Positions 1-64,000 of a stretch of DNA of 64,000 bases are shown here, piece by piece. The translations under genes were made by a program, and so were the position numbers. The notes beneath the pieces are model-generated. The model saw only the letters and a program-made list of their open reading frames with translations. It ran no database searches and was not told the DNA's origin. Source of the DNA: an uncultured Gammaproteobacteria bacterium (GTDB lineage Bacteria > Patescibacteriota > Patescibacteriia > Magasanikbacterales > UBA922); contig CAZQXB010000001.1 of the NCBI GenBank assembly GCA_964597575.1, positions 594,511-658,510 of the forward strand. Direction: 5' to 3'. Every line of letters starts with the position of its first letter. The first letter of the stretch is position 1.

Positions 1-811
1 CATCCCCTTTTCGCTTAGAGAGCTTTTTTCGATCCAAACTTACGAGGAGTGGCATGTGGGCATGAACCGGAATATTCCAACCAAATGCCTTGTAGAGCAA
101 AATATGTTTTGGGGTAGATGGAAGCCAGTCTTCACCGCGGATGACATGGGTAATTTCCATGAGGTGATCGTCGACGACAACAGCGAGGTGGTAGGTAGGA
201 AAACCGTCAGACTTCATGAGCACCTGATCATCAATTTCTTTACTCTGTACAGTCACACGTCCACGGACAATATCATCAAACGATACTTCTTGATTTTCTG
301 GTACTTTTAACCGGATGACGTGCGACACACCACTTTCAAGGAGGCTCTGCACTTCGTCATCAGGCAAGGTAAGGCTATTTCTCATGGCTAATCGGTCGTA
401 TTTTGGAGGTAACTTTAAGAGCTCTTGGTGCTTGCGCATGGCATCAAGTTCTTCTGTCGTGTCAAAAGCGTAATATGCTGCACCCTTTTGAATTAACTCT
501 TTCGCATATTTTCCATAAATATGAAGCCGTTCTGATTGAATGTATGGTCCATGACCACCCTTGTGTCCGATTTTTCCATTTGGTAAAAGAGTTGGCCCTT
601 CGTCAATCGTAATTCCAGCCCACGTTAATACTTTAATCATGTTTTCGACCGCCCCTTCTACTAAACGTTCCTGATCGGTGTCTTCCACACGAACAATAAA
701 CACCCCATGATTTTTTTGAGCAAAAAGAAAAGGGTACAGCGCTGCACGGAGTGACCCTACATGAACAAAGCCAGTTGGGCTTGGAGCAAAGCGAGTGCGG
801 ATATGTGTCAT
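1..811 (-). CDS. gltX: Glutamyl-tRNA synthetase, N-terminal part; C-terminus lies beyond window start
   Basis: Minus-strand translation from ATG (rc of 809-811) gives MTHIRTRFAPSPTGFVHVGSLRAALYPF... and later HVIRGEDWLPSTPKH, the class I HIGH-region signature of GltX. The frame stays open to position 1, which is why it is absent from the closed-ORF track. Confidence 0.85.
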   Translation of the reverse strand, partial: MTHIRTRFAPSPTGFVHVGSLRAALYPFLFAQKNHGVFIVRVEDTDQERLVEGAVENMIKVLTWAGITIDEGPTLLPNGKIGHKGGHGPYIQSERLHIYGKYAKELIQKGAAYYAFDTTEELDAMRKHQELLKLPPKYDRLAMRNSLTLPDDEVQSLLESGVSHVIRLKVPENQEVSFDDIVRGRVTVQSKEIDDQVLMKSDGFPTYHLAVVVDDHLMEITHVIRGEDWLPSTPKHILLYKAFGWNIPVHAHMPLLVSLDRKKLSKRKGD

Positions 812-1575
812 AAATGTTTATGCATGTGATGGAGGGCAATTCCAGCAGCTACAGCCACGTTCAGTGACTCAGTCTCCCCTCCTCCGGAAATTGTTACCTG
901 TTTTTGAAATAAAGCTAAAATATCTTCCGAAACCCCATGTGATTCACTTCCAAATACGACGATACTTTTTTTGTTCGGAGTATACGTTTCAAGCGGAGTG
1001 CCTTTCAGAGTAAAGGAGGTTACACTGTATCCTTTTGTGTGAAAAAATTCAAGCGTTTCTTTCAGGCTTTCTACGCGAACAATCGTCGTGTGATGAAGTG
1101 AGCCCATCGTGCTTCGGACAACCTTTTCATTGTACGGGTCTACGCACCCCTCAGAGAGAAGAATATTTGTAATTCCAAACCAGTCAGCCGTGCGGATAAT
1201 CGTCCCTAAATTTCCCGGATCACTAATGCGATCGAGTGCGACAATTGGCCCAGGAACAAAACTACTGATCGTGTGGTTTGGGAGCTCCACTTCGGCCAAA
1301 ATTCCGGCCGGTGTGGTGGTTCCAGAAATGCTTTTATAGGCAAGTTTACTTGTTTCAGATACAGGAATGTCATTCGCTTTGGCGAGAGCAATAATTTCCT
1401 GCTTATCAGCCTCAAGCATGCGCGACTCGTCAACGACAATACGCTTAATATTTTTATTATAGCGAAAGGCTTCCGCAACTCCCTTTACCCCTTCAATAAG
1501 AAACGCACCGTATTCTTCACGGCCTTTTTTATCAAGGAGTTTCAGTAAATGGGAAATGTCTGATTTTGAAAGCAT
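808..1575 (-). CDS. TrmH/SpoU-family RNA 2'-O-methyltransferase (RlmB-like)
   Basis: 255 aa with an N-terminal SpoU substrate-binding-like segment and a C-terminal SpoU methylase fold (GSESHGVS...NVAVAAGIALH). Its stop overlaps the gltX ATG (ATGA-type overlap). Confidence 0.8.
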   Translation of the reverse strand: MLSKSDISHLLKLLDKKGREEYGAFLIEGVKGVAEAFRYNKNIKRIVVDESRMLEADKQEIIALAKANDIPVSETSKLAYKSISGTTTPAGILAEVELPNHTISSFVPGPIVALDRISDPGNLGTIIRTADWFGITNILLSEGCVDPYNEKVVRSTMGSLHHTTIVRVESLKETLEFFHTKGYSVTSFTLKGTPLETYTPNKKSIVVFGSESHGVSEDILALFQKQVTISGGGETESLNVAVAAGIALHHMHKHL

Positions 1576-1576
1576 A

Positions 1577-2407
1577 TTATGATGATTGGTTAAATCCCAT
1601 TTTTTCTAAAAGAATAAGTGCTGGGAAAACGAATACGGCCGTTATAATTCTCCCGATACGCTTTGGTTCGAGGAGAAGTCTCCAGAGCCACTCTATTCCG
1701 ATGCGGCGCATAAAAAGCGGTGCCCGTGGTGTTTTTCCAGACAGTGTATCGAGTGAGCCGCCGATACCAATAGCGATTTTAACACTGGGCAATTCTCCGA
1801 GGTGTTCGGTAATCCAAAGCTCCTGCTTCCCATGACTGAAAGCGACGACGAGCACATCTGGGGCTGCTGCAATAATGGCATCAACCATTCCATCCTCAGC
1901 TTCTTTGCTTTCTGGAGTGAGCGAGCCTATTCCACCCTCGACACCGTAATGAAGAGAAATTCCCGGGTGCGTACCACAGATGATAAGGTTCGGTGCATAG
2001 ACTTGAAGAGCCTTACCTGCTTTCTCGAGAACTTCCTTGCTACCGGTCCCCAAAAGAAAGACTTTTTTTTGCTGTCGAGCTGATTCCTCAATGAGTGTAA
2101 GAAGAAGATCAACTCCTGGGAAACGCTCTACATTCCCATTCGCAAAAAGCTCGATCCCTCGCCCATCACAGACATTAAGGGGTGCAGCATTTAAGGCGGC
2201 CTTAAAAACCGTATCCCGGCTCGCTGCAACAAGAATTTCAGGGTTTGGGGTGGTGATAATATGACCCCCAGGTTCGGTAAAGAACGACCGAAGTTTTTCT
2301 GATATCTCGGCTTTCGTATAGGTGTCGATTCGAACTCCTAGAACAAAGAGAGCCACAGACAGCAAAATAATGGGTACGTTATGATGGGTACACGCACAGC
2401 CTACCAT
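1577..2407 (-). CDS. WecB/TagA/CpsF-family glycosyltransferase with N-terminal TM segment
   Basis: 276 aa. It carries the C-terminal GIEWLWRLLLEPKR motif typical of TagA/WecG, and HIITTPNPE near the N-terminus. Confidence 0.8.
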   Translation of the reverse strand: MVGCACTHHNVPIILLSVALFVLGVRIDTYTKAEISEKLRSFFTEPGGHIITTPNPEILVAASRDTVFKAALNAAPLNVCDGRGIELFANGNVERFPGVDLLLTLIEESARQQKKVFLLGTGSKEVLEKAGKALQVYAPNLIICGTHPGISLHYGVEGGIGSLTPESKEAEDGMVDAIIAAAPDVLVVAFSHGKQELWITEHLGELPSVKIAIGIGGSLDTLSGKTPRAPLFMRRIGIEWLWRLLLEPKRIGRIITAVFVFPALILLEKMGFNQSS

Positions 2408-2410
2408 AAT

Positions 2411-2438
2411 TTGACAGGCTTTTCCAGTGTGCTATAGT
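2411..2438 (+). promoter_or_regulatory. Sigma70-like promoter for clpB (TTGACA-16-TATAGT)
   Basis: TTGACA at 2411-2416 and TATAGT at 2433-2438, read directly from the sequence. Confidence 0.5.
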
Positions 2439-2439
2439 A

Positions 2440-2466
2440 TTATCACTCTAATAACGAGAGTGATAA
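2440..2466 (+). promoter_or_regulatory. CIRCE-like inverted repeat (TTATCACTC-N9-GAGTGATAA), putative HrcA-type heat-shock operator
   Basis: Perfect 9-bp arms separated by 9 nt, located immediately downstream of the clpB -10. The CIRCE consensus is TTAGCACTC-N9-GAGTGCTAA, so there is one symmetric mismatch per arm. Confidence 0.5.
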
Positions 2467-2504
2467 CTTTCCCCTGCTCCTATAATGATTCATTATCTAT
2501 CCGT

Positions 2505-5144
2505 ATGAATCCTCATAATTTCACCCAAAAGTCCCAGGAAGCGATTCAGAGAGCTTCAGATATTGCTCATGAACATGGCCAGCCCCAAGTGGAGCCTCCA
2601 CACCTTTTCGCCTCCCTTCTTCAAGAAGAGGAGGGCGTCGTGATTTCCGTACTTAAAAAAATGAATGCGAACATTCCTGAACTCCGAAATGCGGTGAGTA
2701 GCATGATTCAGGGGATGCCCCGAATCCCAGGCCCTATGCCGGGCGGTATCGGGCAGATTCTGATGGGTCAGGCCATGATGTATATTTTGGAGCGAGCCGG
2801 GGAAGAATCCAAAAAAATGGGCGATGAATACATTAGTGTTGAACATTTATTGTTGGCATTTTTAGGAAATAAAAACCCTATTAGCAGCGCTCTTGGAAAT
2901 CAGGGAGTTCATTACGACGACGTCTTAAAAACATTAGTGACGGTACGTGGAAATCAACGGGTTGATTCAGCAAACCCTGAAAGTAAATATCAGGCCCTTG
3001 AAAAATACGGTAAGAATTTTACCGAACTCGCTCGTCGAGAAAAGTTGGATCCTGTCATTGGTCGTGATGACGAAATTCGTCGAGTCATGCAGGTTCTCAC
3101 ACGTCGCACCAAAAATAACCCGGTACTTATTGGTGAGCCTGGAGTTGGGAAAACCGCCATTATTGAAGGCTTAGCACAGCGCATAGTAAAGGGCGATGTC
3201 CCTGAGAGTTTAAAAGAAAAAGAAGTGGTTGGGCTTGATATTGGTTCTCTCGTGGCCGGAACAAAATTTCGCGGTGAATTTGAGGAACGTTTTAAAGCAG
3301 TTTTAAAAGAAGTGATTGAATCCGATGGGCGTATTATTTTGTTTATTGATGAGCTCCACACCATTGTCGGAGCAGGTGCAAGTGAAGGTGCGGTCGATGC
3401 CAGTAACATGTTAAAGCCCGCACTCGCCCGTGGCGAACTTCATACGGTTGGGGCAACTACGCTTAAGGAATATCGTGAGCATATTGAAAAAGATGCAGCG
3501 TTTGAGCGTCGATTTCAACCGGTTCTCGTGACCGAGCCTACCCCTGAAGACGCGATTGCTATTTTGCGAGGAATCAAAGAAAAATATGAAGTCCATCATG
3601 GGGTCCGAATTACTGACTCTGCGATTGTGGCAGCGGTTGAATTATCAAGCCGCTATATTACCGACCGATTTTTACCCGACAAAGCGATTGATTTGATTGA
3701 CGAAGCTACCTCAGCCCTTCGTATGGAAATTGAATCAATGCCAGACGATTTAGATAAAATGAAACGAAAGATGATCAAAATCGAAATTGAAATGAGCGCC
3801 CTTAAAAAGGAAAAAGACGCTGATGCGAAAGAACGTTTGGGAAAACTGAAAGAAGAGATAGAAAATCTCCGCGAGAAAAGCAATGAGCTTGAAATGCACT
3901 GGAAAAATGAAAAAGAAATTATTGGAAAAATTCGTGAACATAAAAAAAGCATTGATAAGCTAAAGCAGGAAGCTGAAATTGAAGAACGAAACGGTAACTT
4001 ACAAAAAGTAGCCGAAATTCGCTACGGCAGTATTCCTATGATTGAAGAGGCTATTCGAGAAGATGAAAAGAAACTGACCGATATTCAAAAAGGACGTTCT
4101 ATTTTGAAAGAAGAAATTACTGAGGAAGATATTGCAGCCGTAGTTTCGCGCTGGACTAAAATTCCCGTTTCCAAAATGCTTCAGGATGAAATGCGCAAAC
4201 TCGTTACAATGGAAGATGAGCTTCGAAAGCGTGTCGTTGGTCAAGATGAGTCTATTCGCGCGGTAGCAAACGCGATTCGTCGTTCACGGGCTGGTATTTC
4301 TGAAAAGAAACGTCCAATCGGATCCTTTATCTTTCTTGGTCCAACCGGAGTTGGAAAAACGGAACTGGCTCGTGCACTCGCAGATTTTCTTTTTAATGAT
4401 GAGGAAGCTCTGGTTCGGGTGGATATGAGTGAGTTTATGGAAAAACATGCGGTCAGTCGCATGATCGGCTCCCCTCCTGGGTATGTGGGCTACGATGATG
4501 GAGGGCAGTTAACCGAAAAGATTCGTCGTCGTCCATTCTCGGTCGTGTTATTCGATGAAATCGAAAAAGCACATCCAGATATTTTCAATGTCATGCTTCA
4601 AATTCTCGATGATGGTCATGTAACTGATGCCAAAGGCCGTAAAGTCAATTTTAAGAATACCGTCATTATTATGACGAGTAACGTGGGGTCAGACATGATT
4701 ATGCGCTTAGGAAAGCGCGGAGAATTTGGCTTTGGTGATAATTCCGAAAAAACGACGAGTGAGAAAAAAGAAGACGCGATGAAAACGAAAGTCATGGAGG
4801 CTCTCCGTGATCAGTTTCGCCCAGAGTTTTTGAACCGCGTCGATGAAATTATCGTTTTTCATCCCCTCACAAAAGAGAATCTTCGTATCATTGTGGATCT
4901 TCAACTTCTTCAAATCGCAGAGCGACTTCGTGAAAGAAAGCTCACTCTTATTGTGACTGATGCAGCGAAGGATTGGCTCGGTGAAAAAGGATATGACGCA
5001 GAACTGGGAGCCCGCCCGATGAAACGGACGCTCCAAACTGAGGTTCTCGACCCTCTCGCGATACAAATCATGGCCGGAGAAGTGGTAGAGGGTGCGACTA
5101 TTACGGTTGATGTAAAAAATGATAAGATTACGTTCGTTGTTTAA
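2505..5144 (+). CDS. clpB: ATP-dependent chaperone ClpB (two AAA+ modules plus coiled-coil M domain)
   Basis: [16 protein letters not shown]-domain. D1 has Walker A GEPGVGKT and Walker [10 protein letters not shown] long coiled-coil middle domain follows. D2 has GPTGVGKTE and [11 protein letters not shown]. The track ORF starts at an upstream GTG (2427); the ATG at 2505 fits ClpB N-termini. Confidence 0.9.
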
Positions 5145-5157
5145 GTCATGGAATTCT

Positions 5158-5184
5158 AAAAAGCCCCGTTATGGGGCTTTTTAA
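5158..5184. terminator. Rho-independent terminator hairpin (aagcccc-gttat-ggggctt followed by TTTT), bidirectional between clpB and the convergent gene
   Basis: A GC stem plus T-tract 14 nt after the clpB stop. Confidence 0.7.
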
Positions 5185-5199
5185 TTACCAAGAATACGG

Positions 5200-6108
5200 T
5201 TATTTTAGGTGACCAGCTCGGGTCGTTTCTAATTCCTGAATTTCTTTGGTAAAGGCAGCAACACGATTGATAACTGGAACTTTAATAGGAAACTTCTCAA
5301 GTTCAGCATCAACGTTGTATTTTCCGATATCTGCATCAAGAAGCGTCTGGCGAATCGTCGCCTCATCGGTATTAAACTTTTCTTTTACGAGCTCAAGTAC
5401 TTCTGGATACTTTGCAATCTCTTCATTCCGAAGTTCACGCAATTCTGACACTGATTGCTGAAGTCCGCCAGCTAAATTCCCCTTCTCCTGGGCCGTGGCA
5501 ACGCGTTTTACTAACTTTCCATTCGTTACCTCGGAAACTTCCCCTTGATTTACCTCAACTATTTCGTCTCCTTTTGTTACCGCCACAACCCCTTCTCCGG
5601 TCATAATTTTTCCACCAGGGTGCATTTCAAAAGCGGTACCTTTCACCGTTGCGGTAAAGGTACCGTCGGTAACAACGTAGCTTCCGTTTGTATGTACACC
5701 ACTAACTTCGTGCCATGTACGACCACTCTCCAATCGGAGACGAATCGCATCTTCTTTGAGAGATTCAATGACCACTTTCGTGTTCATATCAAGAAGCACA
5801 ACCGAGCTTTCAAACATCTGAAGTGAGGCATTCCCGCCCATTTTGGTTTCAACCGTATCCCCTTCTTTCACAGCGGTAACTCCATCAACTAAAGTTCCAT
5901 TCACATAGACCTCAACCCCTAAATTGCGCGGCTCAACTTCCGCTGTGCGAATTGGCGCTGAAAAAAGCATACGGTACGCCACTACCCCGGCAACGGCAAG
6001 AGCGGCGATGATAAGCAGAACAACCGTAAGAACAATATACTTGGTCTTTGATCGTTTCGGCTCAGTGCTACCCATCTGAGTTGTCTGTACTGTTGCTGAA
6101 TTTTCCAT
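5200..6108 (-). CDS. Membrane-anchored protein with FecR-like beta domain
   Basis: 302 aa with an N-terminal TM helix (YIVLTVVLLIIAALAVAGVVAY). Its beta-rich central region resembles FecR-domain proteins (GTAFEMHPGG...GEGVVAV). Confidence 0.5.
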   Translation of the reverse strand: MENSATVQTTQMGSTEPKRSKTKYIVLTVVLLIIAALAVAGVVAYRMLFSAPIRTAEVEPRNLGVEVYVNGTLVDGVTAVKEGDTVETKMGGNASLQMFESSVVLLDMNTKVVIESLKEDAIRLRLESGRTWHEVSGVHTNGSYVVTDGTFTATVKGTAFEMHPGGKIMTGEGVVAVTKGDEIVEVNQGEVSEVTNGKLVKRVATAQEKGNLAGGLQQSVSELRELRNEEIAKYPEVLELVKEKFNTDEATIRQTLLDADIGKYNVDAELEKFPIKVPVINRVAAFTKEIQELETTRAGHLK

Positions 6109-6117
6109 AAATAAAGA

Positions 6118-6408
6118 TTATGTTTCTGGGAATAATTTTTTGTTGTTTTCGTCGTAGAGGTGAATGGCCAGAACCGGACAGGCTTCTGCTGCCATTTTTA
6201 TGGTTTCGTCATCCTCATAGGTGGAATTTTCTTTCACGACATATGCTAGGTTCTCATCATCCATTTGAAATGTCTTCGGTGCGACGAGGACACATGATCG
6301 CGCCCCAATACAGGCTGGTCGGTCGACAATCACCTTTCTGATTTTTCCTGTTGCTTTTGTACCGACTGACGGATTCTCAAATTGTGCTTCTGGTAGAGAT
6401 TCATTCAT
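6118..6408 (-). CDS. Small ferredoxin (single Fe-S cluster type)
   Basis: 96 aa with the Cys motifs DRPACIGARSC ... AAEACPV, typical of small [3Fe-4S]/[4Fe-4S] ferredoxins. Confidence 0.6.
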   Translation of the reverse strand: MNESLPEAQFENPSVGTKATGKIRKVIVDRPACIGARSCVLVAPKTFQMDDENLAYVVKENSTYEDDETIKMAAEACPVLAIHLYDENNKKLFPET

Positions 6409-6414
6409 AGTAGA

Positions 6415-7125
6415 TTAGTTATGTAAAGTTATTTCAGGAATGATGTTACACCCAACACTCGGTATGTGAATTGCTGCATCCGAGGATAAATTTTCTTTCG
6501 TTACCCAACTGTACTCATACCACGTCCCCTGCTCATCCCGACTAAATTCAGTCTGATTACCGAGGTCAGTTGCACCATAGTAGCAACGCATGACTTTCCA
6601 TGCATTTTTACCTGCTTCTGTTTGTTTCATGTCAATAAAGTATACGTCACCCCCGTATGCTGATGTTGCGATCGCGAGATTTATTCGAGGGTTTTCGACG
6701 TCTGGCCCACTCTCGTGCCAAATATCATGGACGGAATAGTTCCCTTTGAGTTCAATAAATTTATCCCAATGTTTTTTTTCTTCGTCGAGTTTAAGGACAC
6801 CTAAAAACGTCGTTTTTTCAAATGAACCACCATGTCCACCTACAAGGCCGTATGTGGTGAGCCCAACATGTTTTAATTGAATATACTGAGCAATAGTAAG
6901 ATCTTCCGGAAGAGTACCCATACCAAGGATTGCCTGACGCTCTTCGGTAATAATATAACCATCCTTATCGGTAAGATGTGCTGGTTTGTTAAGCTTTTCT
7001 TGACCAACACTATCTAAAATAAGAGGGCTCTGTTGGAGAAGAATGGCTTTCCATATAATAGTCCACAAAACAAAACATGCCAAGAATCCAAAAAAGAAAA
7101 ATTGTAGCTCGCGTGTTTTGTTCAT
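6415..7125 (-). CDS. Hypothetical membrane-anchored protein
   Basis: The ATG at 7125 gives MNKTRELQFFFFGFLACFVLWTIIW, a TM anchor followed by a ~200-aa globular region with no recognisable family. It sits inside the suf transcription unit. Confidence 0.5.
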   Translation of the reverse strand: MNKTRELQFFFFGFLACFVLWTIIWKAILLQQSPLILDSVGQEKLNKPAHLTDKDGYIITEERQAILGMGTLPEDLTIAQYIQLKHVGLTTYGLVGGHGGSFEKTTFLGVLKLDEEKKHWDKFIELKGNYSVHDIWHESGPDVENPRINLAIATSAYGGDVYFIDMKQTEAGKNAWKVMRCYYGATDLGNQTEFSRDEQGTWYEYSWVTKENLSSDAAIHIPSVGCNIIPEITLHN

Positions 7126-7126
7126 A

Positions 7127-7468
7127 CTACAAATCACCTAAAAAATTGTTCGCGGTCATAATATCTTCAGCAGAGAGACCGGTTCTCGTTGTCGTTTCAC
7201 GAGCGTCAGGATCTTCAAGTGGTTGCTGCATCAAAACCCGTTTTACTTCACTCACTGCTTCGTCGGGGGTTACATGATGAAGGAGTGTTTGGCCAACAAC
7301 GACATTTGGAGCGCTCGAACATGGGCCAACACATGGGCAAGGAGAAATATTAAGGTCATTTGGGAGAGCCCCTTGATTTTTTGCATCGACAAGAATTTGA
7401 GAGATGCGCTCTCCGCCAAACGTCTGGCACGATCTCCCATTACACACACGGACAGCAGGATGTTTCAT
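7127..7468 (-). CDS. Thioredoxin-like [2Fe-2S] ferredoxin family protein
   Basis: 113 aa with the Cys pattern VCNGRSCQ ... CPCVGPC, characteristic of the NuoE/thioredoxin-like ferredoxin family. Confidence 0.6.
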   Translation of the reverse strand: MKHPAVRVCNGRSCQTFGGERISQILVDAKNQGALPNDLNISPCPCVGPCSSAPNVVVGQTLLHHVTPDEAVSEVKRVLMQQPLEDPDARETTTRTGLSAEDIMTANNFLGDL

Positions 7469-7477
7469 AGAATTCTA

Positions 7478-7813
7478 TTATACACCAAGAACGACCCGAA
7501 GTTCAGGTGAAGGCTTCCAGGGGGGCTCAAATGTAACCGTGATATTCACTGTTTTAAATCCAAGCATCTTTAAGCTTGTTTCGATGTCTTCTTTGATCTG
7601 CTCGCCCGAAGGGCAAAGGGGTGTGGTGTAGGTGAGCAAAATATCAACCACTTCAGCACTTTTTATATCGATATTATAAATAAGACCAATCGTCCAAATA
7701 TCAACCCCAAGTTCGGGGTCAAAAACCGTTTCGAGCATTTCAATCACCTGCTCCTTTGAGGGAGCTTTTTTTGTACTAGGTATAGGAGCCATATCCGTGT
7801 GTATCAATATCAT
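7478..7813 (-). CDS. DUF59/MIP18-family Fe-S assembly protein (SufT-like)
   Basis: 111 aa with VFDPELGVDIWTIGLIY ... TTPLCPSGE, the DUF59 signature with conserved Cys. The start may instead be the internal ATG at 7792. Confidence 0.7.
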   Translation of the reverse strand: MILIHTDMAPIPSTKKAPSKEQVIEMLETVFDPELGVDIWTIGLIYNIDIKSAEVVDILLTYTTPLCPSGEQIKEDIETSLKMLGFKTVNITVTFEPPWKPSPELRVVLGV

Positions 7814-8504
7814 TGGCTAATTCAGGTCCAGCAGTTTTAACCATTTTGCCTTTTTTCAAAAGGTGAACGGTATCAGGCGTCACGTACTCTAAGATTCGGG
7901 TGTAGTGGGTGATGAGAAGAACTGCGGTATCTTTCGAACGGAAACGGGAAATTGCTTCCCCTACAGCCCTGAGACCATCTACATCAAGCCCAGAATCGGT
8001 TTCATCGAGGATAGCATACTTCGGGCTGAGCGTAAAAAGTTGGAGCATTTCAAGACGCTTTTTTTCTCCCCCGGAAAAACCCACATTGACCGAACGCGAG
8101 AGTGCCTCTTTTCCGAGCCCAAGTTTCTCTCCTTCGGTAATAAGAGTTCGGTGGAACGGAAGCGGGGCCACATGCTCGCCCGTGAGTGATTCTTTGGCGG
8201 TTCGTAAAAAATGGGAGATGCCTACACCATCAATTTCTGGTGGATATTGCATCGAAAGAAACAGCCCGCTCTTCGCTCGTTCATGCACCTTAGCGTTCGT
8301 GATCTCTTTTCCATCAATCGTAATCGATCCCCCGGTTATGGTATATTTTGGATGACCCATGAGGACGTTGGCAAAGGTTGATTTCCCTGAACCATTTGGG
8401 CCCATGAGGACATGTACCTCCCCTGGTGAAATAGTAAGATTGACTCCATCCAGAATGGGAGTGCTACCTGAAGAAACACTGAGATTTGAAATGTGGAGAG
8501 ACAT
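7776..8504 (-). CDS. sufC: Fe-S cluster assembly ATPase SufC
   Basis: MSLHISNLSV... then GPNGSGKST (Walker A), the ABC signature LSGGEKKR and Walker B ILDETDSGLD. The ATG at 8504 lies immediately after the sufU stop. Confidence 0.9.
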   Translation of the reverse strand: MSLHISNLSVSSGSTPILDGVNLTISPGEVHVLMGPNGSGKSTFANVLMGHPKYTITGGSITIDGKEITNAKVHERAKSGLFLSMQYPPEIDGVGISHFLRTAKESLTGEHVAPLPFHRTLITEGEKLGLGKEALSRSVNVGFSGGEKKRLEMLQLFTLSPKYAILDETDSGLDVDGLRAVGEAISRFRSKDTAVLLITHYTRILEYVTPDTVHLLKKGKMVKTAGPELANDIDTHGYGSYT

Positions 8505-8506
8505 AT

Positions 8507-8875
8507 TTATAGAGTGCGAGTTGCTTTTTGAATAGCACGGAGGGTAAGAGATGCGCAATTCTCGCGAGTATACACTATGTCAAAGCCGAACCATTCGTCA
8601 ATGTCTCGCTTGGTGTAGCCAGTAATTTCCTGAACAGTTCTTCCCTTCACAGCATCGGTAGCTAAAGATGCTCCAGCCAGGGAAATTGCACAGCCGACTC
8701 CGGTAAACTTTGCATCGACAATAATTCCCTCACGAATAAGAAGTTCCACGATAACTTCATCCCCACAACTCGAGTTAACTTCCCTTGCTGTGTGCGTGTG
8801 CCCCAAAAGAGACCCTTTATTATGTGGATTATGGTAGAGATCAAGAATGATGTCGCGGTATAAATCCATGCTCAT
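8507..8875 (-). CDS. sufU: SufU/IscU-like sulfur-transfer scaffold protein
   Basis: MSMDLYRDIILDLYHNPHNKG... with conserved Cys in CGDEV and GVGCAIS, typical of NifU-N/SufU. Confidence 0.8.
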   Translation of the reverse strand: MSMDLYRDIILDLYHNPHNKGSLLGHTHTAREVNSSCGDEVIVELLIREGIIVDAKFTGVGCAISLAGASLATDAVKGRTVQEITGYTKRDIDEWFGFDIVYTRENCASLTLRAIQKATRTL

Positions 8876-8876
8876 A

Positions 8877-10079
8877 CTACTGTTTGAAAATGTTTTGTGC
8901 GTCGAGCAGCGCCTGCACCGTGCGGTCAATGTCTTTTTTACTAGAGTAGGCGGCGAACGAAATACGTCCTGTTCCAGGGAGCTTCAGTAAACTCATAAGT
9001 GGCATAGTACAGTGCGACCCCCCACGAATGGCAATGTGTCTTTCTCCAAGAATTTCTGCAATGTCATGAGGGTGAATGCCGTCTACCGTAAAGGAAATAA
9101 CCCCAACCCTTTCCTCTGTTGTGCCTGGTCCAACAATAGTAAGCCCTGGAATACCCTTCAAGCAGGTCAGAGCATAGGTAACAAGCTCCTTTTCATGAGT
9201 CATGAACTGATCAAAACCAACAGAGGTAAGCCATTCCACGGCCCTCCCAAGCCCAATAGCTCCACTTATATTTGGTGTTCCCGCTTCAAATTTCCACGGA
9301 ACCTCGTTCCAGGTTGCCGATGCGTACGTTACTTCGCGAACCATATCGCCACCAAAAAGAAGCGGATCAAGAATCTCAAGTCTTTCTTTTTTTCCATACA
9401 ATATGCCGATACCCGTTGGACCATACATTTTGTGCCCAGAAGCAACGAGAAAATCACAATCAATCGCCTTCACATCGAGAGGAATGTGGGCAATGGATTG
9501 AGCCGCGTCAATAATAGTTACAGCATTCACTTTTTTTGCTTCAGAAACTATTTTTTCTATAGGGAAGATGCAGCCAAGCGTATTTGATACATGCATGACC
9601 GAAACGATTTTGGTTGTTTTATCAATTTTTGAAAGTGAATTTTCGTCAAGAAGAAAATCAGGGGTTAATTCCAAAAATCGAAGTTCAAATCCGTATACTT
9701 TACTCATTTCCTGCCAAGGCACAATGTTCGCATGATGCTCAGCACGAGTGAGCACGACACTATCCCCTTTCCTCAGTCGTTTTCCTAAGGATTGTACAAG
9801 GAGGTTCAAGCTTGAAGTAGTGCCACCGGTAAAGACCACCTCCTCTTTTGTTGCTCCAATAAAACGAGCGATGATTTCGCGAGCATGCTCGTATTGAAGC
9901 GTAGCCCGCGCAGCATCTGGGTACAACCCTCGGTGCACATTTGCGCGATACTCCTCTTCAAATTCGACTAGCGTATCAATTACACAAGCTGGCATGAGTG
10001 TGGTTGCTGCATTATCAAGATAGGCGTATACTTTATCGCGTTTCAGACGAGGGAATTGTGAACGAATATTTTTTTTCAT
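8877..10079 (-). CDS. sufS: Cysteine desulfurase SufS (group II)
   Basis: MKKNIRSQFPRLKRDKVYAYLDNAATT..., HHANIVPW, SGHKMYGPTGIGILYGK and RGGSHC. The upstream in-frame ATG at 10175 would add an atypical 32-aa extension, so 10079 is preferred. Confidence 0.9.
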   Translation of the reverse strand: MKKNIRSQFPRLKRDKVYAYLDNAATTLMPACVIDTLVEFEEEYRANVHRGLYPDAARATLQYEHAREIIARFIGATKEEVVFTGGTTSSLNLLVQSLGKRLRKGDSVVLTRAEHHANIVPWQEMSKVYGFELRFLELTPDFLLDENSLSKIDKTTKIVSVMHVSNTLGCIFPIEKIVSEAKKVNAVTIIDAAQSIAHIPLDVKAIDCDFLVASGHKMYGPTGIGILYGKKERLEILDPLLFGGDMVREVTYASATWNEVPWKFEAGTPNISGAIGLGRAVEWLTSVGFDQFMTHEKELVTYALTCLKGIPGLTIVGPGTTEERVGVISFTVDGIHPHDIAEILGERHIAIRGGSHCTMPLMSLLKLPGTGRISFAAYSSKKDIDRTVQALLDAQNIFKQ

Positions 10080-10229
10080 AGTTAGAGTACAGGTTGGGCA
10101 ATTTCTGAAAGACAGTAGTCCTTTTACCGGGTGCTGTGGTAAATGGTGAAAAGGTTTGCTGAAACTGTTCCCCATTGGTTTTTCCTAGATCAAGGTTAGC
10201 CCCAGCAAAAGGGTGGTTTGAAAAAACGT

Positions 10230-10355
10230 TTACCCCTGACTTCCACAGAATGATCGTGTTTCAAATAATTTTGTAGGATCTGGAAAGAGAAAAACGCAAC
10301 CGACAGTAACAAAATCACCAGAAAAATTCCAATTGTTTTTTTGATTCTTACTCAT
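10230..10355 (-). CDS. Small ORF (41 aa) translationally coupled to sufD
   Basis: Its ATG overlaps the sufD TGA (ATGA). Manual translation gives MSKNQKNNWNFSGDFVTVGCVFLFPDPTKLFETRSFCGSQG. There is no family match and it is below the 60-aa track cutoff. Confidence 0.25.
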   Translation of the reverse strand: MSKNQKNNWNFSGDFVTVGCVFLFPDPTKLFETRSFCGSQG

Positions 10356-11344
10356 GGGTAAAATTGAGTAATGCATAGTGATGGGTCAATTTGTGGGGGC
10401 AATGCTGGGGCTATGTGTGCTTCAAGCGTAAGAGATGTTGCTTTATTTCGGTCTAAGCCTCGAGAACAAAGATAGAACAATTTTTCATCAGACAAGCGAG
10501 TTGTTGTCACCGCATGAGAACACTGCACATCGTTTTCACGAATATCTAAATCGGGTACGGTTTGACTTTTCGCGTGAGGGGAAATAAGAAGCGTATGCAT
10601 TTCTTCACGTGCCTTCACTTGGCGGGCATGGGGAAGTATCGTTGTCTGTGCACGACCAATGTGACGCGCGTGCCCATCTAAAAGAACTCGGATATTGGCG
10701 TGCGATACCGTATGTGCGGCTTCATGAATAGTGTGATAAAAGGTGTCAAAAAGTTGACCGCCCTTTCCAAGGATAGCGCTTTTTACGATAGCCTCAGCTC
10801 CTTCCCCTACGAGGCAAGTTATTGTTTCGCTCGTGCATTCGTTTTCAGCTTGAGCTGTATCAAACCATGTTAATTTTGCATTTTTCTCTACCGTTGCAAC
10901 GCGTCGAATAGCCAGATGGCGAGGCGCATATTCTGATGATTCGTGCATGTAGCTTACCGTTGCGCCTTCGCCGATTTTGAGAATTAAAGAAAAAATGAGG
11001 AGGTCTTGCCCATGAGTATGCTCAATAATCGTTACGTTCGCATGAGGGGCAACAGAGAGAGTACACTGTAACACACTTGATTCAGCTAAACCTTCGGCAG
11101 TGAAATGAAACGGTTCCGATTCATTTTTTTTATCCAAAAAATGCGTATATGCACTTGTTGGCTTTATGCCAAAGAAGGGGTGTTTTTCGTCAAGGATAGT
11201 ATAGCCTCCCACTTCCTCCAGCTGCACCCCTTGTGCATCAACAACATCACCAGAACCTGGTGTTCGGTGATACAAATCAAAAGAAGTAAGGTCGTGCACC
11301 ATACCCGGCCCGTAGGAGAGAATTTTTGATCGTTCTTTGGGCAT
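10352..11344 (-). CDS. sufD: Fe-S cluster assembly protein SufD (SufB/SufD family, short form)
   Basis: 330 aa with the beta-helix C-terminal region and the LFYLCSRGL motif. It is too short for SufB, and a separate 468-aa sufB lies upstream. Confidence 0.8.
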   Translation of the reverse strand: MPKERSKILSYGPGMVHDLTSFDLYHRTPGSGDVVDAQGVQLEEVGGYTILDEKHPFFGIKPTSAYTHFLDKKNESEPFHFTAEGLAESSVLQCTLSVAPHANVTIIEHTHGQDLLIFSLILKIGEGATVSYMHESSEYAPRHLAIRRVATVEKNAKLTWFDTAQAENECTSETITCLVGEGAEAIVKSAILGKGGQLFDTFYHTIHEAAHTVSHANIRVLLDGHARHIGRAQTTILPHARQVKAREEMHTLLISPHAKSQTVPDLDIRENDVQCSHAVTTTRLSDEKLFYLCSRGLDRNKATSLTLEAHIAPALPPQIDPSLCITQFYP

Positions 11345-11359
11345 AAATTATCTTGTAAC

Positions 11360-11388
11360 ATTGTAGCTTATTTTAGGTAAAATTTCAA
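11360..11388 (-). promoter_or_regulatory. Sigma70-like promoter TTGAAA-17-TACAAT driving sufD and downstream suf genes
   Basis: On the minus strand, TTGAAA is the rc of 11383-11388 and TACAAT is the rc of 11360-11365, with exactly 17 nt between them. It sits about 15 nt upstream of the sufD ATG, giving a short leader. Confidence 0.5.
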
Positions 11389-11414
11389 GTTAAATTCTCA
11401 ATAGAGATGATAAT

Positions 11415-11440
11415 TAAAGAAGCCCTTTTTAGAGGGCTCC
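11415..11440 (-). terminator. Rho-independent terminator after the 1141-aa gene (agccct-ttttag-agggct, then U-tract on minus strand)
   Basis: A hairpin 24 nt past the stop at 11464, followed on the minus strand by TTCTTTAATT. Confidence 0.6.
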
Positions 11441-11463
11441 TTTAATGGGGTTAGTGCCTCTGG

Positions 11464-14400
11464 TTAAATACCGGTGTACGGAACAGAAGCCGAATATGCG
11501 GAACACGAATTTGTGGCTTGGTTGTAGGCGCAAAGACGAAGATAAATGGTACCGGTGGGAAAATTAAGCTCACCGCGATTAATGTAGACTTCGTTGTTTC
11601 CAGCAGCGCGCGCATAGGCTATTACACCTGACCCATACAGAGTAGGGTTGTTTTGCAGAGAGAAGAGAACTCGAAATTCTTGGTTTCCTGTCCAGTATGC
11701 GTATGCAGATGAGTTGAGAACTGTTAACGCATAGCTGTCCCCACTGCTTACCGGAGGGGTTGTTGGATTGGGTGCTGGCGAAGGGCTTGGAGTTGGTCCT
11801 GGTGTAGGAGATGGTGGGGGTGGCGGAATGGGTGCTGGAGAGCCTCCGCGACCAACCCACGAACCTCCGAATTCACAGCCTGTCCACCAGCACGGTGTAC
11901 CAAGAGCAAAATTTTCAAGAGCCGTAAATTTCGGAGCTTCGCTGTGTGATTGATTTTGCGAAAGGAGTGCTCCGAAATTTCCGTACCGAGTTTGAGGGGT
12001 GACGTCAACGAAATGAACAAATGTTTTTCCACCACGCTCTCTCCAGCCATTCAGGTATTGGGTGTAGAGGGCTCCCATTCGTGGATCGTTGTTTGCATCT
12101 CGAAAAAGAGCTTCGACCGTTGCATTATTTTCGTTTGCTCCATACGCAATAAGATGCTGCCCACCTTCGTATGCAATGAGATCGATTCCTGGGTACGATT
12201 GTCGAAGAAATGTATTATCATCGCTCATTTCCTGAAAGGCCTGAGGTAAATCTATCGACTGCAATTGATCGAAGATTTGATTGAGTGTCATGCTTTGTGT
12301 GGCCGATGAACCACTTAGTCTGTTTCCAAAGTATGGTGCTGTGGCAACCGCATCAATATTCTGATACGCGTTTCTCCAGGAGAGCAGGTTGCCTGTTCTC
12401 CAGGTGTTTCCCGTAAACGAGCCCATCACTCGCACTACGCGACCGTTTACACCAAATACGTCACGGAAAATTTGTCCAACTTGAACCGATCGTTCACTAA
12501 ATTGCCGCATTTCACCCATACCACAAGCTTGGATGTACCGGAGTGGCCACGGATGACCCTCACAATAGACACCGTTTCCTGGGTTTGCATCCTGATCACA
12601 CTCCGCTTGAAGATCAGGATTATTCTGACACCCTCGTGCCGCTAAAATTTGCTGCTGGAGGATGTATGGGTACGCACCATTCCACGATTCGTTCGAATAC
12701 TCAACAAAGATGCGACTGTTTGAGTTAATGGCACCGCGAATACGGGAAGCAATATCCCGCACAAGGGCGTCCGATGCATTTACCGGAATGTTAATCCACA
12801 AATCAGCCTGAAGGGTATTTGAGAACTCAGCAAGAATTTCTGGTGGGGTCCGAACCCAGTGAGCATCAGTGACGCGTGTAAGGTCACTCACGTTTACCAC
12901 ATTTTCAATACCTGCTTCATTTATCCCCCATTCTTGCATAAAACGCACAACGCTTGTTGAGCGATTATTACGAAGGTATGTCGGGTGAAACAGTTGTGGG
13001 TTTGGGGTGTCCGCAAAAATACGGCACGTATTTGATCCTCCGCACTGGCTGTTTGTTGTGCAGTACTGTGTTTGATCATTTGAGCACGATCCGCCTGGAG
13101 GGTATACGCGAATGTTTCTAATATAGTTATTTGGGTTCGTTGAACTAATTTCTAGCATGACAGTCGTTTCAAAGGCGGAGCGAGTTACATCGATCACATC
13201 ACGCCCTGGCCTCGACAAATCAGCATTTCGTGTACCTCCGGAATATACTATGACCCCTTCACCGTCATAGAGAACGGTATATCTACCTGTCGGATAAAAA
13301 GTTGAAGGGTTTGTTGAGCCTGCAACATTCGTTACGAGTGCGGTACGGATAATATTTGTTCCCGGAACATTATTTGGAACAGATCGTACCCATCCGTTAC
13401 TATCAAGATTGACTGCCGGACCACAGTTCCAGCATGCCTCGACAGTTCCGTTTCCTATAATACCAGAAGCCCATGGTCGTGATGATTTAAACAAATCTAC
13501 AAAAACCCAGTTCGCCCCGAAGTCAATAAGGGAATGAGTATTTGTTCCGATCGCGGATCGATAATTCGCCAAACTTCCAGATGGTGGAGGGCTCACTGGT
13601 GCTGGTGGAGGTACTGGAGCTGGAGGTGGCGGAGGTGTCGTTGGAGGAGTAGCAGGGGGTGCTGGTGGAGCAACAGGAGGTGTCGCCGGTGGGGGTGGTG
13701 GCGGTGTTCCGGGTGGAGCTGGAGGTGGCGGAGGTGTCGTTGGAGGAGTAGCAGGGGGTGCTGGTGGAGCAACAGGAGGTGTCGCCGGTGGGGTCGTTCC
13801 CCCTGCTGCGTTTACGGTAATTGAGGTCGGTCCTGAAGTCGTCTCTTGGCCGGAATTATCCCGAGCCCGGACAGATAGCGAGTGAGCTCCACGCGTTGGA
13901 TTCACCCAATTAAATACAAACGGCGAAATGGTGTCACGACGCAAAAGATTGGTGCCATCAAAAAACTCGACGTACGATATAGACCCGTTTGCATCGCTGG
14001 CTGTCGCCTCAAGCCGAACTGTTGTCGGTAGTGTAAAAACAGAATTTGCAATAGGGCTTGTAAGTGAAACTCTCGGTGCACCAGGGGTGGGTAACGGAAC
14101 AGGGGCGGGCGGAGGAAGAGGGACCGTCGATCCTGGAGATGGTGCGGGTGGAGTTGGAGGGGTAATCGGGCGAGAACTTGTTGCGTCCGCAAATACCCGT
14201 GCCAACGGAATTGTCGCTACATGATCAAGGCGAAATTGGTAAACGTTAGTCACCTCCTCGGCCGAGGTAATATACCGCTTTGCTAAAGATGAAGCAGTTT
14301 GACCGCTCGTAGAAACGGATTCTAAAGCGTACACTTTGGGATCGTTTTGATATTTAAAAAGAAGATTTGATGGGAGCGTATCAACCGTTGTAATGGCGGG

Positions 14401-14883
14401 CAACACCGTATATTTTTGAAGCACGACCGGGGTAACATCCTCAATTTGATCAAAAGAAAAGCCTAAAACATTCAGAAATGTATTTTCAGATTCAATAGGA
14501 TGTATTGAAGAGTTACCAAGAACTATGTAGACCTTTGGGTCTGTCACGGTTTTAAGTAAGGATCCGTTTGGATATACTCTTCGATGACCCCAAGGAAGAA
14601 AGGATAACTCGTGATTAGGTATGCGAGCGAGTGTTTGAGCATTTGTTATCCGAACGTCACTCCATGATGCAAAATGAGAAAAATAAACCTGCGAACTTTT
14701 AATTGGGCGTTTTTTACAGTCTTCTGAGATGTAATAGACTGCTGGGTTGTTAGGAATTTTATATGGTTGCAAAATGGTCAGCGGGCAATTTGTTGAGGTT
14801 TGGGATATTGCCGGGGCAACAAATACCACTCCGAGAGATGCAAATAGGGCCAAACCCAAAGAGAGAAGATGAGAACGACGCAT
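11464..14883 (-). CDS. Large secreted multidomain protein: signal peptide, Ig-like domain, Pro/Thr-rich linkers, putative clan GH-A glycoside-hydrolase-like core, C-terminal beta domain
   Basis: The ATG at 14883 gives MRRSHLLSLGLALFASLGVVFVAPAISQ, a signal peptide. PTPPAP linkers flank an Ig-like segment (SVRARDNSGQETTSGPTSITV). The core carries VEYSNESWNG (resembling the GH-A acid/base xExxNEx motif) and LIAYEGGQH (a nucleophile-like motif). The final PT-rich linker is followed by a beta-rich tail. Confidence 0.75.
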   Translation of the reverse strand: MRRSHLLSLGLALFASLGVVFVAPAISQTSTNCPLTILQPYKIPNNPAVYYISEDCKKRPIKSSQVYFSHFASWSDVRITNAQTLARIPNHELSFLPWGHRRVYPNGSLLKTVTDPKVYIVLGNSSIHPIESENTFLNVLGFSFDQIEDVTPVVLQKYTVLPAITTVDTLPSNLLFKYQNDPKVYALESVSTSGQTASSLAKRYITSAEEVTNVYQFRLDHVATIPLARVFADATSSRPITPPTPPAPSPGSTVPLPPPAPVPLPTPGAPRVSLTSPIANSVFTLPTTVRLEATASDANGSISYVEFFDGTNLLRRDTISPFVFNWVNPTRGAHSLSVRARDNSGQETTSGPTSITVNAAGGTTPPATPPVAPPAPPATPPTTPPPPPAPPGTPPPPPPATPPVAPPAPPATPPTTPPPPPAPVPPPAPVSPPPSGSLANYRSAIGTNTHSLIDFGANWVFVDLFKSSRPWASGIIGNGTVEACWNCGPAVNLDSNGWVRSVPNNVPGTNIIRTALVTNVAGSTNPSTFYPTGRYTVLYDGEGVIVYSGGTRNADLSRPGRDVIDVTRSAFETTVMLEISSTNPNNYIRNIRVYPPGGSCSNDQTQYCTTNSQCGGSNTCRIFADTPNPQLFHPTYLRNNRSTSVVRFMQEWGINEAGIENVVNVSDLTRVTDAHWVRTPPEILAEFSNTLQADLWINIPVNASDALVRDIASRIRGAINSNSRIFVEYSNESWNGAYPYILQQQILAARGCQNNPDLQAECDQDANPGNGVYCEGHPWPLRYIQACGMGEMRQFSERSVQVGQIFRDVFGVNGRVVRVMGSFTGNTWRTGNLLSWRNAYQNIDAVATAPYFGNRLSGSSATQSMTLNQIFDQLQSIDLPQAFQEMSDDNTFLRQSYPGIDLIAYEGGQHLIAYGANENNATVEALFRDANNDPRMGALYTQYLNGWRERGGKTFVHFVDVTPQTRYGNFGALLSQNQSHSEAPKFTALENFALGTPCWWTGCEFGGSWVGRGGSPAPIPPPPPSPTPGPTPSPSPAPNPTTPPVSSGDSYALTVLNSSAYAYWTGNQEFRVLFSLQNNPTLYGSGVIAYARAAGNNEVYINRGELNFPTGTIYLRLCAYNQATNSCSAYSASVPYTGI
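13619..13792. repeat. Tandem direct repeat, 2 x 99 bp, encoding a duplicated 33-aa Pro-rich linker
   Basis: gctggaggtggcggaggtgtcgttggaggagtagcagggggtgctggtggagcaacaggaggtgtcgccggtgg occurs at 13619 and again at 13718. The protein repeat is ATPPVAPPAPPATPPTTPPPPPAP x2. Confidence 0.8.
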
Positions 14884-14967
14884 AGACAAAAAAAGATAAT
14901 GCCCCTATGACAAAGGGTACCAAATTAAAGAACTATTCGCAATTTTTTATCCTCTTTGTCGCCTTCT

Positions 14968-16374
14968 CTACCCCACCGCTCCTTCCATCTCAAGTTCAAT
15001 AAGTTTGTTTAATTCAAGTGCATACTCGAGAGGGAGCGCCTTTACAATAGGTTCGATGAATCCTGCAACCACCATTTGCATGGCTCGCTCGGCGGTAAGC
15101 CCTCTGCTTTGCAAATAGAAAATCTCCTCTTCCCCAATTTTTCCCACCTTAGCCTCATGAGCAATATCAACATCACTTTGTTCGATATTCATAACAGGAT
15201 GAGTTGTTGAAATTGAAACCTCATCAAGAAGGAGCGCATCGCAAGCGACCGAAACAGTAGAGTCTGGTGCCTTCGCAGTTACCTTAACGAGCCCTCGGTA
15301 ACTTGAAATCCCTCCGCCAAGAGAAATAGATTTGGATTGAATCGTAGATTTTGTTCTCGGTGCAGCGTGAATTACTTTAGCTCCAGTATCTTGATGCTGA
15401 CCTGGTCCAGCAAAGACGACCCCCAAAGAGTCGGATGTTGCTCCTTCGCCACGCAAAATCGAGGCTGGATACAGCATGGTCACTCCAGAACCCATATTTC
15501 CATTAATCCACTCGACCACACCATTTTTATCAACTAACGCCCGCTTTGTATTTAAGTTGTAGGTATTTTTACTCCAATTTTCAATAGAGAAGTACCCGGC
15601 ACGAGCATTTTCATGCACAAATATTTCGACACACCCGGCATGCAAAGAACTTTTTGCATATCGTGGCGCACTGCAGCCTTCTATGTACTGCACCTCAGCC
15701 CCTTCATCGACAATAATAAGCGTATGTTCAAACTGACCACCCCGTTCTGCATTCATACGAAAGTACGCCTGAAGCGGCAGGTCAACCTTCACACCTTTGG
15801 GGACATAGATGAACGTCCCCCCACTCCATACCGCTGCATGGAGCATAACAAATTTGTGATCATTAATAGGAACGCACTGTGTCATGAAGTATTTCTGAAC
15901 CATCTCAGGATATTTTTGGACCGCTGTATCCATGTTTTCAAAAATAACCCCTTTATCAGCTAAGTTTTTTTGAATACTATGGTAGACAATATCACTGTCA
16001 TACTGAGCCCCTACCCCACCAAGCATAGTCTTTTCGGCTTCAGGAATACCGAGTCGGTCAAATGTTTTCTTGATATCTTCTGGTACCTCATCCCAATTTG
16101 CAGCCTCCTTTGTGTCTGGTCGAACAAAGTACACAATCTCATCGAGATGAAGCCCAGAAAGATCAGGGCCCCAAGTTGGCAGAGGTGCTTTCAGATACAG
16201 TGCAAGCGCAGCGAGCCGTTTTTCAAGCATCCAGGCTGGTTCATTTTTCTGAGCAGAAATTTCGCGTACGACTTCCTCGGTAATTCCAGGCTTGGCAATA
16301 TATTTTGAACGATCAACATTAGCCTCTTCGTAGAGAGACCGGCTCGGAGGTTGAATTGCCGGTCGGTTTGACAT
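14968..16374 (-). CDS. sufB: Fe-S cluster assembly protein SufB
   Basis: 468 aa, full-length SufB with the FYLQSRGL motif and conserved Cys/His region. It is separated from sufD by the 1141-aa gene. Confidence 0.9.
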   Translation of the reverse strand: MSNRPAIQPPSRSLYEEANVDRSKYIAKPGITEEVVREISAQKNEPAWMLEKRLAALALYLKAPLPTWGPDLSGLHLDEIVYFVRPDTKEAANWDEVPEDIKKTFDRLGIPEAEKTMLGGVGAQYDSDIVYHSIQKNLADKGVIFENMDTAVQKYPEMVQKYFMTQCVPINDHKFVMLHAAVWSGGTFIYVPKGVKVDLPLQAYFRMNAERGGQFEHTLIIVDEGAEVQYIEGCSAPRYAKSSLHAGCVEIFVHENARAGYFSIENWSKNTYNLNTKRALVDKNGVVEWINGNMGSGVTMLYPASILRGEGATSDSLGVVFAGPGQHQDTGAKVIHAAPRTKSTIQSKSISLGGGISSYRGLVKVTAKAPDSTVSVACDALLLDEVSISTTHPVMNIEQSDVDIAHEAKVGKIGEEEIFYLQSRGLTAERAMQMVVAGFIEPIVKALPLEYALELNKLIELEMEGAVG

Positions 16375-16496
16375 AATGAACCATTTAAATAGAAATACGC
16401 ATCGCTTCTTTAGAAGCCTCCAATGCCTGGCTGTGGATTTGATAAAAGAGTGTTCGGGGCTTGGGAAAGTGCGTCGATAAAATCAGGTATGTCCGT

Positions 16497-17399
16497 TTAC
16501 GGGAAGACAGAACGAATATATTCAATCGACTTGAACGGCTCTTCTGTATTTGTGATTTCATGCTGGCATGCATCAATAATTTCTATTTGTCCGTTGGTAA
16601 GCTTAAAGGTGAAAACAACTTTTCCACTTTGCTGAGAACAACCGTATGTCGGCGAAAGTAGACCAACATTTGGTGCGCTACGCTGACGAATTGAGGCATA
16701 ACTGGTCTGATTTACCTCACGGGAAATGACAGACATTTTCTCTGGACTTAACGTCGTTTTTAATTGCCCGTTTACATAATATTTTCCATTTGAGGTGAAT
16801 CGAAATTCACAGGGGTTTGACGAGCAATATAAATTACTTGAGTTTGAAGCTGTGTGATGTTTAAAATAAACCACATCATATTCAGGTACCACAATCAAGT
16901 TATTTGTCGGCCCTGGCTGCTGCACAATCGGTTGTGTCGTCGGTCCTGATTGTGGGGAAACAGTAATGCTTCCACTGCCACTTGTTCCACCACTCGACTG
17001 AGAACCAGGTGCAATTGTTGGTTGAGGCTGATTCGTAACAGGTTGAGCCGGAGAAAGGCCACTCGGTTGAGGGCGTACTATGGTCGGCGTTGGCTGATTC
17101 GTAACAGGTTGAGCCGGAGAAAGGCCACTTCCCCTAGCTGGGGTTGGTGAAGCCGCTGGCGGAGTAACGCTTACGGGTGTTGGATTTGTTGGAGGTACTG
17201 GGGCTCTCGGGGTTGGAGAAGCCGGCTCAGGAACTGGCGTAGGAGAGACCTCAACAGCATCAGGGGTTTTAGCAACTTTTTCTTCGGTTGTTTTTTCACC
17301 TTTACTAGCACTAAACCAAACCACGAACAAAAGAATGAAAAGAACGACAACGAAAGCTCCTCTTTTTTGATTTTGAGTAAGTGAGTCTAGCTTGGCCAT
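16497..17399 (-). CDS. Membrane-anchored Pro/Thr-rich protein with Cys-containing C-terminal domain
   Basis: 300 aa with an N-terminal TM (AFVVVLFILLFVVWF), a PT-rich stalk and an internal 22-aa tandem repeat (SGLSPAQPVTNQP...). The C-terminal globular part has 4 Cys. Confidence 0.5.
   Translation of the reverse strand: MAKLDSLTQNQKRGAFVVVLFILLFVVWFSASKGEKTTEEKVAKTPDAVEVSPTPVPEPASPTPRAPVPPTNPTPVSVTPPAASPTPARGSGLSPAQPVTNQPTPTIVRPQPSGLSPAQPVTNQPQPTIAPGSQSSGGTSGSGSITVSPQSGPTTQPIVQQPGPTNNLIVVPEYDVVYFKHHTASNSSNLYCSSNPCEFRFTSNGKYYVNGQLKTTLSPEKMSVISREVNQTSYASIRQRSAPNVGLLSPTYGCSQQSGKVVFTFKLTNGQIEIIDACQHEITNTEEPFKSIEYIRSVFP
17026..17129. repeat. Tandem repeat, 2 copies, 66-bp period (ggctgattcgtaacaggttgagccggagaaaggccact)
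   Basis: The 38-nt block is seen at 17026 and 17092, encoding the repeated SGLSPAQPVTNQP peptide. Confidence 0.7.
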
Positions 17400-17425
17400 A
17401 CAAATAGAATAAAAATAATGTAAAT

Positions 17426-18628
17426 TTAGGAAACGGAACCCATTTTTCGAACGGCAGAAACAACCTCATCAATTACTTTTTTTACATAGGCCATGTCGTC
17501 ACGGGTCGTTTCTTGTCCTAAAGAAAATCGGATACTCTGTCCCGCCTCTTCCTTACTCATTCCCGCGGCCAAGAGTACATGCGACGCTTCATCTTTATCT
17601 GTGGCACAGGCAGACCCACTGGCGACCGCGATCCCCTTAGCATCCAAGTAGACAATAAGTGCCTCAGCTTCAGCTCCAAAAAATGTAACGTGTAAGAAGT
17701 GCGGCAACTGCATCTTTGTATCCTTTGGCTTATTGATTCGAATATGCGAAATCTTCTTTGTGAGAAACTTTTCCAAGTCATCACGGAGGTGCTCAACTCT
17801 CGCAGATTCCTTGTTCAGATTTTTCCTCACCCGCTGAAGGGCCTGACTGAACCCGATGAGGTTGGGAACATTTTCCGTTCCGCTTCTGAGACCAAATTCT
17901 TGCCCTCCTCCAGGAATAAGAGGATAGAGCGGAACACCCCGACGCTTATATAATACACCAATTCCCTTTGGTCCATATATTTTTGAACCATTCAGCGTTA
18001 ATAAGTCAACATGAAGTCGTTCCACCGAAAGGTCGAGGAACTGTCCGGCTTGGCATGCATCGGTATGGAAAATAGGATACATTCCAGATGTACTTTTGCG
18101 CAAACGAAGGATGCCTCGTCCAATGTCAGAAATAGGTTGGATAGTGCCGAGCTCGTTATTCGCATACATAACAGACACAAGCACGGTTTGAGGTGAAATC
18201 GCTTCAAGCACGTCCACACTTCGGACAATACCCTCATTTGTTACAGGCACAATAGTTACGTCGGCCCCTTCTTTTTCCGCCAAACGAACTGCTTCCAAAA
18301 CGGCATGATGCTCAATCGCGGTTGTCACTATATGTGGTTTCTTTACGCCATTTTTCTTAGCCTCACGCACAACCCCCAAAATTGCCATAACACAGGATTC
18401 CGTGCCACCACTCGTAAAGAGGACCGTGTCCGGTTGTGCCTCGAGGATCGTTGCTACCAGAGCCCGTGCTTCATCAATTTTTTCACGAACAAAAGTAGCC
18501 TCTTTATAAAGAGCCGAAGGGTTCGCCTGATGAATAGTAAAAAACGAACGCATCGACAATAAAACCCCAGGGTCGATCGGGGTTGCTGCCGCGTGATCAA
18601 GGTTTATGGAAGGAGTTTTTCTCTTCAT
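17426..18628 (-). CDS. Cysteine desulfurase, IscS/NifS-like (group I)
   Basis: 400 aa with the PLP-lysine region SGHKIYGPKGIGVLYKRRG. This is a second desulfurase, distinct from SufS. Confidence 0.85.
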   Translation of the reverse strand: MKRKTPSINLDHAAATPIDPGVLLSMRSFFTIHQANPSALYKEATFVREKIDEARALVATILEAQPDTVLFTSGGTESCVMAILGVVREAKKNGVKKPHIVTTAIEHHAVLEAVRLAEKEGADVTIVPVTNEGIVRSVDVLEAISPQTVLVSVMYANNELGTIQPISDIGRGILRLRKSTSGMYPIFHTDACQAGQFLDLSVERLHVDLLTLNGSKIYGPKGIGVLYKRRGVPLYPLIPGGGQEFGLRSGTENVPNLIGFSQALQRVRKNLNKESARVEHLRDDLEKFLTKKISHIRINKPKDTKMQLPHFLHVTFFGAEAEALIVYLDAKGIAVASGSACATDKDEASHVLLAAGMSKEEAGQSIRFSLGQETTRDDMAYVKKVIDEVVSAVRKMGSVS

Positions 18629-18710
18629 AGAAATTTGGCTCTATGTTGCGTTTTTTATCCCTCTATAGTAGACTATATCTTATCAAGAAAATGCCATTTT
18701 GTCAACCGCT

Positions 18711-19403
18711 ATGCCTGCCCTCCCTCTTTATACAACAGTAGTGACCGAGCATCGTTTTCTGAACTCCACTGTCATGGAAATCCGCCTGGCTACTCCAGCA
18801 GGCTTTTCCTATACGCCAGGACAGTTTATTCAGGTCGTTATTCCAGGAACTGATGGAAAAGTAACTCGCTCTTACTCCCTTGCGAGCACTCCAAACGATC
18901 CCTATCTTGAACTCTGCATGAAAGTGGTTCCCGGAGGAACCACCGATACCTATTTTCAGCATTTGCGTGTCGGAGATACCGTTACGATTCGAGGTCCCTT
19001 AGGGCAATTTACGAACACTTCTGATAAAGCACTTGGCCTCGTTGCAACAGGAGCCGGTCTTGCTCCTATTATGGGTATTCTTCGGAATGAACTTATGGTA
19101 AAACAAAACACCAAACCCATTCATGTATGGTTCGGTGTTCGTAGTGAAGAAGACTTATTTTGGGTAGAGCGACTCGAAACACTTGCCCGAGATTTTTCCC
19201 ATTTTACCTACACACTCACTCTCTCCCAACCGGGCTCAGCGTGGAACGGCAATCGCGGGCGCGTAACAGAGCATATCCCTCTTCAATTCCTACCCAATGC
19301 TATTTGGTTTCTCTGCGGAAGTAAGCCAATGGTACAGGAAGTACGAGAGATGCTTTTTACAAAAGGTGTACCACCACAAGAAGTTCGTATAGAAATTTTT
19401 TAA
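18711..19403 (+). CDS. Ferredoxin-NADP reductase-family FAD/NAD(P)-binding oxidoreductase
   Basis: The ATG at 18711 gives MPALPLYTTV... then the RSYSLAS FAD-binding motif and the GTGLAP-like NAD(P) motif (ATGAGLAPIMGIL). The track ORF starts at an upstream TTG (18699). Confidence 0.7.
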   Translation: MPALPLYTTVVTEHRFLNSTVMEIRLATPAGFSYTPGQFIQVVIPGTDGKVTRSYSLASTPNDPYLELCMKVVPGGTTDTYFQHLRVGDTVTIRGPLGQFTNTSDKALGLVATGAGLAPIMGILRNELMVKQNTKPIHVWFGVRSEEDLFWVERLETLARDFSHFTYTLTLSQPGSAWNGNRGRVTEHIPLQFLPNAIWFLCGSKPMVQEVREMLFTKGVPPQEVRIEIF

Positions 19404-19411
19404 TCCTAATT

Positions 19412-20011
19412 CTAAAAGGGAAGAGTAAGATTGAGACTACTTCCACCCTGCGCACCACCTTGGTGAGCAACCTGCACTTGTGGAGAAAAATCAAAGTTTA
19501 CTGCGAGCGGACGGAGTTCTCCGGTGAGTGTTGTGTAGTAGAGCATTTTATTTTTTCGACCGTACTCGTAGAGCTCCTTCGTAACCTTCACATCTTGCTC
19601 ACAGTACTTTTTAATTTCATCCAGCTTTCCTTCAGCGAACCACTGCATAGCTTGAAGCCCATCAGCGCTTTTTTCAATTTGAAGCGTGGCCTTGGCCAAA
19701 TCATTAAGCTTGTATCGTGAACCATTCATTTCTTTAATCACTTTCAGCATGTCGAGGTGCGGAAAGCGTGTGAGATCACCAGCGTAGTATTTATTGAGTA
19801 CCGGAATATCAAAATGTTCGCTGTTAAAACCAATCAACCGTTCCGCACGTTCAAAAATCGGCCAAAGTTCTTTTAATTCATGCTCCTCGAATGATTGGTA
19901 GGTGTCTGTTTCATATTGATAAATGGAAACAACCGTCATTTTGAGAGAATCAAACTGTTTAATATCCCCAATTGTTTCAATATCAAAAACGACTTCGCGA
20001 CTTGGATTCAT
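19412..20011 (-). CDS. DEDDy-type 3'-5' exonuclease (DnaQ/RNase D-like)
   Basis: Exo I VVFDIETIGD, Exo II GFNSEHFDIPVL and Exo III YCEQDVKVTKELY. The start is taken as the internal ATG MNPSREVV. Confidence 0.6.
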   Translation of the reverse strand: MNPSREVVFDIETIGDIKQFDSLKMTVVSIYQYETDTYQSFEEHELKELWPIFERAERLIGFNSEHFDIPVLNKYYAGDLTRFPHLDMLKVIKEMNGSRYKLNDLAKATLQIEKSADGLQAMQWFAEGKLDEIKKYCEQDVKVTKELYEYGRKNKMLYYTTLTGELRPLAVNFDFSPQVQVAHQGGAQGGSSLNLTLPF

Positions 20012-20018
20012 AGAAGTA

Positions 20019-20372
20019 TTATTGGACTTTCTTGAAATTGACTTTAAACACGGGCTGGTAGGTATTTTCGTACTCATCTTTCACCTCCACCGTCTCCCCT
20101 TTCATGAGTTGGGTCATCGCCATATCGGTCAGTACCTCAGTATCACTCGCCATGTCAATTTTTAAATCATCAAGCTTCGTCAGTTCATTCGCAAAATTTT
20201 CCTTTACCGTTTGTTCAATTTGTTTTTTCTTTTCTCGAAGAGTGGTGAGTTTTTCCGTTACCTCCTGATACTCAAGTGAAGTCTCAAGAGCATCTTTGTA
20301 GGCGGCACGCAAATCTTTTTGTTTCTTTTTATTCTCTTGGAGACGAGCAAAAATTTCTTGAACAGATTGCAT
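20019..20372 (-). CDS. Hypothetical coiled-coil protein
   Basis: 117 aa with K/E-rich heptad-like sequence and no recognisable family. Confidence 0.4.
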   Translation of the reverse strand: MQSVQEIFARLQENKKKQKDLRAAYKDALETSLEYQEVTEKLTTLREKKKQIEQTVKENFANELTKLDDLKIDMASDTEVLTDMAMTQLMKGETVEVKDEYENTYQPVFKVNFKKVQ

Positions 20373-20434
20373 AGAAATGAAAATGAATGTGAAAAGTATA
20401 CCATGGCCTCAAACAGCGGACAAGCATCATTTTA

Positions 20435-22069
20435 TTACCGAGTACACGCAGCCACAAACGCTAAAAAGAGAGGGTGGGGCTCCATCGGGCGAGATAAAAA
20501 TTCAGGATGGAACTGAACCCCAACAAAGAATGGGTGGTCTTTCAGTTCAACAATTTCAACCAAATCTGTTTCTGGATTCACCCCGACAATTTGTAATCCA
20601 GCAGCATCAAGGGCATCTCGATATCCATTATTTAATTCGTACCGGTGGCGGTGGCGCTCTGAAATGATATCGGCTTTGTAAGCGGCATGGGTTTTGGTGC
20701 CTCGTCGTACCGCGCAATCGTATGCCCCGAGACGCATTGTACCTCCGTAGCGATTCTCTTTAACATTTTTCGCCTGCATCGGATTAATATGGATAATTGG
20801 ATCTGGAGTTTTCTCTGCAACTTCAACTGTATGAGCTTCTTTTTTCTGAAGTACATTGCGAGTAAACTCAACACAGGCAAGTTGCATACCATAGCAGAGG
20901 CCATAATAGGGAATCTTCTTCTCTCGGGCAAACCGAATGGCAGTCATAATTCCCTCAACCCCCCGTGCACCGAAACCACCTGGCACAAGCACACCATCAT
21001 ACTCACTTAGCTCCTCAACCTTTTTTATATTTTTTTCATAGGCTTCTGCGTCAATCCAGGTGAGCTCAGGTTTCCGCTTTTGTGCCCAAGCAGCATGTTT
21101 GATTGCTTCAATGACGGAAATGTAAGAATCCGCAAGTGTAAAATTTCCGGTACCAAAATATTTTCCAATGACTGCGATTTTAACAGGCTTTTCACTCGTT
21201 TCAATAGAACGGACTAATTTTTTCCATGATTCCATTTTCGAAGGACGCGTACGAAGTTCGAGAACCTTTAATAACTTGTTTCCAGCCTCCTGAGCTTCCA
21301 TACGAAGCGGTATTTCATAAATGGAAGAAACATCCGGGGCCGCAATACAGTTTTCTTTAGAAACTCCGCAAAAAACTGCTAATTTTTCTCGTCGAATTTC
21401 ATCGAGGGTTGTTTGTCCACGAGCAATAATCATGTCTGCTTGAATACCCGCATTATTCAGTGCCCGTGCCGCATGTTGAGTTGGTTTTGTTTTCATTTCA
21501 CCGAGGTGTGATGGAACAGGAAGATAGCTGACCAGCACAAAGGCAACACTCGACGGATCTTTTAACTTCATCATGCGGGCGGCTTCGAGAAAAAGAATAT
21601 TTTCATATTCACCAACCGTTCCACCAATTTCGATAATCGTAATATCTGCTTTATCCTTTTTCGCAGCAGTCTCAATACGACGGATAATTTCTTCCGGAAT
21701 ATGGGGAACCACCTGGACGCATTTCCCTTTATACTTCATGGCGCGTTCATTTTCGATAACGGTTTTGTACACTCGACCCGTTGTCATGTAGTTATCTTTC
21801 GATAAGTTGATGTTCAAAAAACGTTCATAGTTCCCCATATCTTGATCTGTCTCATCTTTATCATTCGTTACAAATACCTCACCGTGCTCGATTGGATTCA
21901 TCGTACCAGCGTCCACATTCACATACGGGTCAGCCTTAAGAGCGGTCACCGAAAAACCTTTCGCACTAAAAATTGCGCCCAAAGACGCCGAAGTAACTCC
22001 CTTACCCACCCCCGAAAGAACGCCTCCGACGACAAAAATGTATTTCTTCTTGGCTTTATTTTTTTTCAT
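20435..22069 (-). CDS. pyrG: CTP synthase
   Basis: 544 aa with the N-terminal synthase domain (VVGGVLSGVGKGV) and the C-terminal GATase domain (GLCYGMQ, HPEF). Confidence 0.95.
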   Translation of the reverse strand: MKKNKAKKKYIFVVGGVLSGVGKGVTSASLGAIFSAKGFSVTALKADPYVNVDAGTMNPIEHGEVFVTNDKDETDQDMGNYERFLNINLSKDNYMTTGRVYKTVIENERAMKYKGKCVQVVPHIPEEIIRRIETAAKKDKADITIIEIGGTVGEYENILFLEAARMMKLKDPSSVAFVLVSYLPVPSHLGEMKTKPTQHAARALNNAGIQADMIIARGQTTLDEIRREKLAVFCGVSKENCIAAPDVSSIYEIPLRMEAQEAGNKLLKVLELRTRPSKMESWKKLVRSIETSEKPVKIAVIGKYFGTGNFTLADSYISVIEAIKHAAWAQKRKPELTWIDAEAYEKNIKKVEELSEYDGVLVPGGFGARGVEGIMTAIRFAREKKIPYYGLCYGMQLACVEFTRNVLQKKEAHTVEVAEKTPDPIIHINPMQAKNVKENRYGGTMRLGAYDCAVRRGTKTHAAYKADIISERHRHRYELNNGYRDALDAAGLQIVGVNPETDLVEIVELKDHPFFVGVQFHPEFLSRPMEPHPLFLAFVAACTR

Positions 22070-22130
22070 ACAATGCTTGAAGCTATGTTGAATAGGAGTA
22101 TAGCAGAAAGAACGACTGTATGAAAATCTA

Positions 22131-22159
22131 TTGACAAATTACCTAAATTATGCTATATT
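22131..22159 (+). promoter_or_regulatory. Sigma70-like promoter TTGACA-17-TATATT for the GC-rich island gene
   Basis: TTGACA at 22131-22136 and TATATT at 22154-22159, followed by the strong SD aaggag at 22207-22212, 9 nt before the ATG at 22222. Confidence 0.5.
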
Positions 22160-22221
22160 TTGCACGCTCTCTTTAGCATGTTCCCATCGTGGCACGCTAT
22201 AGGAGTAAGGAGTTAAGGACA

Positions 22222-22818
22222 ATGAGAAAAGCAACAAAGGGCGCGAGGGTCCTGTGGATCGGAATGCTGGTCACCCTCGGGGCCCTCTGCCTCGCAGGGC
22301 CCGGCTGTGGCGGGACGGAGGAGAGCTCGCTTGAGGAGGAGCACTCCGAACTGTTCGGCAGCCCAACGCCGCAGCAGCGGTGCTTGCCGAGCTACTGCAC
22401 ATCACTCAACAAGGAGGTGCCGTTCCCACGGGTCATGTTGTGGTATCATGAATCCGATCCCCGGGGAGGTCAGCCCTGGCTGGGGACGCCGCAGGGTCAG
22501 TGCGTGGATGGTAGTGGTGGATCATTCGGCATCTACTACACTCCACAAGACCTCGCTGATGAATTTTCGCGGCATAGACACCAGTTCATTCAGCAGCCAA
22601 CCACACCGGGAAAACTGACCAGATTCACCAACAACTCCACTTACGGAATCACCGTAGTCTATATTCAGGGTGACTTCGACAACAGCGTCAGGCCGCTTAA
22701 CTACATAGGGCCAGGGCAGCAGCGAGCGCTGCCTACTCCAAGTGGCACAGATCGGTTCAAGGTCTATATCAATGGCGCCGGCACTTCGCTCGTGAACATC
22801 GCCGACGTGTGCAATTAG
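22222..22818 (+). CDS. Secreted Cys-containing protein of unknown function encoded on a GC-rich island
   Basis: MRKATKGARVLWIGMLVTLGALCLAGPGCGG is a signal or lipoprotein-like peptide. The ~170-aa mature part has 5 Cys and no family match. Codon usage is GC3-rich, unlike its neighbours, and it carries a strong SD, which is absent from host genes. Confidence 0.6.
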   Translation: MRKATKGARVLWIGMLVTLGALCLAGPGCGGTEESSLEEEHSELFGSPTPQQRCLPSYCTSLNKEVPFPRVMLWYHESDPRGGQPWLGTPQGQCVDGSGGSFGIYYTPQDLADEFSRHRHQFIQQPTTPGKLTRFTNNSTYGITVVYIQGDFDNSVRPLNYIGPGQQRALPTPSGTDRFKVYINGAGTSLVNIADVCN

Positions 22819-22977
22819 TCGACATCTGAGCAACTAGTATTACTGGGCATACCTGCTACCTAAATGCATTACCAGCATGCACCGCAGTTGAAGTCAGCCA
22901 CACCAGTTGCCGACTCCTGCCCATCTCGCGCCGGTCGCAAGCAGTGAACACAACTCGTTCCCTGTACCGGCCCCCTA

Positions 22978-23008
22978 TAAAAGAGCTTTTACGAAGGCTC
23001 TTTTTTGG
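22978..23008 (+). terminator. Putative terminator (agagcttt-tacg-aaggctct, then TTTTTT)
   Basis: An imperfect hairpin plus T-tract that closes the GC-rich island. Confidence 0.4.
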
Positions 23009-23045
23009 TCTTTGGGGTAATTCTCAAAAAACTACTCTTTCCTCT

Positions 23046-23074
23046 TGACTTTTTGGCTAAAATACGCTACACTA
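23046..23074 (+). promoter_or_regulatory. Promoter TTGACT-17-TACACT for era
   Basis: Read from the sequence, 20 nt upstream of the era ATG. Confidence 0.4.
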
Positions 23075-23094
23075 CGAGGTATTCTTTTTTGCCT

Positions 23095-23967
23095 ATGAAA
23101 TCCGGATTCGTCGTCTTAGTTGGACGAAGCAATGTTGGAAAATCAACTCTCATGAATACCCTTGTCGGGACAAAGATTTCCGCAACGTCTTTTCGTGCAC
23201 AAATGACTCGTCATATTATTCACGGAGTCATGAATATGCCAGATGGCCAGGCTATTTTTGTCGACACTCCAGGGATGTTTAAAGACCGCCGTAATGCCCT
23301 TACTGCCCGTTTAACCGGAAAAGTAAGCGAAGCCCTCAAAGACATTGATGTTATTGTGTATGTGGTCGACCCGACTCGTGAAGTAGGTCCGGAAGAACGT
23401 GCGATGTACGGCATGATTCGCCACTTATCGAACCCGAAACTTTTAGTGATTAATAAAAGCGACCTTCCCCCACGTGATCGCCCTCATACCCGTGAGTATG
23501 AAGCCTGGGCTGAAGATTTTGCAGGAGTATTTTATCTTTCAGCGCTTCGTGCAAGCCACATTCAACCTCTCAAAGAGAAGGTAATGGAACTTTTGCCAGA
23601 AGGTGAACCTCTCTATCCTCCCGACCAGCTTACAAACATCGACAACCATTTTTGGATTGCGGAAATTGTTCGTGAAAAAGTATTTTCTATTTTTGATAAA
23701 GAAGTGCCTTATTCCATGGCAGTCGAAGTTGATACGGTTGAAGAAAAGACCTTTGGAAAAGGTGATGCCGCTGTCCCTGGACTTGCGATAAAAGCCAGAA
23801 TTTTGACCAATGAAGAACGGTACAAACGAATAATTATCGGGGCACGAGGGAACAAAATTAAGGAAATCGGCCAAATGGCACGCAAGGAACTCGAAGCCTC
23901 AACCAACCGTAAAGTATTTCTTGAACTTGAAGTAGAGGTTGACACACACTGGGTTGAACGAATCTAG
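23095..23967 (+). CDS. era: GTPase Era
   Basis: MKSGFVVLVGRSNVGKSTLMN (G1), DTPG (G3), NKSD (G4) and a C-terminal KH domain (ARGNKIKEIG). Confidence 0.9.
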   Translation: MKSGFVVLVGRSNVGKSTLMNTLVGTKISATSFRAQMTRHIIHGVMNMPDGQAIFVDTPGMFKDRRNALTARLTGKVSEALKDIDVIVYVVDPTREVGPEERAMYGMIRHLSNPKLLVINKSDLPPRDRPHTREYEAWAEDFAGVFYLSALRASHIQPLKEKVMELLPEGEPLYPPDQLTNIDNHFWIAEIVREKVFSIFDKEVPYSMAVEVDTVEEKTFGKGDAAVPGLAIKARILTNEERYKRIIIGARGNKIKEIGQMARKELEASTNRKVFLELEVEVDTHWVERI

Positions 23968-23974
23968 ACAGATA

Positions 23975-24008
23975 TAAAAAACTCCGGTACTGTACCGGAG
24001 TTTTTTTA
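23975..24008. terminator. Bidirectional rho-independent terminator (actccggtac/gtaccggagt flanked by A- and T-tracts)
   Basis: A perfect GC-rich palindrome between era and the convergent gene. Confidence 0.8.
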
Positions 24009-24022
24009 TTATACAAATGCTG

Positions 24023-24754
24023 TTAGTAGCTGATTTCCACTTGGACACTCTCTGTTTTCGCTTTTGCTACACAATTTTTTAACTCTGTAGTTTGTTCCCA
24101 CTCACACTTCCCTGTGGTTTTATTCTTTCCGCATGTCGCTTTTTGGTAGCACGCAAACTCTGGTTTATAAATACACGTACTTACCATATCTTCATCACTG
24201 CACACTTCACCACTGCAGCCACTTGGCCGACACTCTCCTTTGGCCACCGTTGATGATGGAGCGACAGGCGGGGTCAACTCTTCTCCAAAACTCACGGGCA
24301 CCACAAACGACATATCGTTTTCTGGGAGTCCTGATGGATTATCGCGCATAAAAGCCAATGAACCGTTGGCTGTGGCCGGGCGCACAAACGTAAGCGTTGC
24401 AGAAAATGGCACGAACTCTTCAGTCATCCACTCTCCGTCAGCATTAGCAATGCCTGTCGCAACTTCTTGCCCATTCCCATCAAGAAGCTTTATAGGGAAG
24501 CTCGCTTCAAAAAAGTATGTTCCTCTCGCTTCGCCATTTATTCGAAGTGGGTTCGCGATGGTCTCATTTCTCTGAGGCGCTGATACGCGAATCATATCAC
24601 TTGGATCTTTTTCAGAAGGAGTGGCTGGAGTAACGACCGATGGAGATGGTTCTGGATTCATCGATCTCTTTATCGGTTCAAGAAGCAAAATGACACTGGC
24701 AAACATTACGACTGCAGCACCAAGGAGCGCGATCACCCACATTTGCTTATTCAT
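24023..24754 (-). CDS. Secreted/anchored protein with Gmad2/GerMN-like Ig domain and C-terminal 8-Cys module
   Basis: N-terminal TM or signal (MWVIALLGAAVVMFASVILLL) and a beta domain (GTYFFEASFPIKLLDGNGQEVATG). The C-terminus has 8 Cys (CRPSGCSGEVCS...CEWEQ). Confidence 0.5.
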   Translation of the reverse strand: MNKQMWVIALLGAAVVMFASVILLLEPIKRSMNPEPSPSVVTPATPSEKDPSDMIRVSAPQRNETIANPLRINGEARGTYFFEASFPIKLLDGNGQEVATGIANADGEWMTEEFVPFSATLTFVRPATANGSLAFMRDNPSGLPENDMSFVVPVSFGEELTPPVAPSSTVAKGECRPSGCSGEVCSDEDMVSTCIYKPEFACYQKATCGKNKTTGKCEWEQTTELKNCVAKAKTESVQVEISY

Positions 24755-24763
24755 AGCAAAAAA

Positions 24764-26200
24764 TTAAGAATGAATTGATGAAAACAAAGCATGCCCAACT
24801 CGAAGCACCTGCTCGTCTTGCAGCCGTGGACCAATAAGCTGCACGCCCACCGGAAGACCATTTTTTGTTTTTCCTCCAGGAATGGATAGGGCTGGAACAC
24901 CGGCCAAGGCTGCAGGGCTCACAAACACATCTGCTAAATACATAGAGAGAACATCAGAAGATTTTTCCCCTAAACGAAAGGCCGGAAATGGAGAAGTGGG
25001 AGTAATGATCGCGTCAACTTCCGTAAAGACATCTGCGAAATCTTTTGCAATAAGCGAACGCACTTTCTGAGCTTTTTTGTAGTACGCATCATAATAGCCG
25101 GCGGAGAGTGCATAGGTACCAATCATAATACGGCGTTTCACTTCACTCGGGAAACCATGGGAACGTGAGTTTGCGTAGACGGCCTCAAGCGCATCCCCTG
25201 CCTCACGGACTCCATAGCGGATTCCATCAAGACGGCCCAAATTAGAACTATCTTCGCTTGGAACAAGAAGGTAATATGTAGGGACTGCATACTTTGTATG
25301 CGGAAGTGATACCGGAACGACTACACAGCCCAAATCTTTCAGCTTTTGAATTGCACCATCCACAATCATTTTTGTTTCACTCTCTAATCCCTCAAGTTCA
25401 AAATATTCTTGCGGCACACCAATACGCATCCCCTTCACTGGCTTTTGAATTTCCTCAGTGTACGTTGGTACGTTGTGCGGCGCAGTTGTTGCATCAAGCG
25501 GATCAACTCCTGCCATGATTTCCATAAGGAGTGCTATGTCCTCAACGGTTTTAGCCATGGGCCCAACGGTATCGAGTGAAGAGGCCATTGGCATAATACC
25601 GTACCTTGAATTGCGTCCGTAACTCGGGCGAAACCCTACCACCCCACAAAATGCTGCCGGTTGGCGAATCGAACCACCGGTATCTTCTGCGATAGAAAAT
25701 AAGCACATGTTGGCAGCGAGAGCGGCCGCTGAACCACCTGAAGAACCACCTGACACACGCGAGGTATCATGAGGGTTTTTCACGGCTCCATACATGGAGT
25801 TTTCATTACTTGCTCCATGACCAAAGCTGTCACAATTTTGTTTACCCACGAGAACGGCACCGGCTTCTTTTATTTTTCGAACGACTGTTGCGTCAAACGG
25901 AGGGATGTAGGTATCTAAAATACGCGCCGCGCCAGTCGCTCGTACGTCTGCGGTACAAATAGCATCTTTTACTCCGAAGGGAATACCCGTAAGTACGCTG
26001 GCTTCTCCTTTTTGAAGAAGTTCATCGGCGACTTTTGCAGCATGATGCGCATCGTCTTCTGTCACCGTAATAAAGGCATTCATATCTGGATTTTTCTCAG
26101 CAATGATTTTCAAACATGCCTTGGTTAATTCCAAAGCAGAAAACTCCTTTTTATGAAGCCCAATTCTTGCTCCGGCTATTGTTAAATTCTGTACATCCAT
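24764..26200 (-). CDS. gatA: Glu-tRNA(Gln)/Asp-tRNA(Asn) amidotransferase subunit A
   Basis: Amidase signature GGSSGGSAAALAA...GGSIRQPAAFCGVVGFRPSYG. Confidence 0.9.
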   Translation of the reverse strand: MDVQNLTIAGARIGLHKKEFSALELTKACLKIIAEKNPDMNAFITVTEDDAHHAAKVADELLQKGEASVLTGIPFGVKDAICTADVRATGAARILDTYIPPFDATVVRKIKEAGAVLVGKQNCDSFGHGASNENSMYGAVKNPHDTSRVSGGSSGGSAAALAANMCLFSIAEDTGGSIRQPAAFCGVVGFRPSYGRNSRYGIMPMASSLDTVGPMAKTVEDIALLMEIMAGVDPLDATTAPHNVPTYTEEIQKPVKGMRIGVPQEYFELEGLESETKMIVDGAIQKLKDLGCVVVPVSLPHTKYAVPTYYLLVPSEDSSNLGRLDGIRYGVREAGDALEAVYANSRSHGFPSEVKRRIMIGTYALSAGYYDAYYKKAQKVRSLIAKDFADVFTEVDAIITPTSPFPAFRLGEKSSDVLSMYLADVFVSPAALAGVPALSIPGGKTKNGLPVGVQLIGPRLQDEQVLRVGHALFSSIHS

Positions 26201-26202
26201 AA

Positions 26203-26502
26203 TTATTCGGTAAATACCGCCTTTACGCGCAATAAATCAGCATGTTTTTCTGGAAATGCATCGAGAAGTTTTTGGCGAACATCGCTCTTAGTAAGCGCGG
26301 CTTCATCTGGTCGGGTAACATCCTCTAAACCCGTAACCTGAACTGTCTCCGACACAGTCGAGGTGTCGACGGTGTTTAGCTCTTCGACGTACGAAAAAAT
26401 AACCGAGAGTTCCTTGGCGTAGGCTTCAACTTCGGCATCAGTTACTCCGAGCCGCGCCAATTTGGCTACAGCCCGAACGGTTTCATGAGAAATGGTAGTC
26501 AT
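26203..26502 (-). CDS. gatC: Amidotransferase subunit C
   Basis: The ATG at 26502 gives MTTISHETVRAVAKLARL...YVEELN, a ~99-aa GatC. The track ORF has a spurious N-terminal extension. Confidence 0.8.
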   Translation of the reverse strand: MTTISHETVRAVAKLARLGVTDAEVEAYAKELSVIFSYVEELNTVDTSTVSETVQVTGLEDVTRPDEAALTKSDVRQKLLDAFPEKHADLLRVKAVFTE

Positions 26503-26678
26503 AGAGGTAAATGCGTAGCTAGTGTACCGTGCTCTTGGGGTCTTGACAAGATTGTACCATTTGAGTATTTTACACATGCTCACGTACAAGCGCCTTGCGG
26601 GCACCATTCTCCGGATTCGTCCGGTTGAGCACACACCGCCCCAAGCTCGCTTCGTACGTGGGCACTTTTATTTTGAAG

Positions 26679-29478
<2,800 letters not shown>

Positions 29479-29525
29479 ACGGACAGAAGTATACCATATC
29501 TCCTCCTACCGAAGAAAAATATTCT

Positions 29526-29581
29526 GTAAAATAAAGAGAGACCGGACCGAGCGAAGGATGTTACTCCTCCGCTCGGCCGGT
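29526..29581 (-). terminator. Strong GC-rich rho-independent terminator inside the GC-rich insert, just upstream of the pilD start
   Basis: An 11-bp stem with one bulge (ccggaccgagcg / cgctcggccgg), followed on the minus strand by TCTCTCTTTATTTTAC. Confidence 0.6.
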
Positions 29582-29707
29582 CCCGTGGGCGATCATCCTC
29601 GACCTGAGCCTCCGCTCACGGTCATGTCACTCGACGTTGCCCACGTGGGAACGACAGTGGCGAGGAATGAACCCCACTCGATCAGACAGGCCGGCGCCGG
29701 GCGCGGG

Positions 29708-29803
29708 TCAGCTGATCACGATGGTGCCGGCGCGGTTGCTCTCGAGCTTGCAGTGCTTGTAGTAACAGGTGTTCTGCACCTCGGTCGGGTCGTGGTTGCG
29801 CAT
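29708..29803 (-). CDS. 31-codon ORF with strong SD in a GC-rich insert (MRNHDPTEVQNTCYYKHCKLESNRAGTIVIS)
   Basis: Manual translation. The SD aaggaga lies 4 nt upstream of the ATG, and GC is about 60% against a ~40% background. There is no family assignment, so this could equally be a non-coding structured element. Confidence 0.3.
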   Translation of the reverse strand: MRNHDPTEVQNTCYYKHCKLESNRAGTIVIS

Positions 29804-29869
29804 CGGTTCTCCTTGGTGTCCTTGGCGAAGGCGTCTCCTGCACTGGGCAGTACAGACGCGGTTGATAAA

Positions 29870-29908
29870 AAAAGAATAAAATAAATCACCCTCTTTGTCA
29901 AGAGGGTG
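29870..29908 (-). terminator. Rho-independent terminator for the DUF368 gene (caccctctt-tgtc-aagagggtg, then U-tract)
   Basis: A 9-bp perfect stem. On the minus strand it is followed by ATTTATTTTATTCTTTTT. Confidence 0.6.
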
Positions 29909-29947
29909 AGAGGGATATTTTCCTAAATATGCCTTATTTTAGCCAAA

Positions 29948-30802
29948 TTATTGTTTTTTCGAAACCCAACGGTGAATAGCAAACACAAGAGCCATACCTA
30001 AAAATACCAGCATAACTCCAAACACTGTTTCACGGGTAAACTCTAGTCCAGTCTGCTTCCAAGGCCAAATTTTCCGAATAGAGCCAAGCATAAGTCCTAA
30101 AAGGACCGCAATGGTCACATCATGATACTTCCTCAAAAGCCATGCTACCACCCGCACAAACAGGAGAATTCCAACCACCATTCCCACCCCAAACGGAATG
30201 AGTACCCCCCAATTCCACAGGGCCACTGCCTCAACCATAGGGTAATACTGACCGAGAATATGAAGAGTAAACGCTCCAGATAAACCTGGCAATAAGCCCG
30301 CCACAACCGCCACAGCCCCGCTTAAAAAAAGCACCGGGGTTGTTTGGGGAAACTGCTGTGGAATAATATCAACCATAAACCAGCCCGCAACAAAACCAAT
30401 CAAGGTGAGGATCCAGGTAGCGGCTGTTTTTTTCTTGATTTCAGTATGAACGAAATATGCAGAGGCAAGCATGAGTCCGAACAAAAGTGCATCTGTATAT
30501 AATGGGAATGCCACCTTAAGTGCATCCACGGCTCGAGCTGATAGAACGACGGCCACCGCAACGCCGCTCGTAAGCACCACCAAAAAATGCCAAGGAATAT
30601 ACGCAGCAAGCTCTTTCCACTTTCCCCGTAAAAATAACCCGAGTGCTTGCCAATTAAATCGAGCAAGCGCCACTAAAATATCCTGATACAACCCTACAAT
30701 AATTGCCATGGTTCCCCCAGATACCCCAGCAACGATATCAACCGCCCCAATCACTAACCCTTTCACAAATAACCTTCCTCGAGAATCGGTATTCTGTAAC
30801 AT
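29948..30802 (-). CDS. DUF368-family membrane protein (putative polyprenyl-phosphate translocase, PopT-like)
   Basis: 284 aa, polytopic, with GVSGGTMAIIVGLY and a repeated half (GLSGAFTLHILG) typical of DUF368. Confidence 0.75.
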   Translation of the reverse strand: MLQNTDSRGRLFVKGLVIGAVDIVAGVSGGTMAIIVGLYQDILVALARFNWQALGLFLRGKWKELAAYIPWHFLVVLTSGVAVAVVLSARAVDALKVAFPLYTDALLFGLMLASAYFVHTEIKKKTAATWILTLIGFVAGWFMVDIIPQQFPQTTPVLFLSGAVAVVAGLLPGLSGAFTLHILGQYYPMVEAVALWNWGVLIPFGVGMVVGILLFVRVVAWLLRKYHDVTIAVLLGLMLGSIRKIWPWKQTGLEFTRETVFGVMLVFLGMALVFAIHRWVSKKQ

Positions 30803-30804
30803 AC

Positions 30805-31278
30805 TTATTGCTTAAGTAAGTTCTTAAGTACTGCTGCAACTTCACCAGCGTGACCTTCTGGCTTTGCTTTCTCCCATACATGAACAATAACCCCATCGGG
30901 ATCAATAAGAAAAGTAGAACGCGACATACCCATGTACGTTCTCCCCATGAACTTTCGCTCACCCCAAACCCCGAATGCATCGGCGAGCGCGTGATTCTCA
31001 TCAGCCCAGAGAGGAAAATTTAATTCGTATTTTGCGGTAAATTTTTCATGGGCCTTTAAACCATCTTTACTCACACCAATCACTACCGCCCCAAGCTTTT
31101 TAAGCTCAGCCTCAGCATCACGAAAACTACACGCCTGTGTGGTACACCCCGGTGTCATATCTTTCGGATAAAAATAGAGGACGACATACTTCCCAAGAAA
31201 ATCTTTCAAAGAAACTTCCTTTTCGTCTTTACCCATCACCTGCACATTGAGAGGTGCTTTCTTTCCAATCTGGAGCAT
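30805..31278 (-). CDS. bcp: Peroxiredoxin Bcp (thiol peroxidase)
   Basis: FYPKDMTPGCTTQACSF peroxidatic Cys motif. The start is taken as the ATG MLQIGKKAP. Confidence 0.85.
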   Translation of the reverse strand: MLQIGKKAPLNVQVMGKDEKEVSLKDFLGKYVVLYFYPKDMTPGCTTQACSFRDAEAELKKLGAVVIGVSKDGLKAHEKFTAKYELNFPLWADENHALADAFGVWGERKFMGRTYMGMSRSTFLIDPDGVIVHVWEKAKPEGHAGEVAAVLKNLLKQ

Positions 31279-31287
31279 AGACAAAGA

Positions 31288-31698
31288 TTATTTTTTAAGA
31301 AGGTCACGAATTTCTCGAAGAAGCACAATATTCTCCGGTGGAGGTGACACTGCAGCTTCTTCCTTTTTTTCTTCTCGTTCCATTTTTTGGCGAAGCGTGT
31401 TCAGGGCTTTAATAAAAAAGAAAATACTCCCGGAAATGATGAGAAAATCAAAAATCGACTGGATAAAAAGGCCGTAGCGAATGGCAAGTTCCGGCGTATC
31501 CTCTACTGCGGGTTTTAAGATCAGTGTGAGCCATTTAAAATCAACCCCTCCGAGAATTAAACTAATAATCGGGGTAATAATATCAGCCACGAGCGAGCTC
31601 ACAATTTTTCCAAAAGCTCCACCGATGACCACACCAATAGCCAAGTCAACCACATTCCCCTTTGCTGCAAACTGACGAAATTCTGTAAGAATAGACAT
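31288..31698 (-). CDS. mscL: Large-conductance mechanosensitive channel
   Basis: MSILTEFRQFAAKGNVVDLAIGVVIGGAFGKIV. Confidence 0.9.
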   Translation of the reverse strand: MSILTEFRQFAAKGNVVDLAIGVVIGGAFGKIVSSLVADIITPIISLILGGVDFKWLTLILKPAVEDTPELAIRYGLFIQSIFDFLIISGSIFFFIKALNTLRQKMEREEKKEEAAVSPPPENIVLLREIRDLLKK

Positions 31699-31742
31699 AT
31701 ATTAAGTACAGCCACGAAATAACGAGTTCAGTATAGCGTACC

Positions 31743-34322
31743 TTACCTGCCCTGGCTATCGCTTTCAGAAACCAAAGCTTCTTTCGGTGGAGGCAAAAAG
31801 TACTTACGGAGTTCAACCCCAACCAACGGCAAAAGGGATAGTGGAAGAATTGCTCCAAGCAAAGAGAGGGACAGCGGACGTGTTGCAAACAGTTGATTCG
31901 CAATTGGAACGTACACGAATAAAAATGCAATGAGAAGTGTGCCGAGAATGGTGAGTGTAAGAAAGATATTTTTTCCAACATGACGTGAAAAAAGGGAGTG
32001 ACGATCGGATCGGCAATTATATGCGTGCCATAATCGTGATAGAAATGCGGTCATAAACGCAGCGGTCTGTGCCGATTCTGGGTCAAGAACAAGGGCAACT
32101 CCGTACCCAGCGACTGCAGTCACCGTAAGTAGAACGGCTTCAAAAAAGATATTCCCCCATCGGCGGCTGGAAATAATGGGGCGACTTCTCGGCCGCGGTT
32201 TCATATTCATAATATGCCCTTCAGGGGGTTCAAGACCAAGAGCAATGGACGGCGCGGTTTCTGAACCTAAATTTAAAAGAAGAATGTGAATAGGTAAAAG
32301 TGGTGATGGCAAACCCATGAGAAGAGAAGTCAGGATAAAGAGAACCCCGGAAAGATTACAAGAAATTTGATATCGTAGAAATTTTCCAAAATTATGCATG
32401 ATCGTTCTCCCTTGCCGAATACTGTCTACAATCGTCGCATAGTTGTCATCTTCAAGAACAATGTCTGCCACCTCTCGAGCCACATCAGTCCCAGTGCGCC
32501 CCATCGCAATACCAATGTTAGCCGTTTTAATAGCCGGAGCATCGTTTACCCCGTCCCCCGTAACCGCAACCACGTGACCCGTCGCCTGGGCCGCCTCCAC
32601 AATCCGAAGCTTATCAACCGGAGACACCCGAGCGAATACCCGAACAAAGCCAAGGGCAGCTGCCAATTCAGCATCGTTCATTTTTTGTACCATACTTCCT
32701 TCCATAATTGCTTTGTCTCCCGGAATCATTCCAAGCTCAAGCGCGATACTTTTAGCAATAAGTTTATGGTCTCCGGTAATCATTATCGTCTCAATCCCCG
32801 CTCCACGAGCTGCGGCAATGGCAGCAATCACTTCTTTTCGAACTGGGTCACGCATACCAATAAGGCCAAGGTATACATGATTTTTGACCACTTCCTCTTC
32901 GGTAAAAGAAGCAAGATGGTCCGAAGGAGTGCCCAAATTCTTTGTTGAAAAAGCAAGCATGCGTGTACCTTTTGTTGCAAGCTCATCTGTTTTGGTATAG
33001 GGCTGTGTTCCACAATCAATACCCGCACAAATACTTTCTGTCGCACCCTTAGCAATAGCTAAGTACTTTCCATCCGGGCTCTTTACAACAACAACCATCC
33101 GTTTGGTATCTGAAGAAAAAGGAATTTCGTATACTCGCTCATACGAATTACGCACTACTTCAACTGAAATACCTTGTTTTTCTGCAGCTTCGAGCAAGCA
33201 AATTTCGGTAGGGTCTCCCACATATGTTCCATCATCTATTTTTTGTGCGTCAGAGCACAAAATCGCAGCCTCGAGCAGCCACTGGGGCTGTTCAGATATG
33301 ATGTCGGTTACCGTCATTTTATTTTCTGTGAGTGTCCCTGTTTTATCGGTTAAAATGGCTGTCGTACTGCCGAGAGTTTCAACGGCCGTTAAATTTCTCA
33401 CGGTAGCTTTCTGGCGTGCCATAACAGTTACCGATAAAGCAAGGACCGTGGTAACAACCGTCGGCATGCCTTCAGGCACAACCGCCACGGCCAATGAAAT
33501 AGCCGTAAAAAAGGCATCACTTAAACGAAGAGACTGTAAAAGGATGAGCGCAGCAAATACTATCCCTGCTGCAGCACAGGCAAAAATCGTTAAATGAAAC
33601 CCCAAGCGATTTAATTCTTCTTGGAGCGGAGTTTTCTTTTCTGGAGCATGGAGAAGAAGTGCCGACACCTGACCAATTTGAGTGTTGAGGCCTGTCACAA
33701 CGACGACCGCCTCAGCACGACCATGAACCACGACTGTTCCTTTGAACACCATCGTACTCTGATCCCCCATACTCACATCATCCGGAAGCACAGCCATAGC
33801 GTCTTTAAGTGCGGCGTTTGATTCCCCAGTTAACGCAGATTCGTCTGTTTTGAGTTGAGCTGTTTTAAGAAGACGAGCATCTGCCGGAACTTTATCTCCG
33901 GCTTCAAGCACAATAATATCACCTGGCACTAATTCTTCAGACCGAAGAGTGGTGAGTAGCCCCGCGCGTTTCACCTTCGCCGAAGCCACAATTCTTTTTT
34001 TAAGGGCAGCTAAAGCATGTTCAGCTTTTGTCTCTTGGAAAAACCCAATACCGATATTAATCAGTGCAATGGAAAAAATAACCCACGCATCAAGCGTGGC
34101 ACCGATTGCATACGAAAGAATAGCTGCAACTACGAGCAAAATAACCAAAACATCGGTTGATTTTTTTACTAACCGCTGCCACCAAAATATTCGTTTCCCT
34201 TCAGGGATCGCATTGGGCCCATAGATTTTTAATCGCAAAACAGCCTCTTCTTGAGAGAGCCCAGTTGCAGATGACTCGAGTGTCGATAGGACTTTACTCG
34301 AAGGAAGCGAATGGTAGAACAT
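31743..34322 (-). CDS. Cation-transporting P-type ATPase (type II, Ca2+/Mg2+-like)
   Basis: 859 aa with DKTGTLT phosphorylation site, TGES, PEGMPTVVTTVLA, TGDH...GDGVND and about 10 TM segments. Confidence 0.9.
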   Translation of the reverse strand: MFYHSLPSSKVLSTLESSATGLSQEEAVLRLKIYGPNAIPEGKRIFWWQRLVKKSTDVLVILLVVAAILSYAIGATLDAWVIFSIALINIGIGFFQETKAEHALAALKKRIVASAKVKRAGLLTTLRSEELVPGDIIVLEAGDKVPADARLLKTAQLKTDESALTGESNAALKDAMAVLPDDVSMGDQSTMVFKGTVVVHGRAEAVVVVTGLNTQIGQVSALLLHAPEKKTPLQEELNRLGFHLTIFACAAAGIVFAALILLQSLRLSDAFFTAISLAVAVVPEGMPTVVTTVLALSVTVMARQKATVRNLTAVETLGSTTAILTDKTGTLTENKMTVTDIISEQPQWLLEAAILCSDAQKIDDGTYVGDPTEICLLEAAEKQGISVEVVRNSYERVYEIPFSSDTKRMVVVVKSPDGKYLAIAKGATESICAGIDCGTQPYTKTDELATKGTRMLAFSTKNLGTPSDHLASFTEEEVVKNHVYLGLIGMRDPVRKEVIAAIAAARGAGIETIMITGDHKLIAKSIALELGMIPGDKAIMEGSMVQKMNDAELAAALGFVRVFARVSPVDKLRIVEAAQATGHVVAVTGDGVNDAPAIKTANIGIAMGRTGTDVAREVADIVLEDDNYATIVDSIRQGRTIMHNFGKFLRYQISCNLSGVLFILTSLLMGLPSPLLPIHILLLNLGSETAPSIALGLEPPEGHIMNMKPRPRSRPIISSRRWGNIFFEAVLLTVTAVAGYGVALVLDPESAQTAAFMTAFLSRLWHAYNCRSDRHSLFSRHVGKNIFLTLTILGTLLIAFLFVYVPIANQLFATRPLSLSLLGAILPLSLLPLVGVELRKYFLPPPKEALVSESDSQGR

Positions 34323-34342
34323 GTCAAAAAGTATATCACGAG

Positions 34343-35758
34343 TTAGCTCTTTCTCTCGACAGCCCGAAATATGCGGGGATCAAAAATAGAATCATCAAGC
34401 ACGCCGTGCACAAGGTAAAGCGCTAAACGCTTTGCTCCATATATCGAGGGGAGGATTCCGATTCCATTGCACCCTAAGTTGTAGAGGAGCAAGGGATTTT
34501 CTGGTTCAGGACCAATACAACGAAGTCCGGTACTCGTATACCCCATGAGCCCGTGCCACTCGTAGGTAAATTTTACTTTCCTTTTGGGTGCCGGAGCAAA
34601 AGTAGTCTTCAAAAAATTTCTCATTTCTTTTGTTGCCTGCTTTGGATACGGATGAAGATCCTTTGTATATTCGCCACCAGGAGGAAGTTCACTCTCTGGA
34701 CCACCGATGCATACTAAGTTGTGTGTTTCGTCTTTTTCATACTCATGGGCTCGGCGTGTAATAAGAAAGTACGGGTCGGCCTCGGCGGCTCCACTGCCCT
34801 CTTTGGCTCGACTATTTGAAACGTAACTAATTCCCGTAGGCGGACTTCCGAGCGGCTCAAGATACCCAGCCATGTACCCAATGCGACCTGTAACCATATC
34901 ATGAAACATCGTATCGACCGGCTCCCCGACCGTATTGGTAATACGAATTCGTTCAAACCCGTTGGTGCAAAGCACGATATGGCCTGCAGTAATTGTACCA
35001 CCATCAGACACGGCCTTCGCTTCACGACGCATGAGGTCGACCTGATCAATGGGAGTCTGTTCAAATACCTGAAGACGTTCGGGGTAGCGGGACATGAGTG
35101 CTGACAAAAGCTCTTCAGTAAAAAGAGCACTATTCACGCATCCTTTTCTACTCACCAGTGCTGCCACATATGCTTCATTTTTCGATTCCGTAAGTTCTAA
35201 AATGCGACTCGGGGATACCGCCGCACAAAGCGATTGATAGGCCGCAGGAATTTTAGGGAAAATCTGTTCAGAAACTAACATGTTCTCAATGGAGAGCCCC
35301 GCCTCTCTTTGAAGGCGAATATCTTCTAAATACGAAACCACGTCCTCAAGGGAAGCTAAGGCGGCATACCCAGTAAACGTCGAAAGCGGGGTTTTCAGTT
35401 CAAACGTTTTGTACAGAAAGAAGAGCAAATCCCATGCACTAAAAATGCCTTCTTGAGCTTTTGCAGCAAGTGGTAAGCCGTACACGCGAGCAATATCACT
35501 AAACGGCCGCTCAAAATAACTCACAATTTGCCCTGCATTGTGCCCGGTCGCGCCATGAGCAATTTTTCCCGCATCCACAAGAACAATTTTTTTCTCGGTA
35601 TCAAGAAGAAGGAAAGCAGCCGTAGTTACCCCGGCAATACCGCCACCAATAATTAAAACCTCGGTAGAAATATCCTCTGAAAGCTTTTTCGCGGCCCGTG
35701 TGCGACGAAGCGTGTGAATCCAAGGTGAAAAATTTTGTTTCCGGCGTCGAAAAAACAT
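34343..35758 (-). CDS. FAD-dependent oxidoreductase (DAO family)
   Basis: Rossmann dinucleotide motif VLIIGGGIAGVTTAAFL and C-terminal HGLMGYT. Confidence 0.7.
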   Translation of the reverse strand: MFFRRRKQNFSPWIHTLRRTRAAKKLSEDISTEVLIIGGGIAGVTTAAFLLLDTEKKIVLVDAGKIAHGATGHNAGQIVSYFERPFSDIARVYGLPLAAKAQEGIFSAWDLLFFLYKTFELKTPLSTFTGYAALASLEDVVSYLEDIRLQREAGLSIENMLVSEQIFPKIPAAYQSLCAAVSPSRILELTESKNEAYVAALVSRKGCVNSALFTEELLSALMSRYPERLQVFEQTPIDQVDLMRREAKAVSDGGTITAGHIVLCTNGFERIRITNTVGEPVDTMFHDMVTGRIGYMAGYLEPLGSPPTGISYVSNSRAKEGSGAAEADPYFLITRRAHEYEKDETHNLVCIGGPESELPPGGEYTKDLHPYPKQATKEMRNFLKTTFAPAPKRKVKFTYEWHGLMGYTSTGLRCIGPEPENPLLLYNLGCNGIGILPSIYGAKRLALYLVHGVLDDSIFDPRIFRAVERKS

Positions 35759-35761
35759 ACA

Positions 35762-36490
35762 CTACTTTGCTTTACGCATATAATATGCCCGGGTTTCAGG
35801 CGTAAACCGTTCAATGGCATACCGAAGCATAGTTCGAGGCATATAATCTTTGTGTGTTTCTAAAAAAGCCTGTAGTACCCCTGGATTCTTTTTACCGACC
35901 TCTCGGAGCATCCAGCCTGCAGCTTTATGCATCAGATCCTCCTTATCCTTCAACACAGTGGCAGCTGCAAAAAGAGTGGGTTCAAAAATACCTGTACGGA
36001 TAAATGCCCATGTGGAAACTACGCCTATCCGACGATCCCACAATCTTTTGCTTTTAAGAAGCTCGCCCTGAGTCTTTTTTACCCATATTTTTCTCGTACG
36101 ATATTCTTGAAGCCAAAAATCACCGACAAGGTATGGAGCAGTAAGATCAACCAAATCCCAATTATTCGCAGCGGATTTTTCTTTTATGAAAAAAGAATAT
36201 AATTGTTTTTTTTCTTTGAGAGAAGCGGCTTCGTACTGCATCACAAGTATCTCAAGCCCCACCAAGCGATCTTCATGCCAAGTACTACTTAATAATTGTT
36301 TTACAACAGAAAGCGGAGCGTCTTTATATTTTTTTGCGACCAAACGGCAGGCGGGCACGGTCACCCCGATGAATTTATCACCAAACCCGTACTCCCCTTT
36401 TTTGGTTTTAAAAAACCAGGTAAGTGTTTTGCCATACCCCGGCTTTTTAACCTTTCGAAGGTCTTTTTTGATAACAACGGCATTGGTCAT
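35762..36490 (-). CDS. DNA alkylation repair enzyme (AlkC/AlkD-like HEAT-repeat glycosylase)
   Basis: 242 aa with YGFGDKFIGVTVPACRLVAKKY ... WHEDRLVGLEIL ... ANNWDLVDL, matching the DNA_alkylation family pattern. Confidence 0.7.
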   Translation of the reverse strand: MTNAVVIKKDLRKVKKPGYGKTLTWFFKTKKGEYGFGDKFIGVTVPACRLVAKKYKDAPLSVVKQLLSSTWHEDRLVGLEILVMQYEAASLKEKKQLYSFFIKEKSAANNWDLVDLTAPYLVGDFWLQEYRTRKIWVKKTQGELLKSKRLWDRRIGVVSTWAFIRTGIFEPTLFAAATVLKDKEDLMHKAAGWMLREVGKKNPGVLQAFLETHKDYMPRTMLRYAIERFTPETRAYYMRKAK

Positions 36491-36610
36491 AGCTTAAAAC
36501 ACTGTACCATATTATGATCATTTTCTGAAGACAAAAGGCTTTACCTCAAAAGCACTCCGACGGACAGATGTTTTTTTCAGAAATGATCTTAAATGAAATA
36601 TAAGAAGGGT

Positions 36611-36638
36611 TGTTTCCCTGGTCACCACAGGGTACAAT
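36611..36638 (+). promoter_or_regulatory. Possible promoter TTGTTT-17-TACAAT abutting the helicase start (possible leaderless or short-leader mRNA using the second ATG at 36651)
   Basis: The hexamers are read from the sequence. The -10 ends 1 nt before the first ATG, so the start site may be 36651. Confidence 0.3.
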
Positions 36639-37970
36639 ATGGAAACATACCATATGACCCAAGAGGAAGCGCTCGACATTTTAAAGATGGGCCACAATGT
36701 TTTTCTCACGGGGCCGGCCGGAAGTGGCAAGACCTATGTTTTGAATTCTTACATTAAGTATCTAAAAAAACACAAGGTCCCGGTGGCAGTTACCGCTTCA
36801 ACCGGAATTGCCGCAGCCCATATGGATGGCACAACAATTCATTCCTGGACAGGCATTGGCCTTAAGGATTCCCTCACTCGTAAACAACTTACTGAACTAT
36901 CCAAAAACAAAGAACTGGTTGCGCGCATTGAAGGTGCTCGAGTTCTTATCATCGATGAAATCTCTATGCTTGATTCCAAGCGTTTTGAAGCCATTCAGAT
37001 GGTTTGCCAAAGCATACGAAAAAGCGCCCGGCCATTTGGTGGAATACAACTCGTTTTATGTGGAGATTTTTTTCAGCTTCCGCCAGTCGCTAAAAGAGAT
37101 GCTCCAGCCCCCCAGTTTTGCTTCACCTCCTATGCTTGGCGCGAAGCCAATATTGTCACCTGCTACCTCGAAAAACAATACCGCCAACACGACACACGCT
37201 TTCTCGACACGCTAAACGCTATCCGAAACAATGCGGTTACCCCAGAAATTCGAGCCACTTTGCTTGAGCGTCAAGGAAAACCCATCGAAGGAGTAGTAAA
37301 GCCAACGAAACTCTATACCCACAACCAGCGCGTAGACGAAGTGAATGCATTTGAGTTGAATCAAATTGAGGGGGAAACTTCAATTTACCGCATGAAATAC
37401 GATGGCGGATATACGGAAATTGATGAGCTTAAAAAATCGTGCCTTGCACCAGAAGAATTGGTAATCAAAAAAGGAGCGTTTGTCATGTTCACTAAAAATA
37501 ATTACGAAGCCGGGTACGTTAACGGCACTCTTGGAACGGTCGTCGCGATTGAAATCGATACCAACCATCCTGTTGTTCAAAAACTGGATGGCACAACGGT
37601 TGTAGCGAAACCCAGCGATTGGGTTATGGAAGACGATAGCGGAGAAGTGCTTGCCACCATTACTCAAATCCCCCTCAGGCTTGCCTGGGCCATGACCATT
37701 CATAAAAGCCAAGGGATGAGTTTGGATGCAGCCGAAATTGACCTCGGAAGTGCGTTTACCGAAGGAATGGGGTATGTAGCGCTGTCACGCGTTCGATCAC
37801 TTTCTGGAATTAAATTGCTTGGTTTAAATACCATGGCGCTTCGGGTAAACCCACTCGTTCATGAAGTAGATACCGAATTACGTATACTCTCGCTTGAGAG
37901 AGAAAAAGAATTACAAAAACTCCCCAAACGAGAAAAACAAGATCTCCACAAAAAATTTCTAAAAAAATAA
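36639..37970 (+). CDS. PIF1-family ATP-dependent DNA helicase
   Basis: GPAGSGKTYVL (motif I), VAVTASTGIAA, LIIDEISML (motif II) and GGIQLVLCGDFFQLPPV, the PIF1/RecD-like signature, plus a C-terminal SH3-like region. Confidence 0.75.
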   Translation: METYHMTQEEALDILKMGHNVFLTGPAGSGKTYVLNSYIKYLKKHKVPVAVTASTGIAAAHMDGTTIHSWTGIGLKDSLTRKQLTELSKNKELVARIEGARVLIIDEISMLDSKRFEAIQMVCQSIRKSARPFGGIQLVLCGDFFQLPPVAKRDAPAPQFCFTSYAWREANIVTCYLEKQYRQHDTRFLDTLNAIRNNAVTPEIRATLLERQGKPIEGVVKPTKLYTHNQRVDEVNAFELNQIEGETSIYRMKYDGGYTEIDELKKSCLAPEELVIKKGAFVMFTKNNYEAGYVNGTLGTVVAIEIDTNHPVVQKLDGTTVVAKPSDWVMEDDSGEVLATITQIPLRLAWAMTIHKSQGMSLDAAEIDLGSAFTEGMGYVALSRVRSLSGIKLLGLNTMALRVNPLVHEVDTELRILSLEREKELQKLPKREKQDLHKKFLKK

Positions 37971-37996
37971 ATCCGGCAAATCGCCGGATTTATTTT
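37969..37996. terminator. Bidirectional rho-independent terminator (aaatccggc-aaatc-gccggattt)
   Basis: A perfect 9-bp stem flanked by A- and T-tracts, between the convergent helicase and META genes. Confidence 0.7.
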
Positions 37997-38010
37997 AACG
38001 AAATAAGAAT

Positions 38011-38610
38011 CTATTGACCAAGAACACGGGTAAATGTCATCGTTCCTGCACCACCCTTGAGGTTTAATGTAAGCGTATTTCCAGATGCAGATACCGTATA
38101 CCCAATCACATCAGTTAAATACCCAGAATAAATAGTTTCTTGAGAATCTTTGCAATACATAAGGGTTGATGTTAACGGACCGATGCTCATGTATCCAGCA
38201 TTTGCGGTGTATTTTCCAGAAACGCTATTGCAGTCAGTGTGACTTACCATGCGTTCTCGCGTTTCAAAACTGAGCACAAAACGTTCAGGATTTTTTGGAG
38301 TAAACGTTCCTGTTTTAAGGGTTGTTTTCTGCCACTTCCAGGTTGTTCCGAATAAAGCTCCATTCATCGGTTCCGGAGTTGGCGCAGGAACTGGTGCTTT
38401 CGGAGTAGGCGCTGGCGGCTTAACTGCTCGAGCAGGTGGTTTTACCGCCGTTCCCGGAGCTACCACAGTAGTTGTTGGAGCTGCGCTTGGCTGAGGATCC
38501 ACTCCCTGTTTCTTTTCCTTATCTGGTTTCATCATGAATGCCACCCCGAGCGAAATAATAACGACCCCTGCCACGACAACAAGAAAAATAAATGGCGCCT
38601 TCTTTGTCAT
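38011..38610 (-). CDS. Membrane-anchored META-domain (DUF306/HslJ-like) protein
   Basis: TM anchor (FIFLVVVAGVVIISLGVAF), a PA-rich linker and a C-terminal META-like domain (CNSVSGKYTANAGYMSIGPLTSTLMYC). A GTG at 38682 overlaps the upstream stop, so the start is uncertain. Confidence 0.65.
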   Translation of the reverse strand: MTKKAPFIFLVVVAGVVIISLGVAFMMKPDKEKKQGVDPQPSAAPTTTVVAPGTAVKPPARAVKPPAPTPKAPVPAPTPEPMNGALFGTTWKWQKTTLKTGTFTPKNPERFVLSFETRERMVSHTDCNSVSGKYTANAGYMSIGPLTSTLMYCKDSQETIYSGYLTDVIGYTVSASGNTLTLNLKGGAGTMTFTRVLGQ

Positions 38611-38678
38611 ACTTATGAAGAATAAGAAATATTGTATAGTATAGCACACTCTATACAAAATTATCTCTTTTTTTCTCC

Positions 38679-39956
38679 TCACGATAATCCCTGACGTATC
38701 TCTTCTTCCACTAAACGCTTTGGGCGAGCATATGCTAAACGACTTAAACGCCGAAGTGTTGTAATTTGTTCCGCGTCGGCAGTGCCCCGTGCAGGTAAAC
38801 TTACTCCAGAAAACGCTTCACTCATTTTGCCATCAATCATGAGCTTCAAATAAAAATGAAATTTTGGAAGGTTAAGGAAATCTTCTTTCTTTATCGGATA
38901 GAATTCTTTTGCGAGCATCTCTGCATCTTCCACACCGACCCCAAAAGCCATAAATGTGCCTACGTTTCCTAAAATAGAATCTTGCATTCGTTCGGGAAGC
39001 TGTGCAAAGTACTGATTGGTCAAGTGAACCCCAAGCCCGTACTTGCGTGATTCCGAAAGTAAGCTTGAAAAGGTATCAGAAATAAGATTCTGAAACTCGT
39101 CGACATACAAATAAAAAGGGTATCGTTTTTCGACCGGCAACCCCGCTCTTTTTAAAATCGCAGCCTGTAATTTTGAAATGAAAATAAGCCCGAGCATCTG
39201 TGCATTAATGTCCCCAATTTTTCCTTTCGAAAGATCAATCAAAAGAATCTTTTCTCGATCAAGGATGTGGTCAAACTGAAAAGCTGATTTTCTCTGCCCG
39301 ATGATATTTCTCATGAGGCCGTTATTCATGAAGTGGCCAAATTTTGAGGTAAAATAATTAAGCATTTCGGATTTATGAAAATCTGAGGTACTTGCCATCT
39401 GCTTTGTCCAAAAATCAATCACCAGTGGGTCTTTTATGAACTTCCGCTTCGCAAGCTCAAACCGTTTATCAATAAAAAGTTTCGGGATCTCAATAAGGCT
39501 TCCCCCTTCTGGCCCCGCCATCACGGTCAGGGCCGCGCTCCGAAGCCAGTGCTCAAATTGTGGACCAATGATCCCTGTTTTATCCGGATCAAATAATTTA
39601 TAAAAAATTTCAATAACCTGAGCCACGAGAAAATCTTTTTCTGCTTCGTCACGCCACTCAAGCAAATTTAACCCAAAGGAGCATTCCGCATCAGAAGGAT
39701 CAAACAAAATAACATCCTCTAGACGGTTTTTTGGAATACGTTCTAAAAGCCAAGCGATCGACTCACCGTGAGGGTCGATGAAACAGACGCCATGCTGGTT
39801 TTCAATATCCTGCAAGCAAAGATTTTGAAACATGGTGGACTTCCCTGCCCCGGTTTTTCCAAGCATATACATATGCCGCAAACGATCGGCATCTTTATAC
39901 ACGATAGAGGTTTTTTTATTCCGAAACTCATTCGTTCCAAGGAGAACAGTAGGCAT
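38679..39956 (-). CDS. Soluble P-loop NTPase of the TraD/TraG/VirD4 coupling-protein (HerA/FtsK-like) superfamily
   Basis: 425 aa. HMYMLGKTGAGKST (Walker A) is followed by FIDPHGE. ILLIDLSKGKIG, LYVDEFQNL (Walker B-like) and ESRKYGLGVHLTNQYFAQL are also present, with no N-terminal TM segments. Confidence 0.6.
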   Translation of the reverse strand: MPTVLLGTNEFRNKKTSIVYKDADRLRHMYMLGKTGAGKSTMFQNLCLQDIENQHGVCFIDPHGESIAWLLERIPKNRLEDVILFDPSDAECSFGLNLLEWRDEAEKDFLVAQVIEIFYKLFDPDKTGIIGPQFEHWLRSAALTVMAGPEGGSLIEIPKLFIDKRFELAKRKFIKDPLVIDFWTKQMASTSDFHKSEMLNYFTSKFGHFMNNGLMRNIIGQRKSAFQFDHILDREKILLIDLSKGKIGDINAQMLGLIFISKLQAAILKRAGLPVEKRYPFYLYVDEFQNLISDTFSSLLSESRKYGLGVHLTNQYFAQLPERMQDSILGNVGTFMAFGVGVEDAEMLAKEFYPIKKEDFLNLPKFHFYLKLMIDGKMSEAFSGVSLPARGTADAEQITTLRRLSRLAYARPKRLVEEEIRQGLS

Positions 39957-39961
39957 ACAAT

Positions 39962-40246
39962 TTATTCTTCAGTTCCGAAAAACTTTTGCTCAAAATAATA
40001 GGGCGGGAGAACAAACGAATAGTGAGATAGTGTCTCTTGTTTTGCCTCCTCAACCGCAAATAGTTTTTTTAAGGCTTTTCTTTCTTGCTCTAACTTTTCT
40101 TCAATAGTATGAAAAAACTTTGGACTTACCACTCTTTCAATCTTTTTAAGCTCTGCACAACGCGCATGATAAAGAGCTGTAATATCTTCTTCAGAAAGCA
40201 TCGGGGCTTCCGCGCTGCCATGTATAGGGGAATAGAAGTGGGTCAT
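39962..40246 (-). CDS. Hypothetical 94-aa protein
   Basis: It overlaps the upstream AAA+ gene stop by 4 nt (ATGA) and has no family match. Confidence 0.4.
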   Translation of the reverse strand: MTHFYSPIHGSAEAPMLSEEDITALYHARCAELKKIERVVSPKFFHTIEEKLEQERKALKKLFAVEEAKQETLSHYSFVLPPYYFEQKFFGTEE

Positions 40247-41910
40247 ACTTCATCGGCTAAAAGTTTTTCACTAATCAAATTTTCACACGTTGTTTCAATA
40301 AAACGTTTTACCGGTCGGGCACCAAAACGTGGATCAGACAACGTGCGAATCTTCTTTTTTAGAATTTCAGGGTCAATTTTAAAGGAAATTTTGTGTTTTG
40401 CAACCCGTGCCTCTACTTTTTTAATTTCTAACTTCGCCACCTCAAGCAGGTGTTCTTCGGTAAGAGGTTGAAAAACAAGCACAGCATCAAACCGATTTAA
40501 GAATTCTAAACGAAAAAATTGCGCGAGTGCAGGGACCAATTTTTCCTGAAAGAAAGCCTCGCTGTGAATGTCATCTCCTTTTTTAAAGCCATCGATAATA
40601 TCACCCACAGCTAAGTTTGAAGTAGCCATAATAACCGTTTGCGTGAAGTCGATGGTCTCACCCTGACCTGAGGTAAGTCTTCCATCATCTAAAATCTGCA
40701 AAAAGACATCAAAAATTTTGGGATGGGCTTTTTCAATTTCATCGAGAAGCACCAAACTGTACGGCTCCGTTTTTACGGCATTGGTGAGCCCTCCCCCTGC
40801 TTCAAAGCCGACATATCCTGCAGGCGCACCAATAAGACGCGCCACGGTGTGTGCCTCGCCAAATTCGGACATATCAATACGGACAAAACTTTTCTTTCCC
40901 CCGAACAACTCACTTGCCAACACTTTCGCTGTTTCTGTTTTTCCAACCCCAGAAGGACCGAGCACAAGAAAAGACCCGAGGGGGCGGTTTGGATTCTTTA
41001 GCCCAAGCTTCGCTCGCTTCACGGTTGAGGCAATTTGATTCAATGCAACTTTCTGCCCAATAATATGAGAATTAAGCTTATGTTCCAGTTGGCGAAGACG
41101 TTCTTTTTGAGATACTTGGAGTTCAGTTAAAGGAACGCCTACTTTATCAGAAATAACCTGATAGACATCCTCCTCTTTTACCTCCTTCCCTCCTTTTGTT
41201 TTGACGAGCGTTACAGACTCATCGAGAATACTTACCCCTGCCCCTGGCGAGTGACCGAGAACGGCAAACCGTTCAACGAGGCTCAAAATAAGCTCCAAAA
41301 TAGTTTGAGGGATTTGAATATGAGGGAGACCGAAACGCTTTTCCGCCGCCCGAAGAATTTGTATCTGCTCAGCTGCAGGTTGGGGTTTCAATGTCAGAAC
41401 TTCAAAAAAATGAAGAAATTGGGCCTGTTCGTTTTGAAGCCATGCAAATTCTTTCGATTCAAAAGAAAGAATCAACCGTACTTTTCCCAAATCAGCAATT
41501 GGTTTCAAAAGCTGAATCATATGCTGAAGAATGATCGGTTTGTTGTAGACGAGTGCTCCAAAATTATCAATAATAAAAACACAGCTCGGTAGTGAATCAA
41601 GTGCTTCTTTATATTTTTGAAGTGGTACCTGTACGGTACTATTTAAAGGTTCAAACGCCGAAGCTTCACATTCCACCACTCGAAAGGGTTTTGTTTCCTT
41701 TTTTTGAGCATATCGCTCCGCAAAACCACGAAGGAGAGAAGTTTTTCCAATGCCATTTGGCCCGACCACAATACAATTGTTGTGTACTGTACGGTGGACG
41801 ACCCGCTCCATGCGCTCACACTCTTCAGCACGACCAATACACGGCAAAAGACGCCCTTTGAATGCTTCGAGTGTTAAATCGTAATACCCAATTTTTGTAA
41901 ACTCAGGCAT
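40243..41910 (-). CDS. Clp/Hsp100-family AAA+ ATPase paralog lacking the N-domain, with a degenerate D1 Walker B
   Basis: 555 aa. D1 has Walker A VVGPNGIGKTS, but its Walker B is FIIDNFG, where Asn replaces the catalytic Glu. D2 is canonical: LGPSGVGKTE, LVLLDEIEKAH and sensor region SNLAVGD, with a ClpB-like D2 C-terminus. Confidence 0.8.
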   Translation of the reverse strand: MPEFTKIGYYDLTLEAFKGRLLPCIGRAEECERMERVVHRTVHNNCIVVGPNGIGKTSLLRGFAERYAQKKETKPFRVVECEASAFEPLNSTVQVPLQKYKEALDSLPSCVFIIDNFGALVYNKPIILQHMIQLLKPIADLGKVRLILSFESKEFAWLQNEQAQFLHFFEVLTLKPQPAAEQIQILRAAEKRFGLPHIQIPQTILELILSLVERFAVLGHSPGAGVSILDESVTLVKTKGGKEVKEEDVYQVISDKVGVPLTELQVSQKERLRQLEHKLNSHIIGQKVALNQIASTVKRAKLGLKNPNRPLGSFLVLGPSGVGKTETAKVLASELFGGKKSFVRIDMSEFGEAHTVARLIGAPAGYVGFEAGGGLTNAVKTEPYSLVLLDEIEKAHPKIFDVFLQILDDGRLTSGQGETIDFTQTVIMATSNLAVGDIIDGFKKGDDIHSEAFFQEKLVPALAQFFRLEFLNRFDAVLVFQPLTEEHLLEVAKLEIKKVEARVAKHKISFKIDPEILKKKIRTLSDPRFGARPVKRFIETTCENLISEKLLADEV

Positions 41911-41917
41911 AGGAAAA

Positions 41918-44434
41918 CTAAGCAGCTATGGCGATTGGTGTCTGCGGTACAGAGTGTTGAAGAATACTCCTCACATTTCCTTCAATCACCTCTTCCAATT
42001 CACTTGGATTATACCCACGAACGCGACCGAGAAGAGACTCTACTTGACCCCGAGTTCTCGCCGTAATTTCTTTTTTAAATTCTTCGCCAATTTTTTCTTT
42101 CCCTTGTGGCACCATCTCTGGTTTCAAAGTAGCGCCGTCGGTTTGTTTTGCAACATCGCGTACATATGTTCTTTCTTCAAAGCCTTTTTGGTCGGGCGTT
42201 TCTTTTCTCTCTAGCCCAATTTTTTCAGTAGTTTCAAACTTCAACGACACCCCTTCACTTGTGGTTTTTTCAGGAACCGTATGATTCGTGTCTAATTGGT
42301 CTATGTTTTTTTCGGCAACCACAACCTCTTTTACAACAGTTTCTTGTCTTAAAGATACAGAAGGTGAAAACAGCACCGCAGGTTCCGAGGTGGCGGTTCT
42401 TTCCTTATCCGTATTATTCACGATTTCTACTATGCCCACATCTTCCAAAGAAGGCGTTTCAGAAAATTCGACCATCTTTGTAACAGGAATAACTTGAGCT
42501 TTTTCCACAATATCCTTTTCAGTTGCTTCAACTACTTGAGCTACAAACACCTCTTCCATCACGAACACTCCTTCAGAATTATTTTCATAATCCTGAACTT
42601 GGCCAGACTCTTTCTCCACTATTGCTATACCAGATACATCGTCAACAATGGGCAGGTAAGTTTCTTTTCCCACTCCTAGCACCCCAGAAAGAGTAGTGGG
42701 AAGGGAAACAGGAGCCACACTCTCAATATCGGTATCAGTAATTGCCTGCTCCACGAGCCCAATACCAGTTTCCTGCCATACCGCTTGCGCAGTTTCAGCA
42801 AAAGTTTCTTCCTCCGCTACTAAATTTTCTTTTCTCTCAGATACTGTCGTTTCTGTAACAGAAAAAGGGGTAGATTCGATAGAAGCTGAAGAGTTATCTA
42901 CCTCAACCATCGGGAAAACTTCCGTGTCAAAAATAAGTGTTATCGCTTCTGGGGTAGGAGTTGCAGTATTACTTTCTCTCTTAAAATCCGTGACGCGCTC
43001 ATCCCTCTCTACAACTTCCGTATCTCCCTTTTCATGGAAAGAAAAAGTCTCTTCAAAAGAAGTGTCGGCAACCACAATAGACTCTGGGGCAAAATTTTCT
43101 CTTTCGCCCACTGTCATTTTTTTAATATGAAGAGAATTTTCACCTTCTTCAGAACTTGATGCACTTTTTTCTATGTCATCTCTCAGAATAGGGGCCACAT
43201 CTACATAGTGAGAAAAAGAAGACATCTCTGACTCTCCTACCAGACCACGCGAAACATCATATGTTTCTAACTCAATACCAGAAGAGACTTTTATCTCTTT
43301 TGTTTGGAAAGAGGGATCTTCCGGAGTTTGAACTTCTAAAAAAACAGGAACACCTTCTGAAATCTCAAAAGATTGACCTTCCTTTTCAAGGGTAATGCCG
43401 AGCAGCTCCCCCTCTGTTTCATAAACATGCTGAATAACTTCACTGCGTGGGGCATGAACTTGCCGTGCAACATCTCCTAATTCTAGAATCTGAGGAATGA
43501 GTTCATGATTCTCCTCTACAGAAGCCGCCTCGTCTACACCTTCTTGTTCTAATGAAGGGGTGGTAAAAATTTCTTTAGGTAACATTATCGGCGACACCTC
43601 ACCTAAAAAAGGTTGCTCAAATTTTTCAGTTTCAAAAACATGAGATTCTTCAGGCGCAGCAAACATCCGATCAAACCAGGAGTTCTGTTCCTCCGTAGTC
43701 TCTAGATTACCATTCTCGGGTAAGGACAGTTCCACACCCGTGGCGATTACGCCAGATACATCATGGTGCTCTAAAGATTCCTGCCAGATAGGGGTTAAGT
43801 TAAGTTCAATGCCCTGCGTACTTAAATCAACCACCGTTCCATCACCCTCTTCATCAAGCTCGCCATCATTCGCTACCCTCTCCGCAGACACAGGGACATC
43901 ACGAGTAAATCCATACATTGCAATCTTACCATCAGCAGTCACCCACATTTTTGATATATGCCACACCTCTTTATCACCTTTTTGTTCGACATGCTTTCCA
44001 ATATGCTCTGATCTCGGACCCTCCTGAAGGGCCCCCCGCATTCGTTCGTGGTACGCAATCTCCTCGGCTGTACCGGTCTCATGCACACCCTTGGTAACAT
44101 CGTGCTGTGTTCTTGGTACGAATAAATGCCCGGTAGTTGCATCAAACTCCATTTGTCCCACATTGTCAGAAAATTCTACACTCCACTCAGACATCTCCCC
44201 ACCAAACATCGTTCGAATTTCCTCTAAAGCAGATTCCTGAGTGGGAGGAGTATACTCCTCAGAGACGCTAGCTGGCTCTCGTTCATTCTGCAAAGCCAGC
44301 TCTCCAGAATCAGGGGATGCTGGAGGAAGCTCAACTGAATTTGGCGCGCGAAAAGGACTACCCTCACTAGAATTGGGAAATTGATCTTCTTCAGGCTCTT
44401 TTTCAATTCTCTGTTGTCCGTGGAGTTCTCGCAT
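41918..44434 (-). CDS. 838-aa hyper-acidic, low-complexity (E/D/S/T/V-rich) protein with a short globular N-terminal region
   Basis: Acidic residues dominate throughout. There is no TM or signal peptide. Residues ~90-180 (FDATTGHLFVPRTQHD...WHISKMWVTADGKIAMYGF) look globular. It is first in the operon. Confidence 0.6.
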   Translation of the reverse strand: MRELHGQQRIEKEPEEDQFPNSSEGSPFRAPNSVELPPASPDSGELALQNEREPASVSEEYTPPTQESALEEIRTMFGGEMSEWSVEFSDNVGQMEFDATTGHLFVPRTQHDVTKGVHETGTAEEIAYHERMRGALQEGPRSEHIGKHVEQKGDKEVWHISKMWVTADGKIAMYGFTRDVPVSAERVANDGELDEEGDGTVVDLSTQGIELNLTPIWQESLEHHDVSGVIATGVELSLPENGNLETTEEQNSWFDRMFAAPEESHVFETEKFEQPFLGEVSPIMLPKEIFTTPSLEQEGVDEAASVEENHELIPQILELGDVARQVHAPRSEVIQHVYETEGELLGITLEKEGQSFEISEGVPVFLEVQTPEDPSFQTKEIKVSSGIELETYDVSRGLVGESEMSSFSHYVDVAPILRDDIEKSASSSEEGENSLHIKKMTVGERENFAPESIVVADTSFEETFSFHEKGDTEVVERDERVTDFKRESNTATPTPEAITLIFDTEVFPMVEVDNSSASIESTPFSVTETTVSERKENLVAEEETFAETAQAVWQETGIGLVEQAITDTDIESVAPVSLPTTLSGVLGVGKETYLPIVDDVSGIAIVEKESGQVQDYENNSEGVFVMEEVFVAQVVEATEKDIVEKAQVIPVTKMVEFSETPSLEDVGIVEIVNNTDKERTATSEPAVLFSPSVSLRQETVVKEVVVAEKNIDQLDTNHTVPEKTTSEGVSLKFETTEKIGLERKETPDQKGFEERTYVRDVAKQTDGATLKPEMVPQGKEKIGEEFKKEITARTRGQVESLLGRVRGYNPSELEEVIEGNVRSILQHSVPQTPIAIAA

Positions 44435-44705
44435 AATTAAAAACGCACCTCTCCCGAGGTGGTCAAAAAATATACTGAGATAGATATTTCCTGCTCGGGA
44501 TGTCTACACTATTTGGCGATCTGACTCCTTTAGGCTGCCCTAAAGATTACAGTTGCGGCACAGTACCGGAATTTCACCGGACTTCCCCAAATAGCTGCTC
44601 AATTGTGTGTCCATTGTATCTCGCGCATCGAGCGGTGTCAAACGTCCAAATATCACAAAAAAATATTCACTACTGCGTACACTAAAATGGTTATCCACAC
44701 CGTAT

Positions 44706-44736
44706 TTGACTCTCACGTTACGTCATAGTTTACTAT
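44706..44736 (+). promoter_or_regulatory. MerR-type promoter: TTGACT, 19-bp spacer, TACTAT, with internal dyad CACGT-T-ACGTCA
   Basis: The hexamers are at 44706-44711 and 44731-44736. The 19-bp spacing and in-spacer dyad are the classic architecture of MerR-family autoregulated promoters. Confidence 0.5.
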
Positions 44737-44761
44737 AGATCTTAGGAAGAATCTTCCCTCT

Positions 44762-45511
44762 ATGAGTTATACGGTTAACCAGTTAGCGCAACTCGCACAC
44801 ATTAGCGTGCGGACACTTCATTACTATGATGAAATTGGGCTTCTCGAACCCTCTTCTGTCATGAAAAATGGATACCGCTCCTATGAGGAAAAAGAACTTA
44901 TCCGCCTGCAGCAGATACTCTTTTTTCGCGAGCTCGAGTTTACGCTCGAAGATATTAAGCGCATGCTCAACCGCCCCAATTTTAGTGTGGTCGAGGCGCT
45001 TCGAGACCAAAAAAAACTCATGCAGTTAAAACAGAATCGCCTCACGAACCTCGTGAAGACGATTGATAAAACGATTCGCACTATGACGAAGAATCAAAAA
45101 ATGAATGATGAGGAAATGTACGATGCATTCAAAGATGAAGATGTGAAACAGTATCAGGAAGAAGTGAGAGAGCGTTGGGGAAATACAGAGGCGTACAAAC
45201 AAAGCCAGGCCAAAGTGAGCAAAATGACAAAAAAAGAAATGGACAAGCTAAAAGAAGATGGAAAGAAGTTTACCGAAGAGCTTGCAAAGGCCATGGATAA
45301 GCCAATCGATAGTAAAGAAGTACAGGCGCTTATCCAAAAACACTACGATGGGGTAAACCTTTTTTACACGTGCGATCTTCAGATGTATCGAAACCTTGCT
45401 CAAATGTATGTCGACGATCCACGATTCACGGCCTATTACGATAAATTCCGCCCAGGTCTTGCCGTATTTGTTCGGGATGCGATCTTTCATTACATTGATG
45501 CAAAAAAGTAA
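44762..45511 (+). CDS. MerR-family transcriptional regulator with TipAS/Mta-like C-terminal effector domain
   Basis: N-terminal HTH MSYTVNQLAQLAHISVRTLHYYDEIGLL and a coiled-coil linker. The C-terminal domain resembles the TipAS antibiotic-recognition domain. Confidence 0.85.
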   Translation: MSYTVNQLAQLAHISVRTLHYYDEIGLLEPSSVMKNGYRSYEEKELIRLQQILFFRELEFTLEDIKRMLNRPNFSVVEALRDQKKLMQLKQNRLTNLVKTIDKTIRTMTKNQKMNDEEMYDAFKDEDVKQYQEEVRERWGNTEAYKQSQAKVSKMTKKEMDKLKEDGKKFTEELAKAMDKPIDSKEVQALIQKHYDGVNLFYTCDLQMYRNLAQMYVDDPRFTAYYDKFRPGLAVFVRDAIFHYIDAKK

Positions 45512-45570
45512 TTGGTTTAAATAACACACCCGGATGAGGGTGTGTTATTTTTACTCCATGTTTCACTTAA

Positions 45571-45990
45571 TTAAAATACCGTGCGTTCAAAAATAAGACC
45601 GGCAACGAGAAGTGAAATAAGTTGGTACCCAGTCATAATCAAAAACTTTTGCCACTTCCCTCTTTTGGAAAGATTATCCCAGAGTACTGCACTCGCTTGT
45701 ATCGGCATAATAAAACCAAACCAAATGGCAAATGCAGTAACTGGTCCCCGTACAAGGCCACGCGAAACGGCATACGCGAGAGCCGTATTAATAAGGAGTG
45801 ACAGCAAAAATTGAATAATGTAGAGCACCTGAGCATCTTTCTGCATGGCTTTCAATTCAGTCTCACTTTTTCCGGCCACGCCCATAAACTCCATCCATTT
45901 CTTTCCAAAAAGAAACGGGCCGTACCACAACATACCAAGGCCCATTTGAATGATCGCCACGACGAATATTGAAATGAAAGGAATGTCCAT
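45571..45990 (-). CDS. Small polytopic membrane protein (DUF1761-like)
   Basis: The ATG MDIPFISIFVVAIIQMGLG... is followed by 4 predicted TM helices. Confidence 0.45.
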   Translation of the reverse strand: MDIPFISIFVVAIIQMGLGMLWYGPFLFGKKWMEFMGVAGKSETELKAMQKDAQVLYIIQFLLSLLINTALAYAVSRGLVRGPVTAFAIWFGFIMPIQASAVLWDNLSKRGKWQKFLIMTGYQLISLLVAGLIFERTVF

Positions 45991-46006
45991 AAAAAATAAT
46001 ATAATT

Positions 46007-46681
46007 CTATTGTCGCACATCCGAAACAATCTTTCCGTCACGAAGAGTTACCACCCGTTTTGCTTTTTTTGCATACTCTTCTTCATGAGTAACCATCACA
46101 ATCGTCTGACCACTTTTATGAAGCTCAAGGAAAGCATCCATCACCACCCGGGAATTTTCTGAATCAAGGTTCGCCGTAGGTTCATCCGCAAAAAGCACAC
46201 GGGGTTCGTGGGCGATAGCACGAGCAATTGAAACACGTTGTTGTTGCCCACCAGAAAGCTGACTCGGCAAATTCTTTTTCTTTTCCAAAAGTCCGATGCG
46301 AGCTAATGCTTTTTCTGCCTTTTGATACGCTTCTTTTTTCTGCATTCCCTGCATAAGCATAGGTAGCCCTACATTTTCTAAAGCGGTAAGTTCAGGAAGA
46401 AGTGCGTAGTCTTGAAACACAAACCCCATTTTGTTCAAACGCACATACGTTTTTTCTGTTTGATTCATCTGATGCGTCGGCTCTTTATCAAAAAAAACCT
46501 CTCCATCTGTCGGCTCATCGAGAAGAGAGAGTTGATAGAGCAGTGTGGATTTTCCAGCGCCAGATGGCCCAATGATCGCCACAAATTCTGCGTCATCAAT
46601 CCGAAGCGACACTTCTTTTAGAACCGTAATCGCGGTATCCCCCTCTCCAAATCGTTTTACGAGTTTTTCAGCAACAATCAT
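46007..46681 (-). CDS. ABC transporter ATP-binding protein (MacB/LolD/FtsE-like)
   Basis: GPSGAGKSTL, LSGGQQQRVSIARA and LFADEPT. Confidence 0.85.
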   Translation of the reverse strand: MIVAEKLVKRFGEGDTAITVLKEVSLRIDDAEFVAIIGPSGAGKSTLLYQLSLLDEPTDGEVFFDKEPTHQMNQTEKTYVRLNKMGFVFQDYALLPELTALENVGLPMLMQGMQKKEAYQKAEKALARIGLLEKKKNLPSQLSGGQQQRVSIARAIAHEPRVLFADEPTANLDSENSRVVMDAFLELHKSGQTIVMVTHEEEYAKKAKRVVTLRDGKIVSDVRQ

Positions 46682-46682
46682 A

Positions 46683-47981
46683 TTAGCGTCCTAAAATAGC
46701 ATCAAGGGTGTTTTTCCGTACGATCATTTTTGCAGGAATGTACCCGGCTAAAAGCGAAACGGTCAGCAAGATAATAATACGAATTGTTGCTCCCATTGGC
46801 GTTACTACTAAAATTCCATCGGAAAATGGGAAGTTGATCGGATTTGCATTGAAAAACGGTTTAAGGAATCCAAAGGTGAACAAGGCGCCAATGGCTGAAC
46901 CCACAGCACCGTAAAAAAATGCCTGAAGCACATACGAAAATTCAATAGCAAGGGGGCTAATACCAACACCTTTCATAATCCCAATGAATTTCCGTTTGGT
47001 TACGGCATTAATAAAGATCACAATAAAAATCGTAATTGTTGCCACAACAAGAGCGATCGACGACAATGCATTTCCAAGCACACCCATGGTTGTTTCAATA
47101 TCCCGAAGAAACGAGGGAATAGCTTCTTGATACGTCTGTACGCGCGGCCCTGATACTCCAGTAAACTCCTTTACATCAGCCACGACCTGTTCGGCATACC
47201 CTTTATCCGTTTGAATGGCAATTTCCTGTATTTCCATTTTTCGAACCGGCAGAAGCCGTCGCACCTCGCTATCGAGCACAAAAGCACGCGTAGAAATCTC
47301 ATCGACTTTACTTTTCACAATCCCGCGCACAATAAACTCTTTTGTAGCCTGTCCTCCGTCTTCTTGGGCAATGGTTAATCGCACGCGAGTGCCCACGTCA
47401 ACATCTTCAAGCAAGTTAAGCCCTGGGATATTGGCATCAGCAAACGAAGAATATTTTTTAAGCATGTTTGCACCAATAAGCATCCCCTGTGCATCGCCAG
47501 GTTGGAGCGTTTCCCCACGGATAATAAAGCGCGAGAAACCGGTCAGCGCTTCTTCTTGAGTAGGGTCAAAGCCAGAAATTGCGATACCTGCTTCATTTGG
47601 TTTTTCTTCCTTTTTTGGCAACCGGTCAAGAGTTCCCAAAATTTGTCCTGCCACCACGTAACGAGGTGAAATCTTTTGAACATGTTCGTGGCCCTCTAAG
47701 TACGAAATAAGCGCATGAGAATTTGGAATGTAGGTGCGTCCCTCTGCAGTAGTAACAATTGCGTCTCCGCTGTAATTATCACGAAACTGAATGAATGACC
47801 CACTAATAAGCCCGAGCAAGAGCCCAGACACGACCACCAGGTTCAAGAAGGTAAGGACCATGATCGAAATAATCAGAAAAGTGGTCCACTTATTCGAACG
47901 GCGAAGCTGGCGGAGGGCCAAAAACCAACCCACTCGAACGGTGTTATATAGTTCCTTCTTTTTGAGCTGAATTTTAGTCAT
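46683..47981 (-). CDS. ABC transporter permease, FtsX/MacB-like with large extracytoplasmic domain
   Basis: Internal ATG MTKIQLKKKELY. There is one N-terminal TM, a large periplasmic domain and three C-terminal TMs. It lies immediately upstream of the ABC ATPase gene. Confidence 0.8.
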   Translation of the reverse strand: MTKIQLKKKELYNTVRVGWFLALRQLRRSNKWTTFLIISIMVLTFLNLVVVSGLLLGLISGSFIQFRDNYSGDAIVTTAEGRTYIPNSHALISYLEGHEHVQKISPRYVVAGQILGTLDRLPKKEEKPNEAGIAISGFDPTQEEALTGFSRFIIRGETLQPGDAQGMLIGANMLKKYSSFADANIPGLNLLEDVDVGTRVRLTIAQEDGGQATKEFIVRGIVKSKVDEISTRAFVLDSEVRRLLPVRKMEIQEIAIQTDKGYAEQVVADVKEFTGVSGPRVQTYQEAIPSFLRDIETTMGVLGNALSSIALVVATITIFIVIFINAVTKRKFIGIMKGVGISPLAIEFSYVLQAFFYGAVGSAIGALFTFGFLKPFFNANPINFPFSDGILVVTPMGATIRIIILLTVSLLAGYIPAKMIVRKNTLDAILGR

Positions 47982-48043
47982 AGATATGTGCCACACTGTA
48001 CCATGCTGCGTAGAGAAAATCAACTTGATTTTAAACTTACAGA

Positions 48044-48072
48044 TTGACAGGAGTCTCAAAAAATGCTACTAT
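48044..48072 (+). promoter_or_regulatory. Sigma70-like promoter TTGACA-17-TACTAT for the GC-rich 94-aa gene
   Basis: The hexamers are at 48044-48049 and 48067-48072. The ATG at 48087 is about 8 nt past the predicted start site. Confidence 0.45.
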
Positions 48073-48086
48073 TTCTGCTCAAGAAA

Positions 48087-48371
48087 ATGCCAACACAATC
48101 ACGGTTTAGCACCATCAGAGGTGCCCCATACACACCGCGCCCAGGAGATCGGATTCTCTGGGACAAAAGAAACCATGTCATCACAGTTCGTCCGGAAGGC
48201 TCGTCAGCTGCGGTTCTCGTGGACGGGAAGATGACTGTTTCGACCAAGGGAATTACCGGAACCGCAGCCATGAAGCTTATCGAGGAGCTTGCAAAGGCGA
48301 GCGGCAACGGCGTGCGGTTCGCACAGGAGGAGTACCTTACCGAAATCTACGAACTGCGCTCAAGCCCCTGA
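48087..48371 (+). CDS. 94-aa protein of unknown function on a GC-rich island
   Basis: MPTQSRFSTIRGAPYTPRPGDRILWDKRNHVITVRPEGSSAAVLVDGKMTV.... GC is about 56-58% against the AT-rich background, and there is no family match. Confidence 0.5.
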   Translation: MPTQSRFSTIRGAPYTPRPGDRILWDKRNHVITVRPEGSSAAVLVDGKMTVSTKGITGTAAMKLIEELAKASGNGVRFAQEEYLTEIYELRSSP

Positions 48372-48379
48372 ACGCTCTC

Positions 48380-48415
48380 CCTCAGGCCCGACCCTCGATT
48401 GGTCGGCGCCTGAGG
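48380..48415. terminator. GC-rich ~14-bp hairpin (cctcaggcccgacc...ggtcggcgcctgagg) without U-tract; possible terminator or 3' stabiliser
   Basis: Read from the sequence, between the convergent island gene and the NUDIX gene. Confidence 0.35.
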
Positions 48416-48436
48416 ACCCTATACCAAGCCAATATT

Positions 48437-48895
48437 TTAAACCCCTTTGGGGCTTTTTTCATTTATATGACGTTCAAACGAATACTGCCCTGCAAATTTT
48501 TTCACAGTCATATACACATTCTCTTTCAGCGCCTCCTCTTTCGTAAAAAATCGAGTTTCAACACACTCAGATGAAGGTGTAATGACCATGTCCGCTACAG
48601 TCGTGAGGTAGAACACATTTACCACCCACCGACCGGAATTTGGTGAACGCCCCGTAATAAAATAAAGGGGGAAATCCCCAACTGAAGTAACCACTAACCC
48701 CATTTCTTCTTTTACTTCTCGCACCAATCCTTCTGCAGGACTCTCACCAAAATCTAATCCTCCACCCGGAAAGTCCCACAATCCACTCTCTTCTTTACAG
48801 AGCAAAAAACGCCCTTCAGAATCTAAAATGAGAGCTTTGACACTCACCCGGTAAAAACAATTGGGGATATTCTCGTGTTCAAACATATTTTGCAT
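48437..48895 (-). CDS. NUDIX hydrolase
   Basis: Nudix box GGGLDFGESPAEGLVREVKEEMGL. Confidence 0.8.
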   Translation of the reverse strand: MQNMFEHENIPNCFYRVSVKALILDSEGRFLLCKEESGLWDFPGGGLDFGESPAEGLVREVKEEMGLVVTSVGDFPLYFITGRSPNSGRWVVNVFYLTTVADMVITPSSECVETRFFTKEEALKENVYMTVKKFAGQYSFERHINEKSPKGV

Positions 48896-48926
48896 GTACA
48901 CCTCCTAAGGTGTAACTAGAAAATTG

Positions 48927-49856
48927 TTAAGCTGATTCTAATACACTTTTCAAAAGAGGTACAATTTGCTTGCGCATAAGTACATTAGCCCTCACTGCTA
49001 CAGATTCTTGAAATGACACTTCCAATACCTGCTCAAGAAGAACTCTCGTTTTTTCATCTGGAGAGACAAAATAATTTTTACTCTCTTCAAGTTCAATCGT
49101 ATTTTGAAATATATAATCAAGTTTTTCCTTCTGCTGAATCTCTTGAAGAATTTGCACAATCTCTTCCCCTCTTTCCTCAATAAGCACCTTTGCACCAATC
49201 ATTTCAATCTGGGCAATTCCCATCTTTTTCTCCCCACAAGTAAATAGGACAAAATCCCCTTCAATTCGTTCTTTTAATTTTCCTCCTGGCATGTCTGACT
49301 TAGCTAGAAACAATTCTTTCCAGAAGTCTTCACCTAACTGGGCAATAGAGTTTAGCCGTGCAAATGCATTTCTATCACGATCCGTAGTTACCGTTGCTTT
49401 AAAATTCAATGTATTTGAAATAATAGCACCACAGATAAGAACGGCTGATTCTCGCGACATTTCAATCTGCTTATCAAAAAATCTCTCCGCAATAAGTGTT
49501 GCGGCCGACCCCACTAACTCTACCTGCACCCGGGCATTCGGAAAGGCATCAGCTCGATGCACTTTTCTGTGATCAATGACCTCAATCACTTTACCTAGTT
49601 CAATATGCCCATGCAGTGCCTGCGGTTCACTGGTATCAACTAAAACCACCTCATCATAGTCACTACTATCACTAACCACACTCGGAAAAGGGATATTGAA
49701 TCGTTTCAAAACATATTCCGCCTCTTCGTGTGGTTGACCCAAAATACCAACCGTTGCGAGTCGTTCAGTTTTCTGTAGAAACTCAGCATATGCAACGATT
49801 CCAGCCACCCCATCAAGATCTGGATTTACGTAACTTGTAATTAAAATGGGTTTCAT
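48927..49856 (-). CDS. DHH-family phosphoesterase (family II pyrophosphatase/NrnA-like)
   Basis: N-terminal NPDLDGVAGIVAYAEF (DHH motif I-II) and VIDHRKVH (motif III-like). Confidence 0.65.
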   Translation of the reverse strand: MKPILITSYVNPDLDGVAGIVAYAEFLQKTERLATVGILGQPHEEAEYVLKRFNIPFPSVVSDSSDYDEVVLVDTSEPQALHGHIELGKVIEVIDHRKVHRADAFPNARVQVELVGSAATLIAERFFDKQIEMSRESAVLICGAIISNTLNFKATVTTDRDRNAFARLNSIAQLGEDFWKELFLAKSDMPGGKLKERIEGDFVLFTCGEKKMGIAQIEMIGAKVLIEERGEEIVQILQEIQQKEKLDYIFQNTIELEESKNYFVSPDEKTRVLLEQVLEVSFQESVAVRANVLMRKQIVPLLKSVLESA

Positions 49857-49863
49857 ATAATGA

Positions 49864-50109
49864 TCATCTCAGAGCACATAGCAATTCCTTCTCTCCCTTG
49901 GTGAGCTGCTTTATGCGATACTCTTCCTTTTGAGCTAAAGAACGCGTACGAAATTTCTTACTATATACTAAACTGACGGGCAGTCGAGAGCGGGTATACC
50001 GAGCCCCTTTATTTCCAAAACTATGCTCCCTGATTCGACGAGGTATATTTGTCGTAATTCCTGTATATAAAGAATTATCAGCACAACGCAGTATATACAA
50101 AAAATACAT
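49864..50109 (-). CDS. GIY-YIG nuclease-family small protein (UPF0213-like)
   Basis: MYFLYILRCADNSLYTGITTNIPRRIREH ... ARYTRSR. Confidence 0.8.
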   Translation of the reverse strand: MYFLYILRCADNSLYTGITTNIPRRIREHSFGNKGARYTRSRLPVSLVYSKKFRTRSLAQKEEYRIKQLTKGEKELLCALR

Positions 50110-50122
50110 AGAGCAAGTATTT

Positions 50123-51094
50123 TTACTCTAAATTTTCAAGGTCTTTTCGAAAAGAAGGAAGTTTTTCTAACTCAAGAATTTTATGAAGAATAATCGCAAC
50201 ACCCTGCTCTGACTGTTCCAGATAGGCGTGCATCCGTTCTGCGCTCTCTTTTTCTTCTGCATCAAAAACCCCTTGTTCACGCATACCCTGTATCTCTTCT
50301 CGCACGCCTTGCATATAAGTTCTCGACTCTTCTTCAACCGCTTTTGCAATTCTCCGAGCATTGGCAATTGCCGCCTTATTAAAGCCTAAACTCTGAATTA
50401 CATTCCGCTCAGCTTCGGCTCCTAACCGAGAAGGTAGACCGTCAACAAATTCTCGCATTGATCCTTCTGATAACCGACCACCCTCGTCTTTGTTTTTCGC
50501 GCCCGTAGGTTCTACCACCGCAAGCTCACCTAAAACTCTTTGCATTTGAGGATCATCTGCATCATAAGCAACCGCAAGGTCTTTCCGAATGGTTGAAAGG
50601 AACTCTGCATCAAGCTCTTGAAGAACTGCGTCTTCCGAACGACCAGATTGGACTTTCAAAAAGAAGACGGTACGGATTCTCGCCACCAACTCTTTCAGAG
50701 ATAGTTCAGCATGTGTTTCTTCGTCAAAATACTCTTCATGGTCTGGGTCGAGTTCTTCTTTTTTCCGGGTATAAAAATCACCGAACTGTTCTTCCAAAAC
50801 AAAAGAGCTATCGTCATCAAAGCCGTAGTGTGCAAATACTGCCTCAAGATTCCTTGTGAGCACTCTGGAGTTTTCATTCGCGATGAACTCACTCGAGCTT
50901 GCATCAAAACTGCCAATATACTCTCGTACCTGAGCTCTCTCATTTTCAGAAAGTTTCCCATTAAAAAATTTCTGAATTCGATCCATGACCTGGTCTTCGA
51001 ATTCTTTATACAACAACTCAACCTGTACTCTTTCTTGCGCCTTTTCCTGCTCTTCAGTTCCAAACCAACCACCTCTCCCAGTCTCTCGTGACAT
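50123..51094 (-). CDS. Hypothetical acidic cytoplasmic protein
   Basis: 323 aa, E/D-rich and helical, with no family match. Confidence 0.45.
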   Translation of the reverse strand: MSRETGRGGWFGTEEQEKAQERVQVELLYKEFEDQVMDRIQKFFNGKLSENERAQVREYIGSFDASSSEFIANENSRVLTRNLEAVFAHYGFDDDSSFVLEEQFGDFYTRKKEELDPDHEEYFDEETHAELSLKELVARIRTVFFLKVQSGRSEDAVLQELDAEFLSTIRKDLAVAYDADDPQMQRVLGELAVVEPTGAKNKDEGGRLSEGSMREFVDGLPSRLGAEAERNVIQSLGFNKAAIANARRIAKAVEEESRTYMQGVREEIQGMREQGVFDAEEKESAERMHAYLEQSEQGVAIILHKILELEKLPSFRKDLENLE

Positions 51095-51192
51095 ATACGA
51101 CAGATGCTATAATTACAAAATACTTTTTAGAAATGTATTAATATAGTCTACCCCACCATCTCCTTTTAGCACAATATCAAATTTGGAGATGC

Positions 51193-51765
51193 TCATACCT
51201 CTAAAAGGTCAAATAATTCTCGTTCACATTTCTTTAAACTCGAATCTTTTCCATGTTTATACTCTTTAAATGCTTGCCAAAATCGTATGGTTTGAGGTTT
51301 CCTCCACGGTTTAAACACAATAGCAATCGGACAAAACTCTTTCCCACTCCATTCTTTTCGACCCCGAAACATATGCTGCGACACTCTTCCCCAATGCTGA
51401 AAGACTTGTAACTCTAGTGTACCCTTCCATTCCCACTGGCTACGTTCCGACCAATTTATAACGACTGCTTGGGAACGAATTTGGGGCAGGATATGCTCTT
51501 CGACATACTCTTTCCAAACAGGAGAATCTGAATAAACAAAAAGTAAATGCTTTCCTTTTGGGTACCACCTTTGCCTTACTAAAAAACCAAGCCTCTTCCC
51601 TTTTATAAAGTGGTAAAAAAGAAAGAAGATAATTACCGGAAAAAGAATGGCAAGAAAGACGAGAAAAAAGATCGTCACGAAGAAATCTTTCATTTTTCTT
51701 TGCAGTGACTGTTCGTGTGGCATAGAGCCTAGCGGGTTTACTTTTTTATTTCGATTATTTTTCAT
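51193..51765 (-). CDS. Hypothetical membrane protein
   Basis: One or two N-terminal TM helices (FFVTIFFLVFLAILFPVIIFFLFY) and a W-rich soluble domain. Confidence 0.45.
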   Translation of the reverse strand: MKNNRNKKVNPLGSMPHEQSLQRKMKDFFVTIFFLVFLAILFPVIIFFLFYHFIKGKRLGFLVRQRWYPKGKHLLFVYSDSPVWKEYVEEHILPQIRSQAVVINWSERSQWEWKGTLELQVFQHWGRVSQHMFRGRKEWSGKEFCPIAIVFKPWRKPQTIRFWQAFKEYKHGKDSSLKKCERELFDLLEV

Positions 51766-52177
51766 CCACGGTAATCTTTTTTAACACTCCTTTTCTTTTG
51801 ACAATATTCTTATAATCCCATTGTATAAGCTCTGCTTTTTTGAGCCAACGCTTGAGATCTTTCTTATTAATTTGTGACACATCAGCATATCGCATTTCTG
51901 CCGCCTTAAAGCTTCCTTCTTTTTGCAAATCTCTTTCTTTGAAAGATTGGCCGCTCCAAAAAAGTAACCGCACATTCCCCTTCAACTTGCTGTAGCCAAC
52001 GATAGGATTACCTTCTAAAAACCATACGGGGTGCGCATGCCATAATTTATTTTCTGACTTCGGCAAACTCCGAGTAATTTCTTCCGAGAGTACATCACAT
52101 ATTTCTTTATCCTCCTTGGAAAGAGCCTCGTTATACGCTTGAATATCTGGGGAAATTTTAGATGCTGTTTTTAGCAT
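51755..52177 (-). CDS. Hypothetical protein (possibly YdeI/DUF1801-like)
   Basis: 140 aa, overlapping the downstream gene by 11 nt. Similarity is weak. Confidence 0.35.
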   Translation of the reverse strand: MLKTASKISPDIQAYNEALSKEDKEICDVLSEEITRSLPKSENKLWHAHPVWFLEGNPIVGYSKLKGNVRLLFWSGQSFKERDLQKEGSFKAAEMRYADVSQINKKDLKRWLKKAELIQWDYKNIVKRKGVLKKITVDEK

Positions 52178-52308
52178 ACCAAAAGCAATTAGTTATGGAA
52201 CTATGAGGTATCATATCCTATTTGATTCAGAAAATATACCAGCTAGCTTATACCGCCTAAAAATGGCTTTATCATGTTTATTTTAGCACCACTTCTATTG
52301 CCTTTTTT

Positions 52309-52614
52309 GTGGCACTTTACCAGGCATTTAAGTTGCTTGGGTATATGGGGCGAAATGAAGTATCTTCACAAGCAGCGGTAAAAACCTTACGAACCATAAA
52401 GTACTGTGCGATAATTCTCGTCGCTTTTATTATAGGGGCTGAAGCCTACCTCGGTATTGTTCAGCGCAAAATTGAGGAAGATATTGCCGGCGGCGTAATG
52501 ATGGGTCTTGTTATGATTTTCGTTTCCGCCGTAGTTGGTACTGCTGCTGCGGTATTTGAAAGAACTTTACAAAACGCGGTGGATATAAAGTCTGAGAATG
52601 AGTTAACGGTTTAA
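52309..52614 (+). CDS. Small two-TM membrane protein
   Basis: GTG start with two hydrophobic helices. It may be DUF2975-like, but that is uncertain. Confidence 0.35.
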   Translation: MALYQAFKLLGYMGRNEVSSQAAVKTLRTIKYCAIILVAFIIGAEAYLGIVQRKIEEDIAGGVMMGLVMIFVSAVVGTAAAVFERTLQNAVDIKSENELTV

Positions 52615-52647
52615 AACTTTTCTTTCCATTCAAATTCAGTCTACAAA

Positions 52648-52685
52648 AAATACATAAGAGCACCGTACGGTGCTCTTATGTATTT
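52648..52685. repeat. Perfect 38-nt palindrome aaatacataagagcaccg-ta-cggtgctcttatgtattt (copy 1 of a repeated palindromic element)
   Basis: Read from the sequence. It shares the core ATAAGAGCACC...GGYGCTCTTAT and the flanks CAAAAA / TTGCGG with the copy at 62406-62443. Confidence 0.75.
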
Positions 52686-52830
52686 GCGGGGAATAAAAGA
52701 AAAAAATCGAATGGAATTCAAGGGATCTTGCCAGTAGAAGGAGGGGTTTGGGGAGGAATTCCGTCCGCTCCTTGGCCGTGGGTAAATGACGATTTTAAGT
52801 TTTTGAATGAGGTTGCAATACCTCATTCCG

Positions 52831-52862
52831 GAGCTCGTTTCAAGGTAGTCTGAAACGAGCTC
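52831..52862 (+). terminator. 12-bp perfect hairpin gagctcgtttca-aggtagtc-tgaaacgagctc followed by TGCTTTGG
   Basis: Read from the sequence. It is preceded by a second hairpin at 52806-52827. Confidence 0.4.
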
Positions 52863-52916
52863 TGCTTTGGCAGCAAATTCTTTTATTAGCAATTCACATT
52901 TTTAATCCAATAAACA

Positions 52917-53465
52917 CTACTTATAAAACAACTCATGGCTGCGAAGCTCCTCCTTAATGTCCAAATAATCAGGAAGAGCTTTTGCCACAAGTGCCCAGAA
53001 TTTTCTAGAATGGTTGAATTCTTTGAGATGGCACATTTCGTGAACGATAATATAATCTTGATATTTTGGTGCCAAAAATATAATTTTGTAGTTCAGATTT
53101 AAATTTTGCTTACCTGAACAGCTCCCCCATCGAGTCTTTTGATTTTTAATAAAAATTTTGTTGTATGAAAAACCGTACACTTTATTATAAAACTCAACTC
53201 TTTTCTCTACGAGAGAAAGGGCTTTATCCTTATTTTCTAAATAATCCTTGTGCGAGAAAGTACGAATAGCCTTACTATCCACGCTTTTGAAAAATTGAAT
53301 TTTATCCCACACCCATTGCTTTTTATCAGCAATAAATTTTTCAATCAGCGACAGCTCTACCCCCAAAGGACTGGTAACAACAACACTTCCATCACAATAC
53401 ACCGCAAGGCGCATTCGTTTCGCCCTTTTGCTTCTCTTTAGTTTGTAAGGAATCTTCTTCTCCAT
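52917..53465 (-). CDS. DUF45/YgjP-family zinc metallohydrolase
   Basis: WGSCS ... YIIVHEMCHLKEFNHS (HExxH). Confidence 0.75.
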   Translation of the reverse strand: MEKKIPYKLKRSKRAKRMRLAVYCDGSVVVTSPLGVELSLIEKFIADKKQWVWDKIQFFKSVDSKAIRTFSHKDYLENKDKALSLVEKRVEFYNKVYGFSYNKIFIKNQKTRWGSCSGKQNLNLNYKIIFLAPKYQDYIIVHEMCHLKEFNHSRKFWALVAKALPDYLDIKEELRSHELFYK

Positions 53466-53469
53466 AGTT

Positions 53470-56382
53470 CTAGAATTTCTTCGTGATGATGTCCACCAGT
53501 CTATTCAAGAATTTTGGAAAGTCTTTAAGTACAAATCGACCTTTATAATCTCTCAAAATCAATTCCTGCAAGGTTTGTTTTATATCCTTCACAAACACAT
53601 CCCGCTTTGAGGATTCCTGCCAACCACTATCGAGATCGTCTTCAATACGAATGCGCAACTCTTTTATAAATTCCTTTATCACATCCTCTTTTCCAGCCTC
53701 AACAAACTCTTGAGAAATGACATAGAGCGCGTATTCCTTTAGATCAAGCCCTAGATCCTTCGCCTCGTCTCCTTTCGTCTTGATATCGCTCATCAATTCC
53801 TCATATCGGCGTATTCGTTCGGCAAGGTCAATTTGATTCTGTTCAAACTCACGACGAATAGCGGTTAGCCGTTCGCTAAACTTCTGATACGCCGGATTTT
53901 CATCAAGATTGATAGAGATTTCCTGCTTGAGCATCTTCTCAAGGTTGAGAGCCTTTTCTTCTTCGTCCATTCCCTTGAGGCGTTCAAGCGTGTACAAATC
54001 ATTCACGCGAAGTTCTCTGAAATTCTTGGTGATTCCTTCGTAGTCGATGATATTGCTCTTTTGAATAAGCTCTTTAACTTTCTCCCCATATTCTTCAAGC
54101 AAATAGCGATCATCTTCGCTTCGGAATTCTTTCAAAAATGCCAGGTAAAAACTCGTCACCCATTCAAACGGACGAATATACTGCTTCAGGAATGGATCAG
54201 GCGAAAGAAACTCAAACAAACTCTTGAGCTTCATATACTTCTCAACAAAGTATTTCTGCTTGTCTTGATTATCGATGAAAATCTTGAGACATCGACGAAG
54301 ATTATCCATTGATGGGTCTTCAATATTCACGCCGGTAAATACCTTCATCACATCATTTAAGACATCAGTAAATCGCGCCTTGACTCGCTCAATATCAATC
54401 ATCGCCGAATCAATGACGTCTTCGTCAAAATCTAGAGCATCATAAAGATTCCTCGTAATGCCATAGTAGTCAATAATCTTTCCGGCTTCTTTGTTTTTAT
54501 ATACCCGATTCGTACGCGCAATAGCCTGCAAGAGGTTGTGGTCGCGAAGCGGCTTGTCGAGGTACATCACTTGCTCAATCGGCGCGTCAAAACCAGTGAG
54601 CAACATATCGCACACCAAAAGGAATTTAAGTGATGACTTTGAATCTTTGAATTTCTCAATGATTTGCTCTCGCTCACGTTTGCTCGTGTTGTACACCTTC
54701 AAATCATCCGCATCACTGTTTGGGTCGCCAGGCGAATACACTACCGCCGACCATTCAGCCGGAACCAATTTATCAAGTAGCTTTTTATACGTTGCCACGG
54801 CTTCACGGTCATATGCCACTATTTGCCCCTTAAAGCCGTTTGGCTCCACATAGAGCTTGTAATGCTCCACAATATCCCTTGCCACGGCTTCCATACGCTT
54901 AGGAAGCTTCACGAGCGCTGCTTTCTTACCATACTTCTTCACCAACTCGGTCTTTTGTTTGTCTGACAAATCTCCAGCAATCTCTTCAAACTGTTGATCA
55001 AGCTTTTCTTCATCAATAGAAAACTTTGAAAGACGCGCTTCGTAGGTAACAGGGATAGTCGCCCCGTCATCAATCGCTTGCTGGATAGAGTAGTAGTCCA
55101 AGTATCGCTTCCCATCACCTTCATAATTTCGGAATGTATTGGTATGCGTCTTATCCACCGGCGTTCCAGTGAATCCGAAGAAAAATGCTTTTTTGAACGC
55201 ATTACGCATGTTAATACCCGACACACCCTCGTCCCCTCGATGCGCCTCGTCAGAAAGCACAATCACATTCTCATCAAGATTTTCCACCTTGTCTCCAAGC
55301 TCAGCAAACTTCTGAATGGTCGTAATGAATATGCCTTTCTCCGGTGATTGAATTTTTTCTTCCAAATCTTTGCGCGAAGTGACACGAACAATATTTTTTC
55401 CACCAGCATTGGTAAATGTTTCAAATATTTGATCGTCCAAATCCACGCGGTCAACCAAAATAAATACCTTAGGGTTTTCCAGTTGTTTATTAAACCGTAG
55501 TTTCCATGCCGTGAAATACATCGTGAGCGTCTTGCCTGACCCTTGTGTGTGCCAAATAAGCCCTTGTCGTTTCTCTTTACTTACAACACGCTCAACAATT
55601 TTATTCGTCGCACGCATTTGCTGATAACGAGCAATTTTCTTCACCAATTTCTCCTTCTCTTTTTCAAATAAAATGAAATTTTGCACGATATCCAAAAAAT
55701 TCTCTTTAGAAAGAAGTGAGAAAAGCGACATCTCCAACTCTCCACCAAGCTCTTTTTCCATGTCTTCGTCGCGCCACTGGAGGAAGTATTGCTTTGGCGC
55801 GCCGGTTGCACCGTACACCGTTTTGAGCCCGTCGCTCGCGATATTGAAGCAGTTGGGAATAAACAACTTGCGAGCTACTTTTTCGTATCGCTTTATCTGG
55901 TCAATACCATTTTCAAAACTCACACCCTCCGAAGCCGTCGGGCTTTTGGCCTCAATATCTACAAGCGGAAGCCCGTTTACGAAAATCATAATATCCTGAC
56001 GTATGTTTTCCGTATCCCCCTCAAAATAGAATTGATTAGTAACAACAAATTGATTGTTTTCTGGATTATCGAAATCTACGATTTTATAATCGCGAAATAA
56101 TCCCGTTGCAGAATCTTTGAGGTTTATACCGTTACGAATTGCGTCAAGAAAAATTTGATTTGAGTCAATTTTATTTACTTCACGCAAAATACTTTTGGCG
56201 ACAGTATCATCAACGCTGTTTATTCTTTTAATAGCATCAAGTAATTGTGGTTTGATAGTATACTCACTCTCCAAATCACGGAGTTTGGCAAATTCCTCTG
56301 GTTTTATGTATTCAAAACCAAGCTTATCTTTAATAAACCTGATGATGTAATTTTCTACTGTAACTTGTTCATTGAATTTCAT
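53470..56382 (-). CDS. hsdR: Type I restriction enzyme R subunit
   Basis: ATG at 56382 (MKFNEQV), an N-terminal nuclease region, helicase motifs (QGSGKTLT, VLSDEAHR) and a C-terminal helical domain. The track ORF starts at an upstream TTG. Confidence 0.9.
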   Translation of the reverse strand: MKFNEQVTVENYIIRFIKDKLGFEYIKPEEFAKLRDLESEYTIKPQLLDAIKRINSVDDTVAKSILREVNKIDSNQIFLDAIRNGINLKDSATGLFRDYKIVDFDNPENNQFVVTNQFYFEGDTENIRQDIMIFVNGLPLVDIEAKSPTASEGVSFENGIDQIKRYEKVARKLFIPNCFNIASDGLKTVYGATGAPKQYFLQWRDEDMEKELGGELEMSLFSLLSKENFLDIVQNFILFEKEKEKLVKKIARYQQMRATNKIVERVVSKEKRQGLIWHTQGSGKTLTMYFTAWKLRFNKQLENPKVFILVDRVDLDDQIFETFTNAGGKNIVRVTSRKDLEEKIQSPEKGIFITTIQKFAELGDKVENLDENVIVLSDEAHRGDEGVSGINMRNAFKKAFFFGFTGTPVDKTHTNTFRNYEGDGKRYLDYYSIQQAIDDGATIPVTYEARLSKFSIDEEKLDQQFEEIAGDLSDKQKTELVKKYGKKAALVKLPKRMEAVARDIVEHYKLYVEPNGFKGQIVAYDREAVATYKKLLDKLVPAEWSAVVYSPGDPNSDADDLKVYNTSKREREQIIEKFKDSKSSLKFLLVCDMLLTGFDAPIEQVMYLDKPLRDHNLLQAIARTNRVYKNKEAGKIIDYYGITRNLYDALDFDEDVIDSAMIDIERVKARFTDVLNDVMKVFTGVNIEDPSMDNLRRCLKIFIDNQDKQKYFVEKYMKLKSLFEFLSPDPFLKQYIRPFEWVTSFYLAFLKEFRSEDDRYLLEEYGEKVKELIQKSNIIDYEGITKNFRELRVNDLYTLERLKGMDEEEKALNLEKMLKQEISINLDENPAYQKFSERLTAIRREFEQNQIDLAERIRRYEELMSDIKTKGDEAKDLGLDLKEYALYVISQEFVEAGKEDVIKEFIKELRIRIEDDLDSGWQESSKRDVFVKDIKQTLQELILRDYKGRFVLKDFPKFLNRLVDIITKKF

Positions 56383-56389
56383 AGTATTA

Positions 56390-57571
56390 CTATGGTTTTT
56401 TGTCCAAGTTCGCCACAAACCCTTCTTTTGATAAAATTTCTACAATCCCTCGCAAAAGATAGTTGTTTGCAAAAGCCACTGTATAAATCCTACCGTTTTC
56501 TTTGAGCGGCATGACCATCTTTTTTTCTTTCAACTTCGAGATAATACGAGACCTTTGCACTGATGAATCCTCATTCAACACCTTCTCCAAATCGCCGGCT
56601 TTTACTTGCATATCTTTTTGAGAGATTATAAATGTCAGAATCTTATATTCTCGATCAGTAATCCATTTATTCTCAAGAGAAAAACTAAAAACTGGTAACA
56701 AAATACTATTGATCAAATAATTTTGATCAAGCAATTTATCTATTTTTTCAATTTCAGCCTTTAGACCCGAGAATACATATTCGCACCATGCGATTGTTTT
56801 TTCTTGTTCTCCAGTATCCGCACCGGCAAGCATATCGTAATATTTTTGCCTATCCATACAAAACATTGCTGTTGGGTTCAAAATCGAACCCGTCTTCACC
56901 TGAAACCCCTGCTTAATGAGCATGGCATAGGTTAGTAACCGCACCAAACGGCCATTTCCATTATCAAACGGGTGAATCCAAGCAAAACGATGGTGTGCCA
57001 GTGCCATAACTAAGAGGTCATTCGCTTTTTCAGTCTTTTGATTTACAAAAGAAAGTAGTTCGTCAAAATAATTTGGTACTTGCAGGTATTCAGGTAAGAC
57101 AACCGAAGACCCTGTAATTTCAGGATTTACATTTCGAAGTTCACCGGGCCGCGCTGAACCTTCTCCTTCTGGTGGTGGAGTAAGATCTTTCGTTATGATT
57201 TTATGCACTTCTGATAAAATAGCCCTACTGATCTCGGTATCTTCTTTAATAGTCTTATGCAAAAATTGCAAAGCATTTTCAATATTATCAATTTCTCTAG
57301 AGCTTTCGTCTGTACGGGTTTTTCCTTGAATTTTTTTCTCCACGAATTCCGCCAGTGTTGTACGATTACCTTCTATTCGTGCCGAACCCAAACTTTCTAG
57401 TATATGAAAAATATCTTTCAATTGAAAAAAGATGTACGGTGGCACACCCACGCTAAAAATCCGTTTAGTGCGTAGTTCTTCAAGCTCAAAAATCAAAGTG
57501 GCAAGACGCGAGTTCCACTCTGGTTTTATAAGCTTAAGCGGTATTTCTTTGAATTCTCGTGTATTTTTCAT
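56390..57571 (-). CDS. Fic/DOC-family protein (AMPylase-like) with C-terminal winged-helix
   Basis: Fic motif HPFDNGNGRLVRLL. Confidence 0.85.
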   Translation of the reverse strand: MKNTREFKEIPLKLIKPEWNSRLATLIFELEELRTKRIFSVGVPPYIFFQLKDIFHILESLGSARIEGNRTTLAEFVEKKIQGKTRTDESSREIDNIENALQFLHKTIKEDTEISRAILSEVHKIITKDLTPPPEGEGSARPGELRNVNPEITGSSVVLPEYLQVPNYFDELLSFVNQKTEKANDLLVMALAHHRFAWIHPFDNGNGRLVRLLTYAMLIKQGFQVKTGSILNPTAMFCMDRQKYYDMLAGADTGEQEKTIAWCEYVFSGLKAEIEKIDKLLDQNYLINSILLPVFSFSLENKWITDREYKILTFIISQKDMQVKAGDLEKVLNEDSSVQRSRIISKLKEKKMVMPLKENGRIYTVAFANNYLLRGIVEILSKEGFVANLDKKP

Positions 57572-57708
57572 AAATTGATGATAGCATTATTTACAACATA
57601 CTACAATACTATTTAACATATACACATACAAAAGCCTTATTTTAAGCTATTTTATTACATATACTCTGTAGTATTATTTAACATTTCTCTAATAATGATT
57701 TAACATAT

Positions 57709-59013
57709 TCATGGGATCATTTTCCCAATCGCAGCAAGATGATCAGTTCTCACTTGTCCGCTTAATAAGTCTTGCATCAGGCCTTTTTTGAGGAGAGTAA
57801 ATTTTTCTTTTAATTTTTTATTGACCAAAATCTTTTCATCGACTGCGGAAAGAATTTCCGCAATTTCTTTTTGTTCATCTTCTGTTGGAATCGGGATATA
57901 TACCTGCTCCAAGCTTCCTATAGGCAACTGGGGCTGAGCTGAGCCGGAGACGATTTCTTTATACTTTCGCTTCAACATATCACTCTTCATTAAATGATAT
58001 AGGAAGACTGCCTCGACGCCGTCAAAAGCTCTTAATAAAACCATGCCTGAATTAATTCTTATATTTTCGAAGGTAACATTTTTATCGTAATAAGCAACGT
58101 TTCCTACGGTACCTCTCGTGGTCAACACAACATCTTCCCTTTGAAGCCTTCCCTTTCTTAACGCTTGATCCTTTTCTCTTGATATGAACTGCAATTCGTT
58201 AAATAAAAACTTATCGTCTTTAATGTTCTTATTATTCAGGAACAGACAATAACCCCCACTTGTGAGATAGGGGTCAATAAAATCATGGCCGTGTGGGTAA
58301 TTAACACCGCGATCACCATCAATTATTTCTATAGGTGCATCTTTTAACTTTAAAACCTCCCACTCTTGAGGAATCTGCCCGATTTTTGTTTCTTTAAATT
58401 TTGTATGCCCAATCCCGCGAGTAAAGAGCTGTTGCATCAGTCCGCGTTTGAGTTTTTCTGTCGTCTCAATCACTTCCTGCGTTTTCGCGATATCCTCATC
58501 CACCACACCTAAAATCTCTGCAATCTTTTGCTGTTCTTTGATTGGAGGAATAAGAACTTCAATTTGAGTTTTTATTACAGATGGTCGCACCTCCTTTATG
58601 GTGCTACCAGAGGAAAGTTTGTGCAGAAGATTTTTCTTACTTAGAAGTAAATAATACAAATAAGTATTAAGAAGGTCATCATTTGGTATAATCCCCGCAA
58701 TTCCTTGCTTTGTAGTAACAGGAACATCCGCAATACCAACTTCGCCAATAGTAGCCCCGAACGACAGGATTACGCTTCCAGTCGGCCACAGTTTTGCAGA
58801 TGATTTTTGGAGACCTTCATCCGTAAGTGTGTCCTTTGTTTGTTTAATATGTGGTTTTATATCATTAACCACAACCCAAGGAATCTTGCCGCCAAAATAT
58901 TCATCTTTTGAACGCAAAGGTGTCCCTCCATCACCAATATCAGCGAGAAAATTGCCCAATTCTCCAAATTTCCATCCATTCGGAATATTCTGTTGCGTTT
59001 TAGTGATTGGCAT
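57709..59013 (-). CDS. hsdS: Type I R-M specificity subunit with two target-recognition domains
   Basis: Two TRD-like halves separated and followed by conserved coiled-coil spacers (LKRGLMQQLF / LKKGLMQDLL). The ATG is at 59013. Confidence 0.85.
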   Translation of the reverse strand: MPITKTQQNIPNGWKFGELGNFLADIGDGGTPLRSKDEYFGGKIPWVVVNDIKPHIKQTKDTLTDEGLQKSSAKLWPTGSVILSFGATIGEVGIADVPVTTKQGIAGIIPNDDLLNTYLYYLLLSKKNLLHKLSSGSTIKEVRPSVIKTQIEVLIPPIKEQQKIAEILGVVDEDIAKTQEVIETTEKLKRGLMQQLFTRGIGHTKFKETKIGQIPQEWEVLKLKDAPIEIIDGDRGVNYPHGHDFIDPYLTSGGYCLFLNNKNIKDDKFLFNELQFISREKDQALRKGRLQREDVVLTTRGTVGNVAYYDKNVTFENIRINSGMVLLRAFDGVEAVFLYHLMKSDMLKRKYKEIVSGSAQPQLPIGSLEQVYIPIPTEDEQKEIAEILSAVDEKILVNKKLKEKFTLLKKGLMQDLLSGQVRTDHLAAIGKMIP

Positions 59014-59677
59014 ATTCTTCAATTAACTTTCTCGCGTATGCACGACCAAAATATTTTATGACAACAAACCCGAAACATAGGTACAGACCGTAGCCGATCA
59101 AACAGATTACTCCAACGGTGCGCAGCAGACTCAATGGCTCGGAAAGAAAAATAAGAAGTAGTGACCCGAAAATTCCGCTCAAAGAAGCTCCCCAGAGGTT
59201 TCTGACGAATCCATACTCGATATTATGTTGAAGTACCAAGTAGCCATCTTTTACCTTCCCGATTATCACGCGGATGGAATCCTTGATTCGCTTACGCGCA
59301 TCTTTTTCGTTCTTGTGTTCGTCATCTGCGGTTGGCAGCTGAATTGATAAATCTCTTTTGACCGCCTGACGGATCTGGTCTTTAAACTCGCTCGAATATT
59401 CATCATCAGAGTACATAAGGAAGCTTGTTGTTGGAAAATAAAGTTGCTTCTTAAACAAAAAGTCCTCAAAAATTTTACTCGGTATGCGAACAAAATACTG
59501 GTTGAAGGTATAAAGTAGAATGGTTGACAGCCCAACATTTCCGACAGCAGAAGCGATTAAGGAATCAATATTCCAGATGTTGTTGAGGTAAAAATATTGA
59601 AAAACAAACCACGGAATAAGTCCGATGATAGTCGGAAAGATTCTCGCTATGAGGTTGTAAGTGGAGAATATTTTCAT
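59000..59677 (-). CDS. Hypothetical 4-TM membrane protein embedded in the R-M operon
   Basis: 225 aa with two N-terminal and two C-terminal TM helices around a charged cytoplasmic middle. The gap to the upstream gene is 2 nt, and it overlaps hsdS by 14 nt. Confidence 0.5.
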   Translation of the reverse strand: MKIFSTYNLIARIFPTIIGLIPWFVFQYFYLNNIWNIDSLIASAVGNVGLSTILLYTFNQYFVRIPSKIFEDFLFKKQLYFPTTSFLMYSDDEYSSEFKDQIRQAVKRDLSIQLPTADDEHKNEKDARKRIKDSIRVIIGKVKDGYLVLQHNIEYGFVRNLWGASLSGIFGSLLLIFLSEPLSLLRTVGVICLIGYGLYLCFGFVVIKYFGRAYARKLIEEYANH

Positions 59678-59679
59678 AT

Positions 59680-60534
59680 CTATACAGCGAGTGTGTCGTA
59701 TGAGCGAGTACCGTCCGCTCCAAATTCAATAAGAATATGCCCGTCACTACGGGTAGTGAGCACTTTTCTCGTACTTCCTCCAAAATTTACCCCGTCTCCT
59801 AATACATGACCTGCATATTTCTGTGCCATACCTCCTTGTGTGTCATACATTATGTCTTTATCGGAAATCACCACGACCTCTGGAAAGCAATTCTCGAAAA
59901 TTGATTCGTGATATCCATTATCCCTTCCGTGATGCGGGGCAATAAGTACATCTGTTGAAAGCATGTGCGTTTTCACCGCATCTTTTTGAAGAATCTTTTC
60001 CCAAGCCACTCGCTCTAAATCACCAGCGACACAGAGCTTTGATCCTCCAAACTCCACAAAGAGCATTTGACTAAGGTGATTCGTGTTAAGATCTCCATCC
60101 AAATCACTTTGTTCTAGGTGATAAGAATGGGTTGTGTACACAGGAGTGAAATCAACAGCGTTGCCCGTGTAAGTGTCTTTCAGATGGCACACATGTTGGA
60201 GCGCAAAAGTGATTTCATCCTTGTGATTCTTCAGTTCCTGACTAGTGATATTTTTTGGAAGTCGAGTAGTCCATATATCAACTTTCTTTCTTAGGTCTGG
60301 CAACCATGAAAAATGGTCATGGTCGTAGTTTGTGATAGTTAGGTTACCCAAACGAGGTTTTCCGTTTGCGTTCTTTGGAAGTATATTTTTTGAGACTATA
60401 AATTCCACCGGAGAGAATCCTTCGCTTTCACCACCGCAATCTATAAGTCGTGCATGGCTAGGTTGTTCATTAGGGAAAACCAATATAGATTGTGCCGCAC
60501 CAACATCAAACACCGCAATTTGTAATTTACTCAT
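59680..60534 (-). CDS. Metallo-beta-lactamase-fold hydrolase embedded in the R-M operon
   Basis: LIDCGG, NYDHDHF (HxHxDH-like), APHHG and ISDKD. Confidence 0.65.
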   Translation of the reverse strand: MSKLQIAVFDVGAAQSILVFPNEQPSHARLIDCGGESEGFSPVEFIVSKNILPKNANGKPRLGNLTITNYDHDHFSWLPDLRKKVDIWTTRLPKNITSQELKNHKDEITFALQHVCHLKDTYTGNAVDFTPVYTTHSYHLEQSDLDGDLNTNHLSQMLFVEFGGSKLCVAGDLERVAWEKILQKDAVKTHMLSTDVLIAPHHGRDNGYHESIFENCFPEVVVISDKDIMYDTQGGMAQKYAGHVLGDGVNFGGSTRKVLTTRSDGHILIEFGADGTRSYDTLAV

Positions 60535-60536
60535 AT

Positions 60537-62222
60537 TTAATATTTTAATTCTGATAAATAATTAGCGACCTTTTTATCAATTGCTTCGCGGGTTTTTTCA
60601 ATCTCCCTCACTTCACTCCACACCGTTTTTACATCCACCACCTCTTCATCTTCGCCATTTTCTACATAGCGACGTACGTTGAGATTGAACTCGTTTTCTT
60701 CGAGCTCCTTAATATCCACCACGCGAGCGTATTTTTCAATATCTCGGTAGCTTTCAAATGCTGACACCATTTTCTCGATATCCTTCTTGCGTAGGCGGTT
60801 TTGATTTTTTCCTTCCTCGTAATCTTGCTCGGCATCAATGATAAGGATTTTATCCTTATGATTCTCTGGCTTGTTTTTGTTGAATATCACAATTGCCGCC
60901 GGAATACCTGTACCATAGAAAAGTTTTGCAGGAAGAGCGATAATGGCTTCTATAAGATCGTTCTTGATAAGTTCCTCACGGATACGACCTTCGGCACCTC
61001 CACGGAAAAGCACGCCATGCGGAAGCACGATGCCGGCGCGGCCGTTTTCGTTCATTGACTTCACCATGTGGAGCACAAAAGCGTAGTCGGCTTTTTTTGC
61101 CGGAGGCATTTCGTAGCCCGCCACTCGTCCATGTTTGTCATTCTTGAATATCTCATACTCCCACTCGCTTATGGAGTAAGGCGGATTGGCAACACAAATA
61201 TCAAATGTCTTGAGCGAGCCGTCAGGATTGAGAAACTTTGGATCAGCAAGTGTATCTCCGCGTTGAATGTTGGCACTATCAAGTCCATGGAGGAACATGT
61301 TGATTTTCGCAATCGCGTATGTCCCGATGTTTATTTCCTGTCCGTAGAGGTAGAGTGAGCGAGCTTTCTTTTCTCCTGCGCTCAGTCTGAGATGGTGATA
61401 GGCCTCCAAGAGGAAACCACCCGAGCCGACCGCCATGTCGTAGATGTGGTCTTTCTCGTGGGGCTTAAGGATACTGACGATCACACGCTCAACTTCCCGC
61501 GGAGTATAAAATGATCCTCCTTTTTTTCCGGCGTCCGCGGCGAACTGCGCAATTAAATACTCGTAAGCATCGCCAAGTAAATCAGTGCTTATGTAATTGT
61601 CACCAAAATTATACTTAGAAAAATGATTGATTAACTTTTGCAGAACCTCGTTTGGAAATTTGTCTTTGTTGGCAAAATCAAGGTCATCAAAAATCTTGTC
61701 CAGCTTCGGACTGTTGGCATTGGTTAGCTTATCAAAAATTTCGTTGAGCTTGTGGCCGATACCTTCGGCTTGTTTTTGTATGACTTCCCATCGACATTCC
61801 TTTGGAACCTGAAACTTGTGATTGTGATCCGCCTTGGCTATTTCTTCATCATGATATTCCTCAAGAATTTTTTTGTATTCTTCGTCCCACACATCACTAA
61901 TTCGTTTATAGAAAAGAAGACCAAAAATATATTTTTTATAATCTGCACTATCTATTCTGTCGCGCAAAATATCTGCACTACTCCAAAGGAATTGCTTAAG
62001 CTGTGTTAGGTCCATTTTTCCTTCATCATCAGTCAGTGGCGCACCGAGATCTTTGACAATGCTTTTGTCATTAGCTATTTTTTCCAAATCTTCAGGACGA
62101 TATTTTCTGTCACCACGGGGACCAACACGCATAGGAGTAATCAAACCTTTTTTCTCCCAATTCCTCAATGTGTCTTTATCTAGACCAAAAATCTTTGCCA
62201 CCTCACTAATCGAAAGTAACAT
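60537..62222 (-). CDS. hsdM: Type I R-M N6-adenine DNA methyltransferase with N-terminal MerR/excisionase-type HTH fusion
   Basis: N-terminal ISEVAKIFGLDKDTLRNWEKKGLITP (HTH_17-like), then an HsdM_N-like helical region, the AdoMet motif DMAVGSGGFL and the catalytic NPPY (VANPPYS). Confidence 0.9.
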   Translation of the reverse strand: MLLSISEVAKIFGLDKDTLRNWEKKGLITPMRVGPRGDRKYRPEDLEKIANDKSIVKDLGAPLTDDEGKMDLTQLKQFLWSSADILRDRIDSADYKKYIFGLLFYKRISDVWDEEYKKILEEYHDEEIAKADHNHKFQVPKECRWEVIQKQAEGIGHKLNEIFDKLTNANSPKLDKIFDDLDFANKDKFPNEVLQKLINHFSKYNFGDNYISTDLLGDAYEYLIAQFAADAGKKGGSFYTPREVERVIVSILKPHEKDHIYDMAVGSGGFLLEAYHHLRLSAGEKKARSLYLYGQEINIGTYAIAKINMFLHGLDSANIQRGDTLADPKFLNPDGSLKTFDICVANPPYSISEWEYEIFKNDKHGRVAGYEMPPAKKADYAFVLHMVKSMNENGRAGIVLPHGVLFRGGAEGRIREELIKNDLIEAIIALPAKLFYGTGIPAAIVIFNKNKPENHKDKILIIDAEQDYEEGKNQNRLRKKDIEKMVSAFESYRDIEKYARVVDIKELEENEFNLNVRRYVENGEDEEVVDVKTVWSEVREIEKTREAIDKKVANYLSELKY

Positions 62223-62405
62223 ACTTTATATACTATCTTTTTAATATTTCATATGTTATCATAGGTTCATTGTTTCCGTCAAACTTTTTACAAAAATTCA
62301 TAAGTTTTCATAGGTTAGAGGGTTTTTACCTCTTGCCATCCTCCGCCCCACTGAGGTGGGAACCTTCCGGTTCCCAAACCCCTGTTCGAATCCACTCTAC
62401 CCAAA

Positions 62406-62443
62406 AATTATATAAGAGCACCATGAGGCGCTCTTATATAATT
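62406..62443. repeat. Palindromic element copy 2: aattatataagagc-accatgaggc-gctcttatataatt
   Basis: 14-bp perfect arms with the same ATAAGAGC core and CAAAAA / TTGCGG flanks as copy 1. Confidence 0.75.
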
Positions 62444-62950
62444 GCGGTGTGTATTGGACGAAGTTCGAATGTATTTCGGGAAAAATCCGCAGGATTTTGA
62501 CTGATTCGCACGCGCGGAGCGCGTGGTGGCTTTGACCCAAATCGTACGCTCCGATTGCCTGGTGAAGCGAACCAATGCGCCTCGGACACGCTCGCGGACT
62601 CGCGTGTGCAAAAGCCAAAAAAATTTCCTTGCATTTTTCTCGCGTCTCCTCCCCCCACCCCTCCGCCGCGAAGCGGAAAAAGAAATGGAAAGGAAATTTT
62701 TTGGTTTTGCTTCGCCGTTTCAGTCTCCAAAAAGAGCATCTCTATTTTATCACTTTTGATATGCTCTTTTCTCTGCCTTCACGGCGACCGAGGCGCACCT
62801 CCTATCCGCGTTCGGTGGTAACTCGGTACTCCGCGAACCACGCACAAGTGCCTACGCATAGCCCGCTCGCATTCGCTCGCGCTGGCTGCTTCGGCATTGT
62901 GCGTGTTCGCTCGGTGGCTTCGTTGGAGTAGGTGGTAACTCTAAAAAGAA

Positions 62951-62970
62951 GTTTGTGCTAAAGCACAAAC
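62951..62970 (-). terminator. Rho-independent terminator (gtttgtgc-taaa-gcacaaac, then U-tract on minus strand)
   Basis: A perfect 8-bp stem. The rc of 62941-62950 is TTCTTTTTAG. Confidence 0.55.
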
Positions 62971-63016
62971 AAATCTCTATGTGCTTGCCCCACCCACCCA
63001 GTGCGCGCACAGAAAA

Positions 63017-63036
63017 CCACCTGCTGACGCAGGTGG
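63017..63036 (-). terminator. Rho-independent terminator for the cupredoxin-like gene (ccacctgc-tgac-gcaggtgg, then TTTTCTGT)
   Basis: A perfect 8-bp stem 12 nt after the stop at 63049. The two terminators lie in tandem. Confidence 0.65.
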
Positions 63037-63048
63037 CTCCCTTGAAAA

Positions 63049-63450
63049 CTAACTCGATTTAATTTGAAAATTGTACATTCCCATTCCGCACACACCCTGT
63101 ATTTTTTCGCCAGATTTTGGAGTGCCAAGGTCAATCACTTCTTCGCCAGATGGTTGTAATATTTTTTGAAAACCTGTCGAGCGGATAACGAGTGATGCAG
63201 AGCAATCGTATGTGCCGTTTGTCTTTACAATAAGTTTTGTAGGTAGGTTCGGTTGTATAATCGATTGGCGTGGCGAGTACCCACCCTTCGCATCCACGGT
63301 GACATATTGCACACCGTCTTTTACTTCAACATTTTGAGATTGCGAGACAGCACCATTTTCGGAAGAAGTAGGTTTTTCAGACACAAAATACAGCGTTCCA
63401 CCAATGATAACGATGCTGATGATAATGGAAATGATTGTGTTCTTTTGCAT
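63049..63450 (-). CDS. Membrane-anchored cupredoxin-like (Cupredoxin_1-type) protein
   Basis: N-terminal TM, a beta-sandwich-like domain with Cys (YDCSASL) and C-terminal GVCGMGMY. Confidence 0.45.
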   Translation of the reverse strand: MQKNTIISIIISIVIIGGTLYFVSEKPTSSENGAVSQSQNVEVKDGVQYVTVDAKGGYSPRQSIIQPNLPTKLIVKTNGTYDCSASLVIRSTGFQKILQPSGEEVIDLGTPKSGEKIQGVCGMGMYNFQIKSS

Positions 63451-63468
63451 AGAGATTAACTAGTAAAA

Positions 63469-64000
63469 TTATACATTAAATAACGGGTTGATAATACCAA
63501 GCCCCGCAAGCCCAGCGAGAAGCGCAAAAATTCCAAGACCGATAACAACCACTCCCGCAGATTTGAAAAAGAGCGGAGCATATTTTGATTGAGCAATCGA
63601 AGCAGAGCCGAAAGATAGAAGTGCGAGCATTGGAAGCGTACCGAGCGCGAATGCGGTCATAATGAGTAGGCCCGACAAGAATGAACCGCTTGATAGAGCC
63701 GCAACCTGCATCGCCTGAGTGAAGCCACAAGGCAAGAAGAAAGTCCCGACACCGACAAGAAATGGAGCGATGGTTTTGTGTTCTACCTTACGGAAAAAGC
63801 TAAATACACCAGATGGCAAAGCAATCACGTTTTTCTTAAACAAACCTACGAGATTAAGCCCGAGCACGATCATCACGACGGATGCAAGGATTCCAAGTAT
63901 CGCCGTGAGGGTAAAACTTATGCCGATCGCGCTTCCAATGGTACCGAGCATCCCACCGAGCACCGCAAAACTCACTAATCGCCCTCCGTGGAAAAGCATC
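63469..64000 (-). CDS. Polytopic membrane protein (DsbD_2/CcdA-like), probably N-terminally truncated by the window end
   Basis: Multiple TM helices and FLPCGF. It is paired with a cupredoxin-like gene, as is often seen for DsbD_2 proteins. Confidence 0.45.
   Translation of the reverse strand, partial: MLFHGGRLVSFAVLGGMLGTIGSAIGISFTLTAILGILASVVMIVLGLNLVGLFKKNVIALPSGVFSFFRKVEHKTIAPFLVGVGTFFLPCGFTQAMQVAALSSGSFLSGLLIMTAFALGTLPMLALLSFGSASIAQSKYAPLFFKSAGVVVIGLGIFALLAGLAGLGIINPLFNV

What the first reader, a model, noticed from the sequence alone, without database searches (positions are those of the whole stretch)
38011..44434. Tightly coupled 5-gene operon as candidate undescribed translocation/unfoldase system
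Five minus-strand genes are packed with 4-nt ATGA overlaps or gaps of 7 nt or less, which implies co-translation as one unit. (1) An 838-aa hyper-acidic E/D-rich protein comes first. (2) A Clp/Hsp100 paralog lacks an N-domain and has a D1 Walker B of DNF rather than DE, so D1 can bind ATP but probably not hydrolyse it, while D2 is intact. (3) A 94-aa protein follows. (4) A TraD/VirD4/HerA-like P-loop ATPase lacks the TM anchor of true coupling proteins. (5) A membrane-anchored META/HslJ-like domain protein comes last. A canonical clpB exists elsewhere in the window (2505-5144), so the Clp paralog is not the housekeeping disaggregase. A dedicated unfoldase plus a hexameric translocase-like ATPase plus a giant polyanionic protein suggests a substrate-handling machine in which the acidic protein is cargo, DNA-mimic or scaffold. 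No such gene set is a named system as far as I know.
Basis: partly seen in the sequence, partly recalled or inferred. Interest (0 to 1): 0.75.

Follow-up and report, generated by a model that had tools for sequence, protein, structure and literature searches.

The report
Vitamin-B12-controlled protein-handling gene cassette
Many species of ultra-small CPR (Patescibacteria) bacteria carry the same four-gene unit behind a vitamin-B12-sensing RNA switch: a huge acidic protein with a degradation-tag-like tail, a stripped-down ClpB-type unfoldase, a small helper protein and a secretion-type ATPase with no membrane anchor; I found no described system that matches it.

Summary
The five ORFs exist as described.

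- **Synteny:** in all 70 related Patescibacteria loci that carry the short ATPase, the order is large acidic protein, Clp paralog (~553 aa), small protein (~100 aa), soluble TrwB/VirD4-like ATPase (~426 aa). The flanking genes are not conserved.
- **META gene:** it occurs only in this lineage. Its 4-nt overlap depends on an over-extended GTG start.
- **Riboswitch:** a cobalamin riboswitch (window 44506-44605, minus strand) lies between a strong promoter and a terminator hairpin. It precedes the acidic gene here and in 50 of 54 assessable loci.
- **Acidic proteins:** they form one family. Each has a ~110-aa N-terminal domain with no close solved relative, a long polyacidic linker, and a C-terminal tail. 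The tail ends in Ala-Ala in 60% of members against about 1% of background ORFs, which resembles the ssrA tag.
- **Clp paralog:** it lacks the N-domain, the M-domain and a ClpP loop. Its D1 catalytic Glu is absent in 67 of 67 homologs, while D2 is intact.

Best reading: a B12-repressed machine whose dedicated client is the acidic protein. What the machine outputs is unknown. I found no description in the literature; a 2025 survey only notes that Patescibacteria have orphan T4CP genes.

The parts
44613..44641 (-). Sigma-70-like promoter TTGACA-17 nt-TACAAT, directly upstream of the riboswitch
   Evidence: 11 of 12 consensus positions, the best site in the 6.9-kb region scanned.
44506..44605 (-). 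Cobalamin (B12) riboswitch aptamer in the 5' leader of the cassette
   Evidence: Rfam RF01689 AdoCbl-II scores 42 bits against a gathering score of 36.5, with the full model matched. Homologous elements lie in the same position in 50 of 54 assessable loci. Ten of the 18 other loci scanned pass the gathering score of a cobalamin-clan model.
44436..44461 (-). Expression platform: hairpin CACCUC-GGGA-GAGGUG followed by a U-run. It overlaps the Shine-Dalgarno sequence GGGAGAGG and ends 12 nt before the ATG
   Evidence: Terminator-like site; the hairpin also forms in the MFE fold. A comparable GC-rich hairpin with a U-run lies between aptamer and start codon in 37 of 42 loci.
41918..44434 (-). 838-aa polyacidic protein, the proposed client or cargo
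   Evidence: Net charge -105. No Pfam or NCBIfam family. A same-strand acidic ORF occupies this position in 64 of 67 loci; among the 61 of at least 200 aa the median pI is 4.5.
43901..44233 (-). Conserved N-terminal domain of the acidic protein (aa 68-178)
41921..42070 (-). Conserved C-terminal region of the acidic protein (aa 789-838), ending ...TPIAIAA-COOH. It is a basic patch plus an ssrA-like tail
   Evidence: 38 of 64 syntenic acidic proteins end in -AA, and so do 73 of 122 context-free family representatives. Among the 997 other ORFs in the loci, 13 end in -AA (1.3%), and three of those 13 lie in or next to a cassette. The commonest tail is NGITL[KR][RI]AA.
40243..41910 (-). 555-aa Clp/Hsp100 paralog: a degenerate D1 ring and an active D2 ring, with no N-domain, M-domain or ClpP loop
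   Evidence: Aligns to T. thermophilus ClpB residues 158-394 and 519-829. The D1 Walker B Glu is absent in 67 of 67 homologs. The D2 Walker A, Walker B and GYVG pore loop are invariant.
39962..40246 (-). 94-aa protein, member of a conserved family of about 100 aa with the C-terminal motif VL[DN]PxYFxQKxL
   Evidence: An ORF lies between the Clp and ATPase genes in 55 of 67 loci, and these ORFs can be aligned. No Pfam or NCBIfam family. Only 3 database hits.
38679..39956 (-). 425-aa soluble TrwB/VirD4-like (type IV coupling protein-like) P-loop ATPase
   Evidence: Pfam TrwB_AAD_bind and TraG-D_C score above their gathering scores. The AF2 model (pLDDT 79.5) matches TrwB-deltaN70 best, over about 415 columns at E = 1e-12 and TM about 0.6, followed by DotL and HerA. 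There is no TM segment. Median identity across lineages is 67%.
38011..38610 (-). Membrane-anchored META-domain protein (199 aa from the ATG). It is a lineage-specific downstream neighbour, not part of the conserved cassette
   Evidence: PF03724 at E = 1.4e-15. Present only in the window genome and its closest relative L002. A 68-nt gap separates it from the ATPase gene.

Best explanation
This is a chromosomal, cobalamin-regulated four-gene cassette that so far appears only in Patescibacteria.

Shown:
- One transcription unit starts at a strong promoter and runs through a cobalamin riboswitch and an intrinsic-terminator/SD-sequestering hairpin.
- It then encodes four proteins, with gaps of 7 nt or less or ATGA overlaps between them:
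  (1) a large polyacidic, mostly low-complexity protein with a small folded N-terminal domain and a conserved basic C-terminal region ending hydrophobic-x-x-Ala-Ala-COOH;
  (2) a ClpB-derived double-ring AAA+ protein reduced to D1 and D2, in which D1 keeps its P-loop but has lost the catalytic Glu and the pore-loop Tyr;
  (3) a protein of about 100 aa;
  (4) a very highly conserved soluble homolog of the cytoplasmic part of type IV coupling proteins.

Inferred:
- Like most cobalamin riboswitches, this one switches the unit off when B12 is available, so the cassette is a low-B12 response.
- The acidic protein is the machine's dedicated client. Its ssrA-like tail is engaged by the D2 pore (GYVG) of the Clp paralog, which threads or unfolds it without degrading it, since there is no ClpP-docking loop.
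- The small protein acts as adaptor or coupler.
- The T4CP-like hexamer receives or moves the polyanionic chain, either towards a membrane channel encoded elsewhere or as a remodelling or regulatory step.

What the client does at its destination is unknown.
For: Cassette and regulation:
- The Clp gene lies directly upstream of the ATPase gene in 70 of 70 short-ATPase loci.
- The acidic protein and the small protein are in place in most loci.
- Beyond the cassette the best-conserved neighbour family occurs in only 11 of 80 loci, and the rest are housekeeping genes.
- The riboswitch passes Rfam gathering scores in the window and in 10 of the 18 other loci scanned. It is detected in 50 of 54 assessable loci, always on the same strand just upstream of the acidic gene.
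- Promoter and terminator hairpin in the window. The hairpin is conserved in 37 of 42 loci.
- No terminator-like site on the minus strand inside the unit.

Client hypothesis:
- The exact C-terminus is Ala-Ala in 59-60% of family members against about 1% of background ORFs. It is preceded by a conserved NGITL-type motif and a basic patch in a protein that is otherwise about -60 to -100 in net charge.
- The unfoldase gene is translationally coupled to the acidic gene, 7 nt downstream.
- D2 has an invariant pore loop and invariant ATPase motifs, and there is no insertion at the ClpP-loop position.
- Conservation falls steeply from motor to proposed client: ATPase 67%, Clp 48%, small protein 34%, acidic protein about nil. 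This is the pattern expected for conserved motors acting on a fast-evolving, largely disordered client.

T4CP-like nature: fold match to TrwB-deltaN70 and DotL.

Literature: 5,713 VirD4-like genes occur in 2,918 Patescibacteria genomes, and only 148 of them lie near virB4. The authors suggest these genes may have been exapted for another function (PMC12102498).
Against: - No interaction, unfolding or transport was tested, and no multimer modelling was possible.
- ClpB-type proteins are not known to read ssrA-like tails. ClpX and ClpA do, so the tail could equally address the housekeeping ClpXP or FtsH.
- About 40% of family members do not end in -AA, although most of those still end in -xA.
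- No membrane or channel component is linked to the cassette, and the ATPase has no TM anchor, so export is unsupported.
- The direction of riboswitch control (OFF with B12) is assumed from the class, not shown.
- Nothing in the four proteins has an evident link to B12 chemistry.
- The N-domain fold gave no functional lead.
Confidence: 0.45

Rival explanations
1. Nucleic-acid motor with a DNA-mimic regulator. The T4CP-like hexamer translocates DNA or RNA, as TrwB, FtsK and HerA relatives do. The polyacidic protein is a nucleic-acid mimic that plugs or regulates the motor, and the Clp paralog removes it. The link to B12 would run through B12-dependent ribonucleotide reductase: when B12 is low, DNA handling or uptake is switched on to secure deoxynucleotides.
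For: - The closest folds, TrwB and HerA, are DNA-dependent translocases.
- The client carries an extreme negative charge, -105.
- The ATPase is unusually conserved, which fits a universal substrate such as nucleic acid.
- From established knowledge, B12 riboswitches elsewhere control B12-independent ribonucleotide reductases.
- The cassette sits in housekeeping contexts.
Against: - No nuclease, helicase, ComEC or DNA-binding partner is conserved next to the cassette.
- This model gives no reason for a conserved exact C-terminal Ala-Ala.
- The acidic linker is variable in length and low in complexity, unlike known structured DNA mimics.
- The presence of a B12-dependent reductase in these genomes was not tested.
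Confidence: 0.15
2. Turnover-only reading. The Ala-Ala tail is an ordinary ssrA-type degron read by housekeeping ClpXP, ClpCP or FtsH. That makes the acidic protein a short-lived regulator or scaffold whose level tracks riboswitch output. The neighbouring Clp paralog and T4CP-like ATPase act on something else.
For: - The tail resembles ssrA tags. The one tmRNA found in these loci encodes a tag ending ...FVPALA.
- From established knowledge, ClpX and ClpA are the known readers of such tails.
- Cultured Patescibacteria encode ClpP and a ClpC-like ATPase (supplement of PMC10633639).
Against: - The acidic gene is strictly linked and translationally coupled to a dedicated AAA+ unfoldase across lineages, while all other neighbours change.
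- A protein made only to be degraded would be an expensive 300-1100-aa product.
- The conserved motif extends well beyond the last two residues.
Confidence: 0.15
3. Corrinoid acquisition or trafficking system. As with most riboswitch-controlled genes, the cassette serves the ligand's own economy. One possibility is that the N-domain, with its invariant His and nearly invariant Met, binds corrinoids, and that the ATPases extract or hand over B12 from captured proteins.
For: - The cobalamin riboswitch is the most conserved non-coding feature of the unit.
- From established knowledge, these organisms cannot make B12.
- No canonical B12 transporter genes are seen nearby.
- The N-domain has an invariant His in an HxxML motif.
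Against: - There is no similarity to any known B12-binding fold or transporter.
- No membrane component is present.
- A polyacidic chain of 300-1000 aa has no precedent in B12 handling.
- The His/Met argument is weak.
Confidence: 0.1
4. Remnant or module of a mobile element, a conjugative T4SS, or an anti-phage defence system of the HerA type.
For: - Pfam names the ATPase after conjugative coupling proteins.
- There are weak PADLOC hits to mad8 and HerA models.
- A type I restriction-modification system lies about 9 kb away in the window.
Against: - No relaxase, VirB4, VirB6, integrase or defence effector occurs within 10 kb in 80 loci.
- The cassette is embedded among housekeeping genes.
- The ATPase is 51-83% identical across lineages, which is unlike mobile or defence genes.
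- GC content is in line with its surroundings.
- The PADLOC matches are generic P-loop matches.
Confidence: 0.03

Closest known systems
Type IV coupling proteins (TrwB/VirD4/TraD; DotL coupling complex with the small adaptors IcmS/IcmW)
   Same: - The 425-aa protein has the same overall fold as the cytoplasmic part of TrwB and matches DotL.
- It has Walker A and B motifs and passes the Pfam T4CP domain thresholds.
- T4CPs recognise C-terminal, often basic, signals on substrates.
- In the Dot/Icm system they work with small (~100 aa) adaptor proteins.
   Different: - There is no N-terminal membrane anchor.
- There is no linked T4SS or relaxase.
- Sequence conservation is far higher than is usual for T4CPs.
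- It is always paired with an AAA+ unfoldase and is riboswitch-controlled.
- It scores far below every NCBIfam TraD/VirD4 cut-off.
ClpB/Hsp104 disaggregases
   Same: D2 is 40-50% similar to ClpB D2, with the same pore loop, Walker motifs and D2-small domain. As in ClpB, there is no ClpP-binding loop.
   Different: - It lacks the N-domain.
- It lacks the M-domain coiled coil that couples ClpB to DnaK.
- D1 has lost the catalytic Glu and the pore-loop Tyr.
- A canonical ClpB is also present in the same window.
- It scores 407 bits against a cut-off of 1232.
ssrA tag with ClpXP/ClpAP (with SspB or ClpS adaptors)
   Same: A C-terminal ...(L/I/R/M)AA-COOH on the presumed substrate, an AAA+ unfoldase encoded next to it, and a possible adaptor of about 100 aa.
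   Different: - The tail is genome-encoded on one dedicated protein, not added by tmRNA.
- The neighbouring unfoldase is ClpB-like and has no protease-docking loop, so the expected outcome is unfolding or transfer rather than degradation.
Secretion-system AAA+/FtsK-like pairs (T6SS ClpV; T7SS EccA with EccC/EssC)
   Same: A specialised Clp/AAA+ paralog is dedicated to one machine, and it is combined with an FtsK/HerA-superfamily ATPase that reads C-terminal signals of substrates.
   Different: - No T6SS or T7SS structural genes are present.
- ClpV needs its N-domain, which is absent here.
- EccC has TM segments and three ATPase domains.
- The substrates here are 300-1100-aa polyacidic proteins, not WXG100-type proteins.
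Cobalamin riboswitch regulons
   Same: The leader element meets Rfam thresholds for AdoCbl-II, AdoCbl and Cobalamin. It is followed by a terminator or SD-sequestering hairpin, like classical OFF switches.
   Different: The controlled genes are not B12 transporters, B12 biosynthesis genes or B12-independent isozymes. No known B12 regulon contains a Clp paralog, a T4CP-like ATPase or a polyacidic protein.

Membership tests
Type IV coupling protein (VirD4/TrwB/TraD) | FtsK/HerA-type P-loop nucleotide-binding domain with Walker A and B | tested here: met
   GKTGAGKS and YLYVDEF are invariant in the alignment. Pfam TrwB_AAD_bind scores 32.9 against 20.5, and TraG-D_C scores 31.2 against 22.
Type IV coupling protein (VirD4/TrwB/TraD) | Overall fold of the cytoplasmic domain (NBD plus inserted all-alpha domain) | tested here: met
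   The top 26 Foldseek PDB hits are TrwB-deltaN70 chains, covering about 410-430 columns at E about 1e-12 and TM 0.57-0.62. DotL follows. Model pLDDT is 79.5, so this is a moderate-confidence result.
Type IV coupling protein (VirD4/TrwB/TraD) | N-terminal transmembrane anchor | tested here: not met
   No hydrophobic 19-residue window in any of the ~426-aa homologs. The protein starts directly with the beta-strands of the NBD.
Type IV coupling protein (VirD4/TrwB/TraD) | Genetic or functional linkage to a T4SS channel (VirB4/VirB6) or a relaxase | tested here: not met
   None within 10 kb in 80 loci. The literature reports that only 148 of 5,713 Patescibacteria T4CP homologs lie near virB4 (PMC12102498).
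Type IV coupling protein (VirD4/TrwB/TraD) | Curated equivalog score (NCBIfam TraD/VirD4/TrbC models) | tested here: not met
   The best model is TIGR03743 at 44.7 bits against a cut-off of 366.
ClpB/Hsp104 disaggregase | N-terminal domain and M-domain coiled coil | tested here: not met
   The alignment to 1qvr starts at ClpB residue 158 and jumps from residue 394 to residue 519. TIGR03346 scores 407 bits against 1232.
ClpB/Hsp104 disaggregase | Two hydrolysis-competent AAA+ rings (Walker B hhhhDE in both D1 and D2) | tested here: not met
   The D1 catalytic position is D (34), N (21), S (6), G (5) or K (1), and never E, in 67 homologs. D2 reads LLDEIEKA in 67 of 67.
ClpA/ClpC/ClpX-type protease partners | ClpP-docking IG(F/L) loop inserted in the last AAA+ module | tested here: not met
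   There is no insertion relative to ClpB in that region. The columns there are not a conserved hydrophobic-G-F/L motif.
Cobalamin riboswitch (Rfam clan CL00101) | Score at or above the family gathering threshold, over the full model | tested here: met
   Window: RF01689 at 42.0 against 36.5, model positions 1-81. Ten of 18 other loci scanned pass RF01689, RF01482 or RF00174.
Cobalamin riboswitch (Rfam clan CL00101) | Position in a 5' leader with an expression platform | tested here: met
   Order is promoter, aptamer, hairpin with U-run overlapping the SD, then ATG. The hairpin occurs in 37 of 42 loci.
Cobalamin riboswitch (Rfam clan CL00101) | Binds a cobalamin and represses expression | not testable with these tools
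   Needs in-line probing or ITC, plus reporter assays.
ssrA-like C-terminal degron | Exact C-terminus hydrophobic/basic-Ala-Ala-COOH, conserved in the family | tested here: met
   38 of 64 syntenic proteins and 73 of 122 context-free representatives end in AA, against 13 of 997 background ORFs (three of the 13 lie in or next to a cassette).
ssrA-like C-terminal degron | Recognised by an AAA+ unfoldase | not testable with these tools
   Needs binding and unfolding assays or multimer structure prediction.
Anti-phage defence systems (PADLOC) | Significant full-length match to a system's signature proteins, plus its partner genes | tested here: not met
   Only generic P-loop/AAA+ matches (mad8 at 5e-13, HerA at 9e-8 or weaker over short stretches). 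There are no hits for the acidic, small or META proteins.
Conserved cassette defined here | META-domain gene as fifth member | tested here: not met
   A META homolog lies downstream of the ATPase gene only in L001 (the same genome) and L002. Downstream genes differ elsewhere.

The most novel reading that the evidence does not exclude
Patescibacteria possess a previously unrecognised, lineage-wide molecular machine. It would be a coaxial or adaptor-linked pair of hexameric motors: a ClpB-derived unfoldase and a membrane-less coupling-protein homolog. The pair would process a giant polyanionic, ssrA-tailed protein. The whole unit would be switched on by vitamin-B12 scarcity, which would make B12, probably supplied by the host or the community, a master cue for the symbiont's behaviour. 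In the boldest form, the acidic protein is delivered through the essential but functionally unexplained Patescibacteria T4SS into or onto host cells.
Probability: 0.3. Interest if true: 0.9.

Novelty: categorically new. Interest (0 to 1): 0.8.

Why it matters
Patescibacteria make up a large share of bacterial diversity, and most of their lineage-specific genes are unexplained.

- **Explains orphan T4CP genes.** A 2025 survey counted thousands of 'orphan' VirD4-like genes in Patescibacteria. This cassette gives them a concrete context and partner set.
- **Gives a physiological handle.** It is a conserved riboswitch-controlled regulon in this group, which shows that B12 status is sensed and acted on.
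- **Is directly testable.** Proposed tests are RNA-ligand binding, unfolding of tail-tagged reporters, and cryo-EM of the four proteins.
- **May extend known mechanisms.** It could reveal a new way of using AAA+ and FtsK/HerA-type motors together, and a new use of an ssrA-like tail as a targeting signal rather than a death tag.
- **Offers a tool.** The riboswitch is a ready-made native inducible element for Patescibacteria genetics, a need stated in PMC11665869.

Tried and rejected
- **Database search with the acidic N-domain:** the word-index search found nothing. I solved this with a local iterated HMM, an exact cluster look-up to obtain usable ids and a profile search of the representatives.
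- **Search with the 94-aa protein:** only 3 hits, so no structure prediction was attempted for it.
- **AlphaFold-database fold search:** not available.
- **PDB sequence search with the ATPase profile:** only marginal HerA, TdpA, TrwB and DotL hits. The fold search was needed to place it.
- **Defence-system reading:** rejected.
- **Conjugation or mobile-element reading:** rejected.
- **ClpP-dependent protease reading of the paralog:** rejected.
- **META gene as a component:** rejected.
- **B12-related genes in the window:** I looked and found none.
- **Experimental data in cultured Saccharibacteria:** their T4CP-like genes are the long, TM-bearing form, for example SEML1_0293, which is non-essential. 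They are not this cassette.
- **Literature searches:** combinations of Patescibacteria/CPR with riboswitch, cobalamin, VirD4, ClpB, unfoldase and T4CP found no description of the unit.
- **tmRNA comparison:** only one tmRNA was found in the loci, too few to test co-variation between its tag and the acidic tail.

Full report
**1. The observation**

ORF listing confirms five minus-strand ORFs at 41918-44434 (838 aa), 40243-41910 (555 aa), 39962-40246 (94 aa), 38679-39956 (425 aa) and 38011-38682 (223 aa).

The junctions are as follows:
- a 7-nt gap between the acidic gene and the Clp gene;
- an ATGA overlap between the Clp gene and the 94-aa gene;
- a 5-nt gap between the 94-aa gene and the ATPase gene.

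The fourth junction is different. The overlap is GTGA and depends on a GTG start that adds 24 odd residues. An independent gene call on a second assembly starts the META protein at the ATG 68 nt downstream, giving 199 aa beginning MTKKAPFIFLVV.

The protein descriptions hold:
- The first protein has 173 D+E against 68 K+R (net charge -105) and matches no Pfam or NCBIfam family.
- The second has a strong AAA_2 plus ClpB_D2-small C-terminal half and a weak P-loop N-terminal half.
- The fourth passes the Pfam thresholds for TrwB_AAD_bind and TraG-D_C and has no hydrophobic segment.
- The fifth is a META-domain protein with one membrane segment.

A canonical ClpB lies at 2427-5144 and scores above the TIGR03346 cut-off. 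The acidic ORF is not an artefact, because the identical product is called on an independent assembly.

**2. Organism and context**

The homologs of the ATPase come from metagenome-assembled genomes labelled Doudna-, Magasanik-, Falkow-, Pace-, Kaiser-, Nomurabacteria and Parcubacteria. The window therefore comes from a member of the Patescibacteria (CPR). The window carries ordinary chromosomal genes: SUF, CTP synthase, GatA-type amidase, DNA ligase, a P-type ATPase and a type I restriction system. Its GC content is even.

**3. Synteny**

I fetched 80 species-representative loci around ATPase homologs and called ORFs in them.
- Every locus with the short (~426 aa) ATPase, 70 of 70, has the Clp paralog directly upstream on the same strand. 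In three of these the Clp gene is fragmentary or split.
- An ORF of 75-125 aa lies between the two genes in 55 of 67 loci. These ORFs align and share a C-terminal motif VL[DN]PxYFxQKxL.
- The ORF upstream of the Clp gene is on the same strand in 64 of 67 loci and is typically 240-1134 aa with 16-29% D+E. Among the 61 of at least 200 aa, the median pI is 4.5 and the median net charge of the body is -63.
- Beyond these four genes nothing is conserved. The most frequent neighbouring family occurs in 11 of 80 loci. The others are housekeeping genes such as MurA-like, Mur ligase, DsbA/B, L20 and G6PD.
- The META gene follows the ATPase gene only in this genome and its closest relative.

The conserved unit is therefore four genes that stay together while the surroundings change.

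Conservation falls steeply along the unit. Median identity to the window proteins is 67% for the ATPase, 48% for the Clp paralog and 34% for the small protein. For the acidic protein it is almost undetectable.

**4. The missed regulator**

An Rfam scan of the window gives a single hit: a cobalamin riboswitch aptamer (RF01689, 42 bits against 36.5) at 44506-44605 on the minus strand, 72 nt upstream of the acidic gene's ATG.
- A near-consensus promoter (TTGACA-17-TACAAT) ends 8 nt upstream of the aptamer.
- A hairpin CACCUC-GGGA-GAGGUG followed by a U-run overlaps the Shine-Dalgarno sequence just before the ATG.
- Iterated nhmmer with the window aptamer finds the element in 49 loci, always on the cassette strand and immediately upstream of the acidic gene.
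- Rfam confirms cobalamin-clan membership above gathering scores in 10 of the 18 other loci scanned, including four that nhmmer had missed.
- In total 50 of 54 loci with enough upstream sequence have the element.
- In 37 of 42 loci a GC-rich hairpin with a U-run lies between the aptamer and the start codon.

This is the anatomy of a transcription-terminating or SD-sequestering riboswitch. That it is an OFF switch is an inference from how the class usually behaves.

**5. The acidic protein is a family with a defined architecture**

Plain pairwise searches fail. An iterated HMM shows a shared N-terminal domain of about 110 aa (window residues 68-178; E = 8e-41 in the local search).

A profile of this domain, searched against 1.84 billion representative proteins, finds 129 proteins. 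In all of them the domain lies near the N-terminus.
- Their median length is 575 aa, with 21% D+E and 9% K+R.
- AlphaFold gives a confident core (90 residues with pLDDT of 90 or more): a helix packed on a small antiparallel sheet.
- I therefore treat it as a domain with no close relative among solved structures.

The striking feature is the C-terminus.
- 38 of 64 syntenic proteins end in Ala-Ala (RAA, IAA, LAA, MAA, QAA). Several more end in VA, TA or QA.
- Only 13 of 997 other ORFs in the same loci end in Ala-Ala, and three of those 13 lie in or next to a cassette.
- In the context-free set from the profile search, 73 of 122 end in AA and 87 end in A. The usual tail is (N/D)G(I/V)(T/S)(L/M)xxAA.
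- The window protein ends ...TPIAIAA.
- The last 30 residues are about neutral, while the rest of the protein is strongly negative.

This looks like the ssrA tag (...ALAA), whose alpha-carboxylate and two alanines are read by AAA+ pores. That last statement is established knowledge, not something tested here.

**6. The Clp paralog**

Against T. thermophilus ClpB the protein aligns to residues 158-394 (D1) and 519-829 (D2). It therefore lacks the N-domain and the whole M-domain, and it has no insertion where ClpA, ClpC and ClpX carry their ClpP-docking loop.

Across 67 homologs:
- D1 keeps GxxGxGK[TS], but the Walker B catalytic residue is never Glu (D 34, N 21, S 6, G 5, K 1). The D1 pore-loop Tyr is not conserved.
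- D2 keeps its Walker A, its LLDEIEKA Walker B and the GYVG pore loop in all 67.

The protein is best described as a single-motor (D2) threading ring with a structural D1 ring, uncoupled from DnaK and from ClpP.

**7. The ATPase**

Sequence searches against solved structures give only marginal hits. The AlphaFold model (pLDDT 79.5) matches TrwB-deltaN70 best, over about 415 columns at E about 1e-12 and TM about 0.6. DotL and HerA hexamers follow.

It is therefore a homolog of the cytoplasmic part of a type IV coupling protein, without the membrane anchor. It fails every curated TraD/VirD4 equivalog cut-off and is not linked to a T4SS.

The literature agrees. A 2025 survey found 5,713 VirD4-like genes in 2,918 Patescibacteria genomes, only 148 of them near virB4. 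It raised the possibility that they have been exapted for other functions, without noting the partners or the riboswitch (PMC12102498). The T4CP-like genes of the cultured Southlakia strain are long, membrane-anchored forms and are not this cassette.

**8. How it most likely works**

- *Shown:* the unit, its promoter, riboswitch and terminator, the architecture of the four proteins, and the tail.
- *Inferred:* low B12 permits expression. The acidic protein is the dedicated client. Its tail enters the D2 pore of the Clp paralog, which unfolds or threads it without degradation. The small protein couples the parts. The coupling-protein homolog receives or moves the polyanionic chain.
- *Open:* whether the chain is then exported (for example through the Patescibacteria T4SS, whose function is unknown), merely remodelled, or acts as a nucleic-acid mimic on the motor.

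Rivals are given with their tests. The main ones are a DNA-handling motor with a mimic regulator (possibly tied to B12-dependent ribonucleotide reduction), a tail that merely targets housekeeping proteases, and a corrinoid-handling system. Mobile-element and defence readings are rejected.

**9. Novelty**

Searches of the paper library for Patescibacteria/CPR together with riboswitch, cobalamin, VirD4, ClpB, unfoldase or T4CP found no description of this unit. All ten acidic proteins looked up are annotated 'hypothetical protein' or carry no name.

The components belong to known superfamilies. I found no known kind of system that combines a riboswitch, a tailed polyacidic client, a reduced ClpB and a soluble coupling-protein homolog. 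I therefore rate it as a new kind of system whose function is still to be established. The limits are plain: there are no experiments, no multimer models and no whole-genome profiling.

Noticed in passing
L066 6792-12996; L072 87-5576; L076 1128-6163; L081 8867-14389 (also L073, L074, L077-L080): There is a second, distinct family of T4CP-like ATPases in Patescibacteria: about 820-830 aa with one N-terminal TM segment. It is often followed by a second paralog of 860-1030 aa, and there is no Clp paralog. It probably corresponds to the long, non-essential genes of Southlakia ML1 (SEML1_0293, SEML1_0142).
   Followed up: partly
L010 16280-16670 (tmRNA) and L010 3156-5558 (acidic protein): The only tmRNA found in the loci encodes a tag ending ...FVPALA rather than ...LAA. 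The acidic protein of the same genome ends ...EVAFA rather than ...AA. This may hint that the tail co-varies with the organism's own ssrA tag, but it is a single case.
   Followed up: no
L011 6713-7192 and ten other loci, directly upstream of the riboswitch: A ~160-aa protein with a PaaX_M (Cas2-like) domain lies on the same strand just before the riboswitch in 11 of 80 loci. It is the only recurrent neighbour of the cassette.
   Followed up: partly
window 44762-45511 (+): A MerR/TipAS-type regulator is transcribed divergently from the cassette promoter. The same arrangement occurs in the closest relative (L002) but not elsewhere.
   Followed up: partly
window 53470-62222 (-): A type I restriction-modification locus has a Fic/DOC-domain gene (56390-57571) between hsdR and hsdS. 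Its HsdM carries an N-terminal MerR-type HTH.
   Followed up: no
acidic-protein family (P0139-P0168 and others): Many family members start with a near-identical, very acidic N-terminus (MPTETE-F-DEE). This is a second conserved terminal motif of unknown role. The window protein lacks it.
   Followed up: no
L002, L009, L010, L012, L016, L023 and many 'binchicken' MAGs (record titles): Several GTDB representative MAGs that carry this Patescibacteria cassette are titled 'uncultured Gammaproteobacteria' or 'Candidatus Saccharibacteria' in their records. These labels are probably placeholders or errors.
   Followed up: no
L075 1102-5380: In a Saccharimonadia MAG the ATPase is 722 aa rather than ~426 aa. 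The small protein between the Clp and ATPase genes is itself acidic (20% D+E, 3% K+R) and ends ...LLEHAA. This is a variant layout of the cassette.
   Followed up: no
window 11464-14889 (-): A 1141-aa ORF whose only recognised domain is a bacterial Ig-like Big_7 domain. It may be a surface or adhesin protein.
   Followed up: no

Follow-up and report, generated by a model that had tools for sequence, protein, structure and literature searches.

A conserved four-gene operon of CPR/Patescibacteria headed by a hyper-acidic protein gene behind a cobalamin riboswitch, with a possible client role for that protein beside two ATPases

What might a large and strongly acidic protein be doing at the head of an operon that also encodes a Clp-like and a TraD-like ATPase? 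This question is raised by a 64,000-nucleotide stretch of patescibacterial DNA (hereafter the window), in which a preliminary description had singled out an 838-aa open reading frame (ORF) at positions 41918-44434 as hyper-acidic and of low complexity, and had suggested a DNA mimic, a scaffold or a secreted effector. These coordinates proved exact, with the minus strand as the coding strand. The ORF begins with an ATG at 44434, GGGAGAGG standing just before it, and the plus-strand frame across the same interval is riddled with stops. The encoded protein (E 15.9%, V 10.3%, S 8.1%, T 8.0%, D 4.8%) has 173 D/E against 68 K/R residues, a net charge of -105 and a pI of 4.36, and is thus hyper-acidic as described; its net charge amounts to -0.125 per residue, and no other among the 46 long ORFs of the window is as acidic (median 0.0, median pI 7.1). 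No membrane-spanning segment or signal-like hydrophobic N-terminus was detected, the highest 19-residue Kyte-Doolittle mean being 1.22. Two of the earlier descriptors fared less well. "Low complexity" is an overstatement, as window entropy is 3.5-3.9 bits, self-BLAST reveals no internal repeats and one specific motif recurs along the tail, while "almost no basic stretches" is wrong for the final ~140 residues, where the net charge is close to zero. Searches against Pfam, NCBIfam, PADLOC and PHROG returned zero matches to the protein. The 838-aa ORF is nonetheless a real gene: a frame broken or lost in relatives had been named as grounds for doubt, and intact positional counterparts were found in every related locus with enough upstream DNA (67 non-redundant proteins, median pI 4.45, median length 639 aa).

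The gene order previously sketched, with the acidic ORF leading Clp-like and TraD-like genes, was likewise borne out. The acidic ORF, the Clp-like gene, a 94-aa ORF, the TraD-like gene and a META-domain gene follow one another on the minus strand, separated by gaps of at most 7 nt or overlapping by 4 nt (Table 1). Co-occurrence of the acidic ORF with both ATPase genes is invariant across 81 loci (67 non-redundant proteins). In the 67 non-redundant CPR/Patescibacteria relatives an acidic ORF always immediately precedes the genes for a short ClpB-like ATPase, a protein of ~100 aa and a soluble T4CP/TraD-like ATPase. It ends 3-94 nt before the Clp-like gene begins or, in the metagenome set, -4 to 279 nt before it. 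The Clp-like gene occurs in 33/33 genome loci, and in every metagenome locus of sufficient length, and adjoins the T4CP-like gene in all 33 of the former. All-vs-all clustering returned these four genes alone as conserved, the next cluster reaching 6/32 loci; within ~8 kb, no other conserved neighbour was found in the 32 loci, VirB4, mating-pair, relaxase and membrane/VirB components included. Housekeeping genes, differing from locus to locus, flank the cassette. The acidic gene therefore heads a self-contained four-gene operon that is conserved across CPR/Patescibacteria and has a cobalamin riboswitch in front. We found no description of this four-gene system in the literature. Given its invariant linkage to both ATPase genes, a scaffold or substrate role is the natural reading of the acidic protein.

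Table 1. Features of the cassette and its leader in the window (aa numbers refer to the acidic protein)
Feature	Position	Strand	Basis or remark
Sigma-70-type promoter-like site, TTGACA-17 nt-TACAAT	44613..44641	-	11/12 consensus matches; ends ~5 nt before riboswitch
Cobalamin (AdoCbl-II type) riboswitch aptamer, operon 5' leader	44503..44608	-	Rfam RF01689, 42.0 bits vs gathering 36.5
Conserved UCCCGAGCAGGAA element just 3' of aptamer	44488..44500	-	UCCCGAG complementary to terminator CUCGGGA
Terminator-like hairpin CACCUC-GGGA-GAGGUG with U-run	44440..44461	-	3' arm holds the acidic ORF's Shine-Dalgarno GAGG
aa 1-68, acidic N-terminal leader segment	44231..44434	-	Without conservation
aa 69-183, conserved alpha+beta N-terminal domain	43886..44230	-	BLAST, iterated HMM; holds both previously quoted peptides
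aa 184-776, polyanionic non-alignable region, predicted disordered	42107..43885	-	AF2, charge-hydropathy, BLAST
aa 777-827, charge-balanced segment, two predicted helices	41954..42106	-	AF2 pLDDT ~45-57 (low confidence); net charge ~0
aa 828-838 (..HSVPQTPIAIAA) and stop codon, C-terminal tail ending hydrophobic-A-A	41918..41953	-	ssrA-degron-like
Short ClpB-family double-AAA+ ATPase, 555 aa	40243..41910	-	Pfam AAA_2 189 bits, ClpB_D2-small 54.5 bits
Conserved small protein, 94 aa	39962..40246	-	BLAST cluster in 24/32 loci and alignment; separates the ATPase genes
Soluble T4CP/TraD/HerA-like P-loop ATPase, 425 aa	38679..39956	-	Pfam TrwB_AAD_bind, TraG-D_C
META-domain protein, 223 aa	38011..38682	-	4-nt overlap with TraD-like stop in the window genome only; outside the conserved cassette

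Three features absent from the preliminary description, namely the riboswitch, a C-terminal AA tail and an array of GIxL motifs, change the subject of the finding. The acidic protein is modular, comprising a conserved N-domain of ~110 aa, a fast-evolving polyanionic linker, short linear motifs of the form GIx[LIM] and a conserved tail which usually ends in AA. Conservation near the N-terminus had been suspected from two peptides, which we located at aa 97-112 (FDATTGHLFVPRTQHD) and aa 158-176 (WHISKMWVTADGKIAMYGF); BLAST against positional counterparts confirmed it (E 1e-8 to 8e-16). An iterated N-domain HMM matches 21/31 upstream ORFs and zero other ORFs, and the N-domain alignment (A5, 26 sequences) takes in a second subfamily. 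The predicted layout is a helix, three strands, two helices and three strands (single-sequence AF2 pLDDT 68), one helix carrying a near-conserved, although not invariant, His in A-x-H-x-x-M-L-x-x-W. Outside this domain BLAST detects no similarity to relatives. The linker is probably disordered, as the preliminary description had supposed of the tail. Single-sequence AF2 (pLDDT 32 for the whole protein) assigns aa 190-776 no secondary structure at a pLDDT of 23-43, a low-confidence model with which structure is still compatible, and the charge-hydropathy plot places the region on the disordered side of the boundary by a small margin; both are weak indications.

Within this otherwise non-alignable sequence, GIxL tops an unbiased motif scan. 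GIx[LIM] was observed 40 times against 1.8 expected (z ~30), and loci not viewed beforehand gave 30 GIxL against 1.5 expected. In aa 184-776 of the window protein the form G[IV]x[LIVMF] occurs nine times, at aa 208, 233, 346, 361, 386, 557, 602, 622 and 728, and in 36/67 acidic proteins a GIxL copy falls inside the final 11 residues. The tail consensus is L-N-G-I-T-[LM]-[KRE]-[RIL]-A-A, the window tail reading ..PIAIAA. Among the non-redundant counterparts 52/67 end in A and 40/67 in AA, an ending found in only 10/363 background ORFs (Fisher p 5e-29).

From 5' to 3' the operon leader presents a promoter, a riboswitch, a terminator in which the ribosome-binding site is sequestered as well, and the start codon; the promoter-like site scores best within 37800-44900 on consensus match alone. 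Our own covariance model (R1) assigns the window aptamer 114 bits. Aptamer homologues occupy the same position in 54/58 related loci with enough upstream DNA (49/58 at E<=1e-3), and the remaining 4/58 retain an invariant 11-mer, CCCGAGCAGGA. Across 1.2 Mb the model finds one site per locus, always on the + strand and just upstream of the acidic ORF. The Rfam gathering score is reached by 12 sequences (the window, L003, L007, L012, L015, L018, L019, L021, L028, L029, L030 and L035), matches in the related loci being to RF00174, RF01482 or RF01689, all of Rfam clan CL00101. In an alignment of 27 sequences, itself fitted to the model, 85.2% of cells are paired compared with 67.5% when shuffled and 35-52% when partners are slid; the same fitted alignment holds 93 double-sided changes vs 35. 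The exact 11-mer occurs in 58/117 loci, nearly always singly, on the + strand and directly after the aptamer, and once exactly in the window. The CUCGGGA hairpin with its U-run was present in most related leaders folded (e.g., L001, L007, L016, L057 and L105), and predicted leader folds display an alternative pairing of the UCCCGAG element. Its complementarity to CUCGGGA suggests an antiterminator, an anti-sequestor or a regulatory hairpin. Taken together, the promoter, the terminator, the Shine-Dalgarno sequence inside the hairpin and the complementary conserved 11-mer suggest an OFF switch.

The first ATPase is best matched in the PDB by ClpB (1qvr, 3.4e-103), from which it departs in several respects. 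It lacks the N-domain and the M-domain, starting at about ClpB residue 158 with an alignment that skips from 394 to 519, and it scores 407 bits against a ClpB equivalog cut-off of 1232. In 117 relatives D1 is degenerate, its Walker B reading hhhD[D/N/G/S]F (IDDF, IDNF, IDGF, IDSF) and its catalytic Glu and KYR pore-loop missing, and D2 is an intact motor with GYVG and DEIEKAH. Since a canonical ClpB/ClpC of 905 aa is also encoded in the window, the short ATPase appears to be a specialised paralogue. A comparable case is ClpV/TssH of type VI secretion systems (T6SS), likewise a ClpB paralogue encoded together with one client, to which it is presumably devoted, in genomes that also have a canonical ClpB/ClpC. 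ClpV retains a client-binding N-domain and an active D1, however, and the cassette ATPase has neither; nor are T6SS genes present. The tail of the acidic protein, for its part, recalls the ssrA tag recognised by ClpX and ClpA, in that a free hydrophobic-Ala-Ala C-terminus (..ELAA, ..RRAA, ..AIAA) is borne by an unstructured chain encoded beside a Clp/Hsp100 unfoldase. The ssrA tag is added by tmRNA, whereas this tail is encoded in the gene of one dedicated protein at all loci, which makes the relation one of resemblance rather than membership; scans of the window and of 50 loci found no tmRNA. Furthermore, the unfoldase beside this tail is of the ClpB kind, its D1 is dead and it shows no clear loop for docking to ClpP. 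At the position of the docking tripeptide its xGF is ambiguous beside the VGF of ClpC, so that degradation and mere unfolding are both possible outcomes.

The second ATPase exceeds the gathering scores of two Pfam models of type IV coupling proteins (T4CPs), TrwB_AAD_bind (32.9 bits, cut-off 20.5) and TraG-D_C (31.2 bits, cut-off 22). It falls far under the cut-offs of NCBIfam SXT_TraD and CD1115 VirD4-like, matches TrwB in the PDB at E 0.1-0.2, and has weak matches to CedD, FtsK and HerA. None of the four aligned members has an N-terminal transmembrane anchor: Walker A begins as early as residue ~33, preceded by a non-hydrophobic N-terminus (MPTVLLGTNEFRNKK..). Between CPR lineages the protein is 63-83% identical. 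Among annotated genes its nearest relatives, at ~30% identity, are "T4SS DNA-binding domain" genes that stand alone, most of them on non-mobilisable plasmids, and plasmid and phage relatives in general are distant and solitary. A survey of Patescibacteria counted 5,713 VirD4-like T4CP homologues in 2,918 genomes, only 148 of them near virB4, leaving their role open and raising exaptation (PMC12102498); this scarcity agrees with a cassette that has no VirB4 neighbours. In Ca. Southlakia epibionticum a T4CP homologue, which may or may not be orthologous to the cassette gene, was reported to be non-essential (PMC12102498); this counts against a client role for the acidic protein. The small protein encoded between the two ATPases matches no Pfam or NCBIfam family; it has a conserved C-terminal YF-x-QK motif and was judged helical by eye.

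The explanation we favour, at somewhat less than an even chance, is that the acidic protein serves the two ATPases as a dedicated client or adaptor and is produced only under B12 scarcity. With B12 bound, the hairpin that terminates transcription or sequesters the Shine-Dalgarno sequence would form; without it, the conserved UCCCGAG would pair with CUCGGGA and open the hairpin, restricting production of the operon to cobalamin scarcity. The acidic protein would then be handled by its co-encoded ATPases. Its free hydrophobic-A-A tail may serve as the engagement signal, as LAA does for ClpX and ClpA, and the D2 motor of the Clp-like ring may thread the unstructured polyanion. The repeated GIxL motifs could offer one hexamer multivalent docking or grip sites, and the folded N-domain could be a cargo or a stop. 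The T4CP-like ring and the small protein would belong to this pathway too, either taking over the threaded chain or recruiting it. We infer threading and docking from gene order and motif resemblance. Several observations weigh against such a client role: 27/67 tails have no AA ending, and in the window the tail, PIAIAA, is without the GI of the motif. Substrate normally enters ClpB-type rings at the D1 face, and a D1 without its pore-loop Tyr counts against threading. Physiologically, the operon may serve to scavenge B12, to provide a bypass independent of it, or to run a programme for when the host is absent.

A broader proposition, which we regard as doubtful, is that of a protein-threading machine found throughout CPR/Patescibacteria and activated by its riboswitch under B12 scarcity. 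A polyanion bearing a motif array would be taken by its ssrA-like tail into a ring of ClpB descent whose D1 is dead, and passed to an exapted, soluble T4CP-like ring; B12 would be a read-out of host supply, and the output a host-seeking or starvation response. A large part of bacterial diversity is patescibacterial, and for most conserved genes of the group no function has been assigned. The cassette provides a family of orphan T4CP-like ATPases with fixed partners and a regulatory input, which renders the question of their role testable. Were the threading machine real, a function would be available for thousands of orphan T4CP homologues in Patescibacteria, and B12 riboswitches, known for their control of transport and metabolism, would be seen to govern an ATP-driven protein machine as well. 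The cassette would also interest students of AAA+ mechanism, as a natural example in which a disordered polyanion, with its dedicated, gene-encoded degron-like tail and its multivalent array of motifs, is partnered by a ClpB derivative that has a catalytically dead first ring. If B12 signals host supply, obligate epibionts that depend on the cofactor would have a simple sensory logic.

Export is the strongest of the alternatives, albeit an unlikely one. Here, the T4CP-like ATPase would be a true coupling protein of a patescibacterial type IV secretion system (T4SS) encoded elsewhere, the Clp-like ring would unfold the acidic protein, and the tail would be a secretion signal sending the polyanion to the surface or the host, with B12 as a cue of host contact or nutrients. 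Substrates of T4SS and T7SS are recognised via C-terminal signals and must be unfolded, some T4SS effectors carry Glu-rich C-terminal signals, and a fast-evolving acidic region beside highly conserved ATPases is a pattern common for host-facing proteins. The matches above gathering score align the ATPase with TrwB, TraD and VirD4; it nevertheless lacks their membrane domain, has no virB4 or relaxase gene nearby, nor any membrane or VirB component among its conserved neighbours, and its identity across deep CPR lineages is far above what is expected of conjugative T4CPs. The T7SS, in which FtsK-like EccC and the AAA+ protein EccA act, offers a partial parallel, as ATPases of the FtsK/HerA superfamily and the AAA+ class are encoded with a substrate-like protein that has a conserved C-terminal tail. 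Unlike the cassette ATPase, which is soluble and single-domain, EccC is membrane-anchored with three ATPase domains; T7SS substrates are small WXG100 helical hairpins, the candidate here a polyanion of 240-1020 aa, and similarity to EccA is at the level of the P-loop only. The acidic protein has no signal peptide, and the housekeeping contexts of the cassette further disfavour export. Patescibacteria do hold orphan T4CP homologues in their thousands, for which exaptation has been raised (PMC12102498).

In a second and distinctly less likely alternative, the cassette would serve the B12 economy itself. It might acquire, extract or traffic corrinoids, the N-domain binding the corrinoid and the unfoldase stripping the cofactor, or it might support a B12-independent bypass, such as import of DNA or deoxynucleotides by an FtsK/HerA-like motor when B12-dependent ribonucleotide reductase stalls. 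Genes behind cobalamin riboswitches nearly always concern B12 uptake, biosynthesis or B12-independent isozymes, and the riboswitch is near-universal at these loci. The leader, an Rfam B12 aptamer with a terminator or SD-sequestering platform, resembles those of classical regulons (btuB/btuFCD, metE, nrdDG/nrdEF, cob/cbi), while the genes it precedes do not: no transporter, biosynthetic enzyme or isozyme is among them, two encoding ring ATPases and the other two proteins without a known family, and the cassette contains no known B12-binding domain or nucleotide-metabolism gene. The near-conserved His of the N-domain helix speaks for such a role but is not invariant; the T4CP-like ATPase speaks for it too, through its DNA-translocase superfamily and the weak matches given above. 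That no cassette gene explains B12 control also tells against the client role we prefer.

A passive role for the polyanion is very improbable. As a stress shield (of the LEA or 'Hero' type) or a cation buffer made during starvation, it would draw on its extreme net charge and likely disordered tail, with the ClpB-like ATPase as a chaperone co-induced under B12 limitation and neither threading nor specific recognition involved; this would have no need of a conserved N-domain, a position-specific AA tail or recurrent GIxL, and would leave the strictly linked, highly conserved T4CP-like ATPase and the small protein unexplained. Most remote of all is a nucleic-acid mimic that occupies, and thereby blocks or regulates, DNA-binding proteins such as restriction enzymes or a T4CP/FtsK-like DNA channel, for although the strongly negative charge recalls the anti-restriction proteins Ocr and ArdA, the partner ATPase is of the DNA-translocase superfamily and a Type I R-M system lies 9 kb off in the window, the R-M genes are not among the conserved neighbours, searches of Pfam, NCBIfam, PADLOC and PHROGs gave no match to these two or to any other family, and known mimics are small, compact, rigid folded proteins of phages and plasmids, whereas the acidic protein is large, predicted to be mostly unstructured, and encoded by a vertically conserved chromosomal gene between housekeeping flanks.

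The 838-aa reading frame is a real gene, and it heads a four-gene operon, found CPR-wide, behind a cobalamin riboswitch which the preliminary description had overlooked. Hyper-acidic as described, the frame lies on the minus strand, the same frame on the plus strand being packed with stops, and both peptides quoted earlier are present in its translation. The protein comprises 15.9% E, 10.3% V, 8.1% S, 8.0% T, and 4.8% D, and its 173 acidic versus 68 basic residues give a net charge of -105 and a pI of 4.36. Among 46 long ORFs in the window it ranks first in acidity (net -0.125 per residue versus a median of 0.0); the runner-up is a 323-aa protein. As had been proposed, the protein lacks a TM segment and its N-terminus is not signal-like, the highest 19-residue Kyte-Doolittle mean being 1.22. 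Two other descriptors require tempering. The near-absence of basic stretches does not extend to the final ~140 residues, which are charge-balanced, and "low complexity" is too strong for a protein with an entropy of 3.5-3.9 bits, in whose acidic region self-BLAST detected no internal tandem repeats, recurrence being confined to short motifs. Searches of Pfam, NCBIfam, PADLOC, and PHROGs returned no matches to the protein.

The genes 3' of the acidic ORF share its strand and either overlap by 4 nt or are no more than 7 nt apart, and its proposed place at the head of an operon with a TraD-like ATPase and a Clp-like unfoldase is upheld. Queried at full length, the acidic protein matched only itself, both when 5.8 billion proteins were searched by word index and when phmmer was run exhaustively on 1.8 billion representatives, and relatives were therefore reached through the adjoining ATPases. 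The four cassette proteins present in the searched collection are singleton clusters, and a single 913,817-bp contig is the source of them all. For the Clp-like neighbour, relatives of ~550 aa are numerous, and wherever their source names give an organism it is a member of the CPR/Patescibacteria (Doudna-, Falkow-, Pace-, and Wolfebacteria). Three independent contigs, with flanks unrelated to one another, display an identical gene order: a 777-847-aa protein without a Pfam match, the Clp-like gene, an ORF of ~80-113 aa, and the TrwB-like gene. On each of the three the large protein is hyper-acidic (pI 4.1-4.2), and its alignment with the window protein is limited to ~110 N-terminal residues (E 1e-8 to 8e-16), in keeping with the conserved-looking region remarked on earlier.

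Table. Features of the window discussed in the text.
Feature	Position	Strand	Details
Acidic ORF	41918-44434	-	838 aa
ClpB-like double-AAA+ protein	40243-41910	-	555 aa; next after acidic ORF
94-aa ORF	39962-40246	-	after ClpB-like gene
TrwB/TraD/HerA-like (T4CP-like) ATPase	38679-39956	-	425 aa; after 94-aa ORF
META-domain protein		-	after TrwB/TraD/HerA-like gene
AdoCbl-II cobalamin aptamer	44506-44605	-	Rfam 42.0 bits versus gathering score 36.5
Promoter-like site TTGACA-17-TACAAT	44641-44613	-	sequence match
11-mer CCCGAGCAGGA	44488-44500	-	after aptamer
MerR/TipAS-type regulator	44762-45511	+	
Canonical full-length ClpB/ClpC-type ATPase	2427-5144	+	905 aa; Clp_N, AAA, AAA_lid_9, AAA_2, ClpB_D2-small
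Second most acidic ORF	50123-51094	-	323 aa; net -28, pI 4.67; no Pfam match
PIF1-family helicase	36639-37970	+	just past cassette
Type I R-M cluster	53470-62222	-	HsdR (982 aa), Fic-domain protein (393 aa), HsdS (437 aa)
ORF in R-M cluster, probably HsdM	60537-62222	-	561 aa; unannotated
Possible large surface protein	11464-14889	-	1141 aa; sole Pfam match bacterial Ig (Big_7)

The TraD-like protein, 73-78% identical among these first four loci, was chosen as the search handle because it is so conserved. It retrieved 29 genome and 80 metagenome loci, and a metagenome scan confirmed 283 relatives. The Clp-like gene lies a short way upstream of the TraD-like gene in 33/33 genome-level loci. Every locus with enough DNA has an acidic ORF ahead of the Clp-like gene, so the co-occurrence with both ATPase genes which the preliminary description had proposed checking does hold, with 3-94 nt (genome set) or -4 to 279 nt (metagenome set) between the end of the acidic ORF and the Clp-like start. 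The acidic proteins (67 non-redundant) have a median length of 639 aa (242-1021) and a median pI of 4.45. All-against-all clustering of flanking ORFs identified only four conserved genes, the next-ranked cluster occurring in 6/32 loci, while genes recurrently flanking the cassette are of the housekeeping kind (Mur ligase, EPSP-synthase-like, PurT, 6PGD). We thus regard the cassette as self-contained and chromosomal rather than as an island. An anti-phage defence island was rejected on the basis of these flanks and of PADLOC, which made no defence-system assignment and returned just generic AAA/HerA P-loop matches.

The Clp-like ATPase finds its best matches in ClpB (1qvr, 3e-103), largely via its second AAA+ module (D2), lacks both the N-domain and the M-domain, and scores far under all NCBIfam equivalog cut-offs. 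Across 117 relatives the first module (D1) retains Walker A but has no KYR pore loop, and its Walker B (hhhD[D/N/G/S]F) is without the catalytic Glu; D2 is strongly conserved (GYVG, DEIEKAH). At the ClpP-loop position the protein carries xGF, versus VGF in ClpC. Since a canonical ClpB/ClpC is also encoded in the window, the short protein is a specialised paralogue. The small cassette protein is conserved, features a YF-x-QK motif near its C-terminus, and looks helical by eye.

For the T4CP-like ATPase, Pfam TrwB_AAD_bind and TraG-D_C both exceed their gathering scores, and matches to the PDB are at the P-loop level only. The protein is 63-83% identical over the sampled lineages and matches, along its full length, positions 388-804 of the 824-position model of PHROG 5156 (function unknown, E 1.8e-48). 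The nearest relatives with an annotation, at ~30% identity, include gp156 of Bacillus phage G (27%) and are otherwise solitary genes on mostly non-mobilisable plasmids; the surroundings of the best plasmid relatives (Sulfitobacter, Rhodococcus) were uninformative. This kinship with coupling proteins would favour an acidic protein exported as a T4SS substrate, a reading we consider rather unlikely; the ATPase has no N-terminal TM segment. In Patescibacteria, 5,713 VirD4-like homologues have been reported in 2,918 genomes, just 148 of them near virB4, and exaptation has been raised as a possibility (PMC12102498).

The aptamer is placed between the promoter-like site and the ATG of the acidic ORF. 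Built on the window and two related loci (L001, L003), a covariance model matched 68/97 sources and, with both strands of 1.2 Mb covered, nothing else; each locus had a single site, in every case on the + strand and just upstream of the acidic ORF. Upstream sequence of 250 nt or more is available for 58 non-redundant loci, of which 49 matched at E<=1e-3, rising to 52 when the limit is relaxed to E<=1; Rfam contributes L028 and L029, for a total of 54, and the other four (L071, L109, L111, L113) keep the exact 11-mer at the expected place. The Rfam gathering score for RF00174, RF01482 or RF01689 is reached in twelve loci altogether. Covariation supports the fold, with 85.2% paired cells (67.5% shuffled, 35-52% with slid partners) and 93 double changes versus 35, in an alignment which was fitted to the model and hence favours that fold.

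A hairpin, CACCUC-GGGA-GAGGUG, followed by a U-run, contains the Shine-Dalgarno sequence of the acidic ORF; a conserved UCCCGAG directly 3' of the aptamer is complementary to CUCGGGA within this hairpin, and the minimum-free-energy fold of the isolated expression platform is a long alternative helix. From these elements we infer a ligand-OFF switch, which would act on termination and/or translation. The 11-mer following the aptamer is identical in the window and 58 loci despite proteins at 45-65% identity. Such strictness is uncommon in expression platforms and suggests that the element binds a protein or takes part in a tertiary contact, for instance a kissing loop. Control by cobalamin is also what a B12-economy or bypass module would display, although we deem it improbable that the cassette is one. 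The MerR/TipAS-type regulator lies ~120 nt away from the promoter-like site, is transcribed divergently from the region of the riboswitch promoter, and is not conserved beside the cassette in other loci.

In the acidic protein, a polyanionic linker bearing short motifs joins a conserved N-domain to a conserved AA tail. A profile built on 26 N-domains recovered just two further proteins, both from a second subfamily, and thus offered no deep alignment for structure prediction; an alignment extended by those two was discarded as visibly misaligned. Searching the profile against PDB sequences and Pfam returned nothing credible. The acidic region (aa 184-776) is not alignable between genera. The long disordered tail described earlier agrees with AF2, which assigns this region no secondary structure (pLDDT 23-43), but its position relative to the charge-hydropathy boundary is only marginally on the disordered side.

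An unbiased scan ranked GIxL first among gapped tripeptides (40 observed versus 1.8 expected, z ~30), ahead of GIxI and GIxM, with GI the leading dipeptide; loci not examined beforehand yielded 30 versus 1.5 expected. The extended form is [FLI]-[ER]-x-[SLT]-G-I-[STE]-[LI]-x-[ED], and the window protein bears nine G[IV]x[LIVMF] sites (shuffles: mean 2.1, maximum 7). Prepilin-peptidase processing, raised by the resemblance of GIxL-E to the pilin site G|FTLIE, was set aside for a soluble, acidic protein in which no motif is followed by a hydrophobic helix. A terminal A occurs in 52/67 acidic proteins and a terminal AA in 40/67, compared with 10/363 background ORFs ending in AA (Fisher p 5e-29). 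The tail consensus is L-N-G-I-T-[LM]-[KRE]-[RIL]-A-A, tails in the window protein's clade read ..FELAA, ..LELAA, and ..IAIAA, and the last GIx[LM] copy lies <=11 residues from the C-terminus in 36/67. In the window protein, two low-confidence helices are predicted before the tail (aa 777-827). A scan of the window and of 50 loci detected no tmRNA that would supply a native ssrA tag for comparison with the AA tail.

Taken together, these features are best explained by an operon that would be expressed only under B12 scarcity, and whose acidic product may be a dedicated client or adaptor of both rings. On this view the AA tail could signal engagement, docking could be multivalent through the GIxL copies, and the D2 ring could supply the motor. 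That the protein is instead a passive polyanion would accord with its charge and probably disordered linker, and is decidedly improbable given the recurrent motif and conserved tail. A nucleic-acid mimic, likewise suggested by charge, is very improbable indeed, and the anti-restriction form put forward earlier finds no support, as the Type I R-M system of the window is not a conserved cassette neighbour.

Neither the searches for families, defence systems and solved structures nor the open-access and bioRxiv literature yielded a description of the cassette or of its link to a riboswitch. The folds of the individual ATPases and the class of riboswitch were known before; within what was searched, the acidic protein family, the cassette composition, and the control by B12 are new.

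Several further features of these loci were noted. The R-M cluster also holds two ORFs without a Pfam match, and a Fic gene inside an R-M operon is unusual. A PIF1-family helicase occurs in L003 too (4108-5664), ~2 kb upstream of the cassette, and is not conserved in the wider locus set. Downstream of the cassette by ~3 kb, L003 carries adjoining DUF4430 and DUF6580 genes (16233-17212) that may together serve B12 uptake, DUF4430 presumably resembling a transcobalamin-like B12-binding domain. Across the window (1-64000), GC skew is mostly negative and the minus strand carries almost every long ORF, consistent with a stretch lying within one replichore of a small genome of ~0.9 Mb.

Follow-up and report, generated by a model that had tools for sequence, protein, structure and literature searches.

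Palindromes on either side of a type I restriction–modification module as probable hairpins of joints between modules of different origin

Introduction

Why should a type I restriction–modification (R-M) operon be flanked by two nearly identical palindromes? The window that we analysed (a 64,000-nucleotide stretch of contig CAZQXB010000001.1, assembly GCA_964597575.1, from a CPR host) poses this question. The first-pass annotation regarded the palindromes as the boundary of an inserted cassette and suggested that they could be att-like sites, REP- or MITE-type elements, or operators for a shared regulator. Our answer, held with moderate confidence, is that they are the hairpins in the middle of two homologous joints of ∼93 nt, each of the order L-H-R, between modules of different origin. 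Here we set out the evidence for such joints and weigh the other readings against it.

Results

The two palindromes lie where they had been placed, H1 at 52648–52685 and H2 at 62406–62443, both assigned to the minus strand. H1 is a perfect 38-bp palindrome with 17-bp arms, a GTAC loop and the minus-strand tail TTTTTTG; H2, also of 38 bp, has a 16-bp stem with one A·C mismatch and the minus-strand tail TTTTTGGG. As described at the outset, they are direct repeats around the R-M unit, with a start-to-start spacing of 9,758 nt. The pattern ATAAGAGCRCC-N3-8-GGYGCTCTTAT matches the window exactly twice (52654–52679 and 62412–62437) and is absent from 100 dinucleotide-preserving shuffles. The two stems differ at two positions by two-sided changes that preserve pairing (A-T to T-A and C-G to T-A). 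Assembly at both junctions is corroborated by independent Logan unitigs that match at 100%, one covering 41193–52677 of the window and the other, which runs across the junction between H2 and its right-hand flank, 52656–62473.

The repeat is longer than first noted. Homology extends from 52629 to 52719 at one end of the island and from 62385 to 62477 at the other, with 73% identity over 93 columns. Each unit divides into L, a weak box resembling a tRNA-Ser 3′ end; H, a hairpin of 15–17 bp; and R, a flank beginning GCGG. The other 52 kb of the 64-kb window contain no further full copy. A third, weaker L-hairpin unit (62717–62775, minus strand, TTCAGTCTCCAAAAAGAGCAT...ATGCTCTTTT) sits inside the neighbouring copper (Cu) module, and all copies, two full and one weak, fall within 52.6–62.8 kb.

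Both hairpins fold strongly. H1 in its 101-nt context reaches −36.4 kcal/mol (z = −8.6 versus shuffled sequence) and H2 reaches −35.8 kcal/mol (z = −6.1), and in each case a T-run follows directly after the stem on the minus strand. To judge from sequence and predicted fold, each is shaped like a strong intrinsic terminator that would act on leftward transcription. H1 lies 231 nt past the stop codon of the last R-M gene, in the same orientation and at the distance originally given; it is likely to be the intrinsic terminator of the R-M operon, common to the convergent DUF2975 gene. H2 comes after the Cu genes on the minus strand and the terminal repeat of the Cu module, again in the same orientation, and is by its predicted fold a terminator-shaped hairpin between the Cu module end and the hsdM promoter. 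A simple terminator scanner missed both because the maximal stem takes up the first T residues.

Might they be nothing more than two ordinary intrinsic terminators of common ancestry, one copied with neighbouring DNA, that have no part in recombination or in marking a border? Their shape and their position downstream of minus-strand transcription units speak for this. So do some ten other hairpins in the window with the same A-tract, stem and T-tract build and unrelated cores, and the core TAAGAGCNCC..GGNGCTCTTA is itself a generic terminator found in more than 119 unrelated genomes. Four related R-M operons (L139–L142), moreover, have no flanking repeats. This explanation nevertheless leaves three observations unaccounted for: a mobile element has its terminus precisely at the base of H2, the stretch that abuts H1 shows homology to this terminus, and the L-hairpin-R order recurs beside R-type termini in two other loci, L143 and L150. 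We regard it as rather unlikely.

The block between the palindromes is a minus-strand operon. Its hsdM gene (60537–62222; Pfam N6_Mtase, HsdM_N and MerR_1) encodes an N-terminal MerR-type HTH. Two ORFs of 225 and 284 aa (59000–59677 and 59680–60534) come next, followed by hsdS (57709–59022; Methylase_S), a Fic-domain accessory gene (56390–57571; Fic), hsdR (53470–56418; HSDR_N, SWI2_SNF2, ResIII and T1R_D3-like) and, as the last gene, a YgjP-like (DUF45) metallopeptidase gene (52917–53465; PF01863, E = 1.4e-43). The gene content proposed earlier is thus borne out by Pfam for the YgjP-like, HsdR, Fic, HsdS and MerR-HTH::HsdM products; the two ORFs once labelled ‘4TM’ and ‘MBL’ have no Pfam match at E ≤ 1e-3. 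ORFs of 225 and 300 aa occupy the equivalent position in L142. The Fic slot is variable, with ThsB-TIR, Bro-N, NYN or KTSC genes in relatives.

This operon is widespread. HsdM homologues of 84–93% identity occur across several CPR classes in differing chromosomal contexts, and DNA homology of the operon to other CPR genomes is confined to 52737–62319, just inside both units. At the 3′ side the homology begins with a conserved non-coding segment (52737–52804, plus strand) that includes GGAGGGGTTTGGGGAGGAATTCC (52740–52762). The segment matches three places in L138, two of which are inverted repeats around the R-M island of that locus; in the window it has a weak inverted partner at 62359–62383, a match reached by 44 of 2,000 shuffles (P ∼0.02). 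The operon was found three times near a large serine recombinase (LSR) gene, which adjoins the R-M module in L137 and L138; around the operons of L139–L142 neither an LSR nor flanking repeats were found. These comparisons support a horizontally mobile R-M module with repeats at its edges.

Could the palindromes be operators of a common regulator, for instance the MerR-type HTH of the HsdM fusion? They have the dyad symmetry of an operator, perfect in H1, and H2 lies 183 nt upstream of the hsdM start, as first measured. H1, however, is on the far side of the operon's 3′ end. Moreover, the palindrome does not accompany the presumed regulator: it is absent from L137, L138, L139 and L142, four homologous hsdM loci whose HTH-HsdM genes are 79–93% similar and which have conserved hsdM-promoter dyads of another sequence (CCTATGAnAACnTATGAA; CCTATGATAACATAGG). 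The operator suggestion thus finds no support in this comparison, and we consider it very improbable. The hsdM promoter itself (62250–62316, minus strand), at which a promoter-like site is listed, comprises the boxes AACCTATGAAAAnnTATGAA, a −35 element TTGACG and a dyad ACCTATGATAACATAKG over the −10 element; its boxes are conserved in five loci. That dyad is a candidate operator for the HsdM HTH.

To the right of H2 a different element begins. Six contigs (L001–L006) match the window at 99.8–99.9% identity down to 62436–62444 and then continue into three different, unrelated flanks. The divergence point coincides with the start of a 277-bp terminal repeat (62444–62720, plus strand), and each of the six that extends far enough has an inverted copy of this repeat across the Cu genes. 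Within the window these genes, identified by Pfam and by the gene tables of L001–L010, are a cupredoxin-like gene (63049–63450) and an HMA/DsbD_2 gene cut off by the window end (63469–64000), both on the minus strand. The Cu module is 99.9% identical in many metagenomes, with differing flanks. The first ∼53 nt of its repeat (62444–62496) form a conserved R-type site, R2, and the alignments indicate that R2 is the exact end, at 62444, of a separate mobile Cu module.

This boundary cuts through the second copy of the unit. The right third of that copy travels with the Cu module without L and H, and where the Cu module is inserted elsewhere, R has no L-H unit next to it; the hairpin is therefore not an obligatory partner of R. 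It also alters the status of the outer TTGCGG flank, initially counted as part of the repeat: both copies have such a flank, but in copy 2 it is mostly Cu-module terminus. The same boundary bears on whether the ∼93-nt unit is a dispersed genome repeat, REP-like, MITE-like or otherwise palindromic, that flanks the R-M operon by accident. The unit is indeed a long imperfect palindrome, with TTCGAA boxes on the outside, and there is the third, weaker copy to consider. Yet a repeat of this kind would be expected to move as a whole, and one half of copy 2 is part of an element that moves without the remainder of the unit; neither copy shows a target-site duplication. No more than two full copies occur in the 64 kb, each at a module border, and the hairpin plus flank gave no real match, only chance hits, in 241 million metagenome records or in viral contigs. 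Judged on the 64-kb window and these scans, a dispersed repeat is improbable.

The left part of each joint resembles the end of a tRNA gene. L1 (52629–52647, plus strand, TTCAAATTCAGTCTACAAA), which starts 15 nt past the DUF2975 stop codon, is a degenerate box that recalls the T-loop and acceptor 3′ end of a tRNA; it aligns with L2 (62385–62405, plus strand, TTCGAATCCACTCTACCCAAA), a box similar to a tRNA-Ser 3′ end. The motif TYCASTCTNC..AAAAA, common to both, occurs four times in the window versus 0.24 expected, and TTC.AAT is invariant in a four-way alignment of L1, L2 and the boxes of L143 and L059. L059 has a genuine tRNA-Ser(tga) with ATATAAGAGCACCC..GGGTGCTCTTATAT TTGCGG after it, and L2 together with H2 can be aligned to this tRNA, over its T-loop and acceptor 3′ end, and to its terminator. 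In addition, local alignment relates 62337–62404 (minus strand) to a tRNA-Ser/Sec-like region adjoining the equivalent joint of L143, with a score of 20.5 that none of 2,000 shuffles reached (mean 8.9, s.d. 1.5); that degenerate region is itself a weak tRNA-Sec match (19 bits, E = 0.32). ARAGORN and Rfam recognise nothing tRNA-like in the L or R of the window units, so the tRNA derivation of L and R rests on short alignments.

The right part of the first joint, R1 (52686–52719, plus strand), is a degenerate R-type site of the form GCGG + 16 nt + (A)TCGAAT..., a spacing shared with the R-type termini of L143 and L150. In a fixed register R1 and R2 (62444–62477) share 22 of 34 positions (empirical P ∼2e-5), and no other part of the window matches R2 as well, though the identity is only 65% and chance scores of 20–21 of 34 also occur elsewhere in the window. 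We presume from this resemblance that R1 is a decayed terminal site, the left end of the R-M module. The R1 and L2 ends of that module (about 52686–62405) would both be decayed, and it is therefore probably an old passenger, now immobile.

The proposal of an island boundary with att-like repeats thus holds in part: the repeats do stand at the edges of a mobile module and have att-like flanks, but the unit is a composite of ∼93 nt and its hairpin is terminator-shaped. An att site of the usual kind would have an intact tRNA at one island end, and the 64-kb window contains no intact tRNA. Nor does it contain an integrase or recombinase gene. The earlier statement to that effect is right for the window alone: in all five contigs that reach that far, an LSR gene lies 138 nt past the far repeat of the Cu module. 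The LSR is CPR-wide and highly conserved, and a homologue, P0124, is 97% identical to the Cu-linked one. A serine recombinase is thus probably encoded just outside the window.

R-type sites recur in L143, L146, L007 and L150. R-type termini reading GCGGTGTNTNTTGRACRAAGTTCGAA bound cargo modules in other CPR loci: an EcoRI-type module (L146, 124–2736), an MmeI-type module (L143, 4333–9567) and a DpnII-type module (L150, 4135–9970), the last with 204-bp perfect inverted repeats. R-type sequences are thus inverted terminal repeats of Cu, EcoRI-, MmeI- and DpnII-type modules beside an LSR. In L143 and L150 the LSR gene has inverted repeats of its own (120–133 bp) and lies between an R terminus and a tRNA-Ser 3′ end (L143, 11309–11400; L150, 11600–11692). 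The same two loci have equivalent L-hairpin-R joints (L143, 4260–4360; L150, 4066–4135), with unrelated hairpin sequences, and the L150 L box nearly duplicates the 3′ end of the intact tRNA-Ser(gct). In both loci the partial tRNA copies and the intact tRNA-Ser face opposite ways, in contrast to the direct repeats of classical att sites. A recombinase gene beside a tRNA is found in L143 and L150 (tRNA-Ser) and in L138 (tRNA-Trp), and for the locus studied here an intact tRNA may likewise lie beyond position 64000.

R sites and real tRNA-Ser ends differ in spacing. The former read GCGG + 16 nt + TTCGAA, the latter, in reverse complement, GCGG + 11 nt + TTCGAA. A model of serine integrases has a 5-bp shift between attP and attB half-sites (PMC3783163), and the two spacings are consistent with such a shift. 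Neither a recombination product nor an empty site or a circular form turned up.

Discussion

We propose that the two joints separate three blocks: host chromosome, the type I R-M module and, from 62444 onward, the Cu module. R would be a recombination half-site carried by the element, either descended from a tRNA-Ser 3′ end or an imitation of one, and L plus H would be an incomplete copy of such an end together with its terminator. The joints would then be scars of LSR-type recombination that stacked modules side by side, in which the hairpin stops transcription of one module from entering the next. H1 would end transcription of the R-M operon, and H2 would shield an autoregulated hsdM promoter from Cu-module read-out.

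The hairpins in the joints of L143 and L150 are unrelated in sequence. That H1 and H2 are homologous therefore calls for a separate explanation, such as duplication or carriage by the module.

How do these joints compare with known systems? Integron attC sites are also imperfect palindromes, of ∼90 nt here, between successive cargo units, and the units could in principle be attC sites between gene cassettes. Integrons, however, combine IntI and attI with small promoterless cassettes and directly repeated attC sites. Here the ‘cassettes’ are operons of 6–10 kb with their own promoters, the R-type sites are paired in inverted orientation around modules, the associated recombinase is a serine recombinase, and no tyrosine integrase was found in the window or in the related loci. 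We give the integron reading almost no credence.

Tn4451 and Tn5397 are cargo elements that enter several different sites by means of a large serine recombinase (TnpX and TndX, respectively), and the Cu module, with four different right flanks, likewise occupies several. Those transposons encode the recombinase inside the element and have no 200-bp terminal inverted repeats, whereas the LSR here lies outside the cargo in a repeat-bounded unit of its own. With Rho-independent terminators our hairpins share the stem with a GC core, the 4-nt loop, the T-run, the opposite A-tract and the position after an operon; ordinary terminators do not have 93 nt of mutual homology or abut mobile-element termini.

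Genomic islands at tRNA 3′ ends, tandem arrays included, likewise have partial copies of a tRNA 3′ end at their borders, a recombinase gene by the tRNA and several islands stacked at a single site. The differences are that the window has no intact tRNA, that the recombinase is of the serine rather than the tyrosine class, that the partial copies in L143 and L150 are inverted with respect to the intact tRNA, and that the Cu module is also found at places without a tRNA-like flank.

In staphylococci, SCC elements (SCCmec, ACME, COMER and psiSCC) consist of modules moved by Ccr large serine recombinases, with short repeats of the integration site at every joint; some of the modules have no recombinase of their own. 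The CPR locus differs in its host, in joints that resemble a tRNA-Ser 3′ end with a terminator hairpin and in modules bounded by long inverted repeats (53–277 bp) instead of short direct ones, and the rlmH/orfX target of SCC was not found here. SCC composite islands are nevertheless known to carry copper modules (PMC7029739; bioRxiv 10.1101/336396). The likeness, drawn at the level of the LSR class, is that in both cases several cargo modules, copper resistance among them, lie side by side with repeats at their joints.

Results

The palindromes and the longer repeat that holds them

Two palindromic elements flank the type I restriction-modification (R-M) operon of this contig. The first-pass annotation had described them as direct repeats, and re-reading the window bears out both their positions and their orientation (9,758 nt from start to start). 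Palindrome 1 (H1, 52648-52685) has perfect 17-bp arms and a GTAC loop; palindrome 2 (H2, 62406-62443) has one A.C mismatch. The pattern ATAAGAGCRCC-N3-8-GGYGCTCTTAT matches exactly twice in the 64 kb and never in 100 shuffles. The repeat is longer than first stated: 52629-52719 aligns with 62385-62477 at 73% identity over 93 columns. Each copy comprises a box weakly resembling the 3' end of tRNA-Ser (L), the hairpin (H) and a flank that begins GCGG (R). Both unit junctions were recovered at 100% identity in independent Logan unitigs, so the arrangement is not an assembly chimera; one unitig break falls within palindrome 1, another 30 nt inside the repeat that follows palindrome 2 on its right.

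In themselves the palindromes are most likely terminators; it is their flanks that are informative. Folding of the 101-nt contexts gave about -36 kcal/mol (z = -8.6 for H1 and -6.1 for H2), and the two stem positions that differ between H1 and H2 are changed on both sides, keeping the pairing. On the minus strand the hairpin is followed by TTTTTTG or TTTTTGGG. Because ten further strong hairpins in the window share this build of A-tract, GC-cored stem and T-tract, with unrelated cores, H resembles the intrinsic terminators of the organism. H1 lies 231 nt past the final gene of the R-M operon (minus strand), facing a convergent DUF2975 gene, and H2 separates the hsdM promoter from the end of the copper gene block. 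A separate hairpin at 52828-52865, between ygjP and palindrome 1, has a 13-bp stem (GAGCTCGTTTCA...TGAAACGAGCTC) and no T-run.

Among the matches listed for GTDB genomes, the hairpin core found generic terminators of unrelated taxa; the hairpin together with its flank had four matches in metagenomes, all by chance; viral sequences gave none; and a plasmid collection matched neither the end of the copper module nor the R-M island. Two other sets of hairpins were also met. Hairpins with the core TAAGAGCNCC stand directly after tRNA genes in several unrelated phyla (seven loci), sometimes between two convergent tRNA genes. In the Chlamydiae genome JABDEO01 a distinct family of palindromic repeats, about 90 bp long (GCATTGGGGTCAGGCCTGACACTATGACACTT TAAGAGCGCC...), occurs on many contigs (14 among those compared); it is unrelated to the window units except for the core used as query.

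Copy 2 overlaps the end of a separate copper module

The right flank of palindrome 2 is the end of another element. Six of the contigs listed (L001-L006) are 99.8-99.9% identical to the window from 64000 down to 62436-62444 and then diverge, into three kinds of flank (at least four counting the window). Every one of these contigs that reaches far enough carries an inverted copy of 62444-62720 on the far side of the copper genes, which therefore lie between inverted repeats (277 bp, perfect) whose outer ends read GCGGTGTGTATTGG... The module, carried at 99.8-99.9% identity by contigs of many assemblies, encodes CsoR, CopA (a P-type ATPase), a YncE-like protein, HMA/DsbD_2 and a cupredoxin-like protein (window 62444-64000; L001-L010); for the last (63049-63450), over 100 assembly blocks encode exactly this sequence. 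A 101-aa ORF in the 277-bp repeat (62434-62739) was rejected as a protein gene, as it reads like translated non-coding DNA; it is also unrelated to the ORF beside copy 1.

Since R2 is the terminus of the copper module, the GCGG of the outer flank belongs to that module and not to the palindrome. The shared flank reported earlier is present at both palindromes; at copy 2 it is the end of a separate element. The copper module also occurs at sites that lack L and H. A dispersed repeat of the REP or MITE type is another reading, which we consider improbable; as a whole, the unit does not travel.

R1 (52686-52719) is homologous to this terminus. It is identical to R2 (62444-62477) at 22 of 34 positions in a fixed register (empirical P ~2e-5), and is the best match to R2 across the whole window. 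H1 and H2 could also be two ordinary terminators that share ancestry and take no part in recombination. That account leaves unexplained both an element terminus at the foot of the hairpin and the homologous R1, and we think it rather unlikely.

A serine recombinase family beside R-type sites

The first-pass annotation had found no integrase. Within the window this holds: we found no large serine recombinase (LSR) gene, and Pfam searches of the R-M region ORFs and 30 further large ORFs found neither integrase nor transposase, only ordinary housekeeping genes. In all five of the other contigs that extend further, an LSR (Resolvase, Recombinase and Zn_ribbon_recom domains) starts 138 nt past the far copper repeat.

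The remainder of the window has features of its own. A TrwB/TraG-type coupling-protein-like ORF (38679-39968, minus) lies amid housekeeping genes. Two ClpB-like AAA+ paralogues (2415-5144, plus; 40243-41925, minus) provide the longest inverted DNA repeats (4308-4615 versus 40682-40989). An AdoCbl-II (cobalamin) riboswitch (44506-44605, minus; 42 bits, above the Rfam threshold) precedes an 861-aa ORF without a Pfam match (41918-44503). In a 1,146-aa Big_7-domain protein (11464-14904, minus), tandem DNA repeats of the GGTGGAGC type (13591-13793) give rise to long Gly-rich repeats.

The copper-linked LSR belongs to a very large and strongly conserved family: 5,649 CPR proteins match at E<=1e-100, the best 120 of the 5,649 being 83-98% identical; one of the family, P0124, is 97% identical. 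Homologues vary at their C-terminal ends and range from 494 to 625 aa. The gene lies at 3213-4775 in the copper contig L003, and relatives lie at 2555-4186 and about 9830-11236 in L143 and at 10001-11656 in L150; identity to the copper-linked LSR is 91% in L143-L149 and 92% in L150. The LSR gene occupies a unit with near-perfect 120-133-bp inverted repeats that overlap its 3' coding end.

In these same loci the first ~53 nt of R2 recur as outward-facing ends of cargo modules. The R-type site reads GCGGTGTNTNTTGRACRAAGTTCGAA, and it bounds an EcoRI-type R-M module (L146, 124 to 2736), an MmeI-type module (L143, 4333-9567) and a DpnII-type R-M module with AAA_13 (L150, 4135-9970; 204-bp perfect inverted repeats).

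An R terminus adjoins the LSR unit on one side and the 3' end of a tRNA-Ser on the other, so R and the reverse-complemented tRNA-Ser 3' end occupy equivalent positions. L143 has tRNA-Ser(cga) there and L150 has tRNA-Ser(gct); the first L143 LSR has a degenerate tRNA-Ser-like copy. Both sequences start with GCGG and contain TTCGAA, at a spacing of 16 nt in R versus 11 nt in the tRNA; in a structural model of serine integrases, the outer recognition motif lies 5 bp further inward in attB than in attP half-sites (PMC3783163). These correspondences support, rather than prove, the view that R is an LSR half-site which the element carries and which is patterned on the end of tRNA-Ser.

The joint recurs with other hairpins

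L is the CAAAAA side of the palindrome and reaches left to a TTCGAAT/TTCAAAT box. ARAGORN and Rfam returned nothing significant on the units, neither tRNA nor other RNA family. Left of H2, a stretch of 68 nt (62337-62404) shows significant similarity to a degenerate tRNA-Ser-like segment beside the L143 joint (0/2000 shuffles).

Comparable joints stand elsewhere. At L143 4260-4360, cTTCGAATCTCTCCCAAc is followed by the hairpin AATATGAAAAATTGGGG ATAC ACCCCATTTTTTCATATT, a T and the terminus GCGGTGTTTTTTGAACGAAGTTCGAAC. At L150 4066-4135, CGGTTCGAATCCCACACTCTCTCGCA and 10 nt precede the hairpin AAAACAGAGC TAAC GCTCTGTTTTT, which 7 nt separate from GCGGTGTGTATTGG; in this joint the L box nearly copies the 3' end of the intact tRNA-Ser(gct) in the same locus. 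The Magasanikbacteria genome at L059 has a real tRNA-Ser(tga) and then ATATAAGAGCACCC-TTTT-GGGTGCTCTTATAT-TTGCGGAGAG, a hairpin and flanks that clearly resemble those of the window. In a four-way alignment TTC.AAT, the hairpin position and TTTGCGG.G stay in register. The order of tRNA-Ser-3'-like box, terminator hairpin and R terminus is a recurring joint type.

H1 and H2 are homologous to each other; between loci the hairpin sequence is not conserved. In L143 and L150 the partial tRNA copies run opposite to the intact tRNA. By eye the L143 hairpin suggests collapsed inverted repeats of the LSR unit, an origin that found no support for the window hairpins. Hairpins at cargo borders could also bring integron attC sites to mind; the defining features of attC are lacking, and we give this reading almost no credence.

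The R-M module and its promoter

Pfam agrees with the earlier naming of the YgjP-like, HsdR, Fic, HsdS and MerR-HTH::HsdM fusion proteins. The labels 4TM (59000-59677) and MBL (59680-60534) found no Pfam match at E<=1e-3; a related operon (L142) fills that slot with ORFs of equal or similar length (225 and 300 aa). HsdM homologues 84-93% identical are labelled Parcubacteria, Paceibacterota, Uhrbacteria, Magasanikbacteria and Taylorbacteria, which places the window in a CPR/Patescibacteria genome. A homologue search with the 323-aa left-flank protein matched itself alone, and the exact YgjP ORF had no record.

The operon hsdM-(variable genes)-hsdS-(variable genes)-hsdR-ygjP is found at differing chromosomal places: directly after an LSR gene (L137), after tRNA-Trp (L138), between dus and an unrelated gene (L142) and elsewhere (L139-L141). 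DNA homology of the window to L137 and L138 is confined to 52737-62319, just inside both units. The L138 island carries Thoeris-like ThsA/ThsB genes and is bounded by 154-bp inverted repeats; an unannotated LSR-like ORF (7998-9467, minus), 44% identical to the copper-linked LSR over 501 aa, lies between the island and the tRNA-Trp gene and overlaps the latter. The R-M loci in L139-L142 showed neither flanking repeats nor an LSR. Clear inverted terminal repeats were also sought at the ends of the window's R-M module, yielding at most a 25-nt motif of weak significance. A G-rich motif, GGAGGGGTT(T)GGGGAGGAATTCC, occurs in the 3' non-coding part of the R-M module (52740-52762), in the copper repeat (62647-62664) and three times in L138 (about 9650-9682, 18554-18619 and 20598-20663). 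Type I R-M systems on Patescibacteria genomic islands appear in a published survey, which leaves their borders undescribed (PMC12455944).

The hsdM promoter (62250-62316) is common to five CPR loci; its elements are the box AACCTATGAAAAnnTATGAA, TTGACA/G at -35 and, across the -10, the dyad ACCTATGATAACATAGG. The palindromes had been suggested as operators for a shared regulator such as the HTH of the HsdM fusion, and H2 does lie beside this promoter. However, the 38-bp palindrome is present in none of the other four loci, which share the promoter dyads. Because the dyads are conserved in all five, they match the HTH better, and the promoter boxes and dyads are a likely candidate for the autoregulatory operator of the MerR-HTH::HsdM fusion. 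Operator palindromes fail the defining features and are highly improbable.

Discussion

From the module borders, the exact H2-R2 terminus, the family of R sites and the finding of the same joint type at other loci, we consider it probable that the palindromes are terminator hairpins within att-like joints of an LSR-associated modular island. The palindromes are ordinary; the modular system they point to is more interesting. The window would read: host chromosome to DUF2975, L1-H1, R1 with the type I R-M module, L2, H2, and R2 with the copper module. Past the window end would come the LSR and probably a tRNA-Ser. The LSR would act on R sites, and L-H may derive from a tRNA-Ser end and its terminator. 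R1 and L2 are degenerate, as might be expected if the R-M module is an old, fixed passenger.

More tentatively, CPR/Patescibacteria might share an undescribed cargo shuttle. One highly conserved LSR, in a small unit of its own with 120-133-bp inverted repeats docked at tRNA-Ser, would move or stack into arrays recombinase-less cargo modules (several R-M types, copper), each bounded by inverted R-type pseudo-tRNA-Ser half-sites; the joints would insulate transcription and offer the next landing pad, the window palindromes being two of them. This broader scheme is possible, and we hold it with reserve.

Despite tiny genomes and a scarcity of recognised mobile elements, CPR bacteria clearly exchange defence genes. 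Should the joints be recombination scars, they would offer a concrete, testable vehicle for that exchange: one conserved serine recombinase and recombinase-less modules with a recognisable 50-nt end. That end could be used to locate module borders in metagenomes. Such a vehicle would also account for near-identical copper and R-M modules in many CPR samples, and for short-read assemblies that break exactly at these islands.

We found no description of this modular arrangement in the searchable literature. In function it comes nearest to two known systems, tandem genomic islands at tRNA sites and the SCC composite islands of staphylococci. The latter consist of stacked modules, not all with a recombinase of their own, on which Ccr serine recombinases act; repeats mark the joints. 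SCC composite islands include copper-resistance modules (PMC7029739; bioRxiv 10.1101/336396). By contrast, the arrangement described here belongs to another phylum, has a tRNA-Ser-like target and long inverted R-type module ends, keeps its LSR in a repeat-bounded unit of its own outside the cargo, and places a terminator hairpin in the joint.
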